Assembly (NCBI GenBank): GCA_034660515.1 | Contig: JAYEJI010000183.1 | Location: 1 to 58,519, forward strand | DNA: 58,519 nt | Direction of reading: 5' to 3' | Source of the DNA: Fidelibacterota bacterium | GTDB taxonomy: Bacteria; Fidelibacterota; Fidelibacteria; Fidelibacterales; Fidelibacteraceae | In this document: piece by piece, positions 1 to 58,519 of the stretch | Position numbering within the stretch: position 1 is the stretch's first letter | Layout: every line of letters starts with the position of its first letter | Made by a program: the position numbers and the translations under genes | The notes under the pieces: generated by a model | The model's input: only the letters and a program-made list of their open reading frames with translations | Told to the model about the DNA's origin: nothing | Database searches by the model: none

Positions 1-44
1 CTCTAACGCATAAAATAAAATTAGTTCCGAAAACTTGATTAAAA

Positions 45-136
45 GTAAAGAGTAGAGAAAAAGGAGTAAAGAGTAAATATTTTCTTCTACTCATAATTCA
101 TAATTATAACTTTCCCTATACCCTATACCCTATACC
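45..136. repeat. Period-7 low-complexity block (GTAAAGA/GTAGAGA family, then CTCATAA/TTCATAA, then CCCTATA x3 at 114-136)
   Basis: Direct reading: gtaaaga gtagaga aaaagga gtaaaga gtaaata ... cctatac cctatac cctatac. The heptamer register holds over about 90 nt. Confidence 0.7.
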
Positions 137-235
137 ACATTAAACATTGCATTCATATACTTTTCATCACTATATTTTTATGAAAGAAAATATCAGAATA
201 ATATTGCATCGATAATCCAAGTTTCAGGAGGGAAA

Positions 236-1156
236 ATGAAACGCTACATCGTAATATTAAACCCTATCGCCGGAAAAGGTCATGCGGAAAAACGCATACC
301 AGAGATCGAGGCTTTCTTTTTTCAGCATAAGCTGGAATATGAGATCGTATTAACCGAACATCCCGGTCACGCAATTAAGCTCGCAGAATCTTATGCCCAA
401 ATGGAAGATGTTATCATTGTTGCCGCCGGAGGGGACGGTACCATCAATGAGATCATTAATGGACTTATGCATGCCTCAGAAAAAATAAAAGACAGAATAC
501 CGGCTTTTGGCGTTTTAGCGATCGGTCGTGGAAATGATTTTGCTTTTAGTGCTAATATTCCTGTTGGTTTAAGTGAAGATCTACTGCGAATTAAAAACGG
601 GAAACCTGTTCCCATGGATGTAGGAGAAGTAAAGGGCGGCGATTATCCCGATGGACGCTATTTTGGAAATGGTTTGGGTATTGGTTTTGATACTCTTGTT
701 GGCTTGGAAGCTGCAAAGATGAATAATGTCCACGGATCTGCAGCTTATGCTTTAGGCGCGATCAAAACTCTGATCAAATATCCTGCCGCACCGGATCTTG
801 ATATTTATTATGGAAAGAAAACCGTCAGTATCTCACCTGCACTTGTTTCTGTAATGAATGGTCGCCGACTGGGTGGATCGTTCTTTATGGCCCCCAAAGG
901 AAAAATGAATGACGGTCTTTTTGATATATGCATGACAAAACAAGGCAAGAGAAGAGAATTACTTTCTGCTATGATTGCTTATACAAAAGGTACTCAAGGG
1001 GAACGAGGAGATACAATAACCGGAAGAACTGAAAAGATCACAGTGGAAGCACTTTCAGGAACACTGGCTGTTCATGCCGATGGCGAAACCATTTGTAAGG
1101 CAGGGAAGCGCCTGGAGATCATAAATCATAAGCATGCTTTGATGATCATCGAGTAG
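236..1156 (+). CDS. Diacylglycerol/lipid kinase family protein (YegS/BmrU-like)
   Basis: 306-aa ORF with a caggaggg RBS just upstream. It has the DAGK catalytic-domain signatures ILNPIAGKG and VAAGGDGTINE. Confidence 0.8.
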   Translation: MKRYIVILNPIAGKGHAEKRIPEIEAFFFQHKLEYEIVLTEHPGHAIKLAESYAQMEDVIIVAAGGDGTINEIINGLMHASEKIKDRIPAFGVLAIGRGNDFAFSANIPVGLSEDLLRIKNGKPVPMDVGEVKGGDYPDGRYFGNGLGIGFDTLVGLEAAKMNNVHGSAAYALGAIKTLIKYPAAPDLDIYYGKKTVSISPALVSVMNGRRLGGSFFMAPKGKMNDGLFDICMTKQGKRRELLSAMIAYTKGTQGERGDTITGRTEKITVEALSGTLAVHADGETICKAGKRLEIINHKHALMIIE

Positions 1157-1269
1157 TGATCAATATTTCCGTTTAATACCCAAAAATAAATACTTCCGTA
1201 TTTTTGGTAATTTGTTATATATTTTATATGAAATAAATTCATTCTTTTCGGGTAATAAAGAGGTTCATT

Positions 1270-3441
1270 ATGAACAAAAAGGAAACTCTGACTTATACAT
1301 ATACCTTTAATATGAAACGCTTTAAATTCACATTGATTTTAGCGGTCCTGGCATTGTCAATTTTATGGGGAGATCCTCATATCGACAGTCTTTATAGAGC
1401 TATAGAGAATTACCATGGACTTCCCGGTATTGAAGCTCGTTTGGAAATAGCTTTTGAAATGAAAAAATCCGACTTCGAAAAAGCTGATTTTCAAGCCAGA
1501 AAAGCCTATATGGGAGCATTGGAATTAGGGGATATAGACTTGCAGGCAAAGGCCATGTATTACCTTGGCTTAACTCATTATTTTAACGATAAAGCCGATA
1601 CGGCATTGACCTATCTGGATCGTTCGATGAAGCTATACAGAAAAGAAAATAATTACGAACAATTGGCAAAAGTACTTTGTGTGATCGGTTCAAATTATCT
1701 TGGTGTAACCGGTGATCAAAGCCAAGCTATCGTTTACTATAATGAAGCCCTTGTTTATGCAAGAAAAGCTGAAAATCATAGAACAATGGCAATAATCTAT
1801 TCACAATTGTCAAATATTTTTAGAATGAACGGAATCTATCAGCGGGCAATAGAATTTATTTATAAATCTAAAGAACACTATAAAATCGCCGGATTTCATG
1901 AAGGAGTTGCCTGGGTCTCGTACTCCATTGGACGAATCTACACGACAATGAGTTTATACAAAGAAGCACAAAAAGAATATATCGAAAGCTTGGAACAATA
2001 TCGTATGTTACCGGAGAGTGTTAGTTCTTTAAACGGTGAAGCTATTTGTCTTAACGAACTGGGATTAACATATCTTGAGCTGGGTAATGCCGATTATGCC
2101 CGACAATATAATTTGCAAGCTCAGAAAATATATTCCAGTATAAACTCTGAAATCGGTATGTCTAATACACTAAAATATTTGGCAAGGATCGAACATAGCT
2201 TTGGAAATTATGAGGAGGCTCTAAAAAATCTGGAGAAATCCAGGAAGATCAAAAAAAAGATCAACGATGTTTTAGGTTTTCCGGGAGTATATGATCTATA
2301 TGGGGAAATATTAATAGATCAAAAGAATTATAGAGCAGCGATCGACAGTTTGAATGTGGGATTAAAGTATGCTACTCAAAACACTCAGAAGAATAGTATC
2401 ATGAGCATGAATAAAAAGCTTGCTGAGATCTATGCCGAGATCGGTGAATTTGAAAAAGCTTATACTTACAGGACTACGCAGTTTGCGATCGTTGATTCAA
2501 TCCATCAATCCAAAGTCACGCGCGAATTGACTCAATTGGAAGCTTTGTATGATCTTGAGATAAGAGAAACCAAAATACGGGAGCTTGAGCGCGAAAAGCA
2601 GATCAATACAATAAACTTAGAACGTGAAATAGCGGTTAAGAACCTGTTGCTGATCATATTAGCTATGACCATTGTGTTCAGTTTCTTTTTTATAAAATTA
2701 TTTTTCTCAAATCGTCAGGCGAACGAGACATTACAGAAGAATCAGAAGCAATTACAGGAACTTAATGCAACAAAGGATAAATTCACTTCAATCATCGCTC
2801 ACGATCTTAAAAGTCCCTTTAATACCATATTGGGCTTTTCCAGTCTACTTGAACGCTATAGTGAGAAGAAAGATTTTGAGAAGATCAAAGAATTCTCCGG
2901 ACATTTACACCAAGTTTCCACACAGACATATAAATTACTGGAAAACTTATTGGAATGGTCCCAATCCCAAACCGGCAAAATAACGTTCACTCCTAAAGCG
3001 TTGGATATAAGGATTCCCATAAAAAATGCAGTTGATCTAATGGCTCCGGCGGCAAAAAGAAAACAAATAGAGATCATCAGTGATGTGTCAACTATTGTGG
3101 TATTGGTTGATGAAAATATGTTGCATACCATCTTGCAGAATCTGCTCTCAAATGCAATCAAGTATTCACATCCCGGTGGAAAAATATTTATCAAGGCGGA
3201 AGAAAAAAGCGGGACACTCAAACTAAAGATCAAAGATGAAGGCGTGGGAATGGGAACAGACACAATACAAAAACTATTTCACATTGACGAAACCGTCAGT
3301 TTACCCGGAACGGAAGGGGAAAGAGGTACCGGGCTTGGTTTAATACTTAGCAAGGAGTTTATCGAACGGCATAGAGGTGAAATATCAGTGGAAAGTGAAA
3401 AAGACAAGGGTAGTTGTTTTATCGTCGAATTACCACTTTGA
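1270..3441 (+). CDS. TPR-repeat sensor histidine kinase (membrane-anchored, coiled-coil linker)
   Basis: 723-aa ORF with an aagagg RBS 6 nt upstream. The N-terminal half has repeated TPR-like A..Y..A/G..Y motifs and there is a TM segment (LLLIILAMTIVFSFFFIKLFF). It has an H-box (FTSIIAHDLKSPF), an N-box (LLSNAIKYS) and G-boxes (DEGVGM, GTGLGL). Confidence 0.85.
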   Translation: MNKKETLTYTYTFNMKRFKFTLILAVLALSILWGDPHIDSLYRAIENYHGLPGIEARLEIAFEMKKSDFEKADFQARKAYMGALELGDIDLQAKAMYYLGLTHYFNDKADTALTYLDRSMKLYRKENNYEQLAKVLCVIGSNYLGVTGDQSQAIVYYNEALVYARKAENHRTMAIIYSQLSNIFRMNGIYQRAIEFIYKSKEHYKIAGFHEGVAWVSYSIGRIYTTMSLYKEAQKEYIESLEQYRMLPESVSSLNGEAICLNELGLTYLELGNADYARQYNLQAQKIYSSINSEIGMSNTLKYLARIEHSFGNYEEALKNLEKSRKIKKKINDVLGFPGVYDLYGEILIDQKNYRAAIDSLNVGLKYATQNTQKNSIMSMNKKLAEIYAEIGEFEKAYTYRTTQFAIVDSIHQSKVTRELTQLEALYDLEIRETKIRELEREKQINTINLEREIAVKNLLLIILAMTIVFSFFFIKLFFSNRQANETLQKNQKQLQELNATKDKFTSIIAHDLKSPFNTILGFSSLLERYSEKKDFEKIKEFSGHLHQVSTQTYKLLENLLEWSQSQTGKITFTPKALDIRIPIKNAVDLMAPAAKRKQIEIISDVSTIVVLVDENMLHTILQNLLSNAIKYSHPGGKIFIKAEEKSGTLKLKIKDEGVGMGTDTIQKLFHIDETVSLPGTEGERGTGLGLILSKEFIERHRGEISVESEKDKGSCFIVELPL

Positions 3442-3468
3442 ACATTTAATAATTTATAGACAGATATT

Positions 3469-3500
3469 AAAAGGGGGCAATGACAACCGCTCCCTTTTTT
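3469..3500. terminator. Bidirectional intrinsic terminator between convergent genes
   Basis: aaaaGGGGGC-loop-GCTCCCtttttt. A GC stem with one G-U pair is flanked by an A-run on one side and a T-run on the other. Confidence 0.55.
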
Positions 3501-3525
3501 AATTATCTTTTAAATAATTTCAAAT

Positions 3526-5910
3526 TTAGTTTATAATTTTAAACACATAACCTGAATAGGGTTTTACCTGAATATTGAACGTGTTTCCATTCAAGTTGTC
3601 TTTTTGTATTTCAGGTGAGTCATTCAGACATTCCAAACTACCAACATTGAGTTCTTCCGGCAATGTAATATGGATCTCTTCACTCAAGTTTTTGCGAAAG
3701 ATAACTACAAGGATCCGTTCATTGAAATCTGACCTTAAATAGGCATAAACTTGTTTATCTGCTCTTATTGTACTGTAATCTCCATAGCGTAGAGCCGGAT
3801 GTTTAGAACGCAATGCCGTCATAACTGAAATATATTTTTTCAGCTCTTTCTGGCGCGAATTCCAGGTCCAGTCCATTTTGCGACGATTATCGGGATCTGC
3901 ACCTCCGGTTACACCGACCTCATTTCCATAATAGATCACAGGGGGGCCCGGAATGGTCATGAGATAGGTCATGTACATCTCTATTTTATCATATGTAGTC
4001 AGGTCATCGATCTGAATATTTTTTTGCCAGCCTATTTCCTGGGCGTCATCTCCCCAATCAAGATCATGTTCAAGATATGCCGGGTAACGGGGTTGGTCAT
4101 GACTATCCATTAAATTAGCCATAAGATGATTTTGACCGTAAATGTCAACAATCCGTTCCATTTCGGTCGCCAAACTTGAAAAACTGGCATCTTCCATTGC
4201 AAAAGCGTAGCGGGCGGGCCAGTAAAGATTAAAATTAAACTGAGCCGATAATTGTCCATTGTTTACATAGGAATGGATCAGAGAATGATCACCAAAAGTC
4301 TCCCCGATCTGAAAAATATCTTTATCGGGAAATTCTTTTCGAATCTCTCTTGTCAGGGAACGCCAAAAAACATTAGGGACATGCTTAACGGCATCATGGC
4401 GGAAACCGTCAATATTATAATTCTTTATCCACCAAATTGCATCCGCGACCATGGTATCCACTGCTTCAGGCGCATTGGGATAATCAAAACTAGGCAAGTA
4501 GGATTCAAACCAAGTGGTCAAACGATATTCATCAAAAAGCCGCAGGTTCTTTCTGCCGTCCGGCAGCACATACTGTCCAAACCACTCAGGATGATTTTGG
4601 TAATAAGGGTGTTCTTCATGGACATGATTTGATACATAGTCCATTAGTAAATGAAGATCGCGTTTATGAGCAACTGTTACCATAGTGTGAACATCATCTA
4701 AAGTTCCATAATGAGGATCTACATCTCTCCCTGAAACCGGCCAGTATCCATGATAACCGGTGAACATTCTATGAGGAGGGGGTGTTTCATGGAATGGGTT
4801 GGGGGTGTTTTTAACAAAGGGCAGTATCCAAAGAGTGTTAACGCCCAGATCATTAAAATACCCTTCATCCAGCTTATAGATCAAGCCCTGAAGGTCACCG
4901 CCATGGAAATTTACCCTGTCTGCCAGTTTAGCATGTAGAATTGGATCATCGTTCCCCGGATTTCCATTATAAAAACGATCCACCATAAGTGAATACATTA
5001 TTGCGTCCTGCCATTTGAAATCACCTTCGTTACCGGCCGGTAAACCATTTTCAAGAATAATCTCTGTCAAATTTGAGGTCGTTATATCACTGGTCCATGC
5101 AAAACGAATACGACGAGAGGTTTGAGCCATTTTTTTTGAAACACGCAATGAAACCACACCATCTGAAACTTTTATTCTTGAAGCGGAGATACGATGATTA
5201 TCGATCATAGCAACCATGTCATAATGGGATATATCACCTATATAATCGTTTTTCAGAACATGAAATTTCAGACAAAGGTCATTTTCCTCTTTGAAGCTTT
5301 CAGGTGTCAGAAAAGGACGGATACCGCTAAAGTCGGGTAAAACTCTCAAAGGTGAATTGAAACCACCCAGGCCATTCGGAACCGAATTGGGATTTGAGGG
5401 ATCCAGGATCTCTTTACCATCAACAGCAAAAAGATATTCGTATTGTCCGGGTTCGAACGGAATTGTGATCGAAAAATTTCCATCATTATCTTTTGTCATC
5501 CACAATCGATCTCTCAACCAAAAGTTAAAATTACCGAATACGCATACTTTTTCAACTTCCCAATCCGGTATATAGGTGAAGGTAATATATTTACGTTCAA
5601 TAACCTGAACAGGAAGTTCATACTTATTGTTATTAAACATAAATGTAAGAGTCGTATATCCTGAGAATTCCCTATCAGCTTGAATAGTTAATTCATTTTT
5701 GTTATCCGTAATACTGACCTCAAGATGAGGATGAGATCTGAAAGATAAACTACTGTAATCGTCAGCATAAAAAAGATCTTGTACTGCAATGCCGGTAACA
5801 TCACCACTGAATACGAATTGCACCGGAATGATATCCAATTGCGGTACCGGGTTTACGCTGCATCCAATGAGCAACAATAAGATGAAAATAAAAAGGGATA
5901 ATCTTTTCAT
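3526..5910 (-). CDS. GH13 alpha-amylase family glycoside hydrolase, lipoprotein
   Basis: All four GH13 conserved regions are present: DYVSNHV, GFRHDAVKH, QIGETFG and LMDSHDQPR. I place the start at the internal Met (MKRLSLFIFILLLLIGC, a lipobox) because an AGGAG RBS precedes it. The ORF-track start at 6009 adds 33 unlikely residues. Confidence 0.85.
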   Translation of the reverse strand: MKRLSLFIFILLLLIGCSVNPVPQLDIIPVQFVFSGDVTGIAVQDLFYADDYSSLSFRSHPHLEVSITDNKNELTIQADREFSGYTTLTFMFNNNKYELPVQVIERKYITFTYIPDWEVEKVCVFGNFNFWLRDRLWMTKDNDGNFSITIPFEPGQYEYLFAVDGKEILDPSNPNSVPNGLGGFNSPLRVLPDFSGIRPFLTPESFKEENDLCLKFHVLKNDYIGDISHYDMVAMIDNHRISASRIKVSDGVVSLRVSKKMAQTSRRIRFAWTSDITTSNLTEIILENGLPAGNEGDFKWQDAIMYSLMVDRFYNGNPGNDDPILHAKLADRVNFHGGDLQGLIYKLDEGYFNDLGVNTLWILPFVKNTPNPFHETPPPHRMFTGYHGYWPVSGRDVDPHYGTLDDVHTMVTVAHKRDLHLLMDYVSNHVHEEHPYYQNHPEWFGQYVLPDGRKNLRLFDEYRLTTWFESYLPSFDYPNAPEAVDTMVADAIWWIKNYNIDGFRHDAVKHVPNVFWRSLTREIRKEFPDKDIFQIGETFGDHSLIHSYVNNGQLSAQFNFNLYWPARYAFAMEDASFSSLATEMERIVDIYGQNHLMANLMDSHDQPRYPAYLEHDLDWGDDAQEIGWQKNIQIDDLTTYDKIEMYMTYLMTIPGPPVIYYGNEVGVTGGADPDNRRKMDWTWNSRQKELKKYISVMTALRSKHPALRYGDYSTIRADKQVYAYLRSDFNERILVVIFRKNLSEEIHITLPEELNVGSLECLNDSPEIQKDNLNGNTFNIQVKPYSGYVFKIIN

Positions 5911-6085
5911 ACAATCTCCTATGGGATCTATCGGTCTGTTTTTAGTTTGTGAAAAATAAAGGATTAATGATTTATAAACAATATAAAAGTTAGCATTTAT
6001 ACTATACACGTCAAGCTGTTCAATTCAAAACAATGGCTTTTGTTCTAATTATTGTTTATACTTATCCAACACACAGGAGAATAAA

Positions 6086-6967
6086 ATGAAAATCATTATT
6101 GACAGTACTTGTCAACTTGAACCCCAACTAATAAAAGATCTGGACCTGATCTTGATTGACTACCCTTTGTACCTCAATGGGGAAGAGTACGAACATCATT
6201 GGGATATGCCGAATATCCGGGAAGAAAAAGAAAAGTATATTGAATCGATACGTGATAAAAACAGTAAAGGATCTACATCGGGTATTACTGAAAAAGCATT
6301 CATTACTGCTTTTGAATCATGTAAAGGTGAAGAAATCCTGTTGATCACGCAATCGATAAACAACACGAAAGCTACCGGCAACACACTAAATAAGGTTTTA
6401 AAAGAGCATCCTGAATTTAATGTAAAAGCTTTTGATACCGAGATACTGGCTTCTGGAGTTGGAGCTCAAGGCCTGGCCTTGCTACGCGAATTAAAGAAGA
6501 AAAAAATGACCCGTGATGAATGTTATGATCTATTAGTGAAAAACCGTGCCAATGCCTATGTTGTTGGCGTTTTATATGATCTTTTCTACCTCCATCGCAG
6601 CGGACGTATAGGATTGGCTAAAGCAGCTTTGGCAACAGCGATGGGACTTTATCCTTTGCTTTCTTCAACACCTCAATCAGGTGTGCTAAAATCCACAGGG
6701 AAAGTAAGGAATTTTAAGCAGGCAAATATTCGCTTTCTTTCTGCCATTAAAGAGCAGATGAAAGAGAGAGAAGGTAAAGTTCTTACTGTTACCATGGCCT
6801 ATACATTTGACCATGATAAAGAATGTTTACACATGAAGGAATTGCTTGAAAAAGCAGCAGAAGAATTAAACTGGGATCTTCAAGTTGATATAAATTATAC
6901 TAATTTTTCTCTCATACCCCACATGGGACCTGATTTCTACGAAATGGGATATGTAATTGGAACTTGA
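6086..6967 (+). CDS. DegV family (FakB-like fatty-acid-binding) protein, divergent
   Basis: 293 aa with a caggag RBS. DegV-like landmarks are MKIIIDSTCQL, FDTEILASGVG, YLHRSGRIG, a ..PLLSS..G.L...GKVRNFKQA segment and a C-terminal HMGPDF. It is a paralog of 11013..11894. Confidence 0.75.
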   Translation: MKIIIDSTCQLEPQLIKDLDLILIDYPLYLNGEEYEHHWDMPNIREEKEKYIESIRDKNSKGSTSGITEKAFITAFESCKGEEILLITQSINNTKATGNTLNKVLKEHPEFNVKAFDTEILASGVGAQGLALLRELKKKKMTRDECYDLLVKNRANAYVVGVLYDLFYLHRSGRIGLAKAALATAMGLYPLLSSTPQSGVLKSTGKVRNFKQANIRFLSAIKEQMKEREGKVLTVTMAYTFDHDKECLHMKELLEKAAEELNWDLQVDINYTNFSLIPHMGPDFYEMGYVIGT

Positions 6968-6970
6968 AGA

Positions 6971-7005
6971 TCGTAACTCGTAACTCGTGACGCGTGACTC
7001 GTGAT
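6971..7005 (+). repeat. CGTRAC heptamer array (5 units) starting 3 nt after the DegV stop codon
   Basis: tcgtaac tcgtaac tcgtgac gcgtgac tcgtgat. Each unit carries TAA or TGA. Confidence 0.85.
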
Positions 7006-7020
7006 GCAAAGAATATTTAC

Positions 7021-7192
7021 CCCGAGCTTGGTCGCCTGCCGGTCGAAGTTTCAACGAAGACTGGAGGAGTTGAATTAACACGAATGCCCGGTATGAAATG
7101 CCGGGTTATTGGAATCATTAATAAATAACAACCCCAAGCTTATCGCCTGCCGGTCAAAGTTTCAACGAAGACTGGAGGGATTGAATAAGCAG
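7021..7192 (+). repeat. Two copies of a roughly 60-nt direct repeat with a 111-nt period, each with a hairpin-forming 36-nt core
   Basis: The cores at 7032-7067 and 7143-7178 (tcgcctgccggtcRaagtttcaacgaagactggagg) differ at one position. CCTgCCGGTC can pair with GACTGGAGG around a conserved 14-nt loop. Confidence 0.75.
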
Positions 7193-7356
7193 CAACTTTT
7201 TTATTCATTATTGAATATTTCGACGTTTAATTTATTAATCTGTTTTAGTAGTACTAAAGATTTAACACTTGTAAAAATAACCTCATTATAATAAATTGGG
7301 CGGGATTATTTTATAAGTAGTATTTATAAAATAAAAAAAAGCACAGAAGGGAAATT

Positions 7357-8157
7357 ATGGGTTACAATTCTATTGTTTTAGTCAAACAAGTTCCTGATAC
7401 TGCAAATATTTCCGGTGATGTAATGAAGCCGGATGGAACGGTTAACAGAGCAAAATTACCGGCTATTTTTAATCCGGAAGACAAAGTTGCTCTGGAACTT
7501 GCACTTCAGGTAAAAGATCAATATGGAGGCAAAGTAACAGCTGTTACAATGGGACCTCCTAAAGCTGCAGAGCTTTTAAAAGAGTGCCTTTATATGGGGG
7601 CTGACAATGTTGTTCTGGTCACGGACCGCAAATTCGCCGCAGCTGATACTCTTGCTACATCTTATGTATTAAATAAAGTTATTGAGAAAATTGACAACTT
7701 TGATATCATTTTTGCCGGAAGGCAAGCCATTGATGGCGATACTGCTCAAGTTGGACCGCAAACAGCTGAAAAACTTGGATTACCGCAAATAACCTATACG
7801 GAAAAGATACTTGAATTGAATAATGGAAATATCAAAGTTCAAAGATTAATTGATGGTGGTCATGAAATTCTGGTATCTAAATTACCTATTCTTTTAACAG
7901 TGATCAAAGAGGCATCAGTTCCGCGTCCTTTTGGTGCAAAACGTGCAATGGCTTATAAAAATTATGTTCCGCCGCAACTTACAACCGAGGATCTGGATGT
8001 GGATCTTGAAAGATGCGGTCTTCCCGGTTCGCCAACAAAAGTTCATAATATTGAATCTGTTGTTCTCTCTGCCGGGGACCATGAAAACATTGAGCCTACA
8101 AAAAATGGTTTAGGACAATTAATCGATAAACTAATGAATGATCATATTTTCGGGTAA
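7357..8157 (+). CDS. etfB: Electron transfer flavoprotein, beta (small) subunit
   Basis: 266 aa with VKQVPDT near the N-terminus, MGPPKA, and AGRQAIDGDTAQVGPQTAE. Confidence 0.9.
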   Translation: MGYNSIVLVKQVPDTANISGDVMKPDGTVNRAKLPAIFNPEDKVALELALQVKDQYGGKVTAVTMGPPKAAELLKECLYMGADNVVLVTDRKFAAADTLATSYVLNKVIEKIDNFDIIFAGRQAIDGDTAQVGPQTAEKLGLPQITYTEKILELNNGNIKVQRLIDGGHEILVSKLPILLTVIKEASVPRPFGAKRAMAYKNYVPPQLTTEDLDVDLERCGLPGSPTKVHNIESVVLSAGDHENIEPTKNGLGQLIDKLMNDHIFG

Positions 8158-8165
8158 GGACTATT

Positions 8166-9185
8166 ATGGATAAATTATCTCATGAAGTTTGGGTTTATAT
8201 TGAAAAAAAGAATAACAATATAGCTGACGTTAGTCTTGAGCTTCTGTCTAAAGGAAGAAAACTGGCGGAAAAATTAGACGGAACTTTAAAATCTGTTATT
8301 ATTGGTGATGATCTGGAAAAATTAGCTAAGCAAACATTCAATTATGGAGCTGAGGAAGCTATTGTAATTGAACATGCTGATCTGAAACAATACAAAACCA
8401 TGCCATACAGCAGAATTTTAAGTGAATTGGTAAAAAAACATCAGCCGCGCATTATACTTTTTGGAGCTACTTTTGTTGGCAGGGATATTGCCCCACGAGT
8501 TGCATCCAATACATTGAGCGGATTAACTGCGGATTGTACGGATCTTCAAATTTCTGATGTGACATATATGAAAAAAGAATATCCGAAATTGCTGTTGCAA
8601 ATACGTCCGGCATTTGGCGGTAATATTATAGCTACAATTATTACACCGGATAATCCTGTGCAGATGGCTACTGTACGTGAGGGTGTAATGGAAATGTCTA
8701 CTCTGGATAAACCTGTTGATGGAAAAATTACCAAAGTACCCTATCATGCAGAAGAGATCGATAAGCTTATTGAAATTATTGAGCGGCATCAGGAAGAAAG
8801 TAAAGTTAATCTTAAAGCTGCACCAATAGTTGTTGCCGGTGGTTATGGTATAGGCTCAAAAGAGAATTTTAAATTGCTAAAAGAATTGGCTGATCTGATA
8901 GGTGGCGAGCTTGCAGGAAGCAGAGCGGCCGTAGATGCCGGGTTTATTGAGCACGAACGTCAGATAGGACAAACCGGTGTTACAGTACGTCCTAAACTTT
9001 ATATTGCCGCAGGTATTTCCGGTGCTATTCAGCATAGAGCCGGTATGGATGAATCCAATAAGATCATTGCTATTAATATTGATCCCGATGCTCCGATATT
9101 TGGAGTTTGTCATTATAAAATATTAGGCGATGCAATGGGAATTATACCTGCCTTTATTGAAGCTTATAAAAATAAATTGAAGTAA
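8166..9185 (+). CDS. etfA: Electron transfer flavoprotein, alpha (large) subunit
   Basis: 339 aa, starting 8 nt after etfB. The C-terminal FAD-binding region reads VVAGGYGIG...GSRAAVDAG...QIGQTG..V.PKLYIAAGISGAIQH.AGM. Confidence 0.9.
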   Translation: MDKLSHEVWVYIEKKNNNIADVSLELLSKGRKLAEKLDGTLKSVIIGDDLEKLAKQTFNYGAEEAIVIEHADLKQYKTMPYSRILSELVKKHQPRIILFGATFVGRDIAPRVASNTLSGLTADCTDLQISDVTYMKKEYPKLLLQIRPAFGGNIIATIITPDNPVQMATVREGVMEMSTLDKPVDGKITKVPYHAEEIDKLIEIIERHQEESKVNLKAAPIVVAGGYGIGSKENFKLLKELADLIGGELAGSRAAVDAGFIEHERQIGQTGVTVRPKLYIAAGISGAIQHRAGMDESNKIIAINIDPDAPIFGVCHYKILGDAMGIIPAFIEAYKNKLK

Positions 9186-9194
9186 GAGGATATT

Positions 9195-10910
9195 ATGCCG
9201 AATTTTTTCAAAGATAATAAAGATCTGGTTTTTCAATTTGAGAACGTGGACCTGGAATATATAACCGAGCTTACAGAAGATGATTATAAAGACGCAGGTA
9301 AGTTTGACTATGCTCCTAAAGATTATAATGAAGCTAAAGAAAATTATAGAAAAGTGATGGAAATAGCCGGAGAAATAGCCGGAGATATTATTGCTCCTTT
9401 GGCGGCAGAAGTTGATGAAGAAGGTGCTCATTTTGAAGAGGGTGTCGTTACTTATGCTAAAGGTACACAGGAAGCTTTGAAGTGTTTAAATCAGGCCGAC
9501 CTGATGGGTTTTACTTTGCCTAGAAAATATGGCGGACTTAATATGCCCATGACCATATATACCATGTCTATCGAAATGGTATCCCGGGCAGACGCTTCTC
9601 TGATGAATATATATGGCTTGCAGGATATCGGTGAAACGATTAACAAATTTGGCAATGATGAACAAAGAGAAGAATTCTTGCCACAGTTCTCAAACGGGAG
9701 CGCTACAGGAGCTATGGTACTTACAGAACCGGATGCCGGATCAGACTTGCAGGCTGTAAATTTAAAGGCATATCAGGATGAGGATGGGAACTGGAAATTA
9801 AATGGTGTAAAACGTTTTATTACAAACGGCAGTGGTGATATCCTGTTGGTTCTGGCAAGATCCGAACCCGGTACATTAGATGGGCGCGGTCTTAGCATGT
9901 TTGTTTGTTATGGCGATGATACTGTTGTTATTAGAAGGATCGAAAATAAATTGGGAATTCACGGTTCACCCACATGTGAACTGCAATTTAATGATACTCC
10001 CTGCCAGTTGATTGGGAAGCGCAAACTCGGTTTGATCAAATATGTCATGGATTTAATGAATGGCGCCCGTTTGGGTGTTTCCGCTCAGGCAATGGGTATA
10101 TCACAAGCGGCATATGAAGAAGCTTTATCTTATGCAAAAGCACGCGAACAATTTGGGAAAGCGATCATAGAAATTCCGGTAGTAAATAATTTGTTAATGG
10201 ATATGCGAACCACCTTAGAGACAAACCGTTCTTTTTTATATGCTACTTCACGATTTGTTGATATGCGCGATAAACTTATAGAGCGTATTGAACATCTTAA
10301 GGCAGAGGGAAAAGTTGCTAAGGAAGAAATGGGATTACAGAAAAAATATAGTAGGATCGCAGCCATGCTAACTCCTATGTGTAAACTTATTCTTACCGAA
10401 TCTGCTAATAAAATAACCTATGATTCCTTACAGATCCATGGCGGAACAGGTTATATGAAAGAGTTCAATGTCGAACGCCTAGCAAGAGATGCACGTATTA
10501 CCAATATATATGAAGGTACTTCCCAATTACAGGTAGTTGCAGCTATTGGTGGAGTAATAAATGACCTTTACGCAGATAAATTTGATGAATATGAGAGTAA
10601 AAACTATAAAGGCCAATTAACAGACCTGACTATGCATCTAAAAGAAATTCGGAACATCTTTAAAGAGAGTTTAGATTTTGTGCAGGAAAAGAACGATAAG
10701 GATTTTAAAGATATTGCATCTAAAGATCTGGTAGAAATGTATAGTTACTTAATTACAGGTTATTTATTGATAGATGAAACAGAAAAAGACGATAGAAAAC
10801 TTCATATAGCAAAACATTATATTTTGAGATCTTTAGCAGCCTGCAAACAAAATTCGGAAGCTATAAAATCAGGATTATATTCGGATCTGCAAAACGTAGA
10901 AGACATTTAA
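9195..10910 (+). CDS. Acyl-CoA dehydrogenase, long form (571 aa)
   Basis: ACAD landmarks are present: GAMVLTEPDAGSD, KRFITNG, QIHGGTGYM.E..VERL.RDARI..IYEGT. It starts 9 nt after etfA and has about 100 extra C-terminal residues. Confidence 0.85.
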   Translation: MPNFFKDNKDLVFQFENVDLEYITELTEDDYKDAGKFDYAPKDYNEAKENYRKVMEIAGEIAGDIIAPLAAEVDEEGAHFEEGVVTYAKGTQEALKCLNQADLMGFTLPRKYGGLNMPMTIYTMSIEMVSRADASLMNIYGLQDIGETINKFGNDEQREEFLPQFSNGSATGAMVLTEPDAGSDLQAVNLKAYQDEDGNWKLNGVKRFITNGSGDILLVLARSEPGTLDGRGLSMFVCYGDDTVVIRRIENKLGIHGSPTCELQFNDTPCQLIGKRKLGLIKYVMDLMNGARLGVSAQAMGISQAAYEEALSYAKAREQFGKAIIEIPVVNNLLMDMRTTLETNRSFLYATSRFVDMRDKLIERIEHLKAEGKVAKEEMGLQKKYSRIAAMLTPMCKLILTESANKITYDSLQIHGGTGYMKEFNVERLARDARITNIYEGTSQLQVVAAIGGVINDLYADKFDEYESKNYKGQLTDLTMHLKEIRNIFKESLDFVQEKNDKDFKDIASKDLVEMYSYLITGYLLIDETEKDDRKLHIAKHYILRSLAACKQNSEAIKSGLYSDLQNVEDI

Positions 10911-11012
10911 ATTTTTCCACAACAGGATGAATTGCGTTTTTCGTTTGGTATGAAAATCATAGTATTAAATTGATATTTTATTTATACTTTATGCAAAGCA
11001 GGAGGAATGACA

Positions 11013-11894
11013 ATGAAGATCATCATTGACAGTACTTGTCAGCTCGAACCCGAACGCATTAAAGAACTTGGTTTGACCATTATTGATATGCCGATCATTA
11101 TGAACGGTGAAGAATATCCACAAACATGGGATATGCCGAATTGGCGGGAAGAAAAAGAGAAATTCATTGCGCTGATGCGCGATAAAAAGAATAAAATAAC
11201 AACCGTGGGTGCAAGCGAGGCCCAATTCACGGAAGCTTTTAAAAAACACAAAGATGAAGAGATCCTGTTGATCACGCAAGCTTTGCGGAACACGAAAGCT
11301 ACTGAAGAAGCATTACATGCAGCCCTGAAGAACAATCCTCAATATGATGTAAAAGCATTTGATAGTGAGAGCCTGGTCTCAGGTGTAGGTGTCCAGCTAC
11401 TTGCATTAATGAGGGAGATCGAAGGGAAAGAGGTCAGCCGTGATAAATGTTATGATATTTTGATGAAAAATTGTGAGAATGCACATGTCATGGGTGCGAT
11501 ATACGATCTATTTTATTTACATCGTGGCGGACGGGTAGGATTGGCACAAGCGGTGATGGGTACCGCTATCGGGATTATTCCTTTACTACAGGTAACCCCC
11601 GGTTCCGGTGAGATCAAAGCCATGGGAAAAGCAAAGAATTTCAAGCAGATTTGCGCCCGTTTCATATCAATCATAAAAACACAAATGGAAGAAAAGAACA
11701 GCAAAACCATCACGGTTACAATGTCATATGTAGGTAATCATGATAAAGAATGCCTGTACATGAAAAAATTATTGGAAACTGCCACGGAAGAACTTGAATG
11801 GGACCTCTATTTTGAATTGAATTACTCCAACTTTGCGCATATGCCACATTTGGGGCCTGATTTTTTTGATATAGGCTATGTCATAGGAACATAA
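11013..11894 (+). CDS. DegV family (FakB-like) protein, paralog of 6086..6967
   Basis: It aligns over its full length with the first DegV, beginning MKIIIDSTCQLEP in both. GGAGG at 11001-11005 favours the ATG at 11013 over the ORF-track ATG at 11007. Confidence 0.75.
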   Translation: MKIIIDSTCQLEPERIKELGLTIIDMPIIMNGEEYPQTWDMPNWREEKEKFIALMRDKKNKITTVGASEAQFTEAFKKHKDEEILLITQALRNTKATEEALHAALKNNPQYDVKAFDSESLVSGVGVQLLALMREIEGKEVSRDKCYDILMKNCENAHVMGAIYDLFYLHRGGRVGLAQAVMGTAIGIIPLLQVTPGSGEIKAMGKAKNFKQICARFISIIKTQMEEKNSKTITVTMSYVGNHDKECLYMKKLLETATEELEWDLYFELNYSNFAHMPHLGPDFFDIGYVIGT

Positions 11895-11911
11895 TAGAAA
11901 AAGAAAGTTGC

Positions 11912-13498
11912 ATGAAGATCAATACATTTATTTCATCCCTCGAAGGGGGGTTGGACTATTTTAAAGCAAATTATCATACCATCGATAACCTGAATGTGTT
12001 TCCCGTACCTGATGGTGATACGGGTGTAAATATGTTGCTGACCTTTCAGCCTGCCATAGAGGCAATAAAAGAAAAAGGTGAACATAATTACAAATCCGTT
12101 TTAAATATCCTGCAAGATGTTTGTACCATGAATAGCCGTGGAAATTCCGGATTTATTTTATCCCAGTTCATCTCCGGTTTTTCCGATGTAGTTCTTGAAC
12201 ATGGTGATATTACACCCGAGATCCTTACTGAAGCGTTTATACATGGTCATTATATATCAAAAATATCTGTTTCAACTCCTCGTGAAGGTACGATGCTTTC
12301 AGTATTTGAAGCAGTTGCCAAAGCAATGAAAGAAGCAAAATCAGAAACGCTACTTGATCATTTTGTATTGGCGATTGAAGCAGGCATGGAAGAGGTATTC
12401 ATTTCACCGGAGAAACTCCCCGTTCTAAAAAAAGCAGGTGTCGTTGATTCGGGCGCATTGGGATTTGTTTTTATTCTTGAAGGTATGAAACGCAGAATGA
12501 CCGGTGAAGATATCAAGATAGAAAATGAAGCCGAATACCGCTTTGAGCCGGATGAAGATTCAAATCTTGAAGAACTTATGGAGATCAGTCACCGTTATTG
12601 CACTGAATTGACTATTCGAAGAAGCGGAAATAATGTTAATAAAGATCTTGAAGCATATTTGAATGATGTCGGCGACAGTGTTGCGCTTCTTGTAAATAAT
12701 GACATCATTAAATTGCATGTTCATACAAATACCCCTGAAGATGTGATCAATGAACTATCTTCTTACGGTGTTATCGAGAATAAAAAGATCGAAGATATGC
12801 AAAAACAGATCGAAGAAGAATTTGCCCGCTTTCATCATGAAAATGAGATAGGTGTTTTGGCCTTGGTTCCCGGTGAAGGCTTTCGATCTATATTGCACGA
12901 TTTTGAACCTGATCTGGATGTCCTGGTTTATGGGAAAAATCTCCCCAAAACAGGCGATATATTAAACCATGTCAATCAAATGCCCTATGAAGATGTTATT
13001 GTACTTGCCAATGATAAGAATATCATTCCGGCCGTTCAACTTGTAAAGAATAAAACCTCGAAACATATAGAGATCTTTCCAAGCAAGAATGTTATCCAGG
13101 GTGTTGCGGCTATTATGGGATTCGTTAAGAATCTCAGCTGGCAGGAAAACTTATCCCAGATGACTTCCTCCATGGAATTGGTTGAGAGTATCAGTGTTTA
13201 TAGAAGTATTAAGGATTCCCAATTTGCGGGAATAAAGATCCCGCTTGATCATTATTTTGCGGTTATGAGCGGTCATGTAATAGCTGTTAATGAAAAATTC
13301 GATAAAGTTGTACTTTCCGCTATTCATAGTGAGGATCCTGATGAAAGAATGACAATAAGCTTTTACTATAACGACAAAGTTCAGTCAGAAGATCTTGAAC
13401 CCATCACCTTGGAGCTTCAGGGTGAATTTGAGGATATTGAATTTGAAACTCGTTACGGTGGACAGCATACCGCTTTACTGCTTATTGGTTTGGAATAA
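11912..13498 (+). CDS. DAK2-domain protein (YloV/FakA-like fatty acid kinase ATP-binding subunit)
   Basis: 528 aa with an N-terminal DAK2 signature (LNVFPVPDGDTGVNM, SRGNSG) and a DegV-like C-terminal half. It sits between DegV and PlsY. Confidence 0.75.
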   Translation: MKINTFISSLEGGLDYFKANYHTIDNLNVFPVPDGDTGVNMLLTFQPAIEAIKEKGEHNYKSVLNILQDVCTMNSRGNSGFILSQFISGFSDVVLEHGDITPEILTEAFIHGHYISKISVSTPREGTMLSVFEAVAKAMKEAKSETLLDHFVLAIEAGMEEVFISPEKLPVLKKAGVVDSGALGFVFILEGMKRRMTGEDIKIENEAEYRFEPDEDSNLEELMEISHRYCTELTIRRSGNNVNKDLEAYLNDVGDSVALLVNNDIIKLHVHTNTPEDVINELSSYGVIENKKIEDMQKQIEEEFARFHHENEIGVLALVPGEGFRSILHDFEPDLDVLVYGKNLPKTGDILNHVNQMPYEDVIVLANDKNIIPAVQLVKNKTSKHIEIFPSKNVIQGVAAIMGFVKNLSWQENLSQMTSSMELVESISVYRSIKDSQFAGIKIPLDHYFAVMSGHVIAVNEKFDKVVLSAIHSEDPDERMTISFYYNDKVQSEDLEPITLELQGEFEDIEFETRYGGQHTALLLIGLE

Positions 13499-13515
13499 TA
13501 TCCCAACTTATAATA

Positions 13516-14268
13516 ATGGAGAATAATATGTATTATCTTGTTTTGGTATCCGGCTTGATACTCGGTTACCTTTCAGGTTCGGTGAGTTATGCCCGCATTT
13601 TTTCCCGTTTGGGAAAAGGGGTGGATATTACAAAAGTAGGCAACGGTAATCCCGGCACCTCGAATGTCATGAGAGAAGTAAGTAGATTTTGGGGTACTTT
13701 GACCTTTCTGGGCGATTCACTTAAAGGATCCCTGATCATGATCCTTTATAAATGGCTTTTCCTTTCTTCAGACCCTGTCGTAGCAATAAACCAGCCTTTT
13801 GACGGTGCCGGTTTTCTTGCTATCCTTTTGATCGGTATCGCAGCGATCTATGGCCACGCTTTCCCGATCTTTTACGGATTCAAGGGTGGTGGCTCGATCG
13901 GTGTTCTTTTTGGTTGCTGGTTGTTTTTGATCTTCCCCCAATTTTTGATCAATATCGTGATCGCATATATCATTGTTAAATTGTTTTTATCTAAACAAAA
14001 ATATCCAATGGGGCGCATGACACCCTTCGTCTTTCTGTTTATTACTCCTTTCTTTATGCTTGCAGAAAGTCTGTTCATTAAAGAATGGCATCCTTTTCAT
14101 GCCGGTTCTGTTCTTTTTGACCATATAGGATGGGGAAATCATTTTGTTCTCTTTAATGGGAACGGATGGATACTTATAGCCGGGATATTACTTTATGCTA
14201 TTGCTGTGATACCGACGAATTTTAAGATGTTGAAGACGAAAGAAATAATGGCGGAAAGTAACAAGTAA
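13516..14268 (+). CDS. plsY: Glycerol-3-phosphate acyltransferase PlsY (acyl-phosphate dependent), with a C-terminal extension
   Basis: It has the PlsY motifs GSVSYA, GNGNPGTSNVMR, GD.LKG and GHAFPIFYGFKGG. GGAG at 13519 supports an alternative start at 13528. At 250 aa it is longer than the roughly 200 aa I recall for typical PlsY. Confidence 0.8.
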   Translation: MENNMYYLVLVSGLILGYLSGSVSYARIFSRLGKGVDITKVGNGNPGTSNVMREVSRFWGTLTFLGDSLKGSLIMILYKWLFLSSDPVVAINQPFDGAGFLAILLIGIAAIYGHAFPIFYGFKGGGSIGVLFGCWLFLIFPQFLINIVIAYIIVKLFLSKQKYPMGRMTPFVFLFITPFFMLAESLFIKEWHPFHAGSVLFDHIGWGNHFVLFNGNGWILIAGILLYAIAVIPTNFKMLKTKEIMAESNK

Positions 14269-14270
14269 AA

Positions 14271-14305
14271 ACGTAACGCGTGACTCGTGACGCGTAACTC
14301 GTAAA
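14271..14305 (+). repeat. CGTRAC heptamer array (5 units) starting 2 nt after the plsY stop codon
   Basis: acgtaac gcgtgac tcgtgac gcgtaac tcgtaaa. The stop triplets at 14274, 14281 and 14288 fall in three different frames. Confidence 0.85.
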
Positions 14306-14320
14306 TATTTAATAAATGTA

Positions 14321-14350
14321 GGGGCTCAACATCTTGAGCCCTTTTCTTTT
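14321..14350 (+). terminator. Intrinsic terminator of the fatty-acid module
   Basis: GGGGCTCAA catc TTGAGCCC followed by ttttctttt. Confidence 0.8.
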
Positions 14351-14592
14351 GCGCAGTGAAAAGGAAGTATGGGGGTGTGGGAGGGAAATGAACTATAAGA
14401 GAATAAGATAAAAGATAAAAAGTAAAAAGATTAAAGTGTAAGAAATGGTAAGAAGTTTATATTCTCCAGTTATCCACCTTCGCCAAGGCTATGATGGACA
14501 GGCCAGTTACCAGCTTGCCGTGCCGAAGGCCTCCTGCGCCGAAGTAGCTTTGGCTACGTAGGCTGTACTTTAGTGAAGGCAGGTTACCAGTT

Positions 14593-14627
14593 ACTACGAG
14601 TCACGCGTTACGAATTACGCATCACGA
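14593..14627 (-). repeat. CGTRAC heptamer array (5 units) in minus-strand orientation, downstream of the minus-strand symporter gene
   Basis: The reverse complement reads tcgtgat gcgtaat tcgtaac gcgtgac tcgtagt. It is inverted relative to the array at 14271-14305. Confidence 0.85.
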
Positions 14628-14629
14628 AT

Positions 14630-14667
14630 AAAAGCCCCATCCGTCAGTTGACGAACAGGGCTTTTTG
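14630..14667 (-). terminator. Imperfect hairpin terminator downstream of the symporter gene
   Basis: gccccatccgtca / tgacgaacagggc pairs at 10 of 13 positions and is flanked by A/T runs on both sides. Confidence 0.45.
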
Positions 14668-14697
14668 TCTATTGATCAATTCAAATTAATGAACTAT

Positions 14698-16536
14698 TTA
14701 ATCCACTTTTACTTCTGTTGAAAGATGACGGTACCAAGTGAAGTATAATCCCACACTCAGAGCAATAAAGACCAATCCTAAAATCAGTGCTTGTCCCCAT
14801 GATTTAAAGACCAGGTTCATCATGAACATGAACAAGGTCAATTGCCATGGAACGGCAAGGAACACGGAGATAATATCTCTGCGATTTTCTTTCTTGATAG
14901 CTGCCTGTACATCTTCAGGAACGCCTTTCTTGAATTTACCCCAGGCCCCGAAGGGACGAGTAATATTATAAAAGTTCTGAGTCGTTCTTTCATCCGTAGG
15001 CTTAGTAGCAAGAGTTCCTATGATAATACCCAGAAGTGACATTAGAGAAGCGATAAGGAAAGCATAATATTCGGGAGCCAGAGCATCCGGGATTATACCG
15101 ACTTTCATGAACACTTTCCATAAAATGGCCGTTAGCATACCGCTTCCTACTCCAATAGCATAACCATAGCCGTTCACGCGATGCCAGTACCAGCGAACCA
15201 ATTGCGGGATCAATAATCCGGCACCTAGTCCCATAGTGATCCAAGACCATATCTCATTAATGTTCTTAATAAAGACGGTCAACAGCAATCCGGAAACAAC
15301 GATCAGTATAGAAGCACCATAACTATGTTTCATCAATTTTTTCTGATCGGCTTTGGGGTTAATATATTTTTGATAAATATCTTTCACCCAGTATGCCGCA
15401 CCGGCATTCACCGTGGAGTCGAAGGTGGACATCGCCGCCGCCATTAAGCCTGCAATGAGAAAGCCTTTTATACCAACAGGTAGTTCTGAAACAACTGTCG
15501 GTAAGACCATTTCGGGATCGGTGATCTGAGTTCCCAAAGAAATTCCCCAGATCGCTAAGGCGGCAATGAAGGGCCAACGGAAAGAAAGCAATCCGGTCCA
15601 GAACAAGGATAGCAATCCGGCTTCCTTATCGTTCTTGGCGGCGTAATAACGTTGGATCATATAATTTCCCGTACCGCCGCTACCTTCAAGAATAACCTTA
15701 AAGAGGTAGAACATGACCAATACACCAAATACATTGTACATGGAATAATCGGATTCGGCCGGAATGTTCATGCGCCACTGCGGTGCCAGACTTACCCATT
15801 CTTTCAGGGTTGTGCCCATTTGCATGAAACCGCCTTCTTTTAACGGAAGCGCGACAGCAAATTGCTCCGGGAGTTGAATACCCAATGCCCTGATAACAAT
15901 ATAGACAATTGCAAGAAAGATCAATATTCCCTGGAATACATCGGTCCAGATAACTCCGTAAAGTCCGGAGGCAACCGTGTAGATCATGGCAATGGCAATG
16001 AGAATGAATGCTGCCCAGAATTCTGTGCCAATTACAATATTTCCGATATGGATGTTCCAGGAGTCGGGAATACCAAGAAAAGTATCTAAGAATTTACCGC
16101 CACCGATGGCAAAATAAGTGATCATTGCGATCGTAAAAATAATGGATGTTATCGCCTGTATCAATCGTGCCGTATCACCTTGCGGACCTTTCCCAAAGCG
16201 TAAGCTCATCCATTCGGCTACTGTCATAACCCTTGAACGACGATTCCATTTACCCATATAGATCATGAGAAATGCCATGATCAGGGTAACACCACCGCGG
16301 ATCTCAATATAAAATCCCTTTGCACCGATGGCATAGACCAAGGCGACAATGATCATTGTTCCACTGATGTCAAGATTCGATGACATTCCCGATGCGCCCA
16401 ATGCCCACCAAGGCAGGCTACGGTTCCCTAGAAAGTAAGAATCAATTCCCTCTTTTGCTTTTTTCTGCATAAGCAAACCGACCACGACCATCGCGGTCAA
16501 ATAAATTCCGACTATTACATAGTCTACAGTATGCAT
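14698..16536 (-). CDS. Sodium:solute symporter family (SSF) transporter
   Basis: 612 aa and polytopic. The N-terminus is SSF-like (DYFLGNRSLPWWALGASGMSSNLD) and it contains VIWTDVFQG. Confidence 0.8.
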   Translation of the reverse strand: MHTVDYVIVGIYLTAMVVVGLLMQKKAKEGIDSYFLGNRSLPWWALGASGMSSNLDISGTMIIVALVYAIGAKGFYIEIRGGVTLIMAFLMIYMGKWNRRSRVMTVAEWMSLRFGKGPQGDTARLIQAITSIIFTIAMITYFAIGGGKFLDTFLGIPDSWNIHIGNIVIGTEFWAAFILIAIAMIYTVASGLYGVIWTDVFQGILIFLAIVYIVIRALGIQLPEQFAVALPLKEGGFMQMGTTLKEWVSLAPQWRMNIPAESDYSMYNVFGVLVMFYLFKVILEGSGGTGNYMIQRYYAAKNDKEAGLLSLFWTGLLSFRWPFIAALAIWGISLGTQITDPEMVLPTVVSELPVGIKGFLIAGLMAAAMSTFDSTVNAGAAYWVKDIYQKYINPKADQKKLMKHSYGASILIVVSGLLLTVFIKNINEIWSWITMGLGAGLLIPQLVRWYWHRVNGYGYAIGVGSGMLTAILWKVFMKVGIIPDALAPEYYAFLIASLMSLLGIIIGTLATKPTDERTTQNFYNITRPFGAWGKFKKGVPEDVQAAIKKENRRDIISVFLAVPWQLTLFMFMMNLVFKSWGQALILGLVFIALSVGLYFTWYRHLSTEVKVD

Positions 16537-16608
16537 ATTGATCTCCTTATAAAAATCGTGTAATTATCCCATTCCCATGTGATAAAACAAAACAGATGTT
16601 ATACTTCA

Positions 16609-18669
16609 TTATTTCTTCAATATCACACCGGATGACGGTTGCAAAGTAATGTAATTCAATACCCGTTCGTCTTTATATAGGTGTGTGGAAAACAAATAGG
16701 ACCACATACCTCCCGGTAGATTATAAAAAGCGGTTTTATCTTTTGAGCCATTGATCAAAATAAGCAGATCTTCCTCTCCGCTATTTTGAGAATGGATCCT
16801 ATATCCAATACCAAACTCACTGTCTGCAAAAAATGGTTCTAAAGCATCTCTGGATGCTCTTCTTAATTGCGGATATACCTGTCTGAGTCTAAAGACCGAT
16901 GAGTAAAAGTTCGTTAATTCTTTGTTTTGTCTCGCAATAGTATAATTCAAATAATTTGTTGAATTGTCTTTGTTATAAGAATTCCGGTCGATCATACCCT
17001 GTCTTGTATCCTGAAACTCATTCGTCTCTATGATCTTGCTTCTTCCAAATTCTTGTCCCGAATGGATCATGGCCACTCCCTGAGAAGTTCCCAAAATAAA
17101 AGCACCAAGTTTATGAAAACGGATCTCTTCAGGAGTAAGCTTATTGTGAGCTTCAAGATCTTTGATCACAATATTTTCCTCAGCTTTATCCAAATATACC
17201 CTGACAAAATCACCGAAAGTTTCGTCATCATGAGATTCAAGATAATTAACAGAATGGCGAACATCAAGATACTGGCCACCATCATCCCGGAGTGAGCCCA
17301 TCAAAAAACGCATAACATTAGAGCGGGAAACACCCTCATCCCATTTCCCGAAAATAAATCCAGGTCGCGAATGAGGATTTTGTCCTTTAATACCATTACG
17401 GAAGCGATCATTCCAGGTTGACCAACCTAATTCCGAAAAATGTTCGGGATTATATTTTCCTCCACCCCAAGGTTCGGCAATGATCACAACATTGGGGTTC
17501 AGCATGCGTGCTTCACGGATGATCTCATCCAATGTTCCATCATCGATCATAGCTCCAAGATCAAAGCGAAAGCCGTCAACATGGAATTCTTTCATCCAAT
17601 ACAGAATACTTTCAACGATCATCTTTCTCGACATGGGGCGTTCTGTCTTGAAATCATTCCCACATCCACTGAGAGAAATAAAATCCTGATTTTCATCCAG
17701 ACGGTAATAATATTTTTTATCGATCAACTTAAAAGGATTGGGATCATATGTACTGGTGTGATTATAAACAACATCCATCAGGACCGCGATCCCGGCATTA
17801 TGTAAGGACTTGACCAGTTTTTTGAATTCTTCAACGCTTTTACCTTTATCATCAATAAAGTTATTTTTGATCATATTACCTTTTGAACCGTAATAATTCT
17901 CGGGTGCGAAAAAGAAAGTACTCATATAGCCCCAGTGATTTCTTGCGTAGGGGTTCCATGTGTTGAAGAAAACTGTAGAAGAATCCCGATAGGGGATCTC
18001 AATATTGGCAAAATCATGCAAAGGCAAAAATTCAACTGCATTGATCCCAAGATTTTTCAGGTAATTGATCTTTTCAATTGCCCCGAGATATGTTCCCGGT
18101 GCTTCAACGCCCGATGAGGGATGTGCCGTCAGATCCCGGACATGGGCTTCATAGATTATAAGATCTCGCGGGTCATTTGGTCTGATCCAGGTATCGCCTT
18201 CCCAATCGAAATTATCTTTATAAATAAAGGTCCGTGCATTGATATGATAGTTATTTTGTGTGGAGACAACTTTTGAGTAAGGATCGGGGATCAGCGTGTT
18301 CCGGTTAAAAATATCGCCTTTTTTGTTCTCAGCTGTGAGATAGTATCCGTAATACTTATTCCACAAACGTTTATTTGTAGAATATTCCCATATACCCTGT
18401 TCATCCCGGGTCATGAAGTGAGTTTCATAAGCAGGACCTTTTGCCGAACGGAAAAGTGCCAGTTCCACTTTATTGGCTCTTGGTGCAAAAATGCGAAAAA
18501 CAGATTTGCCGTTCTCAATATTCAGGCCAAGAGTTTTGTTTGAATATAATTGATCAAATTGTGCAAGCGGAATACCCGGTACCGGTTTAACGGGTTGTGC
18601 GGCATTTTCCTGAAATGCACAGTGAAAAAAGGGCAGTACAAGAATGAATAGTAAAAGCACTTTTCTCAT
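16609..18669 (-). CDS. GH13 pullulanase/debranching-type glycoside hydrolase, secreted
   Basis: 686 aa with a signal peptide and a CBM48-like N-terminal segment (FRIFAPRANKVELALF). The GH13 regions are DVVYNHT, GFRFDLGAM, IIAEPWG and YLESHDDET. Confidence 0.85.
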   Translation of the reverse strand: MRKVLLLFILVLPFFHCAFQENAAQPVKPVPGIPLAQFDQLYSNKTLGLNIENGKSVFRIFAPRANKVELALFRSAKGPAYETHFMTRDEQGIWEYSTNKRLWNKYYGYYLTAENKKGDIFNRNTLIPDPYSKVVSTQNNYHINARTFIYKDNFDWEGDTWIRPNDPRDLIIYEAHVRDLTAHPSSGVEAPGTYLGAIEKINYLKNLGINAVEFLPLHDFANIEIPYRDSSTVFFNTWNPYARNHWGYMSTFFFAPENYYGSKGNMIKNNFIDDKGKSVEEFKKLVKSLHNAGIAVLMDVVYNHTSTYDPNPFKLIDKKYYYRLDENQDFISLSGCGNDFKTERPMSRKMIVESILYWMKEFHVDGFRFDLGAMIDDGTLDEIIREARMLNPNVVIIAEPWGGGKYNPEHFSELGWSTWNDRFRNGIKGQNPHSRPGFIFGKWDEGVSRSNVMRFLMGSLRDDGGQYLDVRHSVNYLESHDDETFGDFVRVYLDKAEENIVIKDLEAHNKLTPEEIRFHKLGAFILGTSQGVAMIHSGQEFGRSKIIETNEFQDTRQGMIDRNSYNKDNSTNYLNYTIARQNKELTNFYSSVFRLRQVYPQLRRASRDALEPFFADSEFGIGYRIHSQNSGEEDLLILINGSKDKTAFYNLPGGMWSYLFSTHLYKDERVLNYITLQPSSGVILKK

Positions 18670-18746
18670 GATCGATGTGTCTCCATATTAAAATTCATAG
18701 CAAATATAGTAAGAATAGGTGTCGCGTGAAACAGTTTTGTCATAAA

Positions 18747-18980
18747 GTCGAGGGTCGAGAGTTGAGGGTTGAAAAGACGAAGAGTCGAGAGTGCGAGGGT
18801 ATGAGAGTACGAGGGTGCGAAGTATGAAGGGATGGGAGTGTGGGAGTGTGGGGGAAGTTATAAGTTATGAATTATGGGCGGAAAATATCTTATTCTTACT
18901 TCTTATTCTCCTGTTTCTTACTTCTTTACCAATCACCGATCACAGGTTACCGATTACCGATCACGTCTTACGAGTTATAA
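18747..18980. repeat. Composite period-7 low-complexity island in a divergent intergenic region
   Basis: Successive blocks read cgagggt cgagagt tgagggt ..., then gggagtgt gggagtgt, then ataagtt atgaatt, then cttattc ttacttc ttattct, then aatcacc gatcaca ggttacc gattacc gatcacg tcttacg. The 64-aa ORF at 18791..18985 lies entirely inside it. Confidence 0.7.
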
Positions 18981-19032
18981 AATAATGCGCAAAATTCATT
19001 GTATTATATTCCTCTATTGAGTATTTTTACCT

Positions 19033-19130
19033 GACCTCAGGCCTTCTCGGCAGCGTATTTGCCGAACCCCGTCAGATCCGGAAGGAAGCAGCGGTAAGCG
19101 TTTATTCTGTGCGTCAAGCAACCTGGGGTC
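19033..19130 (+). ncRNA. ffs: Signal recognition particle RNA (small, 4.5S type)
   Basis: It contains the conserved helix-8 motif GTCAGATCCGGAAGGAAGCAGC. The terminal helix pairs GACCTCAGG with CCTGGGGTC, and a T-run follows. It lies directly upstream of dnaX, the classic ffs-dnaX synteny. Confidence 0.8.
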
Positions 19131-19158
19131 TTTTTATACTATAAGCAGGGAACATCAC

Positions 19159-20850
19159 ATGAGTCATCAGGTCATTTCATTAAAGTATCGTCCTCAATGT
19201 TTTGAGGATGTTATCGGTCAGGAACATATTACAATTACATTAAAGAATGCGATCGAAAAGAACAGACTTGGACATGCCTATATTTTTTCCGGACCAAGAG
19301 GCACAGGGAAGACCACAACTGCCCGTTTACTGGCGAAGGTAGTGAATTGTGAGAATCCCAAAGATGGGAACCCCTGTAACGAATGCATCAGCTGTCGTGA
19401 AATCACCGAAGGACGTAGTTTGGATGTGCTCGAGATAGACGGTGCTTCAAATCGCGGTATTGACAGTATACGTGATCTGCGCGAGCAGGTAAAATATCCT
19501 CCTACCCGGGGAAAATACAAAGTATATATCATTGATGAATTCCATCAGATAACCAAAGATGCATTCAACGCCCTGCTTAAAACGCTTGAAGAGCCACCCA
19601 AACATATCCTGTTCATTTTTGCCACTACTGAATTACATAAAGTTCTTCCCACCATTCTAAGTCGCTGTCAACGCTTTGAATTCAAGCGCATACCTCTGGT
19701 TCAGGTTATGGATCTTTTGCGAAACATCGCAAAACAGGAAAAGATCGAGATTGATAATGATTCACTGTTACTGATCGCAAAGAAAGGGGATGGCAGTATC
19801 CGTGATAGTGAAAGTATTCTTGAACAAGTAATCGCTTTCTCAAATAAAAATATAAGCTATGAAGCCATTTTGAACATTCTCGGTGTTATTCACGAGGAAG
19901 TATATTTTTCTATGTTCGAAGCTCTGGTAAGTGCAAAAGCCGATAAAGCTCTGAAGATCATTGATGATATGCTCATACATGGATATGATCTTGCCGAATT
20001 TGTGTCCATGTTCTCAATTTTCCTGCGTGATCTTTACATGGTTAAAGCACACAAGTCACCCGATATTCTGAATACGACAGAAAATTTGAAAAAAGACTAT
20101 GCTGAACTTGCGGAAAAACAGGATGCTCATGCTTTGATAAGAATGCTATCCATCGTTAATGATGAGATGCATAGGATATTTCGTTCTTCCAATACGAAGA
20201 TCCTGGTTGAGACCCTATTTATAAAACTGGCAAATTTGCAAGACTTCAGAGAACTGGATGAGATAATCGGGCAATTAAGGAACACATCTCCGGTGTCTCG
20301 TCCTCAAACTATAAAATCGGCTCCTAAGCCAGTTCCTGTTGTCAATAAGGCTCCCATTACAAATGAGTCGCCGTCAAAATCATATACAAGTCCTATTTTA
20401 AATGGAAATATCAAAGGTGCTTCACCTGTAGCAAAAAAGACCGAATCTCCTGCTGAGAACAATGAACCCTCAGAGAAACAAACACAAGAACCGGTTTCAA
20501 ATAACAAGGTACACACAGTCAGTTTAAATGAAGTAAAAGAAAAATGGCAAGCCGTGATAGATTGTATTCAACCCAAGAAACCGGCTGTAGCAAGTCTGCT
20601 GTGTAATGTCGGTATTATAAATATACAAAACGGGGCGGTTATCCTGGCCGTTGAAGATGATTATTCATATAACACCATAACGAGATCAGAACTGATCATC
20701 TGCAATTGTTTGAAAACTGTTCTGGGGGAGAAACTATTTTTAAAATTGGAAAAAAACAAAGTGGCTAATAATCAGCGAGTTGTCCAAAAAAAAGAAATTG
20801 ATAAAGCAACAAAGCAGATTATCCAGAGTTTTGAAGGTGAATTGCTTTAA
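19159..20850 (+). CDS. dnaX: DNA polymerase III subunit gamma/tau
   Basis: 563 aa with a Walker A motif (GPRGTGKTT), a zinc module (CENPKDGNPCNECISC), a DEFH Walker B motif and an SRC motif (LSRCQRF). A Pro/Ser-rich linker precedes the C-terminal tau-type domain. Confidence 0.9.
   Translation: MSHQVISLKYRPQCFEDVIGQEHITITLKNAIEKNRLGHAYIFSGPRGTGKTTTARLLAKVVNCENPKDGNPCNECISCREITEGRSLDVLEIDGASNRGIDSIRDLREQVKYPPTRGKYKVYIIDEFHQITKDAFNALLKTLEEPPKHILFIFATTELHKVLPTILSRCQRFEFKRIPLVQVMDLLRNIAKQEKIEIDNDSLLLIAKKGDGSIRDSESILEQVIAFSNKNISYEAILNILGVIHEEVYFSMFEALVSAKADKALKIIDDMLIHGYDLAEFVSMFSIFLRDLYMVKAHKSPDILNTTENLKKDYAELAEKQDAHALIRMLSIVNDEMHRIFRSSNTKILVETLFIKLANLQDFRELDEIIGQLRNTSPVSRPQTIKSAPKPVPVVNKAPITNESPSKSYTSPILNGNIKGASPVAKKTESPAENNEPSEKQTQEPVSNNKVHTVSLNEVKEKWQAVIDCIQPKKPAVASLLCNVGIINIQNGAVILAVEDDYSYNTITRSELIICNCLKTVLGEKLFLKLEKNKVANNQRVVQKKEIDKATKQIIQSFEGELL
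20433..20439 (+). other. Candidate -1 programmed frameshift heptamer A_AAA_AAG in dnaX
   Basis: GCA AAA AAG is in the zero frame (codons 425-427). The -1 frame reads GAC CGA ATC TCC TGC TGA, with the stop at 20454-20456. Confidence 0.35.
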
Positions 20851-20854
20851 TATA

Positions 20855-20883
20855 TTGACAAACATTAAATATTAGCATAAATT
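20855..20883 (+). promoter_or_regulatory. Sigma-70-like promoter of the receptor/T9SS-cargo operon
   Basis: TTGACA at 20855-20860, a 17-nt spacer, then TAAATT at 20878-20883. It lies about 90 nt upstream of the ATG at 20976. Confidence 0.45.
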
Positions 20884-20975
20884 AATCTGATTGAGTGATA
20901 AACATTATTTGGGAAGAATTTTACTTATTCACAATCATCAATTGGATTAATTCGTAAACACTAAGGAGTTGTTAT

Positions 20976-23900
20976 ATGAGGCTAGTAAAATTGTTAGTAG
21001 CAATGCTGCTTATTGTTGGTATTGCATTTGCGGGTACTTCCGGTAAAATTTCCGGTTTTGTCCGTGATGCCGATACGGGCGATCCACTTCCGGGAGCGAA
21101 CGTATTGTTAAACGGTACCTCCATGGGAGCGGCTGCAAATGCTGAAGGTTATTTTGTTATTCTGAACATACCTCCGGGTACTTACGACCTGGTTGCATCT
21201 TATGTTGGATATGCAAGACTTCAGAATAGTGAGAATAGAGTCATGATCGATCGTTTAACAACGATTGATTTTGACATGAAAGTAGAAGCCTTTGCGGGTG
21301 AGGAAGTGGTCGTGACTGCGAAACGCGACCTTATCCAAAAAGATAACGCCAGTGGTCAGTTGAACGTTTCATCCGATGAGATCGAAGCGCTTCCGGTTAC
21401 GACCATTTCTGAAGTATTGAGCCTTAAAGCCGGTGTTTCAGGTATGAGCGTTCGTGGTGGTGGTTCAGATGAAACAGCATTTATGCTCGACGGTATCACT
21501 CAGCGCGATGCCCGAACCAATGAACCGATCACGACGGTTCCTTTAAGCGCTATTGGTGAAGTATCAGTTCAAACCGGTGGTTTCAGCGTACGCTATGATG
21601 ATGCCCGTTCGGGTGTTGTCTCGGTTGTAACCAAAGAAGGTAAAGTAGACAAATATTCAGGTACGGTTTCAATGCGTATGAGTCCTGCCGCTCCAAAGAA
21701 CTACGGTATTTCAGTCTATGATCCCAACGGTTACTGGCTATATCCTTATTTGAACGATGACGTTGCCTGGACCGGTACGAACAGGGAATCGTTTACAGAT
21801 TTGAATGGCAACGGTACTTGGGATGAACATGAACCGTTAAATGATGTAAATGGCAACCATCGATATGACGTACCTTTAGATGATTATGCTTATGACCAAA
21901 TAAAAGGAAATTATTTCAATGGTTGGGAAAGCGCGGCAATGAAAACTTTACAAAATGCCGGAGATGCTAATGATCTGACCGCATCCGGTGCTCAGCAAGT
22001 TTTCCGATATGAACACCGTAAAGATGGTCAGATATATCAATCCGATTATAATATGGACATTGGTTTTGGTGGTCCGGTACCAGTCTTAAGTAAATTTGGG
22101 AATATGCGTTTTTACGCTTCTTATTTCCGTGAACAGACCATGTACCTTATTCCCTTGACAACCGATGGCCTTCAAAATCAGTCGGGAATGTTAAAAATAA
22201 CAACTGATATTGGCCAAAAAGGAAAATTATCATTAACGGGCCGCCTGGGTTCTTTGGACGGTACATCTGCATCAACTCAGGGATATTCATCATATTTCTC
22301 AAGTGCCTGGGGTATTGCGAATCGTTTGGATCGTTCAGGATTTACAGTTCCATGGCGTATTTTTACATGGTCCTATTTTTCACATTTCCGTCGATACGAT
22401 AATTCCCTTGCTGCAAAATATACGCAGCAACTGACTGAAAAAAGCTTTTTCGATGTATCTGTTTCACGGACACAGACTCGTTATTTAACAGGTCCGGATG
22501 CTCTGCGTGATACAGCAAAAACAGTTGAAGTTGTTCCCGGATACTTTCTGGATGAACACCCAACCGGTTATTGGCCCTACAATGAAAGCAGTATTGATGG
22601 AAAAGTGATGCATGGTGGTTCGCTGGGTGCCGGTAGAGACTCTACGATAACAGCAACTTATATGTTTGACGCAAATTATAAAAACCAGGTATCTGAGAAC
22701 AATGAGTTGAACGCCGGTATTAAATTTCAATTGGAAGACATACATATTGACTTCGGTGCAAAGAATCTGATGTTACCCGATGGTAATGAATGGAATGATT
22801 TTCATTATAAACCTTATCGTTTGACTGCTTGGGCTGAAGATAAGTTGGAATACGAAGGTTTTTATGCAACCCTCGGTATAAAAGGTATGTACTTCAATCC
22901 GAATTGTGATTGGTATTTTCCTGCAACATATGATCCGACATTCTTTACCGGAAATTTTGATGAAGCCACCATGCCGGATTCAATTATACGCCCCGCGCAA
23001 GCGCAGTGGTATATTACACCGGTTTTAGCGATCTCTCATCCGATCTCAGAAAATGCCAAGCTGTTCTTCAACTACGGACATTTTATCCAAAAGATCAATA
23101 CGCAAACCATGTTCCGTTACGAGCGTGAAATGAGTCAGCAATTGAATTATCTTGGTAATCCGGAAGCGGCTTTTGAACGTACGATCGCTTATGAGCTGGG
23201 TTTTGATATGTCAATGTTCGATATGTACACTTTACACTTATCGGCTTATTATAAAGATATTAAAAATCAGGCAAGTTGGACTGACTATGTCGGTCTCGGC
23301 GGGCAGGTCAACTACTCAGCTTTAAATAACCGCTACTATCAGGATATTCGTGGTTTTGAATTAGAGTTAAAAAAAGTAATGGGCGACTGGTTTACCGGTT
23401 GGGTTAACTTTGAATACCGTGTTTCCTCTTCAGGTTATTTCGGTGTAGGTGTTCTCTATGATAATGATATCGAGAATCGCGAATATCTGGAAAACAATCC
23501 TTACCAGAGCAAACCCCTGCCACGACCTAGATTTAAAGCATATTTTGATATCCATACTCCCAAGTATTTATCAAATCCGATACTTGCAGACTGGCATTTG
23601 GCGGTTATTCCAACTTGGACAGCTGGTAGTTATACCACTTGGAACCCGAAGAACGCAGAAGATATTCGCGGTGCTCGGATCACATACAATACGAAGTATG
23701 TGGATTACTATAACATCGCCCTGAAATTGTCTAAGAAATTAAAGATAACCGACAAGATATCACTGAAAGTGTTTGCCGACGTTTCAAATGCCCTGAATAC
23801 CAAAAGGTTTTCGAATGTAGCTTATTATGACACATACGACTACTATGATTATATGTATTCACTGCATTTCCCGGCAGAAATCGGAGATCCGCTTGATTAC

Positions 23901-24203
23901 GGTAATATCCCCGGAACAGATAAACCCGGTGTTTACCGTGATCTTGATGTAGAATATGTACCGATGCAGTATGTTGAAGATATTGCAAGTTTCTCAAATG
24001 GAAAAGAAGGTATCCTGTATTTCAATGATGTTGATGACGATTACTATGTTTTCAGCAATGGGGTATTTACAACGGAAAACGATGCCACTGTTGATCAGAT
24101 AATGAAAGATAAAGCATATATTGATATGCCCGCTTTCGAAGCCTTGACATTCCTGAATCCGAGAAACATTTTCTTCGGTGTGAATGTATCATTTGATTTC
24201 TAA
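20976..24203 (+). CDS. TonB-dependent receptor-like outer-membrane protein with an N-terminal CarboxypepD_reg domain (copy 1)
   Basis: 1075 aa with a signal peptide and a carboxypeptidase-regulatory-like fold (GKISGFV.D..TGDPLPGANV...G....A...GYF.I.NIPPGTY). A TonB-box/plug-like region (EEVVVTAKR ... LDGI) follows. The terminal beta-strand ends in F (FFGVNVSFDF). Confidence 0.8.
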   Translation: MRLVKLLVAMLLIVGIAFAGTSGKISGFVRDADTGDPLPGANVLLNGTSMGAAANAEGYFVILNIPPGTYDLVASYVGYARLQNSENRVMIDRLTTIDFDMKVEAFAGEEVVVTAKRDLIQKDNASGQLNVSSDEIEALPVTTISEVLSLKAGVSGMSVRGGGSDETAFMLDGITQRDARTNEPITTVPLSAIGEVSVQTGGFSVRYDDARSGVVSVVTKEGKVDKYSGTVSMRMSPAAPKNYGISVYDPNGYWLYPYLNDDVAWTGTNRESFTDLNGNGTWDEHEPLNDVNGNHRYDVPLDDYAYDQIKGNYFNGWESAAMKTLQNAGDANDLTASGAQQVFRYEHRKDGQIYQSDYNMDIGFGGPVPVLSKFGNMRFYASYFREQTMYLIPLTTDGLQNQSGMLKITTDIGQKGKLSLTGRLGSLDGTSASTQGYSSYFSSAWGIANRLDRSGFTVPWRIFTWSYFSHFRRYDNSLAAKYTQQLTEKSFFDVSVSRTQTRYLTGPDALRDTAKTVEVVPGYFLDEHPTGYWPYNESSIDGKVMHGGSLGAGRDSTITATYMFDANYKNQVSENNELNAGIKFQLEDIHIDFGAKNLMLPDGNEWNDFHYKPYRLTAWAEDKLEYEGFYATLGIKGMYFNPNCDWYFPATYDPTFFTGNFDEATMPDSIIRPAQAQWYITPVLAISHPISENAKLFFNYGHFIQKINTQTMFRYEREMSQQLNYLGNPEAAFERTIAYELGFDMSMFDMYTLHLSAYYKDIKNQASWTDYVGLGGQVNYSALNNRYYQDIRGFELELKKVMGDWFTGWVNFEYRVSSSGYFGVGVLYDNDIENREYLENNPYQSKPLPRPRFKAYFDIHTPKYLSNPILADWHLAVIPTWTAGSYTTWNPKNAEDIRGARITYNTKYVDYYNIALKLSKKLKITDKISLKVFADVSNALNTKRFSNVAYYDTYDYYDYMYSLHFPAEIGDPLDYGNIPGTDKPGVYRDLDVEYVPMQYVEDIASFSNGKEGILYFNDVDDDYYVFSNGVFTTENDATVDQIMKDKAYIDMPAFEALTFLNPRNIFFGVNVSFDF

Positions 24204-24237
24204 ACGGATTGAGAAAATAGAAATAAAGGGTAAACAT

Positions 24238-26394
24238 ATGAAATTAAGTAAAATAAAAGTGTTGGTAAGCGTTCTGCTCCTCGTGGGAGTGATGGTTCTG
24301 CCGGCACGGGACATTAAATGGCTGGCGATCTCCGATCTGCAGAACTGGTTTTCGTCAGAAGGTTGTGAGATCGAGGTTGGCCGTACCGGTGCGACCGGTG
24401 ATCAGATCGACGGTTTGCGATATCCGGCACTCTATACTAAACAGGATGTACAATGCGCGAAGAGTCTCTGGATCGGTGCAGCAGATTATACAGATCCGCT
24501 CTCAAGTCCTATATACGATCACAAAGTAGTAAATATCGGACCGCGTCAGGTAGACGATCAAGGTGCCATATTTGATATGGAATATAAGCTTATCGGGAAG
24601 AAAGAACGCCCCGCAGTTTATGTTGACGGTTCACCTGCCAATCAGCTGGTCTATTTGGAACCAAGTTTGGATGAAGTTGATCCGGATTTGCCTTGCGACA
24701 GAATGATCTACAACCGTATAAATACCTCTATGGGTATTTCTTTTACTCGTAAAGTGATGGCATTCTCAAATAATTATCATCAAGCATATCATTTGTATGA
24801 ATTTGAATTTTCCAATACAGGAATCATTGATGATGCAGGTACCGTTAATTCACAAACATTGACCGGGGTTTATTTTTATTGGACTGCCCGATATGCAATG
24901 AACCGTGAAGCAACGATCTATGAGCTGGGTATTCTGCCTCAGGCAGCTACCTGGGGCCGTAATACGATGAACCATGCTTTTGGTATTAAAGGTAATTGGG
25001 GCGCCGGTATGACTGAAGATATTAATATTCAAGGTACCGTAAAGACCATACCCACAAATTTGCGTGGTGTATTTTCATGGCAGGGAAGTTGTACAAAAGC
25101 TGCTACATCCCACGCAGATGATTTTGGTGCACCCTATGCCGAAGGCGATAAACGTTTAACATCAGTGCAGTTCCCGGGTATTGTTGTGATCCATGCGGAT
25201 ACGAGTCCATCTGATACAACTGATGATGTTAACCAACCGCATGCCTGGCAATCTATTGCAAGTGATTTAAAACCTCATACCAATAATATGGATCAATATG
25301 ATCGCCCTGCAATGGATGGACGTTATGAATATATGGAAGGTGTGGCTCCAGTAGGTTATTTAGATATGTCACATGCGGAATATGTAATAGCAGCTAATGA
25401 AATTCCTTTCGATAATATGCCTGATTGGCCGGGTAATGGTGGTGGACTCTCAGCCGCATATGGTTTTGGTCCCTATACCTTGGCATCCGGAGAATCAGTA
25501 AAGATCGTTTATGCTGAAGCTGTCGGAAGTATTGATATGAATACACGACGAACAGCCGGTCTTGATTATGATAATGGAGCAATTGATTTAGTACAAAAAG
25601 ATGCTATCATCACACAGGGTGTTGACAGTCTTTTCCAATATTTTGCAAGAGCAGATGCAAACTATAAATCAGGTTATAATGTAGCTTTTCCACCGGAAGC
25701 ACCGGAAAGTTTTTCCGTGATCGCCGGTGGTGATCGCATTAGCTTGACATGGGCTCGCAACAGTGAAAATTCAACAGGCTTTACAGGTTATCGGATCTAT
25801 AGAGCTTTAGGTGAATACGATTCAACTTATCATCTGCTTCTTGATGTGACTAATCCCAATGATTATGTTTTGGATGCAGATTACTGTAAATATGATGATC
25901 GTACTGCTGTTCGTGGTTTTGATTACTATTATTATATTGCTGCTTACGATGACGGAAGCGTTGACGGAGCCGGACGCCTTCTTTCAAGCAGTAAATTTTA
26001 TACTTTAACCAGCTCACCGGCTCAGTTGAAACGCTTGCCGGGTACCTCTCTTGAAAGTATTCGAATTGTACCGAACCCTTATCATGTTCGTGCAAAACAA
26101 ATGCAATTTGGTACTGCCGGGGGACAAGCTGACCGTATCATGTTCTACAATATTCCACCAAAATGTAATATTAAGATCTATACGGAACGTGGTGATCAGA
26201 TCTGGGAAACAGAACATGTCAACAACAGTGGTGATGAAGCCTGGGCATCCATTACGGACTTCCGTCAGGTTATTGTCAGTGGTGTGTATATTGTTGTGTT
26301 CACCGTCACCGAAGACTATGTTAATGAGTCAACGGGAGAGATATACTGCCTGGATGGTGAACAAAAGATCAAGAAATTTATAGTAGTAAGATAA
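24238..26394 (+). CDS. Secreted 718-aa protein of unknown family: novel N-terminal domain, FN3-like module and divergent T9SS-CTD-like end (partner 1)
   Basis: I place the start at MKLSKIKVLV (signal peptide, no lipobox), preceded by an aaaggg RBS. The FN3-like segment is PEAPESFSVIAGGDRISLTWA...GYRIYRA...YYYYIAAYD. The C-terminus is IRIVPNPY...MFYNIPPKCNIKIYTERGD...SGVYIVVF...KKFIVVR. Confidence 0.7.
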   Translation: MKLSKIKVLVSVLLLVGVMVLPARDIKWLAISDLQNWFSSEGCEIEVGRTGATGDQIDGLRYPALYTKQDVQCAKSLWIGAADYTDPLSSPIYDHKVVNIGPRQVDDQGAIFDMEYKLIGKKERPAVYVDGSPANQLVYLEPSLDEVDPDLPCDRMIYNRINTSMGISFTRKVMAFSNNYHQAYHLYEFEFSNTGIIDDAGTVNSQTLTGVYFYWTARYAMNREATIYELGILPQAATWGRNTMNHAFGIKGNWGAGMTEDINIQGTVKTIPTNLRGVFSWQGSCTKAATSHADDFGAPYAEGDKRLTSVQFPGIVVIHADTSPSDTTDDVNQPHAWQSIASDLKPHTNNMDQYDRPAMDGRYEYMEGVAPVGYLDMSHAEYVIAANEIPFDNMPDWPGNGGGLSAAYGFGPYTLASGESVKIVYAEAVGSIDMNTRRTAGLDYDNGAIDLVQKDAIITQGVDSLFQYFARADANYKSGYNVAFPPEAPESFSVIAGGDRISLTWARNSENSTGFTGYRIYRALGEYDSTYHLLLDVTNPNDYVLDADYCKYDDRTAVRGFDYYYYIAAYDDGSVDGAGRLLSSSKFYTLTSSPAQLKRLPGTSLESIRIVPNPYHVRAKQMQFGTAGGQADRIMFYNIPPKCNIKIYTERGDQIWETEHVNNSGDEAWASITDFRQVIVSGVYIVVFTVTEDYVNESTGEIYCLDGEQKIKKFIVVR

Positions 26395-26424
26395 ACAAGA
26401 ACATATAATTAGAAGGAAAGTAGT

Positions 26425-27030
26425 ATGAAAAAAGTATTGCTTATATCAATAGCTATCACATTGATAGCGCTTACAGGGTGTATCTATTCACCCGCAACGC
26501 ATGTTCCGACTGCTGCCGAACAGGCTGTATTGGATATCTTTGCAAATGACACATCAGCAACCATGGATACGGTTGACTGTGTGATCCTTGAGGCAGTAAA
26601 TGCCGAATGGAAAGAATCTTATATTGATACCGTCACCGGGTTTATCGGTATTGATACCAACTTTACGAATCCCTTTACTGCCGGAGCTGTTCTGGTACCG
26701 GGAAATGCCCAAAAAACACGTATCAATGTTATTGGCGCATATCTAAGCGGATATGCAAAGATCAGCTTAACGGCTGCAACCGAACTTAATTTATACATGG
26801 ATATCCATGGTTCTATTAAAGTTTGGGATGCAACCGGTACTCTCGTTGATTTTGATGTTTACGGTATGAGCCCCGCATGCGCAATGGTTTTTAAAGGTGA
26901 CGCAACCGGTTCCGTTATTCGTGAACATTATACATATTCACTGGATGCCGGAAACTACTATATTCGATTCACAAAAGCGGAGAACGCAGCATATAAAAGC
27001 AGAGGCTTCTTTTATGCTGTCGTTAACTAA
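26425..27030 (+). CDS. Small lipoprotein, function unknown
   Basis: 201 aa with an aaggaaag RBS and a lipobox (LIALTGC). Confidence 0.65.
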   Translation: MKKVLLISIAITLIALTGCIYSPATHVPTAAEQAVLDIFANDTSATMDTVDCVILEAVNAEWKESYIDTVTGFIGIDTNFTNPFTAGAVLVPGNAQKTRINVIGAYLSGYAKISLTAATELNLYMDIHGSIKVWDATGTLVDFDVYGMSPACAMVFKGDATGSVIREHYTYSLDAGNYYIRFTKAENAAYKSRGFFYAVVN

Positions 27031-27070
27031 TAATATTAGCTAATACATTTAGATATTTAAGGAGTTTAAG

Positions 27071-28054
27071 ATGAAACGAATTATTAGTATAATCCTTTTA
27101 GTCCTGATCGCATTCTCATTCGGCTTGGCCAAAGATCAAAAACTGGCTCAGACCGGCATGCAATTTCTTTCGGTAGCCACAGATGGCCGTGGAGCTGCAA
27201 TGGGTCAGGCAATGACCGCGATAGAAGCCTATTCGATGGCTTTCTTCTATAACCCTGCATCAGCAGCAAAAATGACAAAGACCATGGATCTGACAGCCAG
27301 TCAGAACAATTGGATCGCAGGGATCAAACACAATGCTTTTTCAGTTGCTTTCAACCCGTCAAACGGACGTTTTGGTGTTTTTGGTATCACAGCCCGCAAT
27401 ATCGATTACGGTGATGTAGATGCTACGATCGTTGCTGAGAATGACTTGGGTTACATTGACCTTGGAGTTATGAATCCTACAGCACTTTCTGTTAGTGTCG
27501 GTTATGCCCGTTCACTGACAGATAAATTCGCTGTTGGCGGTAATGTTGGTTATGTTGTTCAACAGCTTGGTCAAAGCGTTGTTCCTTACGGTGACAGCCT
27601 ACAGACCAAATCCAATGTTGCCGGTGGTATTACCGTTGATTTCGGTACATTATACTACACCGGTTGGAAAAGCCTGGCATTCGGTATGAGTGTCCGTAAC
27701 TTCTCCGGCGAGATCAAATATGAAGATGAAGGTTTTCAGCTTCCTTTGACCTTTTCAATGGGTCTTTCAATGGATGTTCTGGATCTTCTTCCCGAAAAAC
27801 CGCAAGGTCAATCTCTAAAGTTATCAGTTGATGCACTGCATTACCGTTCACATCCGGAACAGCTTAATATTGGGCTGGAATACGGTTTTGCGAACTTGGT
27901 ATTTGCACGTGCAGGTTACAGAACAAGTGAAGACATCCAGGCACTTAGCTTTGGTATTGGTTTGAATATCAAGGGTATTGTTGTGGATTACGCATATACA
28001 CCGACAGTGGATTTTGTCGATGTACAACGCTTCACAATTGGTTTTGCATTTTAA
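27071..28054 (+). CDS. PorV/PorQ-like outer-membrane beta-barrel (putative T9SS cargo shuttle)
   Basis: 327 aa with an aaggag RBS and a signal peptide. The N-terminal motif AQTGMQFLSVATDGRGAAMGQAMTA...NPA matches my recollection of PorV/LptO. It has alternating beta-strand patterns and a C-terminal FTIGFAF. Confidence 0.55.
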   Translation: MKRIISIILLVLIAFSFGLAKDQKLAQTGMQFLSVATDGRGAAMGQAMTAIEAYSMAFFYNPASAAKMTKTMDLTASQNNWIAGIKHNAFSVAFNPSNGRFGVFGITARNIDYGDVDATIVAENDLGYIDLGVMNPTALSVSVGYARSLTDKFAVGGNVGYVVQQLGQSVVPYGDSLQTKSNVAGGITVDFGTLYYTGWKSLAFGMSVRNFSGEIKYEDEGFQLPLTFSMGLSMDVLDLLPEKPQGQSLKLSVDALHYRSHPEQLNIGLEYGFANLVFARAGYRTSEDIQALSFGIGLNIKGIVVDYAYTPTVDFVDVQRFTIGFAF

Positions 28055-28072
28055 TTAACTGAATAACAAAAG

Positions 28073-31000
28073 ATGAGAATTATGCGCAAGATATTACATA
28101 TTATCATTTGCCTTGTCTTGTTGTCATCAGTATTGATGGCGGGAACCTATGGTAAGATCAGTGGTCGCGTTGTCAATACGGAAAATGATGAGCCTCTTAT
28201 TGGTGCCAATGTTCAGATTGAGGGAACAGGCCTTGGTTCATTTACAGACGAAAACGGTTATTTCGTTGTTTTAAATGTACCGCCTGCTTCTTATAACGTG
28301 ATTGCCTCCATGGTGGGTTATACAAAAACCATTGTGAAAGGTGTTCAGGTTCGTATCGATCTGACATCTAAAGTGAACATAGCTTTAAGCGAAGAAGTGA
28401 TCGGATTGGATGAAGTGATCGTTACCGCTAAAAAAGAGATCATTAAAGTTGATGTGGCAAGTAGCCAGACCAATATTTCTTCCGACCAGATCAAGGCACT
28501 TCCGGTACAAAGTATGAATGATGTTATCGGAATGGAAGCGGGTATTGATGAGAATTTCAATATTCGTGGTTCCTCAGCTTATGAAGCCGCATTCTCGGTT
28601 GACGGTATGAGTATGAACGATGAACGTTCAAACATACCTTATACAACCGTAAGTATCAACTCGGTACAAGCTGTCAATATTCAGATCGGTGGATTTAACG
28701 CCGAATATGAAAATGCCCGTTCCGGTGTGATCAATGTGGTAACAAAAGAAGGTAAAAAAGACAAATACGAAGCCGGTGTAACTATCCGTTATGCCGCAGC
28801 AAATAAAAAATATTTTGGACCGGTTATTACTGCTGCCGATGCCTATTTCGGTCGTCCATATAATGACGATGATGTAGCATGGTGGGGAACCGATCCTGAA
28901 AGTTTCTTGGATATCAATGAGAATGGTCAATGGGATCTTGGTGAACCCTTTGAAGATAGAAACGGAGATGCTATTTATACGGATTCTCCCTGGGATATTT
29001 ATGAACGAAGTTCAAACAGATCCTGGGAAGGCTTCAATGATTATTCTCTGAATAGTTTACGGGATAATGATGAAGATAATGATCTGACCGCAGCCGCATG
29101 GCAACGCGTTTATCAGTATCAACATCGCCGTTCTGCAAATATTGTCAGTCCCGATTACACTGTTGATGTCGGTGTGGGGGGGCCTGTGCCCTTTATTGGA
29201 GAGAAGCTCGGTAATTTACGTTTCTTTGCTTCTTATCGTGGAGAACAGGAAGCACTTGCAGTTCCTTTTGCAAGTGATACCTATAATGACAATAAAGCAA
29301 CTCTAAAATTGACATCTGACATTTCACCAAAGATCAAATTGAATATTTCCGCCATGTACAGTAAGACCCGGTCCGTTTCTTATGCGTCTTGGACCTCACT
29401 GCCTTCAGGCGAAAATTATTTTAAGTCTGTTTCTTATGCTACAAATGTTGCCAGTACGGATTATAGGGTTTTTATGGATGCAAGCTATTGTCCGACTGAG
29501 ATCACTCGTAGCAGCATTGGCTTACGCTTAACACATCAGCTTAATAATCACTCTTTTTACGAGGTTGATTTGCAGCGTATGGGGTCAGATTACTATACTC
29601 AGCGTTTGGCACCACGCGACACAACACGAAATGTTGAAGTTGTTCCCGGATACTTCCTGGATGAACAACCCTTTGGTTACTGGTTTACCGAAGACGGTGA
29701 TGGAATTGGCGGTTTTGAAGATGTTGTAGGTATGCGTACGGATTGGGGTGGTTTTGCGACTGACCGCAGTAAGAACTATACAACGATCGCAAAAGCCGAT
29801 TACAAAAATCAGTTCAATGAAAACAACGAATTTAAAACTGGATTTAAATTCGTTTATACCGAATATTACATTAATGCCTGGAATGATCATCCCGGCAACA
29901 TGTTCTGGAACTATTACAATGAATGGTATCAGGATCCATGGCGCTTGGGTGCTTATGCACAGGATAAACTTGAATTCGAAGGCATGGTCGTTAATCTCGG
30001 CTTGCGTTTTGATATGTCTCAGGCAAACACTGAATGGTATGTATATGACCAATTTGATGTATTGTTGAACACATCGAATGGCCCACATATCGACAGCCTT
30101 GCAACAAAGGCAAAAACAAAAGCCATCACGGCTTTAAGTCCTCGTTTTGCCATTTCACATCCAATATCCGAACGGGCAAAGATCTACTTTAACTACGGGC
30201 ACTTCAATGCTCTGGCTCAGTCACGTTATCGATTTGTTGTAGACAGACTGGGTACCGGACAGATCAATCGTTTGGGTAATCCTGAGATCCCTTACAGTCG
30301 TACGATCCAATACGAATTGGGATACGAACATCGCCTGTTTGATGATTACCTGTTTAAGCTTAAAGGATATTATAAAGATATCAGTGATCAGCCGGCGTGG
30401 ACATATTACACCAGTCTTGATCATAAGGTCAGTTACTCGGTTGCGGATGCAAGAAATTATAAAGACGTTCGTGGTTTTGAAGCTGAGATCAAGAAAAGTT
30501 ATGGTGATTTCTTTCTCTTTAATATGAACTTTACCTATCAGGTCGTTTCTTATGGTTACTACGGCAATACTCGTTACTACGAGAATCCGACAGAACAGAT
30601 GGAATACGATCGTGATAATCATATATCCACCCATTATCAAACACGCACCTTGCCGGTTCCTTTGTTTGAATCATACTTCCTGTTCCGCACTCCTGCGGAT
30701 TACAGTTTGTTTGGCTTAAATCCGATGATCACAGGCGATTGGGCTGCTAACCTGATGTTTGAGTGGCAAGCAGGTTCTGTTACGACCTATAGCCAGACAG
30801 ATGATCCTTATGTGAGGGATAATGTTCGCTGGAAAGATTACTATATGACAGACCTGAAGATCTCAAAGAGGATCAACCTCAAACCGGTAAGTGTTTCATT
30901 GTTCCTTGATATTAATAATGTATTGAATACCAAACGCCTGAGTTATTCCGGATTCTCCAATATTTATGATCGTTACGATTATCTGAATTCATTGCATTTT

Positions 31001-31312
31001 AGTGATGAAACAGGTGTTGAAATGGGCAATGATAAGATCGGTGATGTAAGGAAAGATGGTGTTGATTATACTCCGATCGTGAGTGTAAATGATATTAGTG
31101 CACGCACAACGGTAGGTAATACCCTGGCATTATATTACGATAATGTCAGTGAATCTTACTTTGCCTGGGATGGGTCTGCATTTGTAGCGGCTGACCAAGC
31201 TCATGTGGATCAGGTTTATAAAGATAAAGCATATATCAATATGCCCAATATAGATAGCTTTACTTTTCTGAACCCGCGTAAGATCTCTTTTGGTATAACA
31301 CTTAATTTCTAA
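28073..31312 (+). CDS. TonB-dependent receptor-like outer-membrane protein with a CarboxypepD_reg domain (copy 2)
   Basis: 1079 aa, colinear paralog of 20976..24203. Shared blocks are GKISGRV, GANV, GYFVVLNVPP, VIVTAKK, VEVVPGYFLDE, DKAYINMP and FLNPRK. It ends in F. Confidence 0.8.
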   Translation: MRIMRKILHIIICLVLLSSVLMAGTYGKISGRVVNTENDEPLIGANVQIEGTGLGSFTDENGYFVVLNVPPASYNVIASMVGYTKTIVKGVQVRIDLTSKVNIALSEEVIGLDEVIVTAKKEIIKVDVASSQTNISSDQIKALPVQSMNDVIGMEAGIDENFNIRGSSAYEAAFSVDGMSMNDERSNIPYTTVSINSVQAVNIQIGGFNAEYENARSGVINVVTKEGKKDKYEAGVTIRYAAANKKYFGPVITAADAYFGRPYNDDDVAWWGTDPESFLDINENGQWDLGEPFEDRNGDAIYTDSPWDIYERSSNRSWEGFNDYSLNSLRDNDEDNDLTAAAWQRVYQYQHRRSANIVSPDYTVDVGVGGPVPFIGEKLGNLRFFASYRGEQEALAVPFASDTYNDNKATLKLTSDISPKIKLNISAMYSKTRSVSYASWTSLPSGENYFKSVSYATNVASTDYRVFMDASYCPTEITRSSIGLRLTHQLNNHSFYEVDLQRMGSDYYTQRLAPRDTTRNVEVVPGYFLDEQPFGYWFTEDGDGIGGFEDVVGMRTDWGGFATDRSKNYTTIAKADYKNQFNENNEFKTGFKFVYTEYYINAWNDHPGNMFWNYYNEWYQDPWRLGAYAQDKLEFEGMVVNLGLRFDMSQANTEWYVYDQFDVLLNTSNGPHIDSLATKAKTKAITALSPRFAISHPISERAKIYFNYGHFNALAQSRYRFVVDRLGTGQINRLGNPEIPYSRTIQYELGYEHRLFDDYLFKLKGYYKDISDQPAWTYYTSLDHKVSYSVADARNYKDVRGFEAEIKKSYGDFFLFNMNFTYQVVSYGYYGNTRYYENPTEQMEYDRDNHISTHYQTRTLPVPLFESYFLFRTPADYSLFGLNPMITGDWAANLMFEWQAGSVTTYSQTDDPYVRDNVRWKDYYMTDLKISKRINLKPVSVSLFLDINNVLNTKRLSYSGFSNIYDRYDYLNSLHFSDETGVEMGNDKIGDVRKDGVDYTPIVSVNDISARTTVGNTLALYYDNVSESYFAWDGSAFVAADQAHVDQVYKDKAYINMPNIDSFTFLNPRKISFGITLNF

Positions 31313-31327
31313 TGATTCGAGGAATAT

Positions 31328-33550
31328 ATGTTTAGATCGAATATTTCAAATAAAATCCTAATAATTGCAGTATTGATACTGCTTTCGGCGATGGCGATCG
31401 GGCAAAGCTATATTGATCCGGGACTTCAAAAGTACATCAATGTAGGTTCTCTGCAATCTCCTTTCTCCGCGGGTGGCTGCGAACGGGCATATAATAATGT
31501 CTACTATGAGGGACTGAAGTGGCCGGCATGGTATTCCTATACGGATAACCATGTTATTGACCGTCAATGGCTGGTTTGTAAGAACTATGTAAATCCCGGC
31601 GGTACGACCTTTGACTATCTGGGTCTCTATTTTTCACCCAGCAGTTTGAATCCGGACTATGGTTTCCCCATGGTATTGACCCAAACCGCACAGTTCGAAA
31701 CGCCTATCGTAGAGGTCGACTTTAACCAGAAGATCGAAGAAGATTATATAGATGACTATCATGATGATGGTGTTAGCTATGATCGTAAACTGGTCAACGT
31801 ATTCAATAGTTATCTCGGTATTGAATATACCAGAACAGTATATGCCTATTCCCAGGAATACCATGATAATTATTTCATTACCGAATATGTATTGAAAAAT
31901 ACGGGTAATACCGATTATGATGCCGATATCGAACTGCCCAATAACAGTATTGAAGGATTGCTCTTTGGTATGATGCCGCGCTATGCCACCAGCCGTGAAG
32001 TCGGATTTGTGACCAGTGGGCAGATGACTTGGGGAAAAGACCAGTGGGTTTCCTTCATGAATATCGATGATGTTGCTACATCTACATACAATCCCGATAG
32101 TTTGCGCTGTTTCTGGACTTGGTTCGGACAAAACTCCGATATTTCATCCGCTTGGGATCATATCGGAGGACCCGATGGCGGAAAAGGAACCCTTTTCAAC
32201 AGTAGAGCCGGACGTCTGACAGGCCCCCAATTTGCAGGAATGGCCTTTGTTCATGCGGATAAATCAGCAACAGATAAATCTGATGATATCAGTCAGCCCC
32301 GAACTCTAAGCTGGCATGGTGGTGATTCATATCCTTCTGTTTACGGCAAGAGTGTATCAGGTTCTAAAAACCTGTATGATATGTTGACATGGGCATCTGA
32401 ATATGCTGATGCCGAAAGCGGTTTTGGAAAAGGGGATACTATTCCAATGGTAGGTCCTAATGCAATGCGCAAGCCATATGGTGATGAAAAACCGCAAGCT
32501 GATTTTGAAGCCAGCAAGAAAAATGACGGTGGCGGTGCAGCTGCCATGGTTGCTTTTGGCCCTTACGATCTGGAGATCGGAGAAAGTGTCCGTATCGTCC
32601 TTATAGAAGCTGTCAGTGGCTTGGATAGGCAAAATTGTGTTAAAGTCGGTGAGAACTGGCTGGCAAGCAAAAACCTTATCCTACCGGACGGTTCCACGAC
32701 AACGGACCGCGATGAATATAAAAATGAATGGTTTTATACCGGTCGCGATTCATTGTTCCAAACATTTAAACGTGCCCGGGCAGCTTTCCGTAATGACCTG
32801 GTTATTACCGAACCCCCGCTGCCACCCAGTACGTTCAGGATCAACTCCGAAGGTGATAATATCCATTTGAGCTGGGTAGACAGTCCTTCGGAAATCGATG
32901 TAAATTTTGGCGGTTATAAAATATATCGTGCCATGGGCTCTGTAGATTCTTTCTATCATGAAATATATGCCTGTGGTGCCGGTACGGGAAATCCGATCAT
33001 CTACGATTACAAAGATCGTGAAGCAATTCGCGGATTTTCCTATTATTATTATATTACCGCATTTTCAGACGGTAGTTTAAATACGGATGCAAGTCTTAAT
33101 CCGGTGGGTGAGCTCGAGAGCAGTCGTGCTTATACGCAAACAAAACGCGCTGCTTATCTGCGTCGCCCCCAAGGTTTGGATTTACAAAATATCCGTATTG
33201 TACCAAATCCCTACAACCTGAAAGCCGATTCCCGGAAACCGAATGCAACACAGTTGCAATTCCCGGGTGCTGACGGCTATGATAAGATCATGTTCTACAA
33301 TATACCGGGTAAATGTGTTTTGAAGATCTATTCGGAACGTGGTGACTTGGTCAAAGAGATCAATCATCAGACCGGAAGTGGGGACGAAGAATGGAAAATT
33401 ACAACATCAAGCGGGCAGATCGCCGTAGCAGGTGTGTATATACTTTTTGTAGAAGTAAGCGAAAATATTTATGTGGATGGTGATCCCACGAAAGACCTTG
33501 TCTATCGTGAGGGTGAATCCATATACAAAAAATTCATTATTGTAAGATAA
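31328..33550 (+). CDS. Secreted 740-aa protein, paralog of 24238..26394 (partner 2)
   Basis: It has a gagga RBS and a signal peptide without a lipobox. It shares FGPY.L..GESV.IV.AE and FN3-like GYKIYRA...YYYYITAF segments with partner 1. The C-terminus is IRIVPNPYNL...MFYNIPGKCVLKIYSERGD...AGVYILFV...KKFIIVR. Confidence 0.7.
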   Translation: MFRSNISNKILIIAVLILLSAMAIGQSYIDPGLQKYINVGSLQSPFSAGGCERAYNNVYYEGLKWPAWYSYTDNHVIDRQWLVCKNYVNPGGTTFDYLGLYFSPSSLNPDYGFPMVLTQTAQFETPIVEVDFNQKIEEDYIDDYHDDGVSYDRKLVNVFNSYLGIEYTRTVYAYSQEYHDNYFITEYVLKNTGNTDYDADIELPNNSIEGLLFGMMPRYATSREVGFVTSGQMTWGKDQWVSFMNIDDVATSTYNPDSLRCFWTWFGQNSDISSAWDHIGGPDGGKGTLFNSRAGRLTGPQFAGMAFVHADKSATDKSDDISQPRTLSWHGGDSYPSVYGKSVSGSKNLYDMLTWASEYADAESGFGKGDTIPMVGPNAMRKPYGDEKPQADFEASKKNDGGGAAAMVAFGPYDLEIGESVRIVLIEAVSGLDRQNCVKVGENWLASKNLILPDGSTTTDRDEYKNEWFYTGRDSLFQTFKRARAAFRNDLVITEPPLPPSTFRINSEGDNIHLSWVDSPSEIDVNFGGYKIYRAMGSVDSFYHEIYACGAGTGNPIIYDYKDREAIRGFSYYYYITAFSDGSLNTDASLNPVGELESSRAYTQTKRAAYLRRPQGLDLQNIRIVPNPYNLKADSRKPNATQLQFPGADGYDKIMFYNIPGKCVLKIYSERGDLVKEINHQTGSGDEEWKITTSSGQIAVAGVYILFVEVSENIYVDGDPTKDLVYREGESIYKKFIIVR

Positions 33551-33567
33551 AAATGAAAGGATGTAAA

Positions 33568-34794
33568 ATGAAGAAGACACTGATGAGTCTTAGTTTGATC
33601 TTAATCGTAGTCCTGGCATTGACAGGGTGTTATGAATGGCCGGATCCTATCTGGAATCCCGATGATACCGGTTTGCCGACACCTACTATCACCGGGGTGG
33701 ACGTAACGACCTTAATGGGCGGTATTGATAATATCACCATTACAGGTACTGGATTCGGTGATGTTAAAGAAGAAGTATTGGTCTATTTCAAAAAAGGTAC
33801 AACCGTTGGACGAGGTAGAACCCTTACGGCAACTAATACACAGCTCGTTGTTGAAGCACCTGCCACTTATTCGGATTCACTTGAGATCTGGATCGATCGT
33901 CGCGGATGTTTTGAATACGCAAAAGATACAACGAACCTGATCACTATCAATGCAGGTATAAAATCATTACCGATCATCTCGACCTCTCCTCTAATTAAGG
34001 TTGGTATCAATGAAAATGGTGATATCATCGTTGCTCAGGGATCAAACCAGAGTGTTATCTCTGTAACCGTTGATGATTCGATCTCAACTATTCCGGGTGT
34101 TGCCTTTTCCAACTCATTGAATATCTTATCATTGAGAACAAAGGGAACAGACATTTACTATACACTTCGTGAATATCTGGTAAAATATGATGGTGCATTA
34201 ACTCGTTTTAAAGTCAATGCAAATAAAGAAAATTGTGTTGATTTTGCCTTTGCCGACAACAATAAAGTTTATATTGTTGGAAATGGTTTTATCTATTCGG
34301 CCGATGATGTATTGGCAAGTTCGACACTTGCTCTTGATGATACTGATTATAATTTTACCAAATGCGATTTTTATGATGGCAAGCTTTATGTTGCTTCAAC
34401 CTATCAGGGTGATGACACTCTGAAAACAAATGAAAAAGCGATCATGGCTTATCCTGTCAATACCGATGGTACACTGGGTACAGCTGAAACGATCATTAAC
34501 TGGACAGATGATTTCGCCGGTTCGATCATTTCCAATATCACCTTTGATGCCGATGACAGAATGTACGTTGCAACCCTTACCCGCACACCGATCTATGTGA
34601 TAGAACCGGTTGCCGGTTCTTATGCTGATGGCAATATCAGTCTTCTGTATCCGGTATTGCTCAATGACAATATTATCAGTATGCGCTGGGAAACGGGTGA
34701 TTATATGGCCTTCCTCGCTGAAGACAACGATGCTATGAGAACAGTCTATCGCCTGAATATGCTCGAAACGGCTTCGGCCAGTTATATCCCCTAA
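33568..34794 (+). CDS. Lipoprotein with an IPT/TIG-like domain and a probable beta-propeller
   Basis: The RBS aaagga sits 6 nt before the ATG at 33568; the ORF-track start is 33553. It has a lipobox (LALTGC) and an IPT-like segment (PTITGVDVTTLMGGIDNITITGTGFG), followed by repeated strand-rich segments. Confidence 0.6.
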   Translation: MKKTLMSLSLILIVVLALTGCYEWPDPIWNPDDTGLPTPTITGVDVTTLMGGIDNITITGTGFGDVKEEVLVYFKKGTTVGRGRTLTATNTQLVVEAPATYSDSLEIWIDRRGCFEYAKDTTNLITINAGIKSLPIISTSPLIKVGINENGDIIVAQGSNQSVISVTVDDSISTIPGVAFSNSLNILSLRTKGTDIYYTLREYLVKYDGALTRFKVNANKENCVDFAFADNNKVYIVGNGFIYSADDVLASSTLALDDTDYNFTKCDFYDGKLYVASTYQGDDTLKTNEKAIMAYPVNTDGTLGTAETIINWTDDFAGSIISNITFDADDRMYVATLTRTPIYVIEPVAGSYADGNISLLYPVLLNDNIISMRWETGDYMAFLAEDNDAMRTVYRLNMLETASASYIP

Positions 34795-34888
34795 ATAAGC
34801 GGATAAAAATTATTGCATTTAATAAACGAAAATGTTAAGATATGACATTATAGCAAATAATTAGAAAATCTAATCAAAAGGAGAAAAC

Positions 34889-36364
34889 ATGAAGAAAATG
34901 TTAGCTGTCTCATTGGTGCTCTGTGCTGCCGTTGCGTTTGCAGGCCCTGCCGGATATTATTTCGGTGAGCTTATGTATAACTTTAATGGCGCCGACAGTG
35001 TGAAAACAGAATACACACTGCTGGATGGCTCAGGTGGACACCAGACATCACCACACAGTGTTGTAGTTGACCCCGACGGTAAAGTATGGATCGGTTACTA
35101 TTATGGTTATACCGGTCAGATTGAAAATGCCCTCGGTGATACACTTACCTTAAAAGGTATGCGAATATTCATGCCTGATGGTACACCTGCAACATTCTCA
35201 CCTATCGAATATCTAGAATTTGATGATGGTTCAAAAGATACCATTTATGGTGAAAGTGCATACAATGGTTCTTGCCGTGGTATGTCAGCAATGGCAAATG
35301 GTGATATCCTCTTTACTGCATGGTCAACGATCTATAAGATCGACTACACTACCGGTGAAGGTATTGCAATGTGGAATCCTCCGATGGACGGACATGTTGC
35401 CGGTTCGATGACCGAAGCAGCTCATGATCCTGAACTCGGATTGATCTACGCCGGTCGCGTTTCTTCAAACAAACCGATCTACGTTCTTGATGAAGACCTT
35501 GCTTATGTCGGTATTGCAGTTGATACCTGCCCGACACTGCATCGTTCAATCATCGCTCGTACAACTTCAACCGGTATGGGCCAAATTTTTTCAGGTACGA
35601 TCTGGAATGGCCAGGGTATCTTTGTTTACGAATCAGATGATCCTGAATTCACCATGTTCGAATTGGTTGACACTTTAGGTAACTATGATGTTGACACCGA
35701 TTCAAACACCATTACTTACAAAGCTTGGGCAAGTTGTTTGGACTGGGTTGATGTAGATGAAGGTGTTCTCGTCTATGGTAACTATCAATCAGCAAAAGTT
35801 TATGTTGATGTTGCTACTGCTCCTGCAAATACTCATTCATCAAAATGGATAATTTTTGATGTTGATGATGATGCAGAAGTTGCTCAATTTGGTGCTAAAT
35901 ACTCATACACATACGATGTAACTGAAAATACTGCCTCTGATTCACTTGACAATCAACCTGCAACTTGGGCACCTCGCGGTGCTTCAGTCAAAGTAGCTGG
36001 CGATCATTATGAATTCGTCATTGCTGACTTTGACTTAAGTACGATCCAAAAAGTTGTCTGGTCTGCAGATGGTCTTGAAGGTAACGACAGATTTGTTCCT
36101 TATGGCTTTGTCTTAGAACAAAACTATCCGAACCCCTTCAACCCGACCACAAGCATCTCTTTCCGTATTCCTGAAAGTTTTGATGTCGCTGTCGACGTTT
36201 ATGACTTAGCAGGTACGAAAGTTGCTACAGTTTATAGTGGCCGTATGGATGCCGGTACACATAACATGACCTTTGATGCTTCAAACTTAGCATCAGGTAC
36301 TTATGTTTATCAGCTGACAGCCGGTGAATTTACTGTATCACGTAAGATGACTCTCGTTAAATAA
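34889..36364 (+). CDS. Beta-propeller-like surface protein with a T9SS type A C-terminal sorting domain
   Basis: 491 aa with an aaaggag RBS and a signal peptide. The canonical CTD reads LEQNYPNPFNPTTSISF...VYDLAGTKV...SGTYVYQL...RKMTLVK. Confidence 0.8.
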   Translation: MKKMLAVSLVLCAAVAFAGPAGYYFGELMYNFNGADSVKTEYTLLDGSGGHQTSPHSVVVDPDGKVWIGYYYGYTGQIENALGDTLTLKGMRIFMPDGTPATFSPIEYLEFDDGSKDTIYGESAYNGSCRGMSAMANGDILFTAWSTIYKIDYTTGEGIAMWNPPMDGHVAGSMTEAAHDPELGLIYAGRVSSNKPIYVLDEDLAYVGIAVDTCPTLHRSIIARTTSTGMGQIFSGTIWNGQGIFVYESDDPEFTMFELVDTLGNYDVDTDSNTITYKAWASCLDWVDVDEGVLVYGNYQSAKVYVDVATAPANTHSSKWIIFDVDDDAEVAQFGAKYSYTYDVTENTASDSLDNQPATWAPRGASVKVAGDHYEFVIADFDLSTIQKVVWSADGLEGNDRFVPYGFVLEQNYPNPFNPTTSISFRIPESFDVAVDVYDLAGTKVATVYSGRMDAGTHNMTFDASNLASGTYVYQLTAGEFTVSRKMTLVK

Positions 36365-36385
36365 AATAACGAAACATCATACATT

Positions 36386-36413
36386 AAAAACCCGTCTTCG
36401 GACGGGTTTTTTT
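36386..36413 (+). terminator. Strong intrinsic terminator ending the 15-kb operon
   Basis: aaaaACCCGTC ttcg GACGGGT ttttttt. Confidence 0.9.
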
Positions 36414-36429
36414 ATATTTATGGATATTC

Positions 36430-36465
36430 TTCAGTAGCCTCGGGTTTAAACCCGAGGCTACTGAA
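36430..36465. repeat. Perfect 36-bp palindrome (family copy 1)
   Basis: TTCAGTAGCCTCGGGTTT|AAACCCGAGGCTACTGAA. It starts 17 nt after the terminator and ends 102 nt before the ATG at 36567. Confidence 0.9.
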
Positions 36466-36566
36466 AATTCTGTCTTTTAACTTCCGGCATCTGAATTCTA
36501 AATTATTTGCCCGTTTCCCAAAAACATAGTATCTTCGATAAGATATAAAACTGAACAGGCGGTATA

Positions 36567-38087
36567 ATGAAGCAAACAAAATATAAAACAAGAATGATAA
36601 GAATTACCCTGGGAATTTTGCTGTGTGTAACTTTATTTATGCCTGAATTGGCAGCTTATACTATCTATCCCTTTCAAGAACTTGTGTTTAATTTCGGTGC
36701 CGAAGATTCGATCTTGGTCAATAGTTTAGACAATAATGGGAACGATGCCGGTAATCAAAGCAAACCTTATGGCATGATCATTGATCCTGAAGGTAAAATG
36801 TGGCTTGGTTTCTATTCCGGTTTCAGCAATGAGATAGTTAGATCGCCCTCGAATTTGATCGAATTAACAGGATTAAGATGTTTTTTACCCAATAAAACGG
36901 AAGCTTCGTTTTCACCGATAGAAATACTGGAATTCTCTGATGGAAGTAAGGATACTCTCTATGCAGGCAATCCTTATAATGGATATTGCCGTGGTATCTC
37001 ATTGGCTGATGACGGGAATATTTTATATACGGCAGGACCAACGCTTTATAAGATCGACTACAGTGATGGTTCAGCCATTGCAAAATGGGATCCAACTATA
37101 ATCGGGAAACCATTAAGAACACATATTTCTGCCGTGCAGGACTGTAGTTATATCTACTTTGCACCTTATCCGCAATTTGAGCAATTGCATGTACTTGACG
37201 AGGACTTGAATTTTGTTTCAGCGGGAATATCCCTGACTCCAACATTACAAAATGCTATTCAGGTAAGAACAAAATCCAATGAAATTACACAGTTATTTTC
37301 GGCAACCCATAGTAACGGACAAGGCATCTTTGTTTATGAGTCATCTGATCCGGCAACAGTTCCCTTTGCCATCGTGGATACGATAGCTAATTATTCTGAA
37401 GAAACCGATACGAATATTATCACTTATTATGCTTGGGCAAACTCAATGAACTGGGTTGATAAAGAAGAAGGCATTATGATCTATGGTAATGATCATAGAG
37501 CTATGACAAGCGTAAATACAGGAAATCCACCCCCATCTTCCCATGCTGCCCGCTGGGTCGTGTTGGATGTAGATGAAGATCTGATAGTTTGTATGTTTGG
37601 TGCTCCCTGGTATGATGTGGTCAGCGGTGAGGCTATTGCCAAAGAGGTTGATGAAACCGTACCGGAAACCTATTTGGAACTAAATGCTATGGGAATGAGC
37701 CCGTCAGGAGCTGTTGTCCTGACCGAAGGAGACTATTACGGATATTTATTGACAGATAAAGGCTTGAATTGTGTACAACATGTTTCATGGCTGACAGATA
37801 TTTCCGATGAACATTATATTCCTTACAAATTAGAATTGTCTCAAAACTATCCCAATCCCTTCAATCCGAATACTAATATTCAATTTCATCTTAAAAAAGC
37901 CGAAAAAGTTGCTCTTGATATTCATGATCTTAGCGGAAAACGGGTTATGCGGGTATTCTCGGGTTATATGGAGTCGGGATTTCATAATATGAGTGTAAAT
38001 GCATCGGGTTTGGCATCAGGAACTTATATATACACACTACATACAAGTGCTTTGTCAGTCAGTAGAAAAATGACAGTACTCAAATAA
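36567..38087 (+). CDS. Beta-propeller-like surface protein with a T9SS CTD, paralog of 34889..36364
   Basis: 506 aa, colinear with the preceding gene. Shared blocks are DP.GK.W.G.Y, FSPIE.LEF.DGSKDT.Y, NGQGIFVYES.DP and YYAWA....WVD. The CTD reads LSQNYPNPFNPNTNIQF...SGTYIYTL...RKMTVLK. Confidence 0.8.
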   Translation: MKQTKYKTRMIRITLGILLCVTLFMPELAAYTIYPFQELVFNFGAEDSILVNSLDNNGNDAGNQSKPYGMIIDPEGKMWLGFYSGFSNEIVRSPSNLIELTGLRCFLPNKTEASFSPIEILEFSDGSKDTLYAGNPYNGYCRGISLADDGNILYTAGPTLYKIDYSDGSAIAKWDPTIIGKPLRTHISAVQDCSYIYFAPYPQFEQLHVLDEDLNFVSAGISLTPTLQNAIQVRTKSNEITQLFSATHSNGQGIFVYESSDPATVPFAIVDTIANYSEETDTNIITYYAWANSMNWVDKEEGIMIYGNDHRAMTSVNTGNPPPSSHAARWVVLDVDEDLIVCMFGAPWYDVVSGEAIAKEVDETVPETYLELNAMGMSPSGAVVLTEGDYYGYLLTDKGLNCVQHVSWLTDISDEHYIPYKLELSQNYPNPFNPNTNIQFHLKKAEKVALDIHDLSGKRVMRVFSGYMESGFHNMSVNASGLASGTYIYTLHTSALSVSRKMTVLK

Positions 38088-38101
38088 GGAGTCTATTAAG
38101 A

Positions 38102-39493
38102 ATGGAGAAATATGATCTTGCGGTTATCGGATCCGGTCCGGGGGGATATGTTGCGGCAATTCGTGGTGCGCAAAGAGGTTTAAAGACAGTTCTGATCGAA
38201 AAAGAACACATAGGCGGTATTTGTCTGAATTGGGGATGTATCCCGACCAAAGCCATTATCCGCTCCGTCAATGCATTGCGTGATATAAGCTCAGCCGGGG
38301 AATTGGGGATCGAGGTGGAAGCTTTTAGCGTCAATATGCCCAAGATCATTGAACGCTCCCGGACTATTGCAGAGCGTTTGACAAAAGGGGTTGCATTCTT
38401 ATTAAAAAAACAGGGTGTGACCATGATCGAAGGTCACGGTCGACTATCCGGGAACTCACAAATAGAAATTATAAAAAATGATACTTCAATTGAAAAATTG
38501 GAAGCAGACAATATTATTATTGCTACCGGAGCAAGAACAAAAGCGTTGCCACATATCCCAATTGACGGAAAAGATGTGATCTCAAGCCGCGAAGCATTGG
38601 AATTGGAGAAACTTCCGGGATCAATGGCTGTAATGGGAGCAGGAGCGATCGGGGTGGAATTCGCGTATATCTATAAACACCTTGGGGTTGATGTAACCAT
38701 TATTGAAGCTTTAGATACACTTTTACCCAATGAAGATTCTGAGATCTCGAAAGAAGTTATAAAGAATTTTAAAAAGCAGAAGATCAAAGCACTCGTTTCT
38801 ACAAAAGTCATGAAGATGGAAAGATCATCTAAAGGGATCAAACTTTCTCTGGAAGGCCCCAAAGGTGAAGACGAATTGTCAGTTGATATACTTTTATCGG
38901 CTATTGGCGTTCAAGCGAATACAGAGGATATTGGGATAGATACAGCAGGTATTGAACTTGAAAAGGGATTTATTGCGATCGATAAATACCAACAAACGAA
39001 TATTCGGGGGATCTACGCTATTGGCGATGTAGCGGGTAATCCCTGTCTTGCACACAAGGCGAGTAAGGAAGCCCTGATCGCCATTGACCATATCCGGGGC
39101 AAAGAAGTAAAGCCATTGATCAAAGATCATATACCGGGATGCACATACTGTGAACCCCAGGTTGCTTCTGTTGGCCTTCGGGAAAAAGATGCCATTGACA
39201 GGGAAATTGACTACGAAGTTTCAAAAGTTCATTATCGGGCAATAGGAAAAGCAATTGCCAGCGGACATATTGACGGATTTATGAAATTTATTGTCGAAAG
39301 CAATAGTAAAAAGATCCTTGGAGCACATTGTATTGGATCTGAAGCTACAGAATTGATCGCTGAATTGACCCTTGCGGTAACTCAAGGCTTAAGTGTCCAT
39401 CAATTGGCGGAAACCATCCATGCACATCCGACACTATCGGAATTGGTCATGGAAACGGCAGAAAACGCTCTCGGAGAAGCTATTCATGTCTGA
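38102..39493 (+). CDS. lpdA: Dihydrolipoyl dehydrogenase
   Basis: 463 aa with an FAD-binding GSGPGGY motif and the redox-active disulfide GGICLNWGCIPTK. It also has NAD-binding GAGAIGVE and the C-terminal HAHPTLSE. Confidence 0.9.
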   Translation: MEKYDLAVIGSGPGGYVAAIRGAQRGLKTVLIEKEHIGGICLNWGCIPTKAIIRSVNALRDISSAGELGIEVEAFSVNMPKIIERSRTIAERLTKGVAFLLKKQGVTMIEGHGRLSGNSQIEIIKNDTSIEKLEADNIIIATGARTKALPHIPIDGKDVISSREALELEKLPGSMAVMGAGAIGVEFAYIYKHLGVDVTIIEALDTLLPNEDSEISKEVIKNFKKQKIKALVSTKVMKMERSSKGIKLSLEGPKGEDELSVDILLSAIGVQANTEDIGIDTAGIELEKGFIAIDKYQQTNIRGIYAIGDVAGNPCLAHKASKEALIAIDHIRGKEVKPLIKDHIPGCTYCEPQVASVGLREKDAIDREIDYEVSKVHYRAIGKAIASGHIDGFMKFIVESNSKKILGAHCIGSEATELIAELTLAVTQGLSVHQLAETIHAHPTLSELVMETAENALGEAIHV

Positions 39494-39809
39494 TAAATGC
39501 TACATGTTAGTTTTTTATGTTCCTGAGGAAAATCTCGAAACGGTATTGGATGCTGTGTTCCGGGCCGGAGCCGGAAAATATAAGAATTATGATAGATGCG
39601 CATGGACCATAAGGGGAAACGGACGATTCCGCCCTCTGGAAAACAGCAACCCATATCTCGGCAGAATAAATGAAGATACAAAGGTAACGGAGATCAAGGT
39701 TGAATGCATTGTAAGAGAAGAAGATCTTCCGGCTGTGAAGAAAGCTCTTATTGATACACATCCTTATGAAGAGCCGGCCTATCAATTTATTGTGACAAAT
39801 GCCATATAG
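39486..39809 (+). CDS. Small PII-like/NIF3-cap-like protein (COG3323-type), function unknown
   Basis: The start ATG overlaps the lpdA stop (ATGTCTGA); the ORF-track start at 39393 lies inside lpdA. The protein reads MLVFYVPEENLETVLDAVF.AGAG...PYEEPAY. Confidence 0.55.
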   Translation: MSDKCYMLVFYVPEENLETVLDAVFRAGAGKYKNYDRCAWTIRGNGRFRPLENSNPYLGRINEDTKVTEIKVECIVREEDLPAVKKALIDTHPYEEPAYQFIVTNAI

Positions 39810-39869
39810 AATTGAATTGTAAGAAGAAGCGATATTGGTTATATTTAATGATATGCTAAAGTAGGTAAA

Positions 39870-40634
39870 ATGGGAAAAATAGTCGTTATAGCAAATCAAA
39901 AAGGGGGTGTTGGCAAGACCACGACCGCCATCAATCTGGCTTCATCGCTTGCAGTGATGGAAAAACGAATTCTTATTGTTGATATTGATCCGCAAGCCAA
40001 CGCATCTTCAGGTTTGGGCTTGGATATTGCAAATATTGATAAGACCATCTATGATGTTTTGCTTGAACGGGTACCCTACAAAGAGGCCATTCAGAAAACC
40101 TTTCTGGAATATCTTGATGTTTTACCCGCTAACCAGGATCTGGTTGGCGCTGAGATCGAAATGGTCAATATAATGTCCCGCGAGACCCGGCTTCGTAAGG
40201 TTCTAAAGAATTCCAAAAAAGAATATGATTTTATATTTATCGACTGTCCACCCTCATTGAACTTATTGACGGTGAACAGCTTTACTGCAGGTGACTCCGT
40301 TTTGATCCCTATTCAGTGTGAGTATTTTGCTTTAGAAGGTTTGACCCAACTGTTGAACACGATCCGTCTTATCCAGAAGAACTTGAATCCGCACTTGGAT
40401 CTTGAAGGAATTATCCTGACTATGTACGATTCCCGTTTGAATTTAAGCAAGATGGTTGAACAAGAGGTTCGTAAATATTTTGGAGATAAAGTTTATAAGA
40501 CAATTATTTCCCGTAATGTTCGTCTTGGAGAAGCTCCAAGTTACGGACAGCCCATTATTTCATTTGATATCCATTCTTCCGGAGCCATGAATTACATGAA
40601 ATTGGCTGAGGAGTTCGTCAATGGCAAAAAGTAA
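39870..40634 (+). CDS. parA: Chromosome partitioning ATPase ParA/Soj
   Basis: 254 aa with the deviant Walker A motif NQKGGVGKTT and IFIDCPPSL. Confidence 0.9.
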   Translation: MGKIVVIANQKGGVGKTTTAINLASSLAVMEKRILIVDIDPQANASSGLGLDIANIDKTIYDVLLERVPYKEAIQKTFLEYLDVLPANQDLVGAEIEMVNIMSRETRLRKVLKNSKKEYDFIFIDCPPSLNLLTVNSFTAGDSVLIPIQCEYFALEGLTQLLNTIRLIQKNLNPHLDLEGIILTMYDSRLNLSKMVEQEVRKYFGDKVYKTIISRNVRLGEAPSYGQPIISFDIHSSGAMNYMKLAEEFVNGKK

Positions 40635-41505
40635 AGCACTGGGACGCGGTCTGGAAGTTCTGATCCCTACTTTTCAGACGGGGGACAGGGAAGCACAAGA
40701 TACTCCCGTTAACGAAGTAGATATTCATAAGATAAAACCCAATCCTTATCAACCGAGACGGGAATTTGCTCTCGAAGAATTAAAGGAACTGGCTCAATCC
40801 ATTCGCGAAAGAGGCTTGATCACACCGGTCACAGTAACTGAACAAAACGGCGATTTAATCCTGGTAGCAGGCGAGCGTCGCTTACGGGCATGTAAACAAC
40901 TGGGCCATAGTACTATTCCAACGTATTTCAGAACGGTTGAAAGTGACGAAGAACTAATGGAATTGGCTCTGATCGAGAATGTTCAGAGAGAGAATTTGAA
41001 TCCCATTGAAGAAGCTTTAGCCTATCGGGCTCTGATCGAACGCTATGGACTTTCCCAGGAAATAGTCGCTGAACGTATTGGCAAGAAACGCAGTACCATT
41101 ACAAACAGTCTGCGTTTGCTGAAGCTTCCTCAAGAAATTAGAGAAAGCCTGATTGCCGATGAGATCAGTTCAGGACATGCACGGGCTATTCTAAGCGCTG
41201 AAAGTATTCCGGCAATGATCAGGGTTTGGCAGCAAGTCCTTAATAAGGGTTTAAGCGTAAGAGGAACGGAAAAGCTGACACGGAAAAGTCCTGAAGGAAC
41301 GAATAAAAATAAAAAGACAATAGAAACAATAAAAAAAGATCCGGTTGTGCTGAAACTTGAAGGTTCATTACAACAATCCCTGGGCACTAAGGTTCGTATC
41401 AAACACCGCGATCCCGGGGGGACGATAGAGGTCACATATTATTCCACAGAAGACCTTGAGCGCATTCTGGATATCGTGGAATTGGGAACCGATGAAAACA
41501 GATAA
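40621..41505 (+). CDS. parB: Chromosome partitioning protein ParB/Spo0J
   Basis: 294 aa, overlapping the parA 3' end. It has LGRGLEVLIP, the GERRLRA arginine patch and an HTH segment (SQEIVAERIGKKRSTITNSLRLL). Confidence 0.9.
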   Translation: MAKSKALGRGLEVLIPTFQTGDREAQDTPVNEVDIHKIKPNPYQPRREFALEELKELAQSIRERGLITPVTVTEQNGDLILVAGERRLRACKQLGHSTIPTYFRTVESDEELMELALIENVQRENLNPIEEALAYRALIERYGLSQEIVAERIGKKRSTITNSLRLLKLPQEIRESLIADEISSGHARAILSAESIPAMIRVWQQVLNKGLSVRGTEKLTRKSPEGTNKNKKTIETIKKDPVVLKLEGSLQQSLGTKVRIKHRDPGGTIEVTYYSTEDLERILDIVELGTDENR

Positions 41506-42241
41506 AGTTACATTTATCTATATTCCCCGAAAAAAGGGTGAACAAAAAACACTAACTCTTCATCATCGTGTTTTTACACTGGTAAAGACAGTCCTTTTGA
41601 TTTGCCTTTTATCGCTTATCCTCTCCTATCTGGTCCTGATCCCAAGAGCAAATAAATATTCTGATTATAAAGCAAAGATCAATATCTATAAAGAACAGGA
41701 AAACCAACTGCGTCAATTGCTCGAAGATGTAAATGAAATGAAGCAATTCAATACTTATATGAGAGAATTGGTTGGTTTGGACCTGATAACCGCACCAAGT
41801 GATTATACAGCTCTGGTTGAAGTAAGCAGTGGAAAAAACGATGAGAAGTTTCTCAAGGGAATACCTGAACTTGCTCCTGCAAATGGTCTGATAACTAAGA
41901 AATTCATGAGCGGTCCGCGCAAACATTACGGTATTGATATTGGAGGAAAAACAGGTGATCCTATTATGGCTTCCGCTGACGGATTGGTTGTGTTTGCCGG
42001 GTGGACTCCCGAATTGGGAAATATGGTTGTCATTTCACACCCCGATGATTATATTACCGTTTACGGGCACAACGATTACTTGAATGTTCAGGAAAGGCAG
42101 AGAGTAAAAAAAGGCGATCTCATCGCTTTATTGGGTGAAACGGGCTATAGTATGGGCCCGCATCTGCATTTCGAAATATGGCATCACGGCCTGGCACTTG
42201 ACCCCCAAACGGTCATCCCCGAGTATAAGAACAAAAATTGA
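41492..42241 (+). CDS. M23 family metallopeptidase (membrane-anchored)
   Basis: The C-terminal LytM motifs are HYGIDI, GN.VVISH, and GPHLHFEIWHHG. A TM segment follows the MKTDK start, which overlaps the parB end; the ORF-track start is 41456. Confidence 0.8.
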   Translation: MKTDKVTFIYIPRKKGEQKTLTLHHRVFTLVKTVLLICLLSLILSYLVLIPRANKYSDYKAKINIYKEQENQLRQLLEDVNEMKQFNTYMRELVGLDLITAPSDYTALVEVSSGKNDEKFLKGIPELAPANGLITKKFMSGPRKHYGIDIGGKTGDPIMASADGLVVFAGWTPELGNMVVISHPDDYITVYGHNDYLNVQERQRVKKGDLIALLGETGYSMGPHLHFEIWHHGLALDPQTVIPEYKNKN

Positions 42242-42251
42242 GGATAGTAGC

Positions 42252-42632
42252 ATGACAACAAAAGAAAAACCTACCTATACCATTATTGGTACAAATACGG
42301 TCATTGATGGCCCCGTACATGTTAATGGCGATATTATAATTGGTGGAACCATTAAAAATAATATCGATGCAAAAGGCGTAGTCCGTATACCCGAAGGTGG
42401 ATTGGTTGACGGCAATATTAAGGCCAAAGAAGTACATCTAAATGGAAAAGTAACAAAAGGTATCTACGCAGAGGACAAAATTGTTCTTGGAATAAAATCT
42501 GAATTTTCCGGTGAGCTTGTAACAAAGAAACTGATCGTCGAAGAAGGTGCTCAGATAACCGGTAAAATGCAGGTTGCGGAAAAAAGAGCAAGTAAGATCA
42601 TTGAATCAGTAAATGAATCAGAACAGGAGTAA
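42252..42632 (+). CDS. Bactofilin (polymer-forming cytoskeletal protein)
   Basis: 126 aa starting MTTKEK; the ORF-track start at 42135 lies inside the M23 gene. It shows bactofilin beta-helix periodicity (G.V.V.GD..I.G.I.G.I.A.G.V.I...G.V.G.I.A.....G.V.G). Confidence 0.75.
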   Translation: MTTKEKPTYTIIGTNTVIDGPVHVNGDIIIGGTIKNNIDAKGVVRIPEGGLVDGNIKAKEVHLNGKVTKGIYAEDKIVLGIKSEFSGELVTKKLIVEEGAQITGKMQVAEKRASKIIESVNESEQE

Positions 42633-42634
42633 TA

Positions 42635-43225
42635 ATGAACGTCAAACTTGACAGCCTGATAGAAAAAATTAAAGCTGATGGCGTTGATGCAGCTAACAAG
42701 CAGGCAGAAAAAATTGCAGCAGCCGCAAAAAAAGAAGCTGACGACATTGTGAAAAAAGCAAAAGATAAAGCGGATCAATATCAAAAGAATGCCGAATCTG
42801 AAGCAGTCAACTACCGGAAAAATGCCGAGATCGCCATACAGCAGGCTGCCCGCGATACCGTTCTTGTATTAAAAGAAAAGATCACAGCTATTCTTGAACA
42901 AGCACTGCTTACGGATATTGATAAAACAATGGATAAGGATTTCCTTAAAGACCTTATCGTAAAAGTTGCCGAAGTATGGGCAAAAGACGGTGATGTGGAA
43001 GTTCTTGTAAATGGTGTGGATGTTAATGCACTGACGGCTCAATTGAAAAGCGCACTTGCTGCAAATGTCAAGAATACGGTCGAAGTCAAATTGGACAAAA
43101 AGATCACTCACGGATTTCGTATTGGGAAAAAAGGTGACAATCTTTTCTATGATTTCACAGATGAAAGTATCCTGGAAGCCCTTCGGGTTTTTCTAAACCC
43201 GAAATTGGCAGAGATCCTTAAATAA
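42635..43225 (+). CDS. ntpE: V-type ATPase subunit E
   Basis: 196 aa with an aggag RBS. The N-terminus is a long Ala/Lys/Glu-rich helix and the C-terminus is a globular domain. It is the first gene of the V-ATPase operon. Confidence 0.7.
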   Translation: MNVKLDSLIEKIKADGVDAANKQAEKIAAAAKKEADDIVKKAKDKADQYQKNAESEAVNYRKNAEIAIQQAARDTVLVLKEKITAILEQALLTDIDKTMDKDFLKDLIVKVAEVWAKDGDVEVLVNGVDVNALTAQLKSALAANVKNTVEVKLDKKITHGFRIGKKGDNLFYDFTDESILEALRVFLNPKLAEILK

Positions 43226-43239
43226 CGAGTTATTATCTA

Positions 43240-43758
43240 ATGGATAAATACATATATTTTGCAGCTGAAATGCCCGGTTTACAATGGGGCTCAGAGCAAT
43301 TATTATCAGAACAGGACTTTCTCGAAGAAGCGAAAAAATGGATGAACGAAGCAGATTATACCGCTTTATCCGAAACGCTCGTAAATCGCTATGATGCTCA
43401 AAATTCAAAGAGGATCTACAGCGATTTTCTTCAGTTTGAAAAAGAATTAAGGACTGAATTGGCTGAGTACAGATCAGCTACAAAAGAAGGTTATGAATAT
43501 AAGTTCGTACATCTTCCCGCCCAGTTAATAAAAGATGGCAATCCCCTGGATATTGAATTAAAGCTCATGAAATATCGTTGGGATTGGTTGGGAGAACAGG
43601 AGTTCGGACATTATTCCGACCTTGACTTCTTTGTCCTCTATTATCTGAAACTACAACTCTTACAGCGAGTGGCAACATTCAAGCAGGAAGTTGGCGAGGA
43701 AGCCTTTAAGGAATTGATAAAACAAAACTTAGAAAATACAGAAGAAGCATCATTATGA
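43240..43758 (+). CDS. Hypothetical protein in the DUF2764 position of FCB/Chlamydia-type V-ATPase operons
   Basis: 172 aa with no motif I recognise. The assignment rests only on its position between subunits E and A. Confidence 0.4.
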   Translation: MDKYIYFAAEMPGLQWGSEQLLSEQDFLEEAKKWMNEADYTALSETLVNRYDAQNSKRIYSDFLQFEKELRTELAEYRSATKEGYEYKFVHLPAQLIKDGNPLDIELKLMKYRWDWLGEQEFGHYSDLDFFVLYYLKLQLLQRVATFKQEVGEEAFKELIKQNLENTEEASL

Positions 43759-43782
43759 TGACTTCGAGAGAATGGAGTTCAA

Positions 43783-45516
43783 ATGGCCAATAAAAACATA
43801 GGACATATCACAGCGATCAACGGAAATATGATCGAAGTTGCATTTGAAGATAGTGTGATCCAAAATGAAGTTGGATATGTACTTATTGACAATGAACGTT
43901 TAAAATCAGAAGTGATCAAGATCGCGAACAATACTGCATATTTACAGGTCTATGAGATCACAAAAGGCCTGAAGATCGGTGATAAGGTTGAATTTAGCGG
44001 CGAGCTGCTTTCTGTGACCTTGGGTCCTGGAATTCTATCACAGGTCTACGACGGTTTACAGAATCCGCTTCCCGCACTGGCAGAAAAACATGGTTTTTTC
44101 TTACCTCGCGGTGTGGTATTGGATGCTATTGACGCAAAGAAGAAATGGCATTTTACTCCAAGCGCAAAAACGGGTGATACCGTGTATAAAGGATCTCCGC
44201 TGGGATGGGTTCCTGAAGGTATTTTTCAACACAAGATCATGGTACCCTTTGATCTGAACGGTGAATATACGGTTGTCTCCGTCGTTAAAGAGGGCGATTA
44301 CGATCTGATAGAGACCATTGCGGTCATTAAAGATACCAAAGGACAGGAAATAAAAGTGACCATGTCATTTGAATGGCCTGTAAAGATTCCCATTACCGCA
44401 TACAATGAGAAAAAAGTACCTTCGGAACCAATGGTAACCAAAATACGTATCGTGGATACCTTTTTCCCGGTTTGTAAAGGCGGTACTTATTGTATTCCCG
44501 GTCCTTTTGGAGCCGGTAAGACAGTGCTTCAGCAGTTGACCTCCCGTTATGCCGATGTGGATATTGTGATCATCGCCGCATGTGGTGAGCGTGCCGGTGA
44601 GGTGGTGGAAACACTTCGGGAATTCCCTGAACTGAATGATCCTAAAACCGGGCGTTCTTTGATGGAAAGAACCATTATTATTTGTAATACATCTTCCATG
44701 CCTGTGGCTGCCCGTGAAGCGTCTGTTTACACAGCGACAACATTGGGAGAATACTACCGTCAGATGGGATTGGATGTTCTGATCCTTGCCGATTCAACTT
44801 CCCGTTGGGCACAGGCTATGCGTGAACTTTCTGGCCGTCTGGAAGAGATTCCCGGAGAAGAAGCTTTTCCGGCTTACCTTGAATCACGGATCGCCGAGTT
44901 CTATGAACGCGCAGGTTATGTTGAATTGCCCGATGGTTCACACGGCTCAATGACAATTGGTGGTACGGTCTCTCCGGCAGGTGGTAACTTTGAAGAACCT
45001 GTAACCCAGGCAACCCTAAAGGTTGTCGGTGCTTTCCACGGTCTTTCAAGAGCCCGTTCAGACGCCCGTAAATACCCTGCCATCGACCCGATCGATTCTT
45101 GGTCAAAATACAATGGTATTATTTCAATAGAAAAAGTACAAGCGGCACGTCATATTATTCATCGTGGAAATGATGTTCATCAGATGATGATGGTGGTGGG
45201 TGAAGAAGGTACATCCATTGATGATTTCGTTTATTACTTAAAAAGTGAATATCTGGATTCAGTTTATCTCCAACAGGATGGATTTGATCCTGAAGATGCA
45301 GTAAGTAGTCCCGAACGTCAGAAGTTCATGTTTGATAAGATCCATACGATACTTTATACTGAGTTTAATTTTGATTTAAAATCAGATGCCCGTCACTTTT
45401 TTAATGAATTACGACAAATGACCCTAGATTGGAATTATCTTACAATGGGAACGGATGAATTTGTTGCTCAGGAAAAGAAGATCGATGCACATATTCAGGA
45501 TAAGGCGAAAGCGTAA
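43783..45516 (+). CDS. ntpA: V-type ATPase catalytic subunit A
   Basis: 577 aa with a Walker A motif (GPFGAGKTV) and the non-homologous insert typical of A subunits. It also has ILADSTSRWA and PAIDP. Confidence 0.9.
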   Translation: MANKNIGHITAINGNMIEVAFEDSVIQNEVGYVLIDNERLKSEVIKIANNTAYLQVYEITKGLKIGDKVEFSGELLSVTLGPGILSQVYDGLQNPLPALAEKHGFFLPRGVVLDAIDAKKKWHFTPSAKTGDTVYKGSPLGWVPEGIFQHKIMVPFDLNGEYTVVSVVKEGDYDLIETIAVIKDTKGQEIKVTMSFEWPVKIPITAYNEKKVPSEPMVTKIRIVDTFFPVCKGGTYCIPGPFGAGKTVLQQLTSRYADVDIVIIAACGERAGEVVETLREFPELNDPKTGRSLMERTIIICNTSSMPVAAREASVYTATTLGEYYRQMGLDVLILADSTSRWAQAMRELSGRLEEIPGEEAFPAYLESRIAEFYERAGYVELPDGSHGSMTIGGTVSPAGGNFEEPVTQATLKVVGAFHGLSRARSDARKYPAIDPIDSWSKYNGIISIEKVQAARHIIHRGNDVHQMMMVVGEEGTSIDDFVYYLKSEYLDSVYLQQDGFDPEDAVSSPERQKFMFDKIHTILYTEFNFDLKSDARHFFNELRQMTLDWNYLTMGTDEFVAQEKKIDAHIQDKAKA

Positions 45517-45532
45517 AAGGAGCTGAGAATAA

Positions 45533-46828
45533 ATGAAAAAAGTATATAATAAAATATTGAGTATTGTCGGGAATGTGATCTCGGTACGCGCCGAAGGCGT
45601 CAGAAATGAAGAACTGGCTAAAGTAAAGACCCGTCGCGGTATTTCACTGGCAAAAGTTATTAAAATTGATCGCGATCTTGTCTCCTTACAAGTATTTTTC
45701 GGTAGTCGTGGTATTTCTACCGATGATGAAGTCCGTTTCCTCGGCTCTCCCATGAAAGTTTCATTCTCTAATGATATGCTGGGCCGTATTTTTGATGGTA
45801 GTGGTGCACCTCGTGATAAAGGTCCTGTTTTAAGCGAAAATCTGATCGAGATCGCCGGTCCCTCTGTGAACCCGTCAAAACGTATTATTCCAAACCAAAT
45901 GATCCGGACCAATATCCCGATGATCGATGTCTTCAATTCACTGGTCGTTTCCCAGAAATTACCGATTTTCTCCATTTCCGGAGAGCCCTATAATGAATTG
46001 CTGGCACGTATCGCCCTGCAGGCAGAGGTGGATATGATCATTTTGGGCGGTATCGGTTTGAAATTTGACGAATATATGTATTTCCGCGATGAACTGGAAA
46101 AGGGTGGTGCTTTGAGCCGCTCAATTTTCTTTATGCACACTGCAGCTGACCCGGTTGTGGAAGGTTTAATGGTTCCCGATCTTTGTTTGGCAGTAGCAGA
46201 ACAGTTCGCTTTAAAAGGTAAAAATGTCTTGGTCCTTCTAACTGATATGACCAACTTTGCCGACTCGATGAAAGAGATCGCGATCACCATGGAACAGGTT
46301 CCTTCGAATCGTGGTTATCCGGGTGACCTTTATTCTCAGCTGGCTTCCCGTTATGAAAAAGCAGTCGACTTTGAAGGTGCCGGATCTGTGACGATTTTAG
46401 CGGCAACGACCATGCCGGGTGATGATGTGACCCATCCCGTACCGGATAACACCGGTTACATCACCGAAGGCCAGTTCTATCTTCGTAATGGCCGTATCGA
46501 ACCCTTTGGTTCACTTTCACGTTTAAAACAACAGGTTAACAAAGATACCCGTGATGATCACCGTGCCATTATGGATGGTATGATCCAACTTTATGCTCAG
46601 TACCTGGAAACGGAAGAAAAACGTTCTATGGGTTTCCGCATGAGTGACTGGGACAATAAGTTGCTGAAATACGGTGGTTTTTTCGAGAAGGAAATGATGG
46701 ATCTGTCCGTGAATATTTCACTCGAAGATGCTCTGGATAATGGATGGGGTATTCTGTCGCAATGTTTCGATCCGGATGAAAGCGGTTTCCGTTCGAACTT
46801 GATCGAAAAGTACTGGCCCAAATCGTAG
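45533..46828 (+). CDS. ntpB: V-type ATPase subunit B
   Basis: 431 aa with [21 protein letters not shown]-like ([16 protein letters not shown]), and GSVTIL motifs. Confidence 0.9.
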
Positions 46829-46872
46829 GTTTTCAATTCACGCAGTTCCCATGGAACGTGTGAGAGGATGAT

Positions 46873-47484
46873 ATGGCAAAGATAAAGCTGACAAAGAACG
46901 AATTAAAAAAACAGAAAGACGCGTTAAAACGCTATACGCGTTATCTGCCGACACTGGAGCTAAAAAAGCAGCAATTGTTGGCAGAGATCCGTCGCGTTCA
47001 TGATGAGATCCATCAGTGTGAAGGTAGATTGAATACCCTGAAACAGCAATTAGCGGCTTGGGTTGCAGTATTTGCTGAAGACGTGGATATTGCTTCTCTT
47101 TTTTCACTGAAACAGATACTTACCGATACGGGTAATATTGCCGGGATCAATATTCCCTTATTCGTGAAAGTCGAATTTGAAGATAATACCTACGACCTGA
47201 TGGCCTATCCGCTATGGGTGGATACCGGTATCCATGTCACAAAAGAAGCAATCTCGCTCCAGAAAGAACTTGAGATCCTTAAAGAACAGGAAACGCTTAT
47301 TCAGGAAGAGTTGCGGACAACGATTCAACGCATCAACCTCTTTGATAAGGTGATGATCCCCCGATCTAAAGAGAATATCCGAAAGATCCGGATCTTTATG
47401 GGTGATCAGGAGACCGCGGCTGTGGTTCGTGGTAAAATATCCAAGACCAAGATCGAAAAGAAAAAATTAGAACAGAGAGCTTAG
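46873..47484 (+). CDS. ntpD: V-type ATPase subunit D
   Basis: 203 aa. The N-terminal TKNELKKQKD.LK......LL.LKKQ coiled coil is typical of subunit D. Confidence 0.8.
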   Translation: MAKIKLTKNELKKQKDALKRYTRYLPTLELKKQQLLAEIRRVHDEIHQCEGRLNTLKQQLAAWVAVFAEDVDIASLFSLKQILTDTGNIAGINIPLFVKVEFEDNTYDLMAYPLWVDTGIHVTKEAISLQKELEILKEQETLIQEELRTTIQRINLFDKVMIPRSKENIRKIRIFMGDQETAAVVRGKISKTKIEKKKLEQRA

Positions 47485-47500
47485 ACGCGAGAGGCAATAC

Positions 47501-49312
47501 ATGATCGTAAAAATGTCAAAAATTACCCTGTTGGTAGATGAAGGAAGTGCAAAGAAAGCGCTGAAAGATCTGCGTAAATTGGGTGTTTTGCATGTAAAAC
47601 CCCTGCAAAATCCTCCTTCAAGCGATATGTCGGAGATCGAAACCCGTTTAGAAAATACAAAACGTGTTCTTTTCCTTCTCGGTGAATCCGATGAAGCCAG
47701 GCAAAAAGGTACGGGTAATGCGGCTAAGATCATTGATGAGATCCTTGAGAAGATGCAGCTACGTTCAACCCTTGAACGGGAGTTGGAAAACCTGAAAGAA
47801 GCAGATCGCTGGTATGGAGAGTGGAGCAAGGTTTCACTTGAAGATATAAGTGATCTTGAATCGAATGGATTATTTGTAAAACTATTTCAACTATCGCCTA
47901 CGGCATGGAAAACGGAACAGAAAAAAGAAAATATCTTTGTACTTTCTGAAACAAAAGAAAATATTAAAGTAGCTTTGATCAGTCGTGATCCCGAAGAGAC
48001 ATTGGATCATCGACCGGTCAGTATTCCGGAAGTATCTTTCAAATCCGCAGTATCCCGGATCAAGGATATTGAAAAAGAATTGATAACGATCTCAAAGAAT
48101 ATCGAAGGACATCGCAGACATATAGACCTGATCAAGGCATATACTGATAATATGAAAAAAGAGCATCAGTTTGTATCAATTCAAAATGGCCTTGGTATGG
48201 AAGAGAATATTGCCTATTTGCAAGGTTATGTTCCCAGCGATGAAGCTGTAACGATCGAAAAAGCAGCTGAAAAGAAGGGTTGGGGCTATGTTGAGGAAGA
48301 ACCTGTCGAAACTGATAATCCCCCTACGAAACTTAAAAATGCAAAATGGATAAAGATCATTGAACCTGTTTTTGATTTCCTTGGAACAGTTCCCGGATAT
48401 CGCGAAAAAGACATTTCAATGTACTTCCTTATTTTCTTTGCCATTTTTGTCGCCATGATCATTGGTGATGCCGGTTACGGTATTATCTTTCTGTTGGTTT
48501 CTATCTTTGCGACTTTCAAGATCAAGAGAGGCGGTGGAAAACTTCCCGGTGCGATTATACTACTTTATGTTTTAAGTTTTTCGATCATTGCCTGGGGTGC
48601 CATTACGGGAACTTGGTTCGGGTCGGTTGAGATCGCAAATATTCCTTTCTTTAAATCATTGATCATCCCCGAGATCACTTCCTTCCCGGAATTATTTCCA
48701 AATATGGAAATTAATCCTCAGGATAAAGTTCAATTAATTTGTTTCATCTTAGCGGTTTTACAACTTGGCTTGGCAAGCATCATGAATTTCATAAATAATC
48801 TACCCAAGCTTAAAGCCTTTGAACATCTGGGTTGGTTTGCACTGACAGTTGGAGCTTTTACACTGGTTCTGAATTTAGTACTCGGTATGCCCATGCCGTC
48901 TTTTGCAGTTCCTATGATGGGCGGAGGTTTTGGCCTTATTATATTATTCGGTGCTCAAGAACCGGGTAAAAACTTCTTTAAAGGTGTACTAAGTGGATTA
49001 GGTGGTGCATTCAATACTTTCCTGAATGCCATCACATCTTTCTCAAATATCATTTCCTATATTCGTTTGTTTGCGGTAGGAATGGCATCTGTAGCGATCG
49101 CATCCTCATTTAACGGGATCGCAGAACCGATGATGCATGGACCGGCGATCGTAGGTGGTGTCATTGTGCTTTTTATCGGGCATGGTTTGAATATTGTCAT
49201 GGGCTTGTTGTCTATTATGGTACATGGAATTCGTTTGAATTTATTGGAGTTCAGCGGTCAATTGGGATTAGAATGGACGGGTTACAAATATGAACCGTTC
49301 AAGGAAAAATAA
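47501..49312 (+). CDS. ntpI: V-type ATPase subunit I (a-subunit homolog)
   Basis: 603 aa with a cytoplasmic coiled-coil N-terminal half and a polytopic C-terminal half. The conserved Arg region reads ISYIRLFAVGMAS. Confidence 0.85.
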   Translation: MIVKMSKITLLVDEGSAKKALKDLRKLGVLHVKPLQNPPSSDMSEIETRLENTKRVLFLLGESDEARQKGTGNAAKIIDEILEKMQLRSTLERELENLKEADRWYGEWSKVSLEDISDLESNGLFVKLFQLSPTAWKTEQKKENIFVLSETKENIKVALISRDPEETLDHRPVSIPEVSFKSAVSRIKDIEKELITISKNIEGHRRHIDLIKAYTDNMKKEHQFVSIQNGLGMEENIAYLQGYVPSDEAVTIEKAAEKKGWGYVEEEPVETDNPPTKLKNAKWIKIIEPVFDFLGTVPGYREKDISMYFLIFFAIFVAMIIGDAGYGIIFLLVSIFATFKIKRGGGKLPGAIILLYVLSFSIIAWGAITGTWFGSVEIANIPFFKSLIIPEITSFPELFPNMEINPQDKVQLICFILAVLQLGLASIMNFINNLPKLKAFEHLGWFALTVGAFTLVLNLVLGMPMPSFAVPMMGGGFGLIILFGAQEPGKNFFKGVLSGLGGAFNTFLNAITSFSNIISYIRLFAVGMASVAIASSFNGIAEPMMHGPAIVGGVIVLFIGHGLNIVMGLLSIMVHGIRLNLLEFSGQLGLEWTGYKYEPFKEK

Positions 49313-49351
49313 ATAACAGGAAAATTTAATTAGATCAAAGGAGACATAATA

Positions 49352-49774
49352 ATGGATCTTGGAATGTTTGGTTCAGCTGCGGCTTTAGGATTTGCTGCAT
49401 TAGGTTCTGCAATGGGAACCGGTATAGCATCACAGGCTGCTATCGGTGGATGGAAAAAATGCTTTCAAAATGATAAACCTGCACCTTTCCTACTGGTTGC
49501 TTTCGCGGGTGTTGCCTTAACACAGACCATTTATGGTTTTTTGTTAATGACTTTCATCCTAGGTAGTGATAAAGATCCTCTGGGTCTTTTGGCTGCCGGT
49601 ATTTTCGGTGGATTGGCTATGGGCCTTTCGGCCTTGATGCAAGGTAAAGCCGCTGCACGCGCTGCGGATGCCTTAGCGGAAACAGGTAAAGGTACCGCTA
49701 ACTACTTTATGGTGATAGGTATTGTTGAGACCGTGGCACTCTTCGTCATGGTGTTCTTACTGCTTATGCTCTAA
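49352..49774 (+). CDS. ntpK: V-type ATPase proteolipid subunit K (four-helix c-type)
   Basis: 140 aa with four hydrophobic helices. It has LTQTIYGF, MQGKAAA and IVETVALF motifs. Confidence 0.85.
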   Translation: MDLGMFGSAAALGFAALGSAMGTGIASQAAIGGWKKCFQNDKPAPFLLVAFAGVALTQTIYGFLLMTFILGSDKDPLGLLAAGIFGGLAMGLSALMQGKAAARAADALAETGKGTANYFMVIGIVETVALFVMVFLLLML

Positions 49775-49775
49775 T

Positions 49776-49821
49776 TCGTAACTTGTGACGCGTGACGCGT
49801 AACTCGTGCGTGACACGTGAA
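49776..49821 (+). repeat. CGTRAC heptamer array starting 1 nt after the ntpK stop codon
   Basis: tcgtaac ttgtgac gcgtgac gcgtaac tcgtgcgtgac acgtgaa. Confidence 0.85.
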
Positions 49822-49849
49822 TGATTTACAGATTATATTACAGATAATT

Positions 49850-49878
49850 AAGCCCATGCTTCGGTGTGGGCTTTTTTA
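49850..49878 (+). terminator. Intrinsic terminator of the V-ATPase operon
   Basis: AAGCCCATGC ttcg GTGTGGGCTT followed by a T-run. Confidence 0.8.
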
Positions 49879-49902
49879 TTTTGGAAAAACGATATAGATA
49901 GT

Positions 49903-49944
49903 AGTTTCAATAGCCTTGGGCTTAAACCCAAGGCTATTGAAACT
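49903..49944. repeat. Palindromic element (family copy 2), 18-bp arms and a 6-nt centre
   Basis: AGTTTCAATAGCCTTGGG cttaaa CCCAAGGCTATTGAAACT. It lies about 25 nt after the terminator and ends 103 nt before the ATG at 50047. Confidence 0.9.
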
Positions 49945-50046
49945 CTATATCAATTTTTATCTAATAACTACTCCAAATTTCCATTTGAATTTCTTGCTAA
50001 AATCGTAAATTATGGGGTATTTGAATTAAACATTTAAAGGGAAGAG

Positions 50047-52533
50047 ATGAAACGAACACTTGCTATTTTTACGCTGCTAACGATCGTTAGTTCATTTGCA
50101 TTTGCTGAATATTTTGAAAAAGTCAGGACTTATCAAGTCGGTCCCGGAAGTATCTATTCTTATTATGAAGAACACTCACATCCCTGGGCACTGCATGTGA
50201 CAGAGATAGACTTAACAAATTCCTATATTACCCTTGAAACAAAAAAAGCGGATGATCTGATATTGGGTCGTGAAAGCACCAGCTCCATGAGTACCCGCAG
50301 TGATAACGAAGGCCATCGGATCGTCTCCGCAATCAATGGTGATTTTTATAATGTTTATACCGGTCAGCCGATAAATAATCAGGTGCTAAATGGAGAATGT
50401 GTTCAAGCAAGGACATATCATCGATCCGCTTTCACCTATAGCGAAGGGGGAATTCCTTCCATCGTAATTCCGATTTTCTCAGGTTTTATCATTTCAAAAG
50501 ACACGAGTGATCAAATCGTTTCACATTCTTTGAATTCGGTGAACATGACACGTTATGAGAATCATATTGTCATTTACAATGATTATATAGGAAATTCATC
50601 GACAGCCAACCAATGGGGATATGAATGCTTGGCGACCCCCATTTCAAAATGGTATGTAAATGATACCGTATATTGTGTTATCGAATCAAGAGAAGATACT
50701 GTGGGGAACATGGCAATCCCTGAGGGAAAATTTGTAATCTCGGGTCATGGAACCGGGAGAGAATTCCTTATGAACAATTGTGAAGTAGGGGATACAGTAA
50801 AGATCTTGCAAAAATTTGCGAATTCTCCCAAGCGCATAACACAATATATCGGCGGTGGCCCCTGGATGTTAAGAAACGGTGTTGATGTGACGGCTTCAAA
50901 TACTGAAGGTGTAGCAGCGAATTTTTATGCGGTTCGTCATCCAAGAACAGCAGTAGGTTTCAATGCTGATTCTACAGTTGCATATTTTGTGGTCGTTGAT
51001 GGTCGTTTGGAGCATAGTATCGGTATGACCTTACACGAATTGTCAGCTTTTATGAGAAGCATTGGTGCGGCTCATGCGACTAATCTGGATGGGGGAGGGT
51101 CATCGACCTTTACCGTACGTTCCGATGTTATGAACATTCCTTCCGATGGATGGGAACGTATCGTAGCGAATGCGCTTATGTGTGTTTCATCAGCACCGGA
51201 TAGCGACCTGGCTATAGTTCAGGTCGAACGCGATAGTATTGCCGTTTATAAGAATAATACCTTTAATGTCCCTATGTCGGGTTGGGATATATACTACAAC
51301 CCCAAACCCATTCCTACGGGCTCAAGTTTGCAGGTCAGTTTTACCAATGGCCTGGGATCATACACTGATGGCGAATTCACCTGCTCTGATCAGGATATGA
51401 ACGGATATATTTATACCGACTTGAATGGGGTCAAGGATTCAATGATAGTTCATATCATTTCGATAGATAGTTTGACCTCATATCCCCAATCTGTCCTGAC
51501 AGATACCTTAAGGCCGATCAATTTCTTTGTTTACGGTTGTCTGGATGGGGGAGTGAAGGAAGTACTTGATAATAATGTCTTTGAATTTGAATTGCTGAAT
51601 GAAACGATCGGAAGTATCGATGAGAATGGCGTATTCACACCTGCTCAACAGGGTGAATCTGAATTGGTGATACATTATGGACAAGATTCCGATACGGCTT
51701 TTATCTGTGTTGAGAACGGTGTGGGGGAAATACTCTTACAGGAAGTGGAATCACTCGATAATTGGACCTTAAGTGGAAATAATCTTGATACAAATCTAAC
51801 GGCAATTCAGCTTATAGACAGAAATACAGGCGAGGGAAGCAAAGCCTTCAGAATAGACTATACAACCACAGATGATGGGATAATTGTTCTGGAAACAAAT
51901 CCGGAAAGAGTTTATGGTGTTCCCTCCGAATATCTTATTGATGCCATGTCGGATGGCTCGAATCATCGACTTTACTTGGTCTTTAATGATGCAAACGGAC
52001 ATGAATATCGTTTCAAAGCTGCAGGCTTTTTCAATGATAACGATGGGTTCATAACCAAGACGATCTCTTCCGAGGCCATTATTCCCGGCGATGATGGCGA
52101 ATATTACCCTATGTACTTGAAACAGATCTATATTGATCTGGCGAACGGAGTACGAAGTGGAACGCTGTATTTTGACAGGATACGCTGTACTTATCCGGGT
52201 TGGACTTCTATTGATCAGGATCCAAACGCACGGATTCCCACTGAATTCAAATTACTGCAAAATTATCCCAATCCGTTTAATCCGACAACAGCTATCAGCT
52301 ATTCCATCTCCGCTAAAACTTCGATGGACAGGCAGCTATCAGCTTTCAGCCAAGTTGATCTTTCGGTTTTTGATCTAAGTGGTAAGAAAGTCGCAACTCT
52401 GGTAAATGATTCATTCTCTGTTGGGAATTATACAGTGCACTTTGATGCTTCCGTTCTTCCCGGCGGGGTTTATTTCTACCGTTTGAAAACGGATAATTGG
52501 ACGGATACAAAGAAAATGCTTCTAATAAAATAA
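50047..52533 (+). CDS. Phosphodiester glycosidase (NAGPA/DUF2233) domain protein with a T9SS CTD
   Basis: 828 aa with a signal peptide and a core region (PRTAVG......VVVDGR......G.TL.EL......GA..A.NLDGGGSST). The CTD reads LLQNYPNPFNPTTAISY...GGVYFYRL...KKMLLIK. Confidence 0.7.
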   Translation: MKRTLAIFTLLTIVSSFAFAEYFEKVRTYQVGPGSIYSYYEEHSHPWALHVTEIDLTNSYITLETKKADDLILGRESTSSMSTRSDNEGHRIVSAINGDFYNVYTGQPINNQVLNGECVQARTYHRSAFTYSEGGIPSIVIPIFSGFIISKDTSDQIVSHSLNSVNMTRYENHIVIYNDYIGNSSTANQWGYECLATPISKWYVNDTVYCVIESREDTVGNMAIPEGKFVISGHGTGREFLMNNCEVGDTVKILQKFANSPKRITQYIGGGPWMLRNGVDVTASNTEGVAANFYAVRHPRTAVGFNADSTVAYFVVVDGRLEHSIGMTLHELSAFMRSIGAAHATNLDGGGSSTFTVRSDVMNIPSDGWERIVANALMCVSSAPDSDLAIVQVERDSIAVYKNNTFNVPMSGWDIYYNPKPIPTGSSLQVSFTNGLGSYTDGEFTCSDQDMNGYIYTDLNGVKDSMIVHIISIDSLTSYPQSVLTDTLRPINFFVYGCLDGGVKEVLDNNVFEFELLNETIGSIDENGVFTPAQQGESELVIHYGQDSDTAFICVENGVGEILLQEVESLDNWTLSGNNLDTNLTAIQLIDRNTGEGSKAFRIDYTTTDDGIIVLETNPERVYGVPSEYLIDAMSDGSNHRLYLVFNDANGHEYRFKAAGFFNDNDGFITKTISSEAIIPGDDGEYYPMYLKQIYIDLANGVRSGTLYFDRIRCTYPGWTSIDQDPNARIPTEFKLLQNYPNPFNPTTAISYSISAKTSMDRQLSAFSQVDLSVFDLSGKKVATLVNDSFSVGNYTVHFDASVLPGGVYFYRLKTDNWTDTKKMLLIK

Positions 52534-52549
52534 TAAGTAAGAGACCACT

Positions 52550-53401
52550 ATGAAACAGAAATTGGACTGGACAGAAATAGACGCTATCATTGATCGTGCA
52601 CTTACGGAAGATATTGGATCCGGTGACGTCACTTCATTGGCCATGCAGATCGATCTGTCGGCAAATGCGGAGATCATTTCTAAACAAAAAGGTGTTCTCT
52701 CTGGAATTGAAGTTGCAAAACGGGTTTTTACACTGCATGATGCCGGTTTGAATGTTCAATGCTTAAAACATGATGGCGACCTGCTTCAAGAAGGTGATGT
52801 TATACTTAAGATCATGGGGGCGGGGGAGTCCATTCTTACCGCAGAGCGTACCGCTTTGAACCTGATCGGCAGAATGTCGGGTATTGCTACCTTGACCGAA
52901 GAATTTGTCAAAAAAACCAAGGGCACTAAGTGCCGGATCCTTGATACCCGGAAAACCATGCCGAATTTACGACTTCTTGATAAATATGCGGTTACATGCG
53001 GTGGTGGAGATAATCATCGCATTGGCCTGTATGATATGATCCTGATCAAAGAGAATCATATTCGTTGGGCGGGTGGACTAGAAAAAGCTCTGGAAGCCGC
53101 TCTGGATTTTGCCAAACCCAGAAAACTTGAAATAGAGATCGAAGTAAACGACCTTTATGAGTATGAACGGGCGGCAAAATATCCCATAAAAATGATCATG
53201 TTGGATCATTTTACACTCAGTGAATTAAGGGAAGCCGTTTCCATCGAACATAGAAATATTTTACTCGAAGCTTCGGGTGATATAAATTTGAATACAATTG
53301 AGAATATTGCAAAAACAGGCATAGATGTTGTTTCGATCGGTGCATTGACGCACTCCGCTCCCAATTACGATTTTTCACTATTATTTCATGAGACAAAATA
53401 A
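52550..53401 (+). CDS. nadC: Nicotinate-nucleotide diphosphorylase (carboxylating)
   Basis: 283 aa with ERTALN, DTRKT.P and DNHR motifs, ILIKENHI, and a C-terminal SIGALTHS. Confidence 0.9.
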   Translation: MKQKLDWTEIDAIIDRALTEDIGSGDVTSLAMQIDLSANAEIISKQKGVLSGIEVAKRVFTLHDAGLNVQCLKHDGDLLQEGDVILKIMGAGESILTAERTALNLIGRMSGIATLTEEFVKKTKGTKCRILDTRKTMPNLRLLDKYAVTCGGGDNHRIGLYDMILIKENHIRWAGGLEKALEAALDFAKPRKLEIEIEVNDLYEYERAAKYPIKMIMLDHFTLSELREAVSIEHRNILLEASGDINLNTIENIAKTGIDVVSIGALTHSAPNYDFSLLFHETK

Positions 53402-54377
53402 ACTAAAGCCATTTTGTTTGATCCTGCTGGGGCCCACGGCCAGCGGTAAAACCGCCCTATCTCTGGAATTGGCGGAATGGCTGAGTGCCGATATCATTTC
53501 TGCGGATAGTCGCCAGATCTATCGTTATATGGATATCGGTACCGCAACACCGGATAAAAAAGAACTTTCCAGAGCAAAACATTACTTCATTGGCGAAAAA
53601 GATCCCACTGAAAAATTCTCGGCCGGAGAATTCGGCGTTGAAGCCCGGAAGATCATTGATGATAAGATATCCAAGGGTGAAAATATTATTGTATGTGGTG
53701 GTTCGGGATTGTATATCCAGGCTGTCCGGGGTATGATCTCCGATACCCTGTCAAGCGATGAAGCTACTCGGAAAGCTATTCAAATAAAAGCAAAAGTAAA
53801 GGGTTGGCCGGCATTATATACCGAATTGGAAAAGATTGACCCCGATTACGCCAATGGTATTGATGCACAAAATCCCAAGCGTATTTGCAGGGCTTTGGAG
53901 ATATGGGAAATGACAGGAAAGAAACCTTCCGAGGTTTTTGAAAACCAGAAAAAAGAATTTCCCTGGCCGCATCTTGCGATTGGATTGGATCCCGATCGTA
54001 AATTATTATATGATCGCATTAATCGCCGGGTATTGAAGATGATGGAAGAAGGACTTTTAAATGAAGTCAAAACCCTGCTTGAAAAAGGATATTCACCGGA
54101 ATTGAACGCTTTAAATACGGTGGGATATAAAGAGATCATCTCATATTTGAATGGTGAGATTGATAAAGAAACGGCAATTTCCGAGATCCAAAAAAATACC
54201 CGTCGTTTTGCAAAACGGCAAATGACATGGTTCCGAAAATATACTCCCGATAGATGGATCACATACAAAGAGGAACCGAATCTGTCGGATATCGTAGAAG
54301 AAGCAAAAAAAGTAATAGTTGAAAAGTTGAAACAGCACTTAGCTCTAAATTGTCATCTCGACCGAAGTCTTCCATAG
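53388..54377 (+). CDS. miaA: tRNA dimethylallyltransferase
   Basis: 329 aa with a P-loop (GPTASGKT), SADSRQIY..MDIGTA, and KNTRRFAKRQMTWF. The last roughly 10 codons are encoded inside the hairpin element at 54349-54492. Confidence 0.9.
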   Translation: MRQNKLKPFCLILLGPTASGKTALSLELAEWLSADIISADSRQIYRYMDIGTATPDKKELSRAKHYFIGEKDPTEKFSAGEFGVEARKIIDDKISKGENIIVCGGSGLYIQAVRGMISDTLSSDEATRKAIQIKAKVKGWPALYTELEKIDPDYANGIDAQNPKRICRALEIWEMTGKKPSEVFENQKKEFPWPHLAIGLDPDRKLLYDRINRRVLKMMEEGLLNEVKTLLEKGYSPELNALNTVGYKEIISYLNGEIDKETAISEIQKNTRRFAKRQMTWFRKYTPDRWITYKEEPNLSDIVEEAKKVIVEKLKQHLALNCHLDRSLP

Positions 54378-54492
54378 CTTCAGCGAAGGAGGACGTAGTG
54401 GAGAGATCTCAAATTGCTTAATGAATGTTTTGAGTTTGAGATTTCTCCGTTCACTCTCCGTCAGTCGACGGATCGTTCAGTCGAAATGACAA
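54349..54492. repeat. Long imperfect inverted repeat (hairpin/MITE-like element), about 144 bp
   Basis: The outer arms ATTGTCATCTCGAC and GTCGAAATGACAAT pair. The inner arms GGAGAGATCTCAAA and TTTGAGATTTCTCC also pair. The central loop is ttgcttaatgaatgtt. Confidence 0.8.
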
Positions 54493-54570
54493 TCAATTAA
54501 ATGGATACTGAATAAAACTATTTGAAATAGTAACCGCAATCAATACATTTGTCTAAAATGAGGAGTTAAA

Positions 54571-54969
54571 ATGCCAAAAGCTGAAGGTTTAGCCTTACCC
54601 TTTGAAGATCATAGCCATATTCGTCCTGATCTTCTTGAGACCCTGCCTTACGAAGGTGAAGATCAAACGATCCATCTTAATTACCCCGAATTCTCTGCAG
54701 TTTGTCCCTTCAGCGGACTGCCTGATGTTGCGGTTGTGACGGTATCCTATGTGCCTTCCGATAAGATCGTAGAATTAAAATCACTGAAATACTATTATGT
54801 TTCATTTCGGAATGTAGGAATCTATCAGGAAGATATGACCAATCGTGTTTATAAAGACCTGAAAGCTCTTTTAAACCCAAAGAATTTATATATAAAGACC
54901 ATTTATAATGTCCGGGGTGGTATTGAGAGCACATGTGAAATTGAAAATAAAATAAAGGAAGTGAAATGA
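54571..54969 (+). CDS. queF: NADPH-dependent 7-cyano-7-deazaguanine reductase (unimodular QueF)
   Basis: 132 aa with a gaggag RBS, the catalytic Cys context (EFSAVCPFSGLPD) and the QueF motif (E.KSLK.Y..SFRN). Confidence 0.85.
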   Translation: MPKAEGLALPFEDHSHIRPDLLETLPYEGEDQTIHLNYPEFSAVCPFSGLPDVAVVTVSYVPSDKIVELKSLKYYYVSFRNVGIYQEDMTNRVYKDLKALLNPKNLYIKTIYNVRGGIESTCEIENKIKEVK

Positions 54970-55928
54970 GATCCTATCTTATTCCTATACTATTTGCTTT
55001 TTTGCTGCTGATCGGATGCAGCGGAGAAGGCTATATAAAAGTCAAGAATAATACACCGACCGCCATTTTGACAAGTGTAAATAATCTTGCCGATGAAGTT
55101 ATCTTAGCCGGTGACACAAGTCAAACCTACACAGTTTCAGTTATGAAAGGTGTTATCAATAGTATTCCGGTGGAGGCCAGTGGACTATGGGTTGGGAATT
55201 ATTCCGCAACAGTCGCATTAACGGATGGTGAAACTGTTATTCATCATATTAGTACTCAGGTTGCGGATATTACACTGACCAACCTATCCGTTGATTCAGC
55301 CACCTGTACGATAGAAAATTATACCCCGTTGTTCTTTGTTGGAGAAGATAGTATTAGTGATAAGTTCTCTGTGGATGGTGATGTTGCAGTAGAATCTATC
55401 GGGCGTTATAAATTTTTCTTGAGTGAAGATATGCCCTGGTTACCCGGTTTTACTTACCGCTATGAAATAACTCCCGATGCCTGCGAGATCCAATTGAACA
55501 ACATTCATCCCAACTATACCATCTATTATGTATTCATCAGTTTGAGTACCAGTGATTCTTGGGGAGATGACCAATTGGGCGATGATATCCTAAATCCTCA
55601 GGAAGGCTATGTTTGGAAAGCGGAAGGCGACCTTCAATGGGATATGCGCGTAGAAGCGGGCGATACGCATATTGATAGCCCTCTCTATGTTTATGAATTT
55701 TTCGATACCGAAGGATGTCCGTCAGATTTTACCTGGATATACGAATTCCCGACCATTTTTACACCGGTAGCAGCGAGTGCTTCATCTAAGATCACAGGTC
55801 CGCTCAACAATATGATGAAACCCGGATCACTTAATAAGGTGAGTGATCATGTACTGCAACCCACTCGCATTGAAAAGATCAGAAAAGTTGATGCGGGAAA
55901 AGGCAGTGTAAAAGCTCTACGTAAATAA
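54966..55928 (+). CDS. Lipoprotein, function unknown
   Basis: 320 aa with an ATGA overlap onto the queF stop. It has a lipobox (LLLIGCSG). Confidence 0.6.
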   Translation: MRSYLIPILFAFLLLIGCSGEGYIKVKNNTPTAILTSVNNLADEVILAGDTSQTYTVSVMKGVINSIPVEASGLWVGNYSATVALTDGETVIHHISTQVADITLTNLSVDSATCTIENYTPLFFVGEDSISDKFSVDGDVAVESIGRYKFFLSEDMPWLPGFTYRYEITPDACEIQLNNIHPNYTIYYVFISLSTSDSWGDDQLGDDILNPQEGYVWKAEGDLQWDMRVEAGDTHIDSPLYVYEFFDTEGCPSDFTWIYEFPTIFTPVAASASSKITGPLNNMMKPGSLNKVSDHVLQPTRIEKIRKVDAGKGSVKALRK

Positions 55929-55944
55929 AAATTATAAAATAATC

Positions 55945-55976
55945 AAAAAAGGCAGAATTAAATTCTGCCTTTTTTT
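55945..55976. terminator. Bidirectional intrinsic terminator between convergent genes
   Basis: aaaaaaGGCAGAATT a AATTCTGCC ttttttt. Confidence 0.85.
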
Positions 55977-55994
55977 GTTTGTATGAATAATGTA

Positions 55995-57089
55995 TTAAAG
56001 TAAATCATACCCTGTGCTTCGTCCGCCGCCCGGAAGTTTGTATAATATCTTTTTATCAATAAGATCTTGAATATCCCGTGTTGCCGTATCCTGTGAACAC
56101 TTGGCAATATTTGCCCATTTTGAGCTTGTCAGTTTTCCCTCAAATCCATCCAATAATCGATTTAGCAATTTCTTTTGCCGTTCATTTATGATAGTAGAAG
56201 CGTTGCTGACCCAAAAGTTGTGTTTGAATATCACTTTTTCCAGAATCGTTTCGGATGATTCTAAGGCATGTAATAGACAATGTAAGAACCACTCTAACCA
56301 ATTTGTGATGTCAAGCGTTCCTTTTTGTGTTTGTTCCAGTATGTCATAATACTGTTTCCGCTCTTTTCTTATTTGTGTGGACATGCTATAGAAGCGTTGG
56401 GATTGATTGTCTGATCGGGCAAGTTGCATGTCAGAGATCGCGCGGGCGATTCTGCCATTGCCGTCTTCGAAAGGGTGGAGTGTGACAAACCATAAATGAG
56501 TAATGGCGGCCATTATAACAGGGTCTATATCTTGATCATTGTTTAACCATTCTAAGAAAATTTTCATTTCTATTTCCAATGAACTTGCATCAGGAGCCTG
56601 ATAATGTACTTTTTCTTTTCCCATAGGACCGGAAATAACCTGCATAGGCCCTTTTGAATCATCCCGCCATTTTCCCGTAAGAACCTTGAATATTCCACTA
56701 TATCCGCTTGGAAATAATGCACTTTGCCAGGCAAAAAGTCGATCTTTATCCAAGAGCTTATCAAAGCACTCTGTTGCATCGATCATCATTTCAACCACAC
56801 CATCTACATTTCTGTCAGAGGAAACCAATCCTGAGATATCTAAACCCAGTCGGCGGGCTACTGATGAACGCACTTGCCCGGGATCTAATAATTCACCTTC
56901 TATTTCTGTCGATTTCAAAACGTCCTGCGTGAGGATCTCAAGATTAGCCTGATCCTTTAATTCAAAACCCAAAGCACTCATTTTTCCCACAACACGACCT
57001 TGCAAATTTCGCACCTTTGTCAGCAGGGTTAGAAGCTTTACAGTATCCCATTTGAATTGTGGCCACTCACTTTGTTCGTATATGTACAT
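55995..57089 (-). CDS. Fic family protein (DUF4172-type N-terminus, Fic core, C-terminal winged HTH)
   Basis: 364 aa with the canonical HPFEDGNGRIAR active-site motif. An N-terminal inhibitory-helix-like STEIEG matches (S/T)xxxE(G/N). The C-terminal HTH-like segment is IAKCSQDTATRDIQDLIDKKIL. Confidence 0.85.
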   Translation of the reverse strand: MYIYEQSEWPQFKWDTVKLLTLLTKVRNLQGRVVGKMSALGFELKDQANLEILTQDVLKSTEIEGELLDPGQVRSSVARRLGLDISGLVSSDRNVDGVVEMMIDATECFDKLLDKDRLFAWQSALFPSGYSGIFKVLTGKWRDDSKGPMQVISGPMGKEKVHYQAPDASSLEIEMKIFLEWLNNDQDIDPVIMAAITHLWFVTLHPFEDGNGRIARAISDMQLARSDNQSQRFYSMSTQIRKERKQYYDILEQTQKGTLDITNWLEWFLHCLLHALESSETILEKVIFKHNFWVSNASTIINERQKKLLNRLLDGFEGKLTSSKWANIAKCSQDTATRDIQDLIDKKILYKLPGGGRSTGYDLL

Positions 57090-57095
57090 ATTATA

Positions 57096-57168
57096 CTCCG
57101 CACATTATGCGGTAAATATAGTGCCTTATCTCCGCAATAGCAATTAATATCTGCAAAATATGCGGAGA
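57096..57168 (-). promoter_or_regulatory. Four mutually complementary segments (CTCCGCA / TGCGGAG / CCGCA / TGCGGAG) in the Fic leader; the last one contains the SD
   Basis: The minus strand reads 5' TCTCCGCA-24 nt-TGCGGAGA-16 nt-CCGCA taatg TGCGGAG tataat ATG. Confidence 0.5.
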
Positions 57169-57302
57169 ATATATGGGGAGATTTCCATAAGCATAATAAA
57201 TTATTGAGTTATAAAAGAAGGGTTTTTGTCACTTTTCCCATTGAAAATATAGTTATAATTTATAAATTATCACTTTGGGTAATCAAAGGGTAAGGAGTCA
57301 TA

Positions 57303-58519
57303 ATGAATCCAATCTTTATCGGGATCATTATTTATTTGATCATTATTCTATATATCGGCATCAAATCGGTCAATAAAAACAAGACCAATGCGGATTATTT
57401 GCTGGCAGACCGGAAATTGGGATCCTGGGCCATATCATTGTCGGAGAGAGCCAGCGGGGAATCCGCGTGGCTGCTTCTTGGACTTCCCGGCGCGGCATTA
57501 ATAAGCGGAATGTTAGAGATATGGGTCGTGATCGGAAGCTTATTGGGAATTATCATTGTGTGGAAATTCCTGGCAAAACCGATCCGCGACCTTGCGGGAG
57601 AATACGATTCTCTGACATTGCCCGACCTTATAGCCCGTTATTTTAATGATGAAAAGGCCTTAAGATTGATCGCATCCTTGATCATCACATTTTTCTTTAC
57701 CTTTTACGTGGCCGCGCAATTCAACGGAGCCGGCAAAGTTCTCAACGTCATGTTTGGAATGCCGCAGGAAACGGGCATGCTCATCGGGGCGGGTGTGATA
57801 TTGCTTTACACGATCCTCGGCGGATTCAATGCTGTGGTCTGGACCGACGTGGTTCAATCATTGATCATGATCCTGGTCCTGGTATTGTTGCCGATCCTGG
57901 GCTTCATTGAGATCATGAACACCGATCCGGCGATCCTCCACGATTTTTCAAAGGAAACATTATCTCTGACCGGAACTTACACGGGAATTGCGGGAATTTT
58001 TGCGATCATCAGTGGACTCAGTTGGGGTTTCGGCTATATGGGGCAACCGCATCTGATCGTCAGATATATGGCGATCAAAAATCCCGATGATATTAAAAAA
58101 GGCCGAAAGATCGCTTATTTTTGGGCGATCCCAGCTTTTATTGGAGCTTTCCTCATCGGATTGATCGCATACAAATTGTACGGCCAAGGTATTGTGAGCG
58201 ATCCCGAACAGATCATGCCTTATATGGCGAAAAACCTTTTGCCTGCATGGTTCGCGGGAATTCTGATCTCCGGCGCCATGGCTGCCATGATGTCCACGGC
58301 CGATTCGCAACTGCTGGTTACGGCATCGGCCATTTCCGAAGATATCGTTCACAAAGTCGGGAAAAAAAAGCTTAGTCCCGAAAAAATGTTGACAACCAGC
58401 AGGATCATCACGCTTGCTGTTGGTATATTGGCTTTCATCATAGCATGGTTCTCGACCGATCTGATCTTCAAGCTCGTTTCCTATGCCTGGTCGGGATTGG
58501 GGGCAAGTTTCGGACCGGT
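57303..58519 (+). CDS. Sodium:solute symporter family transporter (PutP/PanF-like), 3'-truncated by the window end
   Basis: The frame is open from the ATG at 57303 (taaggag RBS) to the window edge and is absent from the ORF track because it has no stop. Translation gives MNPIFIGIIIYLIIILYIGIKSV..ADYLLADRKLG.W...S..AS.ES.W...G.PG and VVWTDVVQS. Confidence 0.8.
   Translation, partial: MNPIFIGIIIYLIIILYIGIKSVNKNKTNADYLLADRKLGSWAISLSERASGESAWLLLGLPGAALISGMLEIWVVIGSLLGIIIVWKFLAKPIRDLAGEYDSLTLPDLIARYFNDEKALRLIASLIITFFFTFYVAAQFNGAGKVLNVMFGMPQETGMLIGAGVILLYTILGGFNAVVWTDVVQSLIMILVLVLLPILGFIEIMNTDPAILHDFSKETLSLTGTYTGIAGIFAIISGLSWGFGYMGQPHLIVRYMAIKNPDDIKKGRKIAYFWAIPAFIGAFLIGLIAYKLYGQGIVSDPEQIMPYMAKNLLPAWFAGILISGAMAAMMSTADSQLLVTASAISEDIVHKVGKKKLSPEKMLTTSRIITLAVGILAFIIAWFSTDLIFKLVSYAWSGLGASFGP

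Follow-up and report, generated by a model that had tools for sequence, protein, structure and literature searches.

A candidate SusCD-analogous uptake module pairing SusC-like receptors with putative T9SS-exported partners and a PorV-like barrel

The window analysed here, a stretch of DNA of 58,519 nt, contains a gene cluster in which two TonB-dependent receptors are each followed by the gene for a secreted partner and which also encodes an outer-membrane barrel of the PorV/PorQ family. The locus raises the question of what might serve as the surface partner of a SusC-like transporter if not SusD, and by which route such a partner could reach the cell surface and be kept there. The reading we put forward, with confidence that stops a little short of an even chance, is that the cluster is a SusCD-analogous uptake module whose partner would leave the cell by T9SS and be retained by a cognate PorV/PorQ-like barrel. 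A literature search found no published description of this cluster architecture.

Organization of the gene cluster

The cluster comprises eight same-strand genes at 20976-36364 (~15 kb). The ORF coordinates bear out the gene sizes and the 15-94 nt spacing given in the original prediction, the gaps with adjusted starts being 34, 30, 40, 18, 15, 17 and 94 nt. The 17-nt gap precedes gene g and becomes 2 nt if the start at 33553 is used, while an alternative start at 24184 would lengthen the first partner to 736 aa. The features are as follows.

20855-20883, + strand: promoter-like site TTGACA-17-TAAATT in the 125-nt gap after a dnaX-like gene, 10/12 matches
20976-24203, + strand: receptor 1 (Ta), 1075 aa, with CarbopepD_reg_2 and Plug domains
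24238-26394, + strand: partner 1 (Pb), 718 aa from the MKLSK start, no family, 33% identical to partner 2
26425-27030, + strand: lipoprotein, 201 aa, lipobox LTGC
27071-28054, + strand: PorV/PorQ-family outer-membrane barrel (V), 327 aa, NF033709 at 181.5 bits
28073-31312, + strand: receptor 2 (Te), 1079 aa, same architecture as receptor 1
31328-33550, + strand: partner 2 (Pf), 740 aa, with signal peptide, β-supersandwich, FN3 and CTD-like domain
33553-34794, + strand: lipoprotein g (gene 7), 413 aa, lipobox LTGC, N-terminal IPT/TIG domain
34889-36364, + strand: protein h (gene 8), 491 aa, type-A T9SS CTD
36386-36411, + strand: intrinsic terminator, 11-bp stem with 5 G-C pairs followed by a T-run
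36567-38087, + strand: paralog of h (ninth gene), 506 aa, 42% identical to h, type-A CTD

Of the two elements proposed to bracket the cluster, the strong terminator was recovered; the promoter is matched in sequence, but such matches occur in the region at chance frequency (52 versus 52.4 expected from shuffled sequence), so that its intergenic position is the sole mark of this candidate. The gene at 36567-38087 probably forms a transcription unit of its own, outside the end assigned to the cluster, and is part of the same functional set.

The cluster was compared with a set of 80 related genome loci, 42 of them complete. The 201-aa lipoprotein was found only in close Marinimicrobia relatives, its place being taken in other lineages by an unrelated gene of ~204 aa. 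Lipoprotein g, conserved in 58 of the 80 loci, carries the predicted IPT/TIG domain (TIG, 27.8 bits) and had no PDB match by sequence. Protein h is a CTD protein as anticipated: it and its paralog exceed both type-A cut-offs, with 40.1 and 39.4 bits, respectively, against Por_Secre_tail PF18962 (cut-off 27) and 41 and 39.8 bits against TIGR04183 (cut-off 23). The propeller label attached to h fared less well, as it draws on sub-threshold Reg_prop, SGL and NHL matches in homologs; the N-terminal part is probably a β-propeller, a weakly supported assignment. Searches of Pfam and NCBIfam found no SusD, CAZyme or regulator within 20976-38087; upstream of the cluster, the window contains GH13 genes and a sugar-type symporter. 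A protein combining GHL10, Big_5 and a CTD is encoded in 26 of the 42 complete loci, and some related loci also encode NamZ or a CBM20 domain; GHL10-type proteins are confined to these related loci and are not part of the window cluster.

Receptors and their partners

Receptor 1 consists of a signal peptide, a CarboxypepD_reg N-terminal domain, a plug and a putative large barrel. CarbopepD_reg_2 scores 66 bits in receptor 1 and 70.2 bits in receptor 2, both exceeding its cut-off, and Plug PF07715 scores 34.9 and 31.3 bits, in both cases above the cut-off of 23.9. The receptor family profile matches the plugs of PqqU, YncD and PfeA in the PDB and, at positions 566-778, the barrel of PhuR (E 4e-6); no Pfam barrel model was matched. 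Both receptors end in F, and between the N-terminal domain and the plug they carry the motif EEVVVTA or DEVIVTA, which we take to resemble a SusC-type TonB box. Against TIGR04056 (SusC/RagA, cut-off 368), receptor 2 reaches no more than 58 bits across residues 28-852 and receptor 1 has no match at E 0.01; among receptor family members, 18 of 20 show sub-threshold SusC/RagA matches (best E 1.3e-21). Judged by sequence, Ta and Te are divergent SusC-like TonB-dependent receptors. Identity is 38% between the full-length receptors and 33% between the partners (E 2e-98), in line with the proposal that the two pairs are paralogs.

The partners belong to a family of more than 744 proteins (relatives of Pf) and matched no Pfam or NCBIfam family, including SusD/RagB and any enzyme family; a profile search of the PDB returned a match for the FN3 part alone and no enzyme family. 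Their signal peptides contain no Cys and hence no lipobox, as had been noted at the outset. In Pf the signal peptide (1-25) is followed by a β-supersandwich (~26-495), an FN3 domain (~496-600) and a CTD-like domain (~621-740), and Pb has the same succession of Sec signal peptide lacking a lipobox, β-supersandwich, FN3 and CTD-like C-terminal domain. The AF2 model of Pf has a pTM of 0.75, and that of its N-domain a pLDDT of 82.6 and a pTM of 0.88. The models are almost all β, with a supersandwich, FN3 and a CTD-like sandwich, a fold unlike SusD; a check for SusD/RagB or another characterised family in the partners came back empty. The N-domain model resembles the N-terminal domains of GH94 and GH116 enzymes and YidC P1, a similarity of a general kind (TM 0.3-0.36).

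A receptor gene lies directly upstream on the same strand in 78 of the 79 partner genes with enough upstream DNA, at a median gap of 15 nt; the receptor-partner adjacency, whose conservation in related genomes had been set as a test, is kept across several FCB phyla and is obligate. Orthologs of both pair types, Ta-Pb and Te-Pf, occur in Marinimicrobia/Fidelibacterota, Calditrichota, KSB1, Ignavibacteria and Kryptoniota, and Pb orthologs always follow Ta-type receptors. The duplication that gave rise to the pairs, suspected to be old, is ancient.

The partner family shows ~43% identity across phyla (43% for the Caldithrix abyssi partner) and many invariant polar residues, the N-domain in particular containing many invariant Asp, Glu, His, Arg and Tyr. 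This conservation is unusually high for a SusD-like binder, and an enzyme or a fixed housekeeping ligand could account for it as well. The partner might then act upstream of the transporter, as a surface-bound or extracellular enzyme secreted by T9SS or as a free binding protein, and not as a receptor lid; the receptor would import the products of a polymer that the partner processes. Such invariant residues are more characteristic of catalytic sites than of binders like SusD, glycan-active enzymes contain the supersandwich fold, and CTD-bearing, glycosidase-like GHL10 proteins accompany the cluster. In the matched glycan-active enzymes, however, the supersandwich is an accessory domain and not the catalytic one, and the searches of Pfam, NCBIfam and PDB profiles yielded no enzyme family. 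The strict one-to-one, type-specific adjacency to the receptor is, moreover, the pattern of SusC/SusD-like physical partners, whereas enzymes of polysaccharide utilisation loci (PULs) vary in position. We regard a secreted enzyme or free binder as rather unlikely.

The partner tail and the PorV-like barrel

The tail of the partners aligns with the local type-A CTD profile at 94% probability (hhalign, E 1.4e-7). The PorZ C-terminus is the best NCBIfam match in 8 of 10 partner tails (E down to 5.5e-8), and the tails also match the PorU tail and TIGR04183 in NCBIfam (up to 22.7 bits in the best relative). The partner tails of the window score 13.9 bits against TIGR04183, below the cut-off of 23; Pfam Por_Secre_tail PF18962 gives partner tails 12.7 bits or less, below the cut-off of 27, and CHU_C PF13585 (Pfam) is sub-threshold in 7 of 10 tails, with a best score of 20.2 bits against a cut-off of 27. 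A search of the PDB by sequence with the partner CTD profile found nothing. Because these scores lie below cut-off despite the profile-profile similarity, we describe the tail as CTD-like and not as a formal type-A member. The resemblance to T9SS CTDs claimed in the original prediction thus stands, with every curated T9SS-CTD cut-off lying above the scores. Conservation in the partners is 0.52 for the CTD versus 0.43 for the N-domain; since the CTD of ordinary h proteins also exceeds the body (0.44 versus 0.29), this is no pointer to a special role. Unlike the partner tails, the ordinary T9SS cargo proteins H and I of the same window have no PorZ match. Three other window proteins carry above-threshold type-A CTDs, which indicates that the organism has a T9SS; none of the T9SS core genes lies within the 58,519-nt window.

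The 327-aa protein V was proposed to be of the PorV/PorQ family, and it scores 181.5 bits against PorV_fam NF033709 (cut-off 90), covering model positions 1-326 of 326, and 32.8 bits against Pfam PorV (cut-off 27). In the PDB, its closest relative is PorV of F. johnsoniae (6h3i_F, E 5e-5). It stays below the equivalog or subfamily cut-offs for PorV (80.6 versus 250), PorQ (78.1 versus 220) and PorP/SprF (53.6 versus 90.55). A V-like gene is found across phyla in at least 36 of the 42 complete loci (at least 86%), and in several loci one V gene follows each receptor-partner pair; some complete loci, for example L019, L036, L052 and L074, have none within 10 kb. In a neighbour-joining tree, V shows no clean split by the type of the preceding partner. 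The co-location, the V gene after each pair and the PorZ-like partner tail lend indirect support to the idea that V may be private to the partner cargo.

A dedicated PorV-like barrel beside its cargo is not new in itself; PorQ-PorZ follow this rule, as do the PorP/SprF barrels and their type-B cargo (PMC9143113, PMC10202324). In PorU-PorV and PorZ-PorQ, cognate PorV-like barrels hold uncleaved CTDs (PMC5562754, PMC10202324), the PorZ CTD being retained and bound by PorQ (PMC10202324), and PorP/SprF barrels lie beside type-B cargo, which is anchored non-covalently (PMC9143113). The window cluster resembles PorQ-PorZ and PorV-PorU in pairing a 14-strand-type barrel of the PorV/PorQ family with a CTD protein, the retained CTD being the anchor there (PMC5562754, PMC10202324), and the PorZ C-terminus is the best match of the partner tail. 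It differs in that the putative cargo is a receptor-linked supersandwich-FN3 protein and not a T9SS component, that V lies below the PorV and PorQ equivalog cut-offs, and that retention of the CTD would be by likeness to these systems. With SprB-SprF and PG1035-PorP it shares a cargo gene adjoining a PorV-like barrel gene (PMC9143113) and sub-threshold CHU_C matches; the CHU_C and PorP/SprF scores both fall short, the tail lies closer to the CTDs of type A and of PorZ, and nothing in these systems corresponds to the link with a TonB-dependent receptor.

It is also conceivable that the pairing is real and that V is a general PorV/PorQ component or a FadL-like channel, with the partner CTD cleaved by PorU and the partner lipid-linked or released as type-A cargo. 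The failure of V at the PorV, PorQ and PorP equivalog cut-offs, the loci that lack it, its tree, which does not follow partner type, and the elevated conservation of ordinary h CTDs would all fit such an arrangement. Against this stand the presence of V in the large majority of complete loci, often duplicated along with the receptor-partner pair, and the closeness of the partner tail to that of PorZ, which is retained on PorQ (PMC10202324) and has no match in cargo H and I. We consider a general role for V unlikely.

A possible route from surface capture to uptake

In the uptake module that we favour, Ta and Te would be anciently duplicated SusC-like TonB-dependent transporters, each served by its own co-encoded partner, Pb or Pf. 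The partner would not be a lipoprotein and would reach the surface via T9SS through its CTD-like domain, an export route that we infer from the tail sequence. By analogy, it would be kept at the surface by V, which may hold the CTD-like domain as PorQ holds PorZ and as PorP/SprF hold type-B cargo. Its β-supersandwich would capture substrate and hand it to the transporter, the job of SusD, BtuG and XusB in Bacteroidota, and we surmise that the partner might physically contact the transporter as its lid or binder. Lipoprotein g and the h-type propeller-CTD proteins may act as accessory surface binders or enzymes. The substrate would most likely be a glycan, as hinted by the GHL10-Big_5-CTD, NamZ and CBM20 proteins of related loci and by the GH13 genes and symporter upstream in the window.

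The cluster resembles SusC/SusD (RagA/RagB) systems in the CarboxypepD_reg N-terminal domain, plug and putative ~1000-aa barrel of the receptor, in the partner gene immediately downstream and, as in a SusC/SusD utilisome, in a TIG lipoprotein at the SusE/F position and CTD-bearing proteins at the enzyme position. In contrast to SusD, the partner is neither a lipoprotein nor α-helical and lacks SusD homology, and the receptor lies far below the SusC/RagA cut-off (58 versus 368 bits). Two fixed orthologous pairs recur across phyla here, whereas SusC/SusD occurs as many substrate-specific copies; the locus contains a PorV-like barrel and no regulator, and, unlike a PUL, it does not combine a susC/susD pair with CAZymes and a regulator.

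In BtuG-BtuB, XusB-XusA and HmuY-HmuR, a β-rich surface protein encoded beside a TonB-dependent transporter captures the ligand, an arrangement that the window cluster would share. BtuG, XusB and HmuY are lipoproteins that travel by the lipoprotein pathway, and their folds are propellers or small sandwiches; none is known to have a T9SS CTD or a PorV-like barrel. They thus differ from the partner described here in export, fold, CTD and barrel.

A function other than import appears quite improbable. The receptor-like barrel would then export or assemble the partner, or the set would form a surface layer with a structural or adhesive function; in Myxococcus, the TonB-dependent transporter Oar has reportedly been proposed to act in export of the PopC protease. 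With its two fixed pair types and its lack of regulator or catabolic genes in the window, the cluster looks like a housekeeping-type locus, which would suit such a role, as would the FN3 and Ig-like modules of the partner, which are typical of surface layers and adhesins. The plug, the TonB-box-like motif and the SusC-like architecture favour import, however, the partner already bears a putative T9SS-type export signal, and the recurrent neighbours are glycosidase-like and binding proteins. An ordinary SusC/SusD polysaccharide utilisation locus with an unrecognised, divergent SusD is scarcely credible: the order of receptor, partner and surface proteins mimics that of a PUL, but within the reach of sequence and predicted fold, a divergent SusD is refuted by the missing lipobox, the lack of a SusD/RagB match and a partner predicted to be almost all β, against the α-helical TPR fold of SusD.

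If the uptake module is real, it would represent a new design for a nutrient-uptake machine. A broader claim, that it is an ancient substitute for SusCD in non-Bacteroidia FCB (Marinimicrobia/Fidelibacterota, Calditrichota, KSB1, Ignavibacteria and Kryptoniota), with two SusC-like transporters each capped by a supersandwich-FN3 protein, is doubtful and we advance it tentatively. Were it to hold, lipoprotein export and Slam would be joined by a third way of placing a transporter partner at the surface, and T9SS would for the first time have a structural part in nutrient import. The cluster itself is conserved in the non-Bacteroidia part of the FCB group. The locus was at first placed in Cloacimonadota; it is instead Marinimicrobia/Fidelibacterota-like.

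Organization and conservation of the cluster

The cluster consists of eight forward-strand genes, and the open reading frames called at 20976-36364 agree with the original prediction in number, size and spacing. With biologically sensible starts, the intergenic gaps are 34, 30, 40, 18, 15, 17 and 94 nt, within the predicted range of 15-94 nt.

Genes and sites of the cluster and its immediate surroundings
20855-20883, promoter match TTGACA-17-TAAATT, within the 125-nt gap 3' of a dnaX-like gene
20976-24203, +, receptor 1, 1075 aa
24238-26394, +, partner 1, 718 aa (736 from the first ATG)
between partner 1 and the barrel, +, lipoprotein, 201 aa
27071-28054, +, PorV-like barrel, 327 aa
28073-31312, +, receptor 2, 1079 aa
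31328-33550, +, partner 2, 740 aa
33553-34794, +, gene 7, lipoprotein with a TIG domain, 413 aa
34889-36364, +, gene 8, 491 aa
36386-36411, terminator, 11-bp stem and T-tail
36430-36465, hairpin
36567-38087, +, ninth gene, paralog of gene 8, type-A T9SS CTD, 506 aa

The original prediction had also placed the operon between a promoter and a terminator. The terminator stands; it is the second strongest hairpin of the scan. The promoter site is present, but it carries no statistical weight because such matches occur at chance level (52 in the region against 52.4 expected from shuffles). The hairpin right after the terminator has a perfect 16-bp stem with nine G-C pairs, a loop of 4 and no T-run, and it sits inside the 202-nt gap before the gene-8 paralog. 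This ninth gene, absent from the original prediction, lies just beyond the cluster and behind the terminator; its product is 42% identical to that of gene 8, and functionally it probably goes with the cluster. The proposed paralogy of the two pairs is borne out by identities of 38% end to end for the receptors and 33% (E 2e-98) for the partners.

The neighbourhood scan took one genome per GTDB species and covered 80 loci, each with at most 10 kb of flanking DNA to either side; ORFs were called in these loci and then searched with the nine window proteins. Of the full-length partner genes, 79 are preceded by 3.3 kb or more of sequence, and for 78 of these a receptor gene lies directly upstream on the same strand, with a median gap of 15 nt; the predicted receptor-partner adjacency is thus conserved in related genomes. 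Moreover, the pairing is type-specific: in every phylum sampled, receptors like receptor 1 always precede partners like partner 1, and those like receptor 2 precede partners like partner 2. The duplication is therefore older than the split of these phyla, with both pairs retained since. The usual gene order is receptor 1, partner 1, barrel, (TIG lipoprotein), receptor 2, partner 2, (barrel), TIG lipoprotein and two gene-8-like genes. Full flanks are available for 42 loci. At least 36 of these have a PorV-like gene, 36 encode the TIG lipoprotein and at least 33 contain two partner genes. One PorV-like gene follows each pair in the related loci L010, L021, L037, L041, L042, L050, L051 and L058.

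Several recurrent neighbours are missing from the window cluster. A protein of about 1000 aa with GHL10 (PF02638), Big_5 and a T9SS CTD is encoded in 26 of the 42 complete loci (L009, L016 at 14993-18115, L036, L043 and others), a PD40 protein in 12 loci and a NamZ exo-muramidase in 6. One gene-8-type protein of related loci carries a CBM20 domain. In 23 loci a protein of about 204 aa, often with a lipobox-like motif, is encoded between partner 1 and the PorV-like gene (for example L025:2323-2937); it has no family match and no detectable similarity to the 201-aa lipoprotein at the same position in the window. The closest relatives, which share 78-83% identity and the same synteny, belong to Candidatus Neomarinimicrobiota, now treated by NCBI as a synonym of Fidelibacterota. 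They rule out the Cloacimonadota origin that had been guessed, and the window is Marinimicrobia-like.

Receptors, partners and the PorV-like barrel

Both receptors contain CarbopepD_reg and Plug domains above the Pfam cut-offs. The PDB matches of a 20-member receptor-family profile were a SusC homolog (N-terminal domain), PqqU, YncD and PfeA (plugs) and PhuR (barrel), and a single-sequence search with receptor 1 matched the CarboxypepD domain only. The SusC/RagA model TIGR04056 gave sub-threshold matches in 18 of the 20 family members (best E 1.3e-21); the window receptors are far from its cut-off of 368 (receptor 2 reaches 58 bits). As judged from these domain and profile matches, the receptors are genuine but divergent SusC-like TonB-dependent receptors that fall outside formal SusC/RagA membership.

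Neither partner matched a family in Pfam or NCBIfam, no curated family covers them, and their relatives carry the public (NCBI) names 'fibronectin' or 'hypothetical'. The signal peptides of both partners lack cysteine. Their apparent cleavage just before Gln (AIG/QSY in partner 2, 31328-31410; family consensus A/QV) is reminiscent of the 'Q-rule' described for signal peptidase I substrates of Bacteroidetes (PMC5837995), a rule said not to apply FCB-wide.

The C-terminal ~120 residues of the partner match a local type-A CTD profile with 94% probability (E 1.4e-7). In NCBIfam, the C-terminal end of PorZ is the top match for 8 of 10 partner tails (E down to 5.5e-8), followed by the PorU tail and TIGR04183 (up to 22.7 bits, cut-off 23). 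The type-B CHU_C model of Pfam gives sub-threshold matches in 7 of the 10. The ordinary cargo of the window, encoded by gene 8 and the ninth gene, gave no PorZ match, and the partner CTD profile found no match in the PDB by sequence. At the sequence level the tail is T9SS-CTD-like and closest to PorZ, below every curated threshold. The predicted combination of a signal peptide, no lipobox and a CTD-like end is upheld in the missing cysteine and the resemblance to CTDs, but no curated cut-off is reached.

A profile of 29 full-length partners matched only an FN3 domain in the PDB. AlphaFold2 with the family alignment gave a pTM of 0.75 for the whole partner and, for the N-terminal 470 residues alone, a pLDDT of 82.6 and a pTM of 0.88. 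A separate N-domain model was needed because Foldseek matches of the full-length model were overwhelmed by FN3 tandems. The matches of the N-domain (E about 5e-6, TM 0.3-0.36) are the N-terminal beta-supersandwich domains of GH94 cellobiose/cellodextrin phosphorylases, GH116 glucosidases and cyclic-glucan synthase, and also the YidC P1 domain. We assign the modelled N-domain, at the level of general fold only, to the beta-supersandwich (galactose-mutarotase-like, typically carbohydrate-facing); the model clearly differs from the alpha-helical fold of SusD.

The partner family has >744 detectable members, in Marinimicrobia (82-83% identity), Caldithrix abyssi, KSB1, Ignavibacteriales and others. 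A search of a 50%-identity library gave 916 representatives with E of 1e-30 or below; some of these are 1450-1600 aa long, and a few are unrelated proteins with many FN3 repeats. The long variants (the library proteins P0122, P0125-P0127, P0174 and P0176) keep the supersandwich and FN3 and then continue with other sequence.

The 327-aa protein is PorV-like, as predicted: it scores 181.5 bits on the PorV/PorQ family model (cut-off 90) over the full model length, stays under each cut-off of the specific PorV, PorQ and PorP/SprF models, and has F. johnsoniae PorV as the sole solved structure related by sequence. The products of genes 7 and 8 found no match in the PDB by sequence. Gene 8 and its paralog encode bona fide type-A T9SS sorting domains, and one further such protein lies downstream.

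50047-52533, +, NAGPA phosphodiester-glycosidase domain and type-A T9SS CTD, 828 aa

With these several type-A CTD proteins, the organism evidently secretes by the type IX route; the window itself contains no core T9SS genes.

A model for partner function and its alternatives

Receptor and partner very probably act as one functional unit, since strict type-specific adjacency is a signature of physical cooperation, as for SusC/SusD. The partner might instead be a secreted enzyme or free binder with no lid role; its identity of about 43% between phyla and its many invariant polar residues exceed by far the usual conservation of SusD-like binders and look enzyme-like, and we consider this reading rather unlikely.

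As a member of such a unit, the partner would reach the surface by T9SS export. This is the simplest route, and the one we moderately favour, because the partner combines a Sec signal with a T9SS-like tail and lacks a lipid anchor, and because several clear T9SS cargos occur in the organism. The co-encoded barrel would then hold the partner at the surface through its PorZ-like tail. Such holding has direct precedents: PorU and PorZ retain their CTDs, with PorV and PorQ as holders (PMC5562754), and adjacent PorP/SprF barrels hold type-B cargos (PMC9143113). As a general role of cognate PorV-like barrels, a recent review (PMC10202324) proposes the protection and holding of CTDs of this kind. The barrel and tail described here fit such a scheme, which we regard as plausible if somewhat short of probable.

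Alternatively, the barrel could serve T9SS in general or be FadL-like, with the partner as ordinary cleaved cargo. This appears improbable, and it draws on the absence of the barrel from some loci and on a neighbour-joining tree in which the barrels group mostly by lineage and only partially by position, and not as two clades tracking the preceding partner type. CTD conservation likewise fails to separate retained from cleaved CTDs and was rejected as a mark of retention: it is 0.52 in the partner CTD against 0.43 in its own N-domain, and a similar difference is seen in the ordinary gene-8 cargo (0.44 against 0.29).

In the final step of the cooperative model, the supersandwich domain would capture a glycan and pass the substrate to the transporter, which the fold and the glycosidase-like neighbours suggest only tentatively. 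That SusC-like receptors and partners form a module for export or structure, not import, is very unlikely. A classical or disguised SusCD PUL is refuted by a partner with no SusD match, no lipobox and a modelled beta fold, in line with the predicted non-SusD partner. The original proposal is upheld in part: the predictions open to testing held, but the mechanism at its core is what we infer.

Relation to known systems and neighbouring genes

Each ingredient has known counterparts, namely SusC-like receptors with surface partners and T9SS cargo with cognate PorV-like barrels. What appears undescribed is their combination, in which the SusD position is taken by a T9SS-type partner that is not a lipoprotein and has a barrel of its own; in the incomplete literature covered, genome papers on Melioribacter and Caldithrix and reviews of T9SS included, we found no description of a receptor-partner-barrel cluster. 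To our knowledge, the surface partners of TonB-dependent transporters (SusD, RagB, BtuG, XusB, HmuY, TbpB) are all lipoproteins.

If correct, a T9SS-cargo partner on its own PorV-like barrel would join type IX secretion with SusC-type import, both of them major FCB outer-membrane systems, and the roughly 900 representative clusters of the family (at 50% identity, with E of 1e-30 or below) would gain a function. The module is kept with both pairs in abundant, poorly cultured lineages (marine Marinimicrobia/SAR406, sediment Calditrichota and KSB1, Ignavibacteria), whose feeding the identity of the substrate would inform. A direct test of the hypothesis is possible in Caldithrix abyssi, a cultured species that has a homolog.

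Other genes of the window
3526-6009, 14698-16536 and 16609-18669, all -, two GH13 alpha-amylase-type genes and a sodium:solute symporter
6086-14268, housekeeping block with two DegV genes, FakA-like fatty-acid kinase, PlsY, ETF alpha/beta and acyl-CoA dehydrogenase
43783-49312, V/A-type ATPase operon
55995-57089, -, Fic/DUF4172 gene

One of the GH13 genes, which lie upstream of the cluster on the opposite strand, carries CBM48 and the other an AMPK1_CBM glycogen-binding module; together with the symporter they give a weak hint of alpha-glucan use near the cluster.

Follow-up and report, generated by a model that had tools for sequence, protein, structure and literature searches.

A TonB-dependent transporter cassette of Fidelibacterota with a proposed surface capture subunit, a derived T9SS C-terminal domain and a PorV-like barrel

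Partner proteins A and B, two paralogs encoded beside TonB-dependent transporters in the window analysed here (58,519 nucleotides, contig JAYEJI010000183.1 of a Fidelibacterota bacterium), are best read, with a probability that we would place at about 0.55, as surface substrate-capture subunits that would be exported by the T9SS and whose C-terminal domain (CTD) would stay uncleaved on a cognate PorV-like barrel; in other words, as non-lipoprotein analogues of SusD. What is observed in favor of this reading is the domain architecture, the folds, the homology of the CTD, the synteny of the cassette (Table 1) and the exclusivity with which one subclass of CTD is accompanied by a barrel gene.

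Table 1. Features of the cassette and of the partner proteins; positions are those of the window.
Feature	Position	Strand	Remarks
Promoter-like site, TTGACA-17-TAAATT	20855..20883	+	dnaX/transporter intergenic region; the cassette operon may start here
TonB-dependent transporter A, 1075 aa	20976..24203	+	CarboxypepD_reg extension, TonB-box-like EEVVVTA, plug, large barrel
Partner protein A, 718 aa	24238..26394	+	Signal peptide, N-domain, FN3 and derived T9SS CTD
Partner A, signal peptide	residues 1-22
Partner A, N-terminal beta-supersandwich	residues about 25-480 (24310-25677)	+
Partner A, FN3	residues about 486-575 (25693-25962)	+
Partner A, derived T9SS CTD	residues about 608-718 (26059-26391)	+
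Partner A, CTD insert	residues 616-633 (26083..26136)	+	Between PNPY and the first canonical strand
Partner A, invariant Cys643	26164-26166	+	65/65 sequences
Small lipoprotein, 201 aa, lipobox LTGC	26425..27030	+	Fast-evolving lipoprotein family, of which this is a divergent local member
PorV/PorQ-family outer-membrane barrel, 327 aa	27071..28054	+	Proposed to be the cognate barrel on which the partner CTD docks
TonB-dependent transporter B, 1079 aa	28073..31312	+	Ancient paralog of transporter A
Partner protein B, 740 aa	31328..33550	+	Architecture as in partner A; special-CTD HMM 145.7 bits
IPT/TIG-domain lipoprotein, 413 aa, lipobox LTGC	33553..34794	+	Pfam TIG 2.5e-6; conserved cassette member
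Canonical T9SS type-A cargo, 491 aa	34889..36364	+	Por_Secre_tail 40 bits, TIGR04183 41 bits; last gene of the putative operon
Two strong terminator-like hairpins	36386..36465	+	Directly 3′ of the 491-aa gene; candidate operon end
Second canonical T9SS type-A cargo, 506 aa	36567..38087	+	Probably a separate transcript

That the two reading frames are paralogs, as an earlier note on this DNA had proposed, is borne out by an end-to-end alignment at 33% identity (E 2e-98), and both copies follow one layout, with a signal peptide, an N-terminal domain of ~455 aa, an FN3 domain and a C-terminal domain of ~110 aa; the full-length AF2 model of partner A reaches a pLDDT of 89.3 and a pTM of 0.85. The longest reading frame of copy A starts at 24184 and overlaps the gene upstream, while with the ATG at 24238 the protein begins with a proper signal peptide (MKLSKIKVLVSVLLLVGVMVLPA), and the alignments of the homologs begin at that same residue. 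Neither this signal peptide nor that of partner B (MFRSNISNKILIIAVLILLSAMAIG) contains a cysteine, and consequently there is no lipobox. The conserved islands quoted in the earlier note are found in A and B, respectively (FGPYTLASGESVKIVYAE and FGPYDLEIGESVRIVLIE, SLFQYFARA and SLFQTFKRA, SLTWA, GYRIYRA and GYKIYRA, YYYYIAAYDDGS and YYYYITAFSDGS, IRIVPNPY, MFYNIPPKCNIKIYTERGD and MFYNIPGKCVLKIYSERGD, KKFIVVR and KKFIIVR), with the reservation that the pattern Y.EF...NTG is only approximate (YEFEFSNTG and TEYVLKNTG in reality), its NTG being conserved, with N193 near-invariant and G195 invariant. Since these islands are kept in an alignment of 65 sequences from multiple phyla, the partner represents a large family and not a chance resemblance. 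The homolog search gave 206 hits, and the family occupies at least 535 loci in species-representative genomes and forms 721 clusters at 50% identity (E<=1e-30); its members are currently annotated as “hypothetical protein” or “fibronectin” and have no Pfam or NCBIfam model, so that the family is invisible in current genome annotation. A recent local duplication as the origin of the A/B pairs was rejected, because the orthologs of type A and those of type B are each conserved on their own, and their order is the same from phylum to phylum.

The N-terminal domain had been described as showing no recognisable motif, which is correct at the level of sequence, where nothing exceeded the cut-offs in Pfam or NCBIfam and a PDB profile search with the partner family returned only an FN3 match, but not at the level of the fold. 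That single match (3mpc, “Fn3-like protein”, E 6e-4, profile positions 478-568) upholds the FN3-like module that had been suspected, together with the beta-sandwich that AF2 places at residues 491-571 of partner A and Foldseek matches to FN3 domains with a probability of 1.0; Pfam fn3 itself was not matched. When the whole model of the partner was submitted to Foldseek, multi-domain and FN3 matches dominated (TM about 0.2), for which reason the N-domain was predicted again and searched alone. Modelled in this way (pLDDT 92.8), its best matches are the N-terminal supersandwiches of GH94 phosphorylases (E 3e-7 to 2e-6), followed by GH116, GH65, GH63 and aldose 1-epimerase, and also by the P1 domain of YidC; the Foldseek probability is 1.0 and E ranges from 3e-7 to 5e-3, with a query-normalised TM of only 0.25-0.39 and large rmsd. 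The N-domain may be regarded, from a predicted model that is itself confident and a structural similarity that is modest, as a galactose-mutarotase-like beta-supersandwich. Folds of this type are typical of carbohydrate-active proteins, and they are not specific to sugar binding, as YidC P1 and amine oxidase share them. Unlike the GH94-type supersandwiches (with those of GH65, GH116, GH63 and aldose 1-epimerase), to which it is related by 7-12% identity, a Foldseek E of 3e-7 to 2e-5 and a TM of 0.3-0.4, the N-domain of the partner is not followed by a catalytic domain and has no membership in any of the families; all that it matches is the accessory fold, itself non-catalytic, of GH94, GH65 and GH116, with neither an (alpha/alpha)6 or TIM domain nor a CBM, and in this respect the expectation that it would fall outside the known glycoside hydrolase, lyase and binding families was met. 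The candidate glycoside hydrolase was rejected for the partner, given that no catalytic family was matched in Pfam, NCBIfam or the PDB and the likeness is one of fold only.

The C-terminal module is, as far as its sequence allows one to judge, a derived T9SS type-A CTD, for which export and cleavage by PorU can be inferred at most from homology. The relationship to T9SS CTDs, already suspected, was confirmed by hhalign against 54 canonical CTDs (96.5% probability, E 9e-10), in an alignment that spans the whole domain, from PNP to the last strand. In the AF2 model of partner A the domain has seven core strands (residues 609-716), and it meets the type-A layout: an Ig-like beta-sandwich of about 80-100 aa at the very end of the protein, in which a PNPF-type motif, a G.Y strand and a final strand of basic and hydrophobic character can be made out. 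The type-A profiles themselves are not reached, as partner A scores 14.3 bits with TIGR04183 (cut-off 23) and does not match PF18962, and partner B matches neither. Below threshold, TIGR04183 is found in 29 of the 37 CTDs of the family (E<=1; best 3.4e-6), and the C-termini of PorZ and PorU are hit by 33/37 and 19/37. The type-B profile CHU_C (PF13585) is likewise not reached by the full protein (15.5 bits) or by the CTD alone (20.6 bits; cut-off 27), and is sub-threshold in 23/37, while TIGR04131 is not among the ten families hit by most of the 37 CTDs at E<=1. Canonical CTDs are carried by 40 of the 149 family representatives, and in three longer relatives (P0190, P0203 and P0212) a Por_Secre_tail of 33.7-42.6 bits (cut-off 27) stands directly after the shared N-domain and FN3.

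The claim that this CTD is interrupted by an insert of 20-25 residues proved right as to the insert and excessive as to its length. From PNPY to the cysteine there are 27 aa in A, 33 in B and 25 in the family median, compared with about 15 aa over the corresponding distance in canonical CTDs encoded at these loci, which leaves a net insert of about 11-13 aa for A and of about 18-19 for B. At the same place hhalign opens an 11-column gap in the canonical CTDs, and AF2 proposes a low-confidence helix (residues 617-628, pLDDT 53-63). The CTD is, moreover, the most conserved domain of the partner, with a mean pairwise identity of 0.57 vs 0.47-0.49 elsewhere. A second invariant cysteine was sought in the partner, in 102 transporters and in 79 PorV-like proteins (the latter with a median of 0 Cys) and was not found in any of them; an intermolecular disulfide between Cys643 and the transporter or the PorV-like protein is unsupported, as no invariant cysteine is present there.

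The designation of A and B as partner proteins agrees with the order of the genes, in that a TonB-dependent transporter with CarboxypepD_reg and Plug domains is located immediately upstream in 94 of the 97 evaluable members (median gap 25 bp), and in 71 of 74 cases the partner has a PorV-like gene no more than 1.6 kb downstream. The synteny of the cassette spans Neomarinimicrobiota/Fidelibacterota, Calditrichota, KSB1, Ignavibacteria, Kryptoniota, WOR-3 and Delongbacteria. In the window, the profile of transporter A (18 orthologs) finds the N-terminal extensions of TonB-dependent transporters (6ytc, 9hfj), plugs (PqqU, YncD, PfeA) and the barrel of PhuR, in addition to the Pfam matches CarbopepD_reg_2 (3e-18) and Plug (2e-8). 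Transporters A and B are 38% identical, and the orthologs of the B type keep the same relative position across phyla; with the SusC/RagA model TIGR04056 (cut-off 368.25), transporter B scores 58.1 bits and transporter A gives no match. The barrel protein belongs to the PorV/PorQ family (NF033709, 181.5 bits, cut-off 90) and matches F. johnsoniae PorV in the PDB (6h3i_F, E 5e-5), remaining under the equivalog cut-offs of PorV (80.6 vs 250) and PorQ (78.1 vs 220), and under that of PorP/SprF (TIGR03519, 53.6 vs 90.55).

The association of this barrel gene with the CTD is highly selective. Behind the special CTD there is a PorV/PorQ-family barrel gene in 82 of 91 partners and in all three proteins of an unrelated family (85/94), compared with a single PorV-like gene behind the 53 canonical-CTD proteins of the same loci. 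Of the unrelated second family (930-1150 aa), 117 of 120 members have a CTD of this subclass at their end, and the family is found in the same triad of transporter, partner and PorV-like protein in Caldithrix abyssi, around Calab_3298, and in Fidelibacterota CP070787; the barrels adjoining the two partner families are only 24-29% identical, and are thus paralogous dedicated barrels. It had been suggested that a divergent CTD could mean a distinct route of sorting or attachment, and the association with barrel genes lends support to this possibility, which remains one read from gene neighborhoods, the route itself not having been demonstrated. There are exceptions, since partner B and some other partners (9/91; also seen at L084) lack a PorV-like gene of their own directly downstream; hence either one barrel serves two partners, or docking is not obligatory.

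If these elements are put together, partners A and B would leave the cytoplasm through Sec, be translocated by the T9SS and reach the cell surface, where each would act as the extracellular subunit of the transporter encoded immediately upstream. The N-terminal beta-supersandwich would bind a nutrient, most likely an oligosaccharide or glycan, or possibly a peptide (this being inferred), with the FN3 domain as an outward spacer. The CTD would be a specialised T9SS type-A domain, with its helical insert, invariant cysteine and unusually strong conservation, and instead of being lost after export it would be kept, docked on the PorV/PorQ-family barrel encoded in the cassette, fixing the partner in the outer membrane beside its transporter. 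Accessory parts of this uptake complex at the surface would be supplied by the two lipoproteins (small and TIG) and by the canonical-CTD proteins encoded downstream. T9SS dependence, retention of the CTD, contact with barrel and transporter, and the ligand are all inferred, and there is no direct evidence of secretion, retention or contact.

Precedents for such docking would be PorU and PorZ, whose CTDs sit on PorV and PorQ, and type-B cargo on adjacent PorP/SprF barrels, of which we take SprB/SprF and PG1035/PorP to be examples. The CTDs of PorU and PorZ are uncleaved and bound to their cognate PorV-like barrels, and the genes of type-B CTD cargo are clustered with PorP/SprF genes, the CTD being thought to remain uncleaved with the barrel as its surface anchor (PMC10202324). 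The partner resembles PorU and PorZ in the proposed retention of a T9SS-type Ig-like CTD on a PorV/PorQ-family barrel, and differs from them in that the protein bodies are unrelated, the barrel gene adjoins that of the cargo, and the link is with a transporter and not with the secretion machinery. With type-B cargo it shares the clustering with a gene for a dedicated PorV-like barrel; however, its CTD aligns best with type-A CTDs and its barrel is of the PorV/PorQ family, not PorP/SprF.

With SusC/SusD (RagA/RagB) the cassette has in common the position of the partner gene immediately downstream of a large, CarboxypepD_reg-extended TonB-dependent transporter, the extracellular location of the partner (here inferred), and the presence of surface lipoproteins, TIG-domain and small, in the same operon. 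In contrast, the partner is all-beta (supersandwich, FN3 and Ig-like CTD) where SusD is an alpha-helical TPR protein, it carries no lipobox, and the cassette includes a PorV-like barrel. A SusD homolog was accordingly rejected, as there is no SusD-family match in Pfam or NCBIfam, the AF2 model is predominantly beta and a lipoprotein signal is absent. In BtuG/BtuB and TbpB/TbpA, too, a beta-rich extracellular partner encoded next to a TonB-dependent transporter captures ligand for it, the function that is proposed here; BtuG and TbpB are lipoproteins with an N-terminal lipid anchor, and the anchor proposed for the partner is a T9SS CTD plus a barrel protein.

Alternative explanations can be offered for each component. 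The CTD might be a conventional, cleaved T9SS signal, with the PorV-like protein as its dedicated transient shuttle, in which case the partner would be linked to a surface glycolipid or released, and any association with the transporter would be non-covalent and would rest on the N-domain and FN3. The kinship of the module with type-A CTDs is clear, some relatives have ordinary CTDs at the same position, and partner B lacks a barrel gene of its own, for which reasons this explanation, although unlikely, retains some weight; however, were the signal disposable, one would not expect to find in it the highest conservation of the protein, an invariant cysteine and a family-specific insert, or so exclusive an association with a dedicated barrel gene. 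It is improbable, in turn, that the partner has an enzymatic activity, such as the cleavage or modification of glycans by its supersandwich, and processes substrate at the surface for the transporter instead of merely binding it. The charged residues of the N-domain that are invariant or nearly so (E44, R155, R218, H319, D321, D326, D330, Q333), with the motif HADKS..D..DD..QP, would suit such an activity, mutarotase-type supersandwiches can be catalytic, and relatives occur with beta-helix (pectin-lyase-like) or BNR propeller modules fused to them; against this stand the absence of any catalytic family and of a catalytic domain, described above, and the fact that the best fold matches are themselves non-catalytic N-domains.

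The remaining doubts concern the membrane proteins. An Oar-type exporter or assembly factor could be seen in the transporter-like protein, and the cassette would then display the partner as an adhesin or surface-layer component without importing any nutrient. TonB-dependent transporters of the Oar class also bear the CarboxypepD_reg N-terminal extension, protein secretion in Myxococcus requires Oar (PMC6434023), and the cassette is near single-copy and lies among housekeeping genes; but the same extension is shared by SusC importers, the partner already has a T9SS-type signal of its own, and the triads with different partner families adjoin peptidases and, in one case, a LacI regulator, which fits nutrient uptake, so that little credence can be given to an exporter. 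PorV is a member of the FadL-like barrel superfamily, and some cassette barrels give weak Toluene_X matches, from which it might be supposed that the barrel conducts a hydrophobic substrate in the manner of FadL/TodX and that its link with the CTD subclass is indirect. This is scarcely credible for a protein so far above the PorV/PorQ-family cut-off, whose presence tracks the CTD subclass and neither the transporter nor the locus.

Marinimicrobia and related phyla are believed to provide, with their TonB-dependent transporters, major routes by which organic matter is taken up in the dark ocean, sediments and digesters; to our knowledge these phyla lack most SusD-type partners, and we do not know how their transporters capture substrate. 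The triad of transporter, CTD-anchored partner and PorV-like barrel is conserved and easily recognised, and offers a concrete, testable model of that capture. It suggests that several little-studied phyla build their nutrient-capture machines differently from the SusC/SusD of Bacteroides. Somewhat short of even odds, and therefore as a tentative extension, several FCB phyla outside the Bacteroidia would use an undescribed uptake machine in which (i) a TonB-dependent transporter is joined by (ii) a T9SS-delivered, non-lipidated capture subunit and (iii) a dedicated PorV-like barrel holding its uncleaved, helix-interrupted and cysteine-containing CTD; the CTD would be a new type with cognate barrels, and the machine, at least two unrelated capture families having been recruited to its scaffold, would be a general alternative to SusC/SusD. 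How some T9SS cargo avoids cleavage is regarded as an open question (PMC10202324), and a CTD subclass paired with cognate barrels could explain such an escape. No published description of the partner family or of the triad was found in the literature searched, nor in the papers on the genomes of Caldithrix and Melioribacter or in a review of T9SS effectors. The phyla named for the wider machine are Marinimicrobia/Fidelibacterota, Calditrichota, KSB1, Ignavibacteria, Kryptoniota and WOR-3, among others.

The surroundings of the cassette do not name its substrate. A CAZyme or PUL-type neighborhood was sought in the window and in the other loci and was not found, the flanks being made up of housekeeping genes and the only recurrent neighbors being GHL10+CTD proteins, the sole enzymes among them, and one LacI regulator, and an Rfam search for a riboswitch or other RNA element that might name the substrate returned only the SRP RNA, upstream of dnaX. 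From 20976 to 36364 the intergenic gaps measure 2-94 bp, an operon-like packing, and no hairpin comparable to the terminal pair was found within this interval; the promoter-like site has the best score of the region, but the overall counts of such sites are not above chance and its support is positional only. No domain was recognised in the body of the 491-aa cargo, whose orthologs elsewhere give faint SGL/NHL propeller matches and follow the TIG gene in many loci. The lipobox cysteine of the TIG lipoprotein is invariant in 39/39 orthologs. As for the small lipoprotein, its family sits between the partner and the PorV-like gene in about half of the loci, and the reading frames taken from this gap in 40 loci fall into a single homology cluster of 37, with a signal peptide, a cysteine and an acidic run.

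The two partner proteins of the window, A (718 aa) and B (740 aa), are full-length paralogs, as the earlier note had it (33% identity, E 2e-98), and the Sec signal peptide of each has no lipobox Cys; the start of A is 24238, and not the 24184 of a longer ORF. Searching 1.8 billion representative proteins gave 721 clusters of their family at E<=1e-30; its members are publicly annotated as "hypothetical protein" or "fibronectin", and the nearest relatives of the partner protein (74–81% identity) come from Candidatus Neomarinimicrobiota/Fidelibacterota MAGs. No catalytic or binding signature had been seen in their N-terminal region, and indeed nothing in Pfam or NCBIfam matches the proteins above threshold; the proposed FN3-like module was borne out by a 65-sequence family profile, whose only match in the PDB is the FN3-like protein 3mpc (E 6e-4). 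The conserved motifs read earlier were all found, although Y.EF...NTG merely approximately.

An AlphaFold2 model of partner A, built on the 65-sequence alignment, is confident as a whole (pLDDT 89.3, pTM 0.85) and divides into a large N-domain of mainly beta structure (~25–480), an FN3 sandwich (~490–571), and a C-terminal seven-strand sandwich (609–716), where a low-confidence helix (617–628) is inserted after PNPY. For the N-domain modelled by itself (pLDDT 92.8, pTM 0.93), Foldseek ranks first the beta-supersandwich domains at the N-terminus of GH94 phosphorylases (E 3e-7 to 2e-6), followed by GH116, GH65, GH63, aldose 1-epimerase and YidC P1; the predicted fold of the domain is thus galactose-mutarotase-like, on a modest match (TM 0.3–0.4, ~10% identity). 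Since this likeness stays at the level of the fold, and no catalytic domain of the GH94/GH116/GH65/GH63-type enzymes is present in the partner, the N-domain forms a new family by sequence, with a predicted fold of the kind that carbohydrate-active proteins typically have; it belongs to no hydrolase, lyase or CBM family already described.

Features of the window and, where an L handle is given, of loci in other genomes (local coordinates)
Feature	Coordinates	Strand
Two GH13 genes and a sodium:solute symporter (gene-by-gene assignment not given)	3526-6009, 16609-18669, 14698-16536	-
Small SRP RNA	19036-19130	+
dnaX	19159-20850	
Transporter A (TonB-dependent)	20976-24203	+
Partner A	24238-26394	+
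Acidic motif of partner A	25192-25239	
Cys643 of partner A	26164-26166	
201-aa lipoprotein	26425-27030	+
PorV/PorQ-family barrel	27071-28054	+
Transporter B	28073-31312	+
Partner B	31328-33550	+
IPT/TIG lipoprotein	33553-34794	+
Cargo protein with canonical T9SS type-A CTD	34889-36364	+
V/A-type ATPase gene cluster	43783-49312	+
NAGPA domain protein	50047-52533	+
Partner subfamily	L084:6762-13177	
Long cargo with beta-helix/pectinesterase-like region	L088:7393-11901	
Long cargo with BNR/sortilin propeller	L087:8001-11660	
Second family	L008:2-3385	
Second family	L011:309-2572	
Second family	L070:1-1680	
Second family, Caldithrix abyssi	L090:5137-11828	
Second family, Fidelibacterota CP070787	L091:5300-12022	

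A scan of species-representative genomes gave at least 535 loci with the partner family, the best 80 of them in Neomarinimicrobiota/Fidelibacterota, Calditrichota, KSB1, Ignavibacteria/Melioribacteraceae, Kryptoniota, WOR-3 and Delongbacteria. When the window's proteins were compared with all the ORFs of 83 loci, the name of partner proved justified, a transporter lying immediately 5′ in 94 of 97 evaluable cases (median gap 25 bp), and a PorV-like gene was found at most 1.6 kb downstream of the partner in 71 of 74. The most frequent gene orders are T-P-V-TIG, T-P-V-TIG-T′-P′ and T-P-V-T′-P′-TIG (T, transporter; P, partner; V, PorV-like barrel; TIG, IPT/TIG lipoprotein; primes, second copies), and because the orders with T′-P′ recur across loci, the A/B tandem of the window is ancient, and its origin as a local duplication was rejected. 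Transporters A and B share 38% identity; partner B, like a minority of loci, is without its own barrel gene. In the window (GC ~40%), the genes of the cassette follow dnaX on the + strand with gaps of 2–94 bp, the best promoter-like site lying immediately 5′ of transporter A and strong terminator-like hairpins only after 36364.

Between partner and barrel, about half of the loci have a small, fast-evolving lipoprotein gene (signal peptide, Cys, acidic run), of which the 201-aa protein is a local, divergent version; the mature N-terminus, typically C(D/E)x(F/Y)(E/K)(D/E)xxYxIS..D..AC in the partner/PorV-like gaps of 40 loci, resembles the acidic signal by which lipoproteins of Bacteroidota are exported to the surface. 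Cassette neighbours are mostly housekeeping genes, although a GHL10+CTD protein is found repeatedly and, in one case, a LacI regulator. At L084, a partner subfamily with the CTD motif NKINFYGLPPKCDI lies with a transporter and a 220-aa protein directly upstream of rimP-nusA-infB; no PorV-like gene was found near this partner, an exception to the triad rule.

The C-terminal module had been likened to an interrupted T9SS type-A CTD. Taken alone, it matches TIGR04183 in 29 of 37 family members, which is consistent with the claim, yet always below the cut-off; equally sub-threshold are the matches to the C-terminal region of the PorZ model (33/37), CHU_C (23/37), the PorU C-terminus (19/37) and Por_Secre_tail (11/37), and the window partner misses every curated CTD cut-off. 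Profile-profile comparison with 54 canonical CTDs drawn from partner-family loci aligned the whole domain at 96.5% probability (E 9e-10), and the insert after PNPY was recovered, with 11 residues instead of the 20–25 proposed. Among the best 150 database matches, forms of ~700 aa retain the special CTD; in longer forms, where BNR/sortilin propellers are fused on the N-terminal side or beta-helix regions on the C-terminal side, exactly the same position after the N-domain and FN3 is occupied by an ordinary Por_Secre_tail that passes the Pfam cut-off. These profile matches and this shared position identify the special CTD as a derivative of the type-A CTD and the family as T9SS cargo, secretion itself being inferred. 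Two long, stand-alone cargoes with a canonical CTD illustrate the fusions: near that of L088 no transporter was found, and that of L087 precedes a GHL10 gene and a transporter-partner pair of the canonical kind.

With separate HMMs for the two kinds of CTD, a PorV-like gene was found to follow the special-CTD partner in 82 of 91 cases, and in the same loci to follow a canonical-CTD protein in only 1 of 53. Three flank proteins bear the special CTD on an unrelated body, each with a PorV-like gene directly next (gap −3 to +1 bp). This second family (930–1150 aa, more than 2,300 database matches, no Pfam domain) has the special, helix-interrupted subclass in 117 of 120 members, with the pattern PNPx, 29–36 residues, then C.I.IY; in cultured Caldithrix abyssi (Calab_3298) and the complete Fidelibacterota genome CP070787 it lies within a transporter-partner-PorV-like triad adjoining M20, M14 and S8 peptidases. 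Since the barrels of the two families share merely 24–29% identity and CP070787 has at least two of the triad kind, these look, judged from sequence, like dedicated paralogs and not the general PorV shuttle. Cys643 of the CTD is invariant (65/65) and present in the second family too, but no conserved Cys partner occurs in the partner, transporters or PorV-like proteins of the cassette; its role, so far unexplained, could be that of a free thiol or of a residue that is merely buried, or it could form a link with a component from outside the cassette.

Uncleaved CTDs anchored on such barrels have precedents in PorU on PorV and PorZ on PorQ, and in cargo with a type-B CTD, which sits on PorP/SprF proteins from neighbouring genes (PMC10202324). 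The special CTD follows the same genetic logic, although in contrast to type-B cargo it is by sequence a type-A derivative, with a barrel of the PorV/PorQ family. Given these precedents and the partner-transporter pairing, the data are most economically explained by an uptake complex in which the T9SS would deliver the partner as extracellular capture subunit, held by its CTD on the cognate PorV-like barrel, to do for the transporter what the lipoproteins SusD, BtuG and TbpB do elsewhere. What the analysis itself shows is the architecture of the proteins, their folds, the homology of the CTD and the statistics of synteny; that the partner is secreted, keeps its CTD, makes these contacts and binds a ligand is inference. 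Neither family nor triad was found described in open-access text, description elsewhere not being excluded, and we rate the triad as joining two known kinds, transporter with surface partner and T9SS cargo with cognate barrel.

The same CTD-barrel pairing could also be read with the CTD as a normally cleaved signal and the barrel as a dedicated shuttle, which we hold unlikely without setting it aside; the CTD is the partner's most conserved domain (mean pairwise identity 0.57 vs 0.47–0.49), which is unusual for a secretion tag. That the N-domain would be enzymatic instead of binding is decidedly improbable, and its strongly conserved acidic motif HADKS..D..DD..QP (residues ~319–334; H319, A320, D321, S323, D326, D330, Q333, P334) is a candidate metal-binding, ligand-binding or catalytic site. 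Transporter A, with its CarboxypepD_reg N-terminal extension, EEVVVTA TonB-box-like motif and plug, might belong to an Oar-type export or display device (PMC6434023), to which we give very little weight, and a FadL-like role for the barrel, which scores 181.5 bits against NF033709 (cut-off 90), seems scarcely credible beside the uptake complex.

Elsewhere in the window, upstream of the cassette and on the opposite strand, two genes of the GH13 alpha-amylase family, of which one carries CBM48 and the other an AMPK-type glycogen-binding module, hint together with the symporter at alpha-glucan metabolism, a tie to the cassette not being established. The NAGPA (phosphodiester glycosidase) domain protein, with its canonical type-A CTD, is the third canonical T9SS cargo of the window. 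A bacterial small SRP RNA (RF00169; 41 bits, cut-off 40) lies directly 5′ of dnaX, and in the V/A-type ATPase cluster the catalytic A subunit and the I subunit were recognised.
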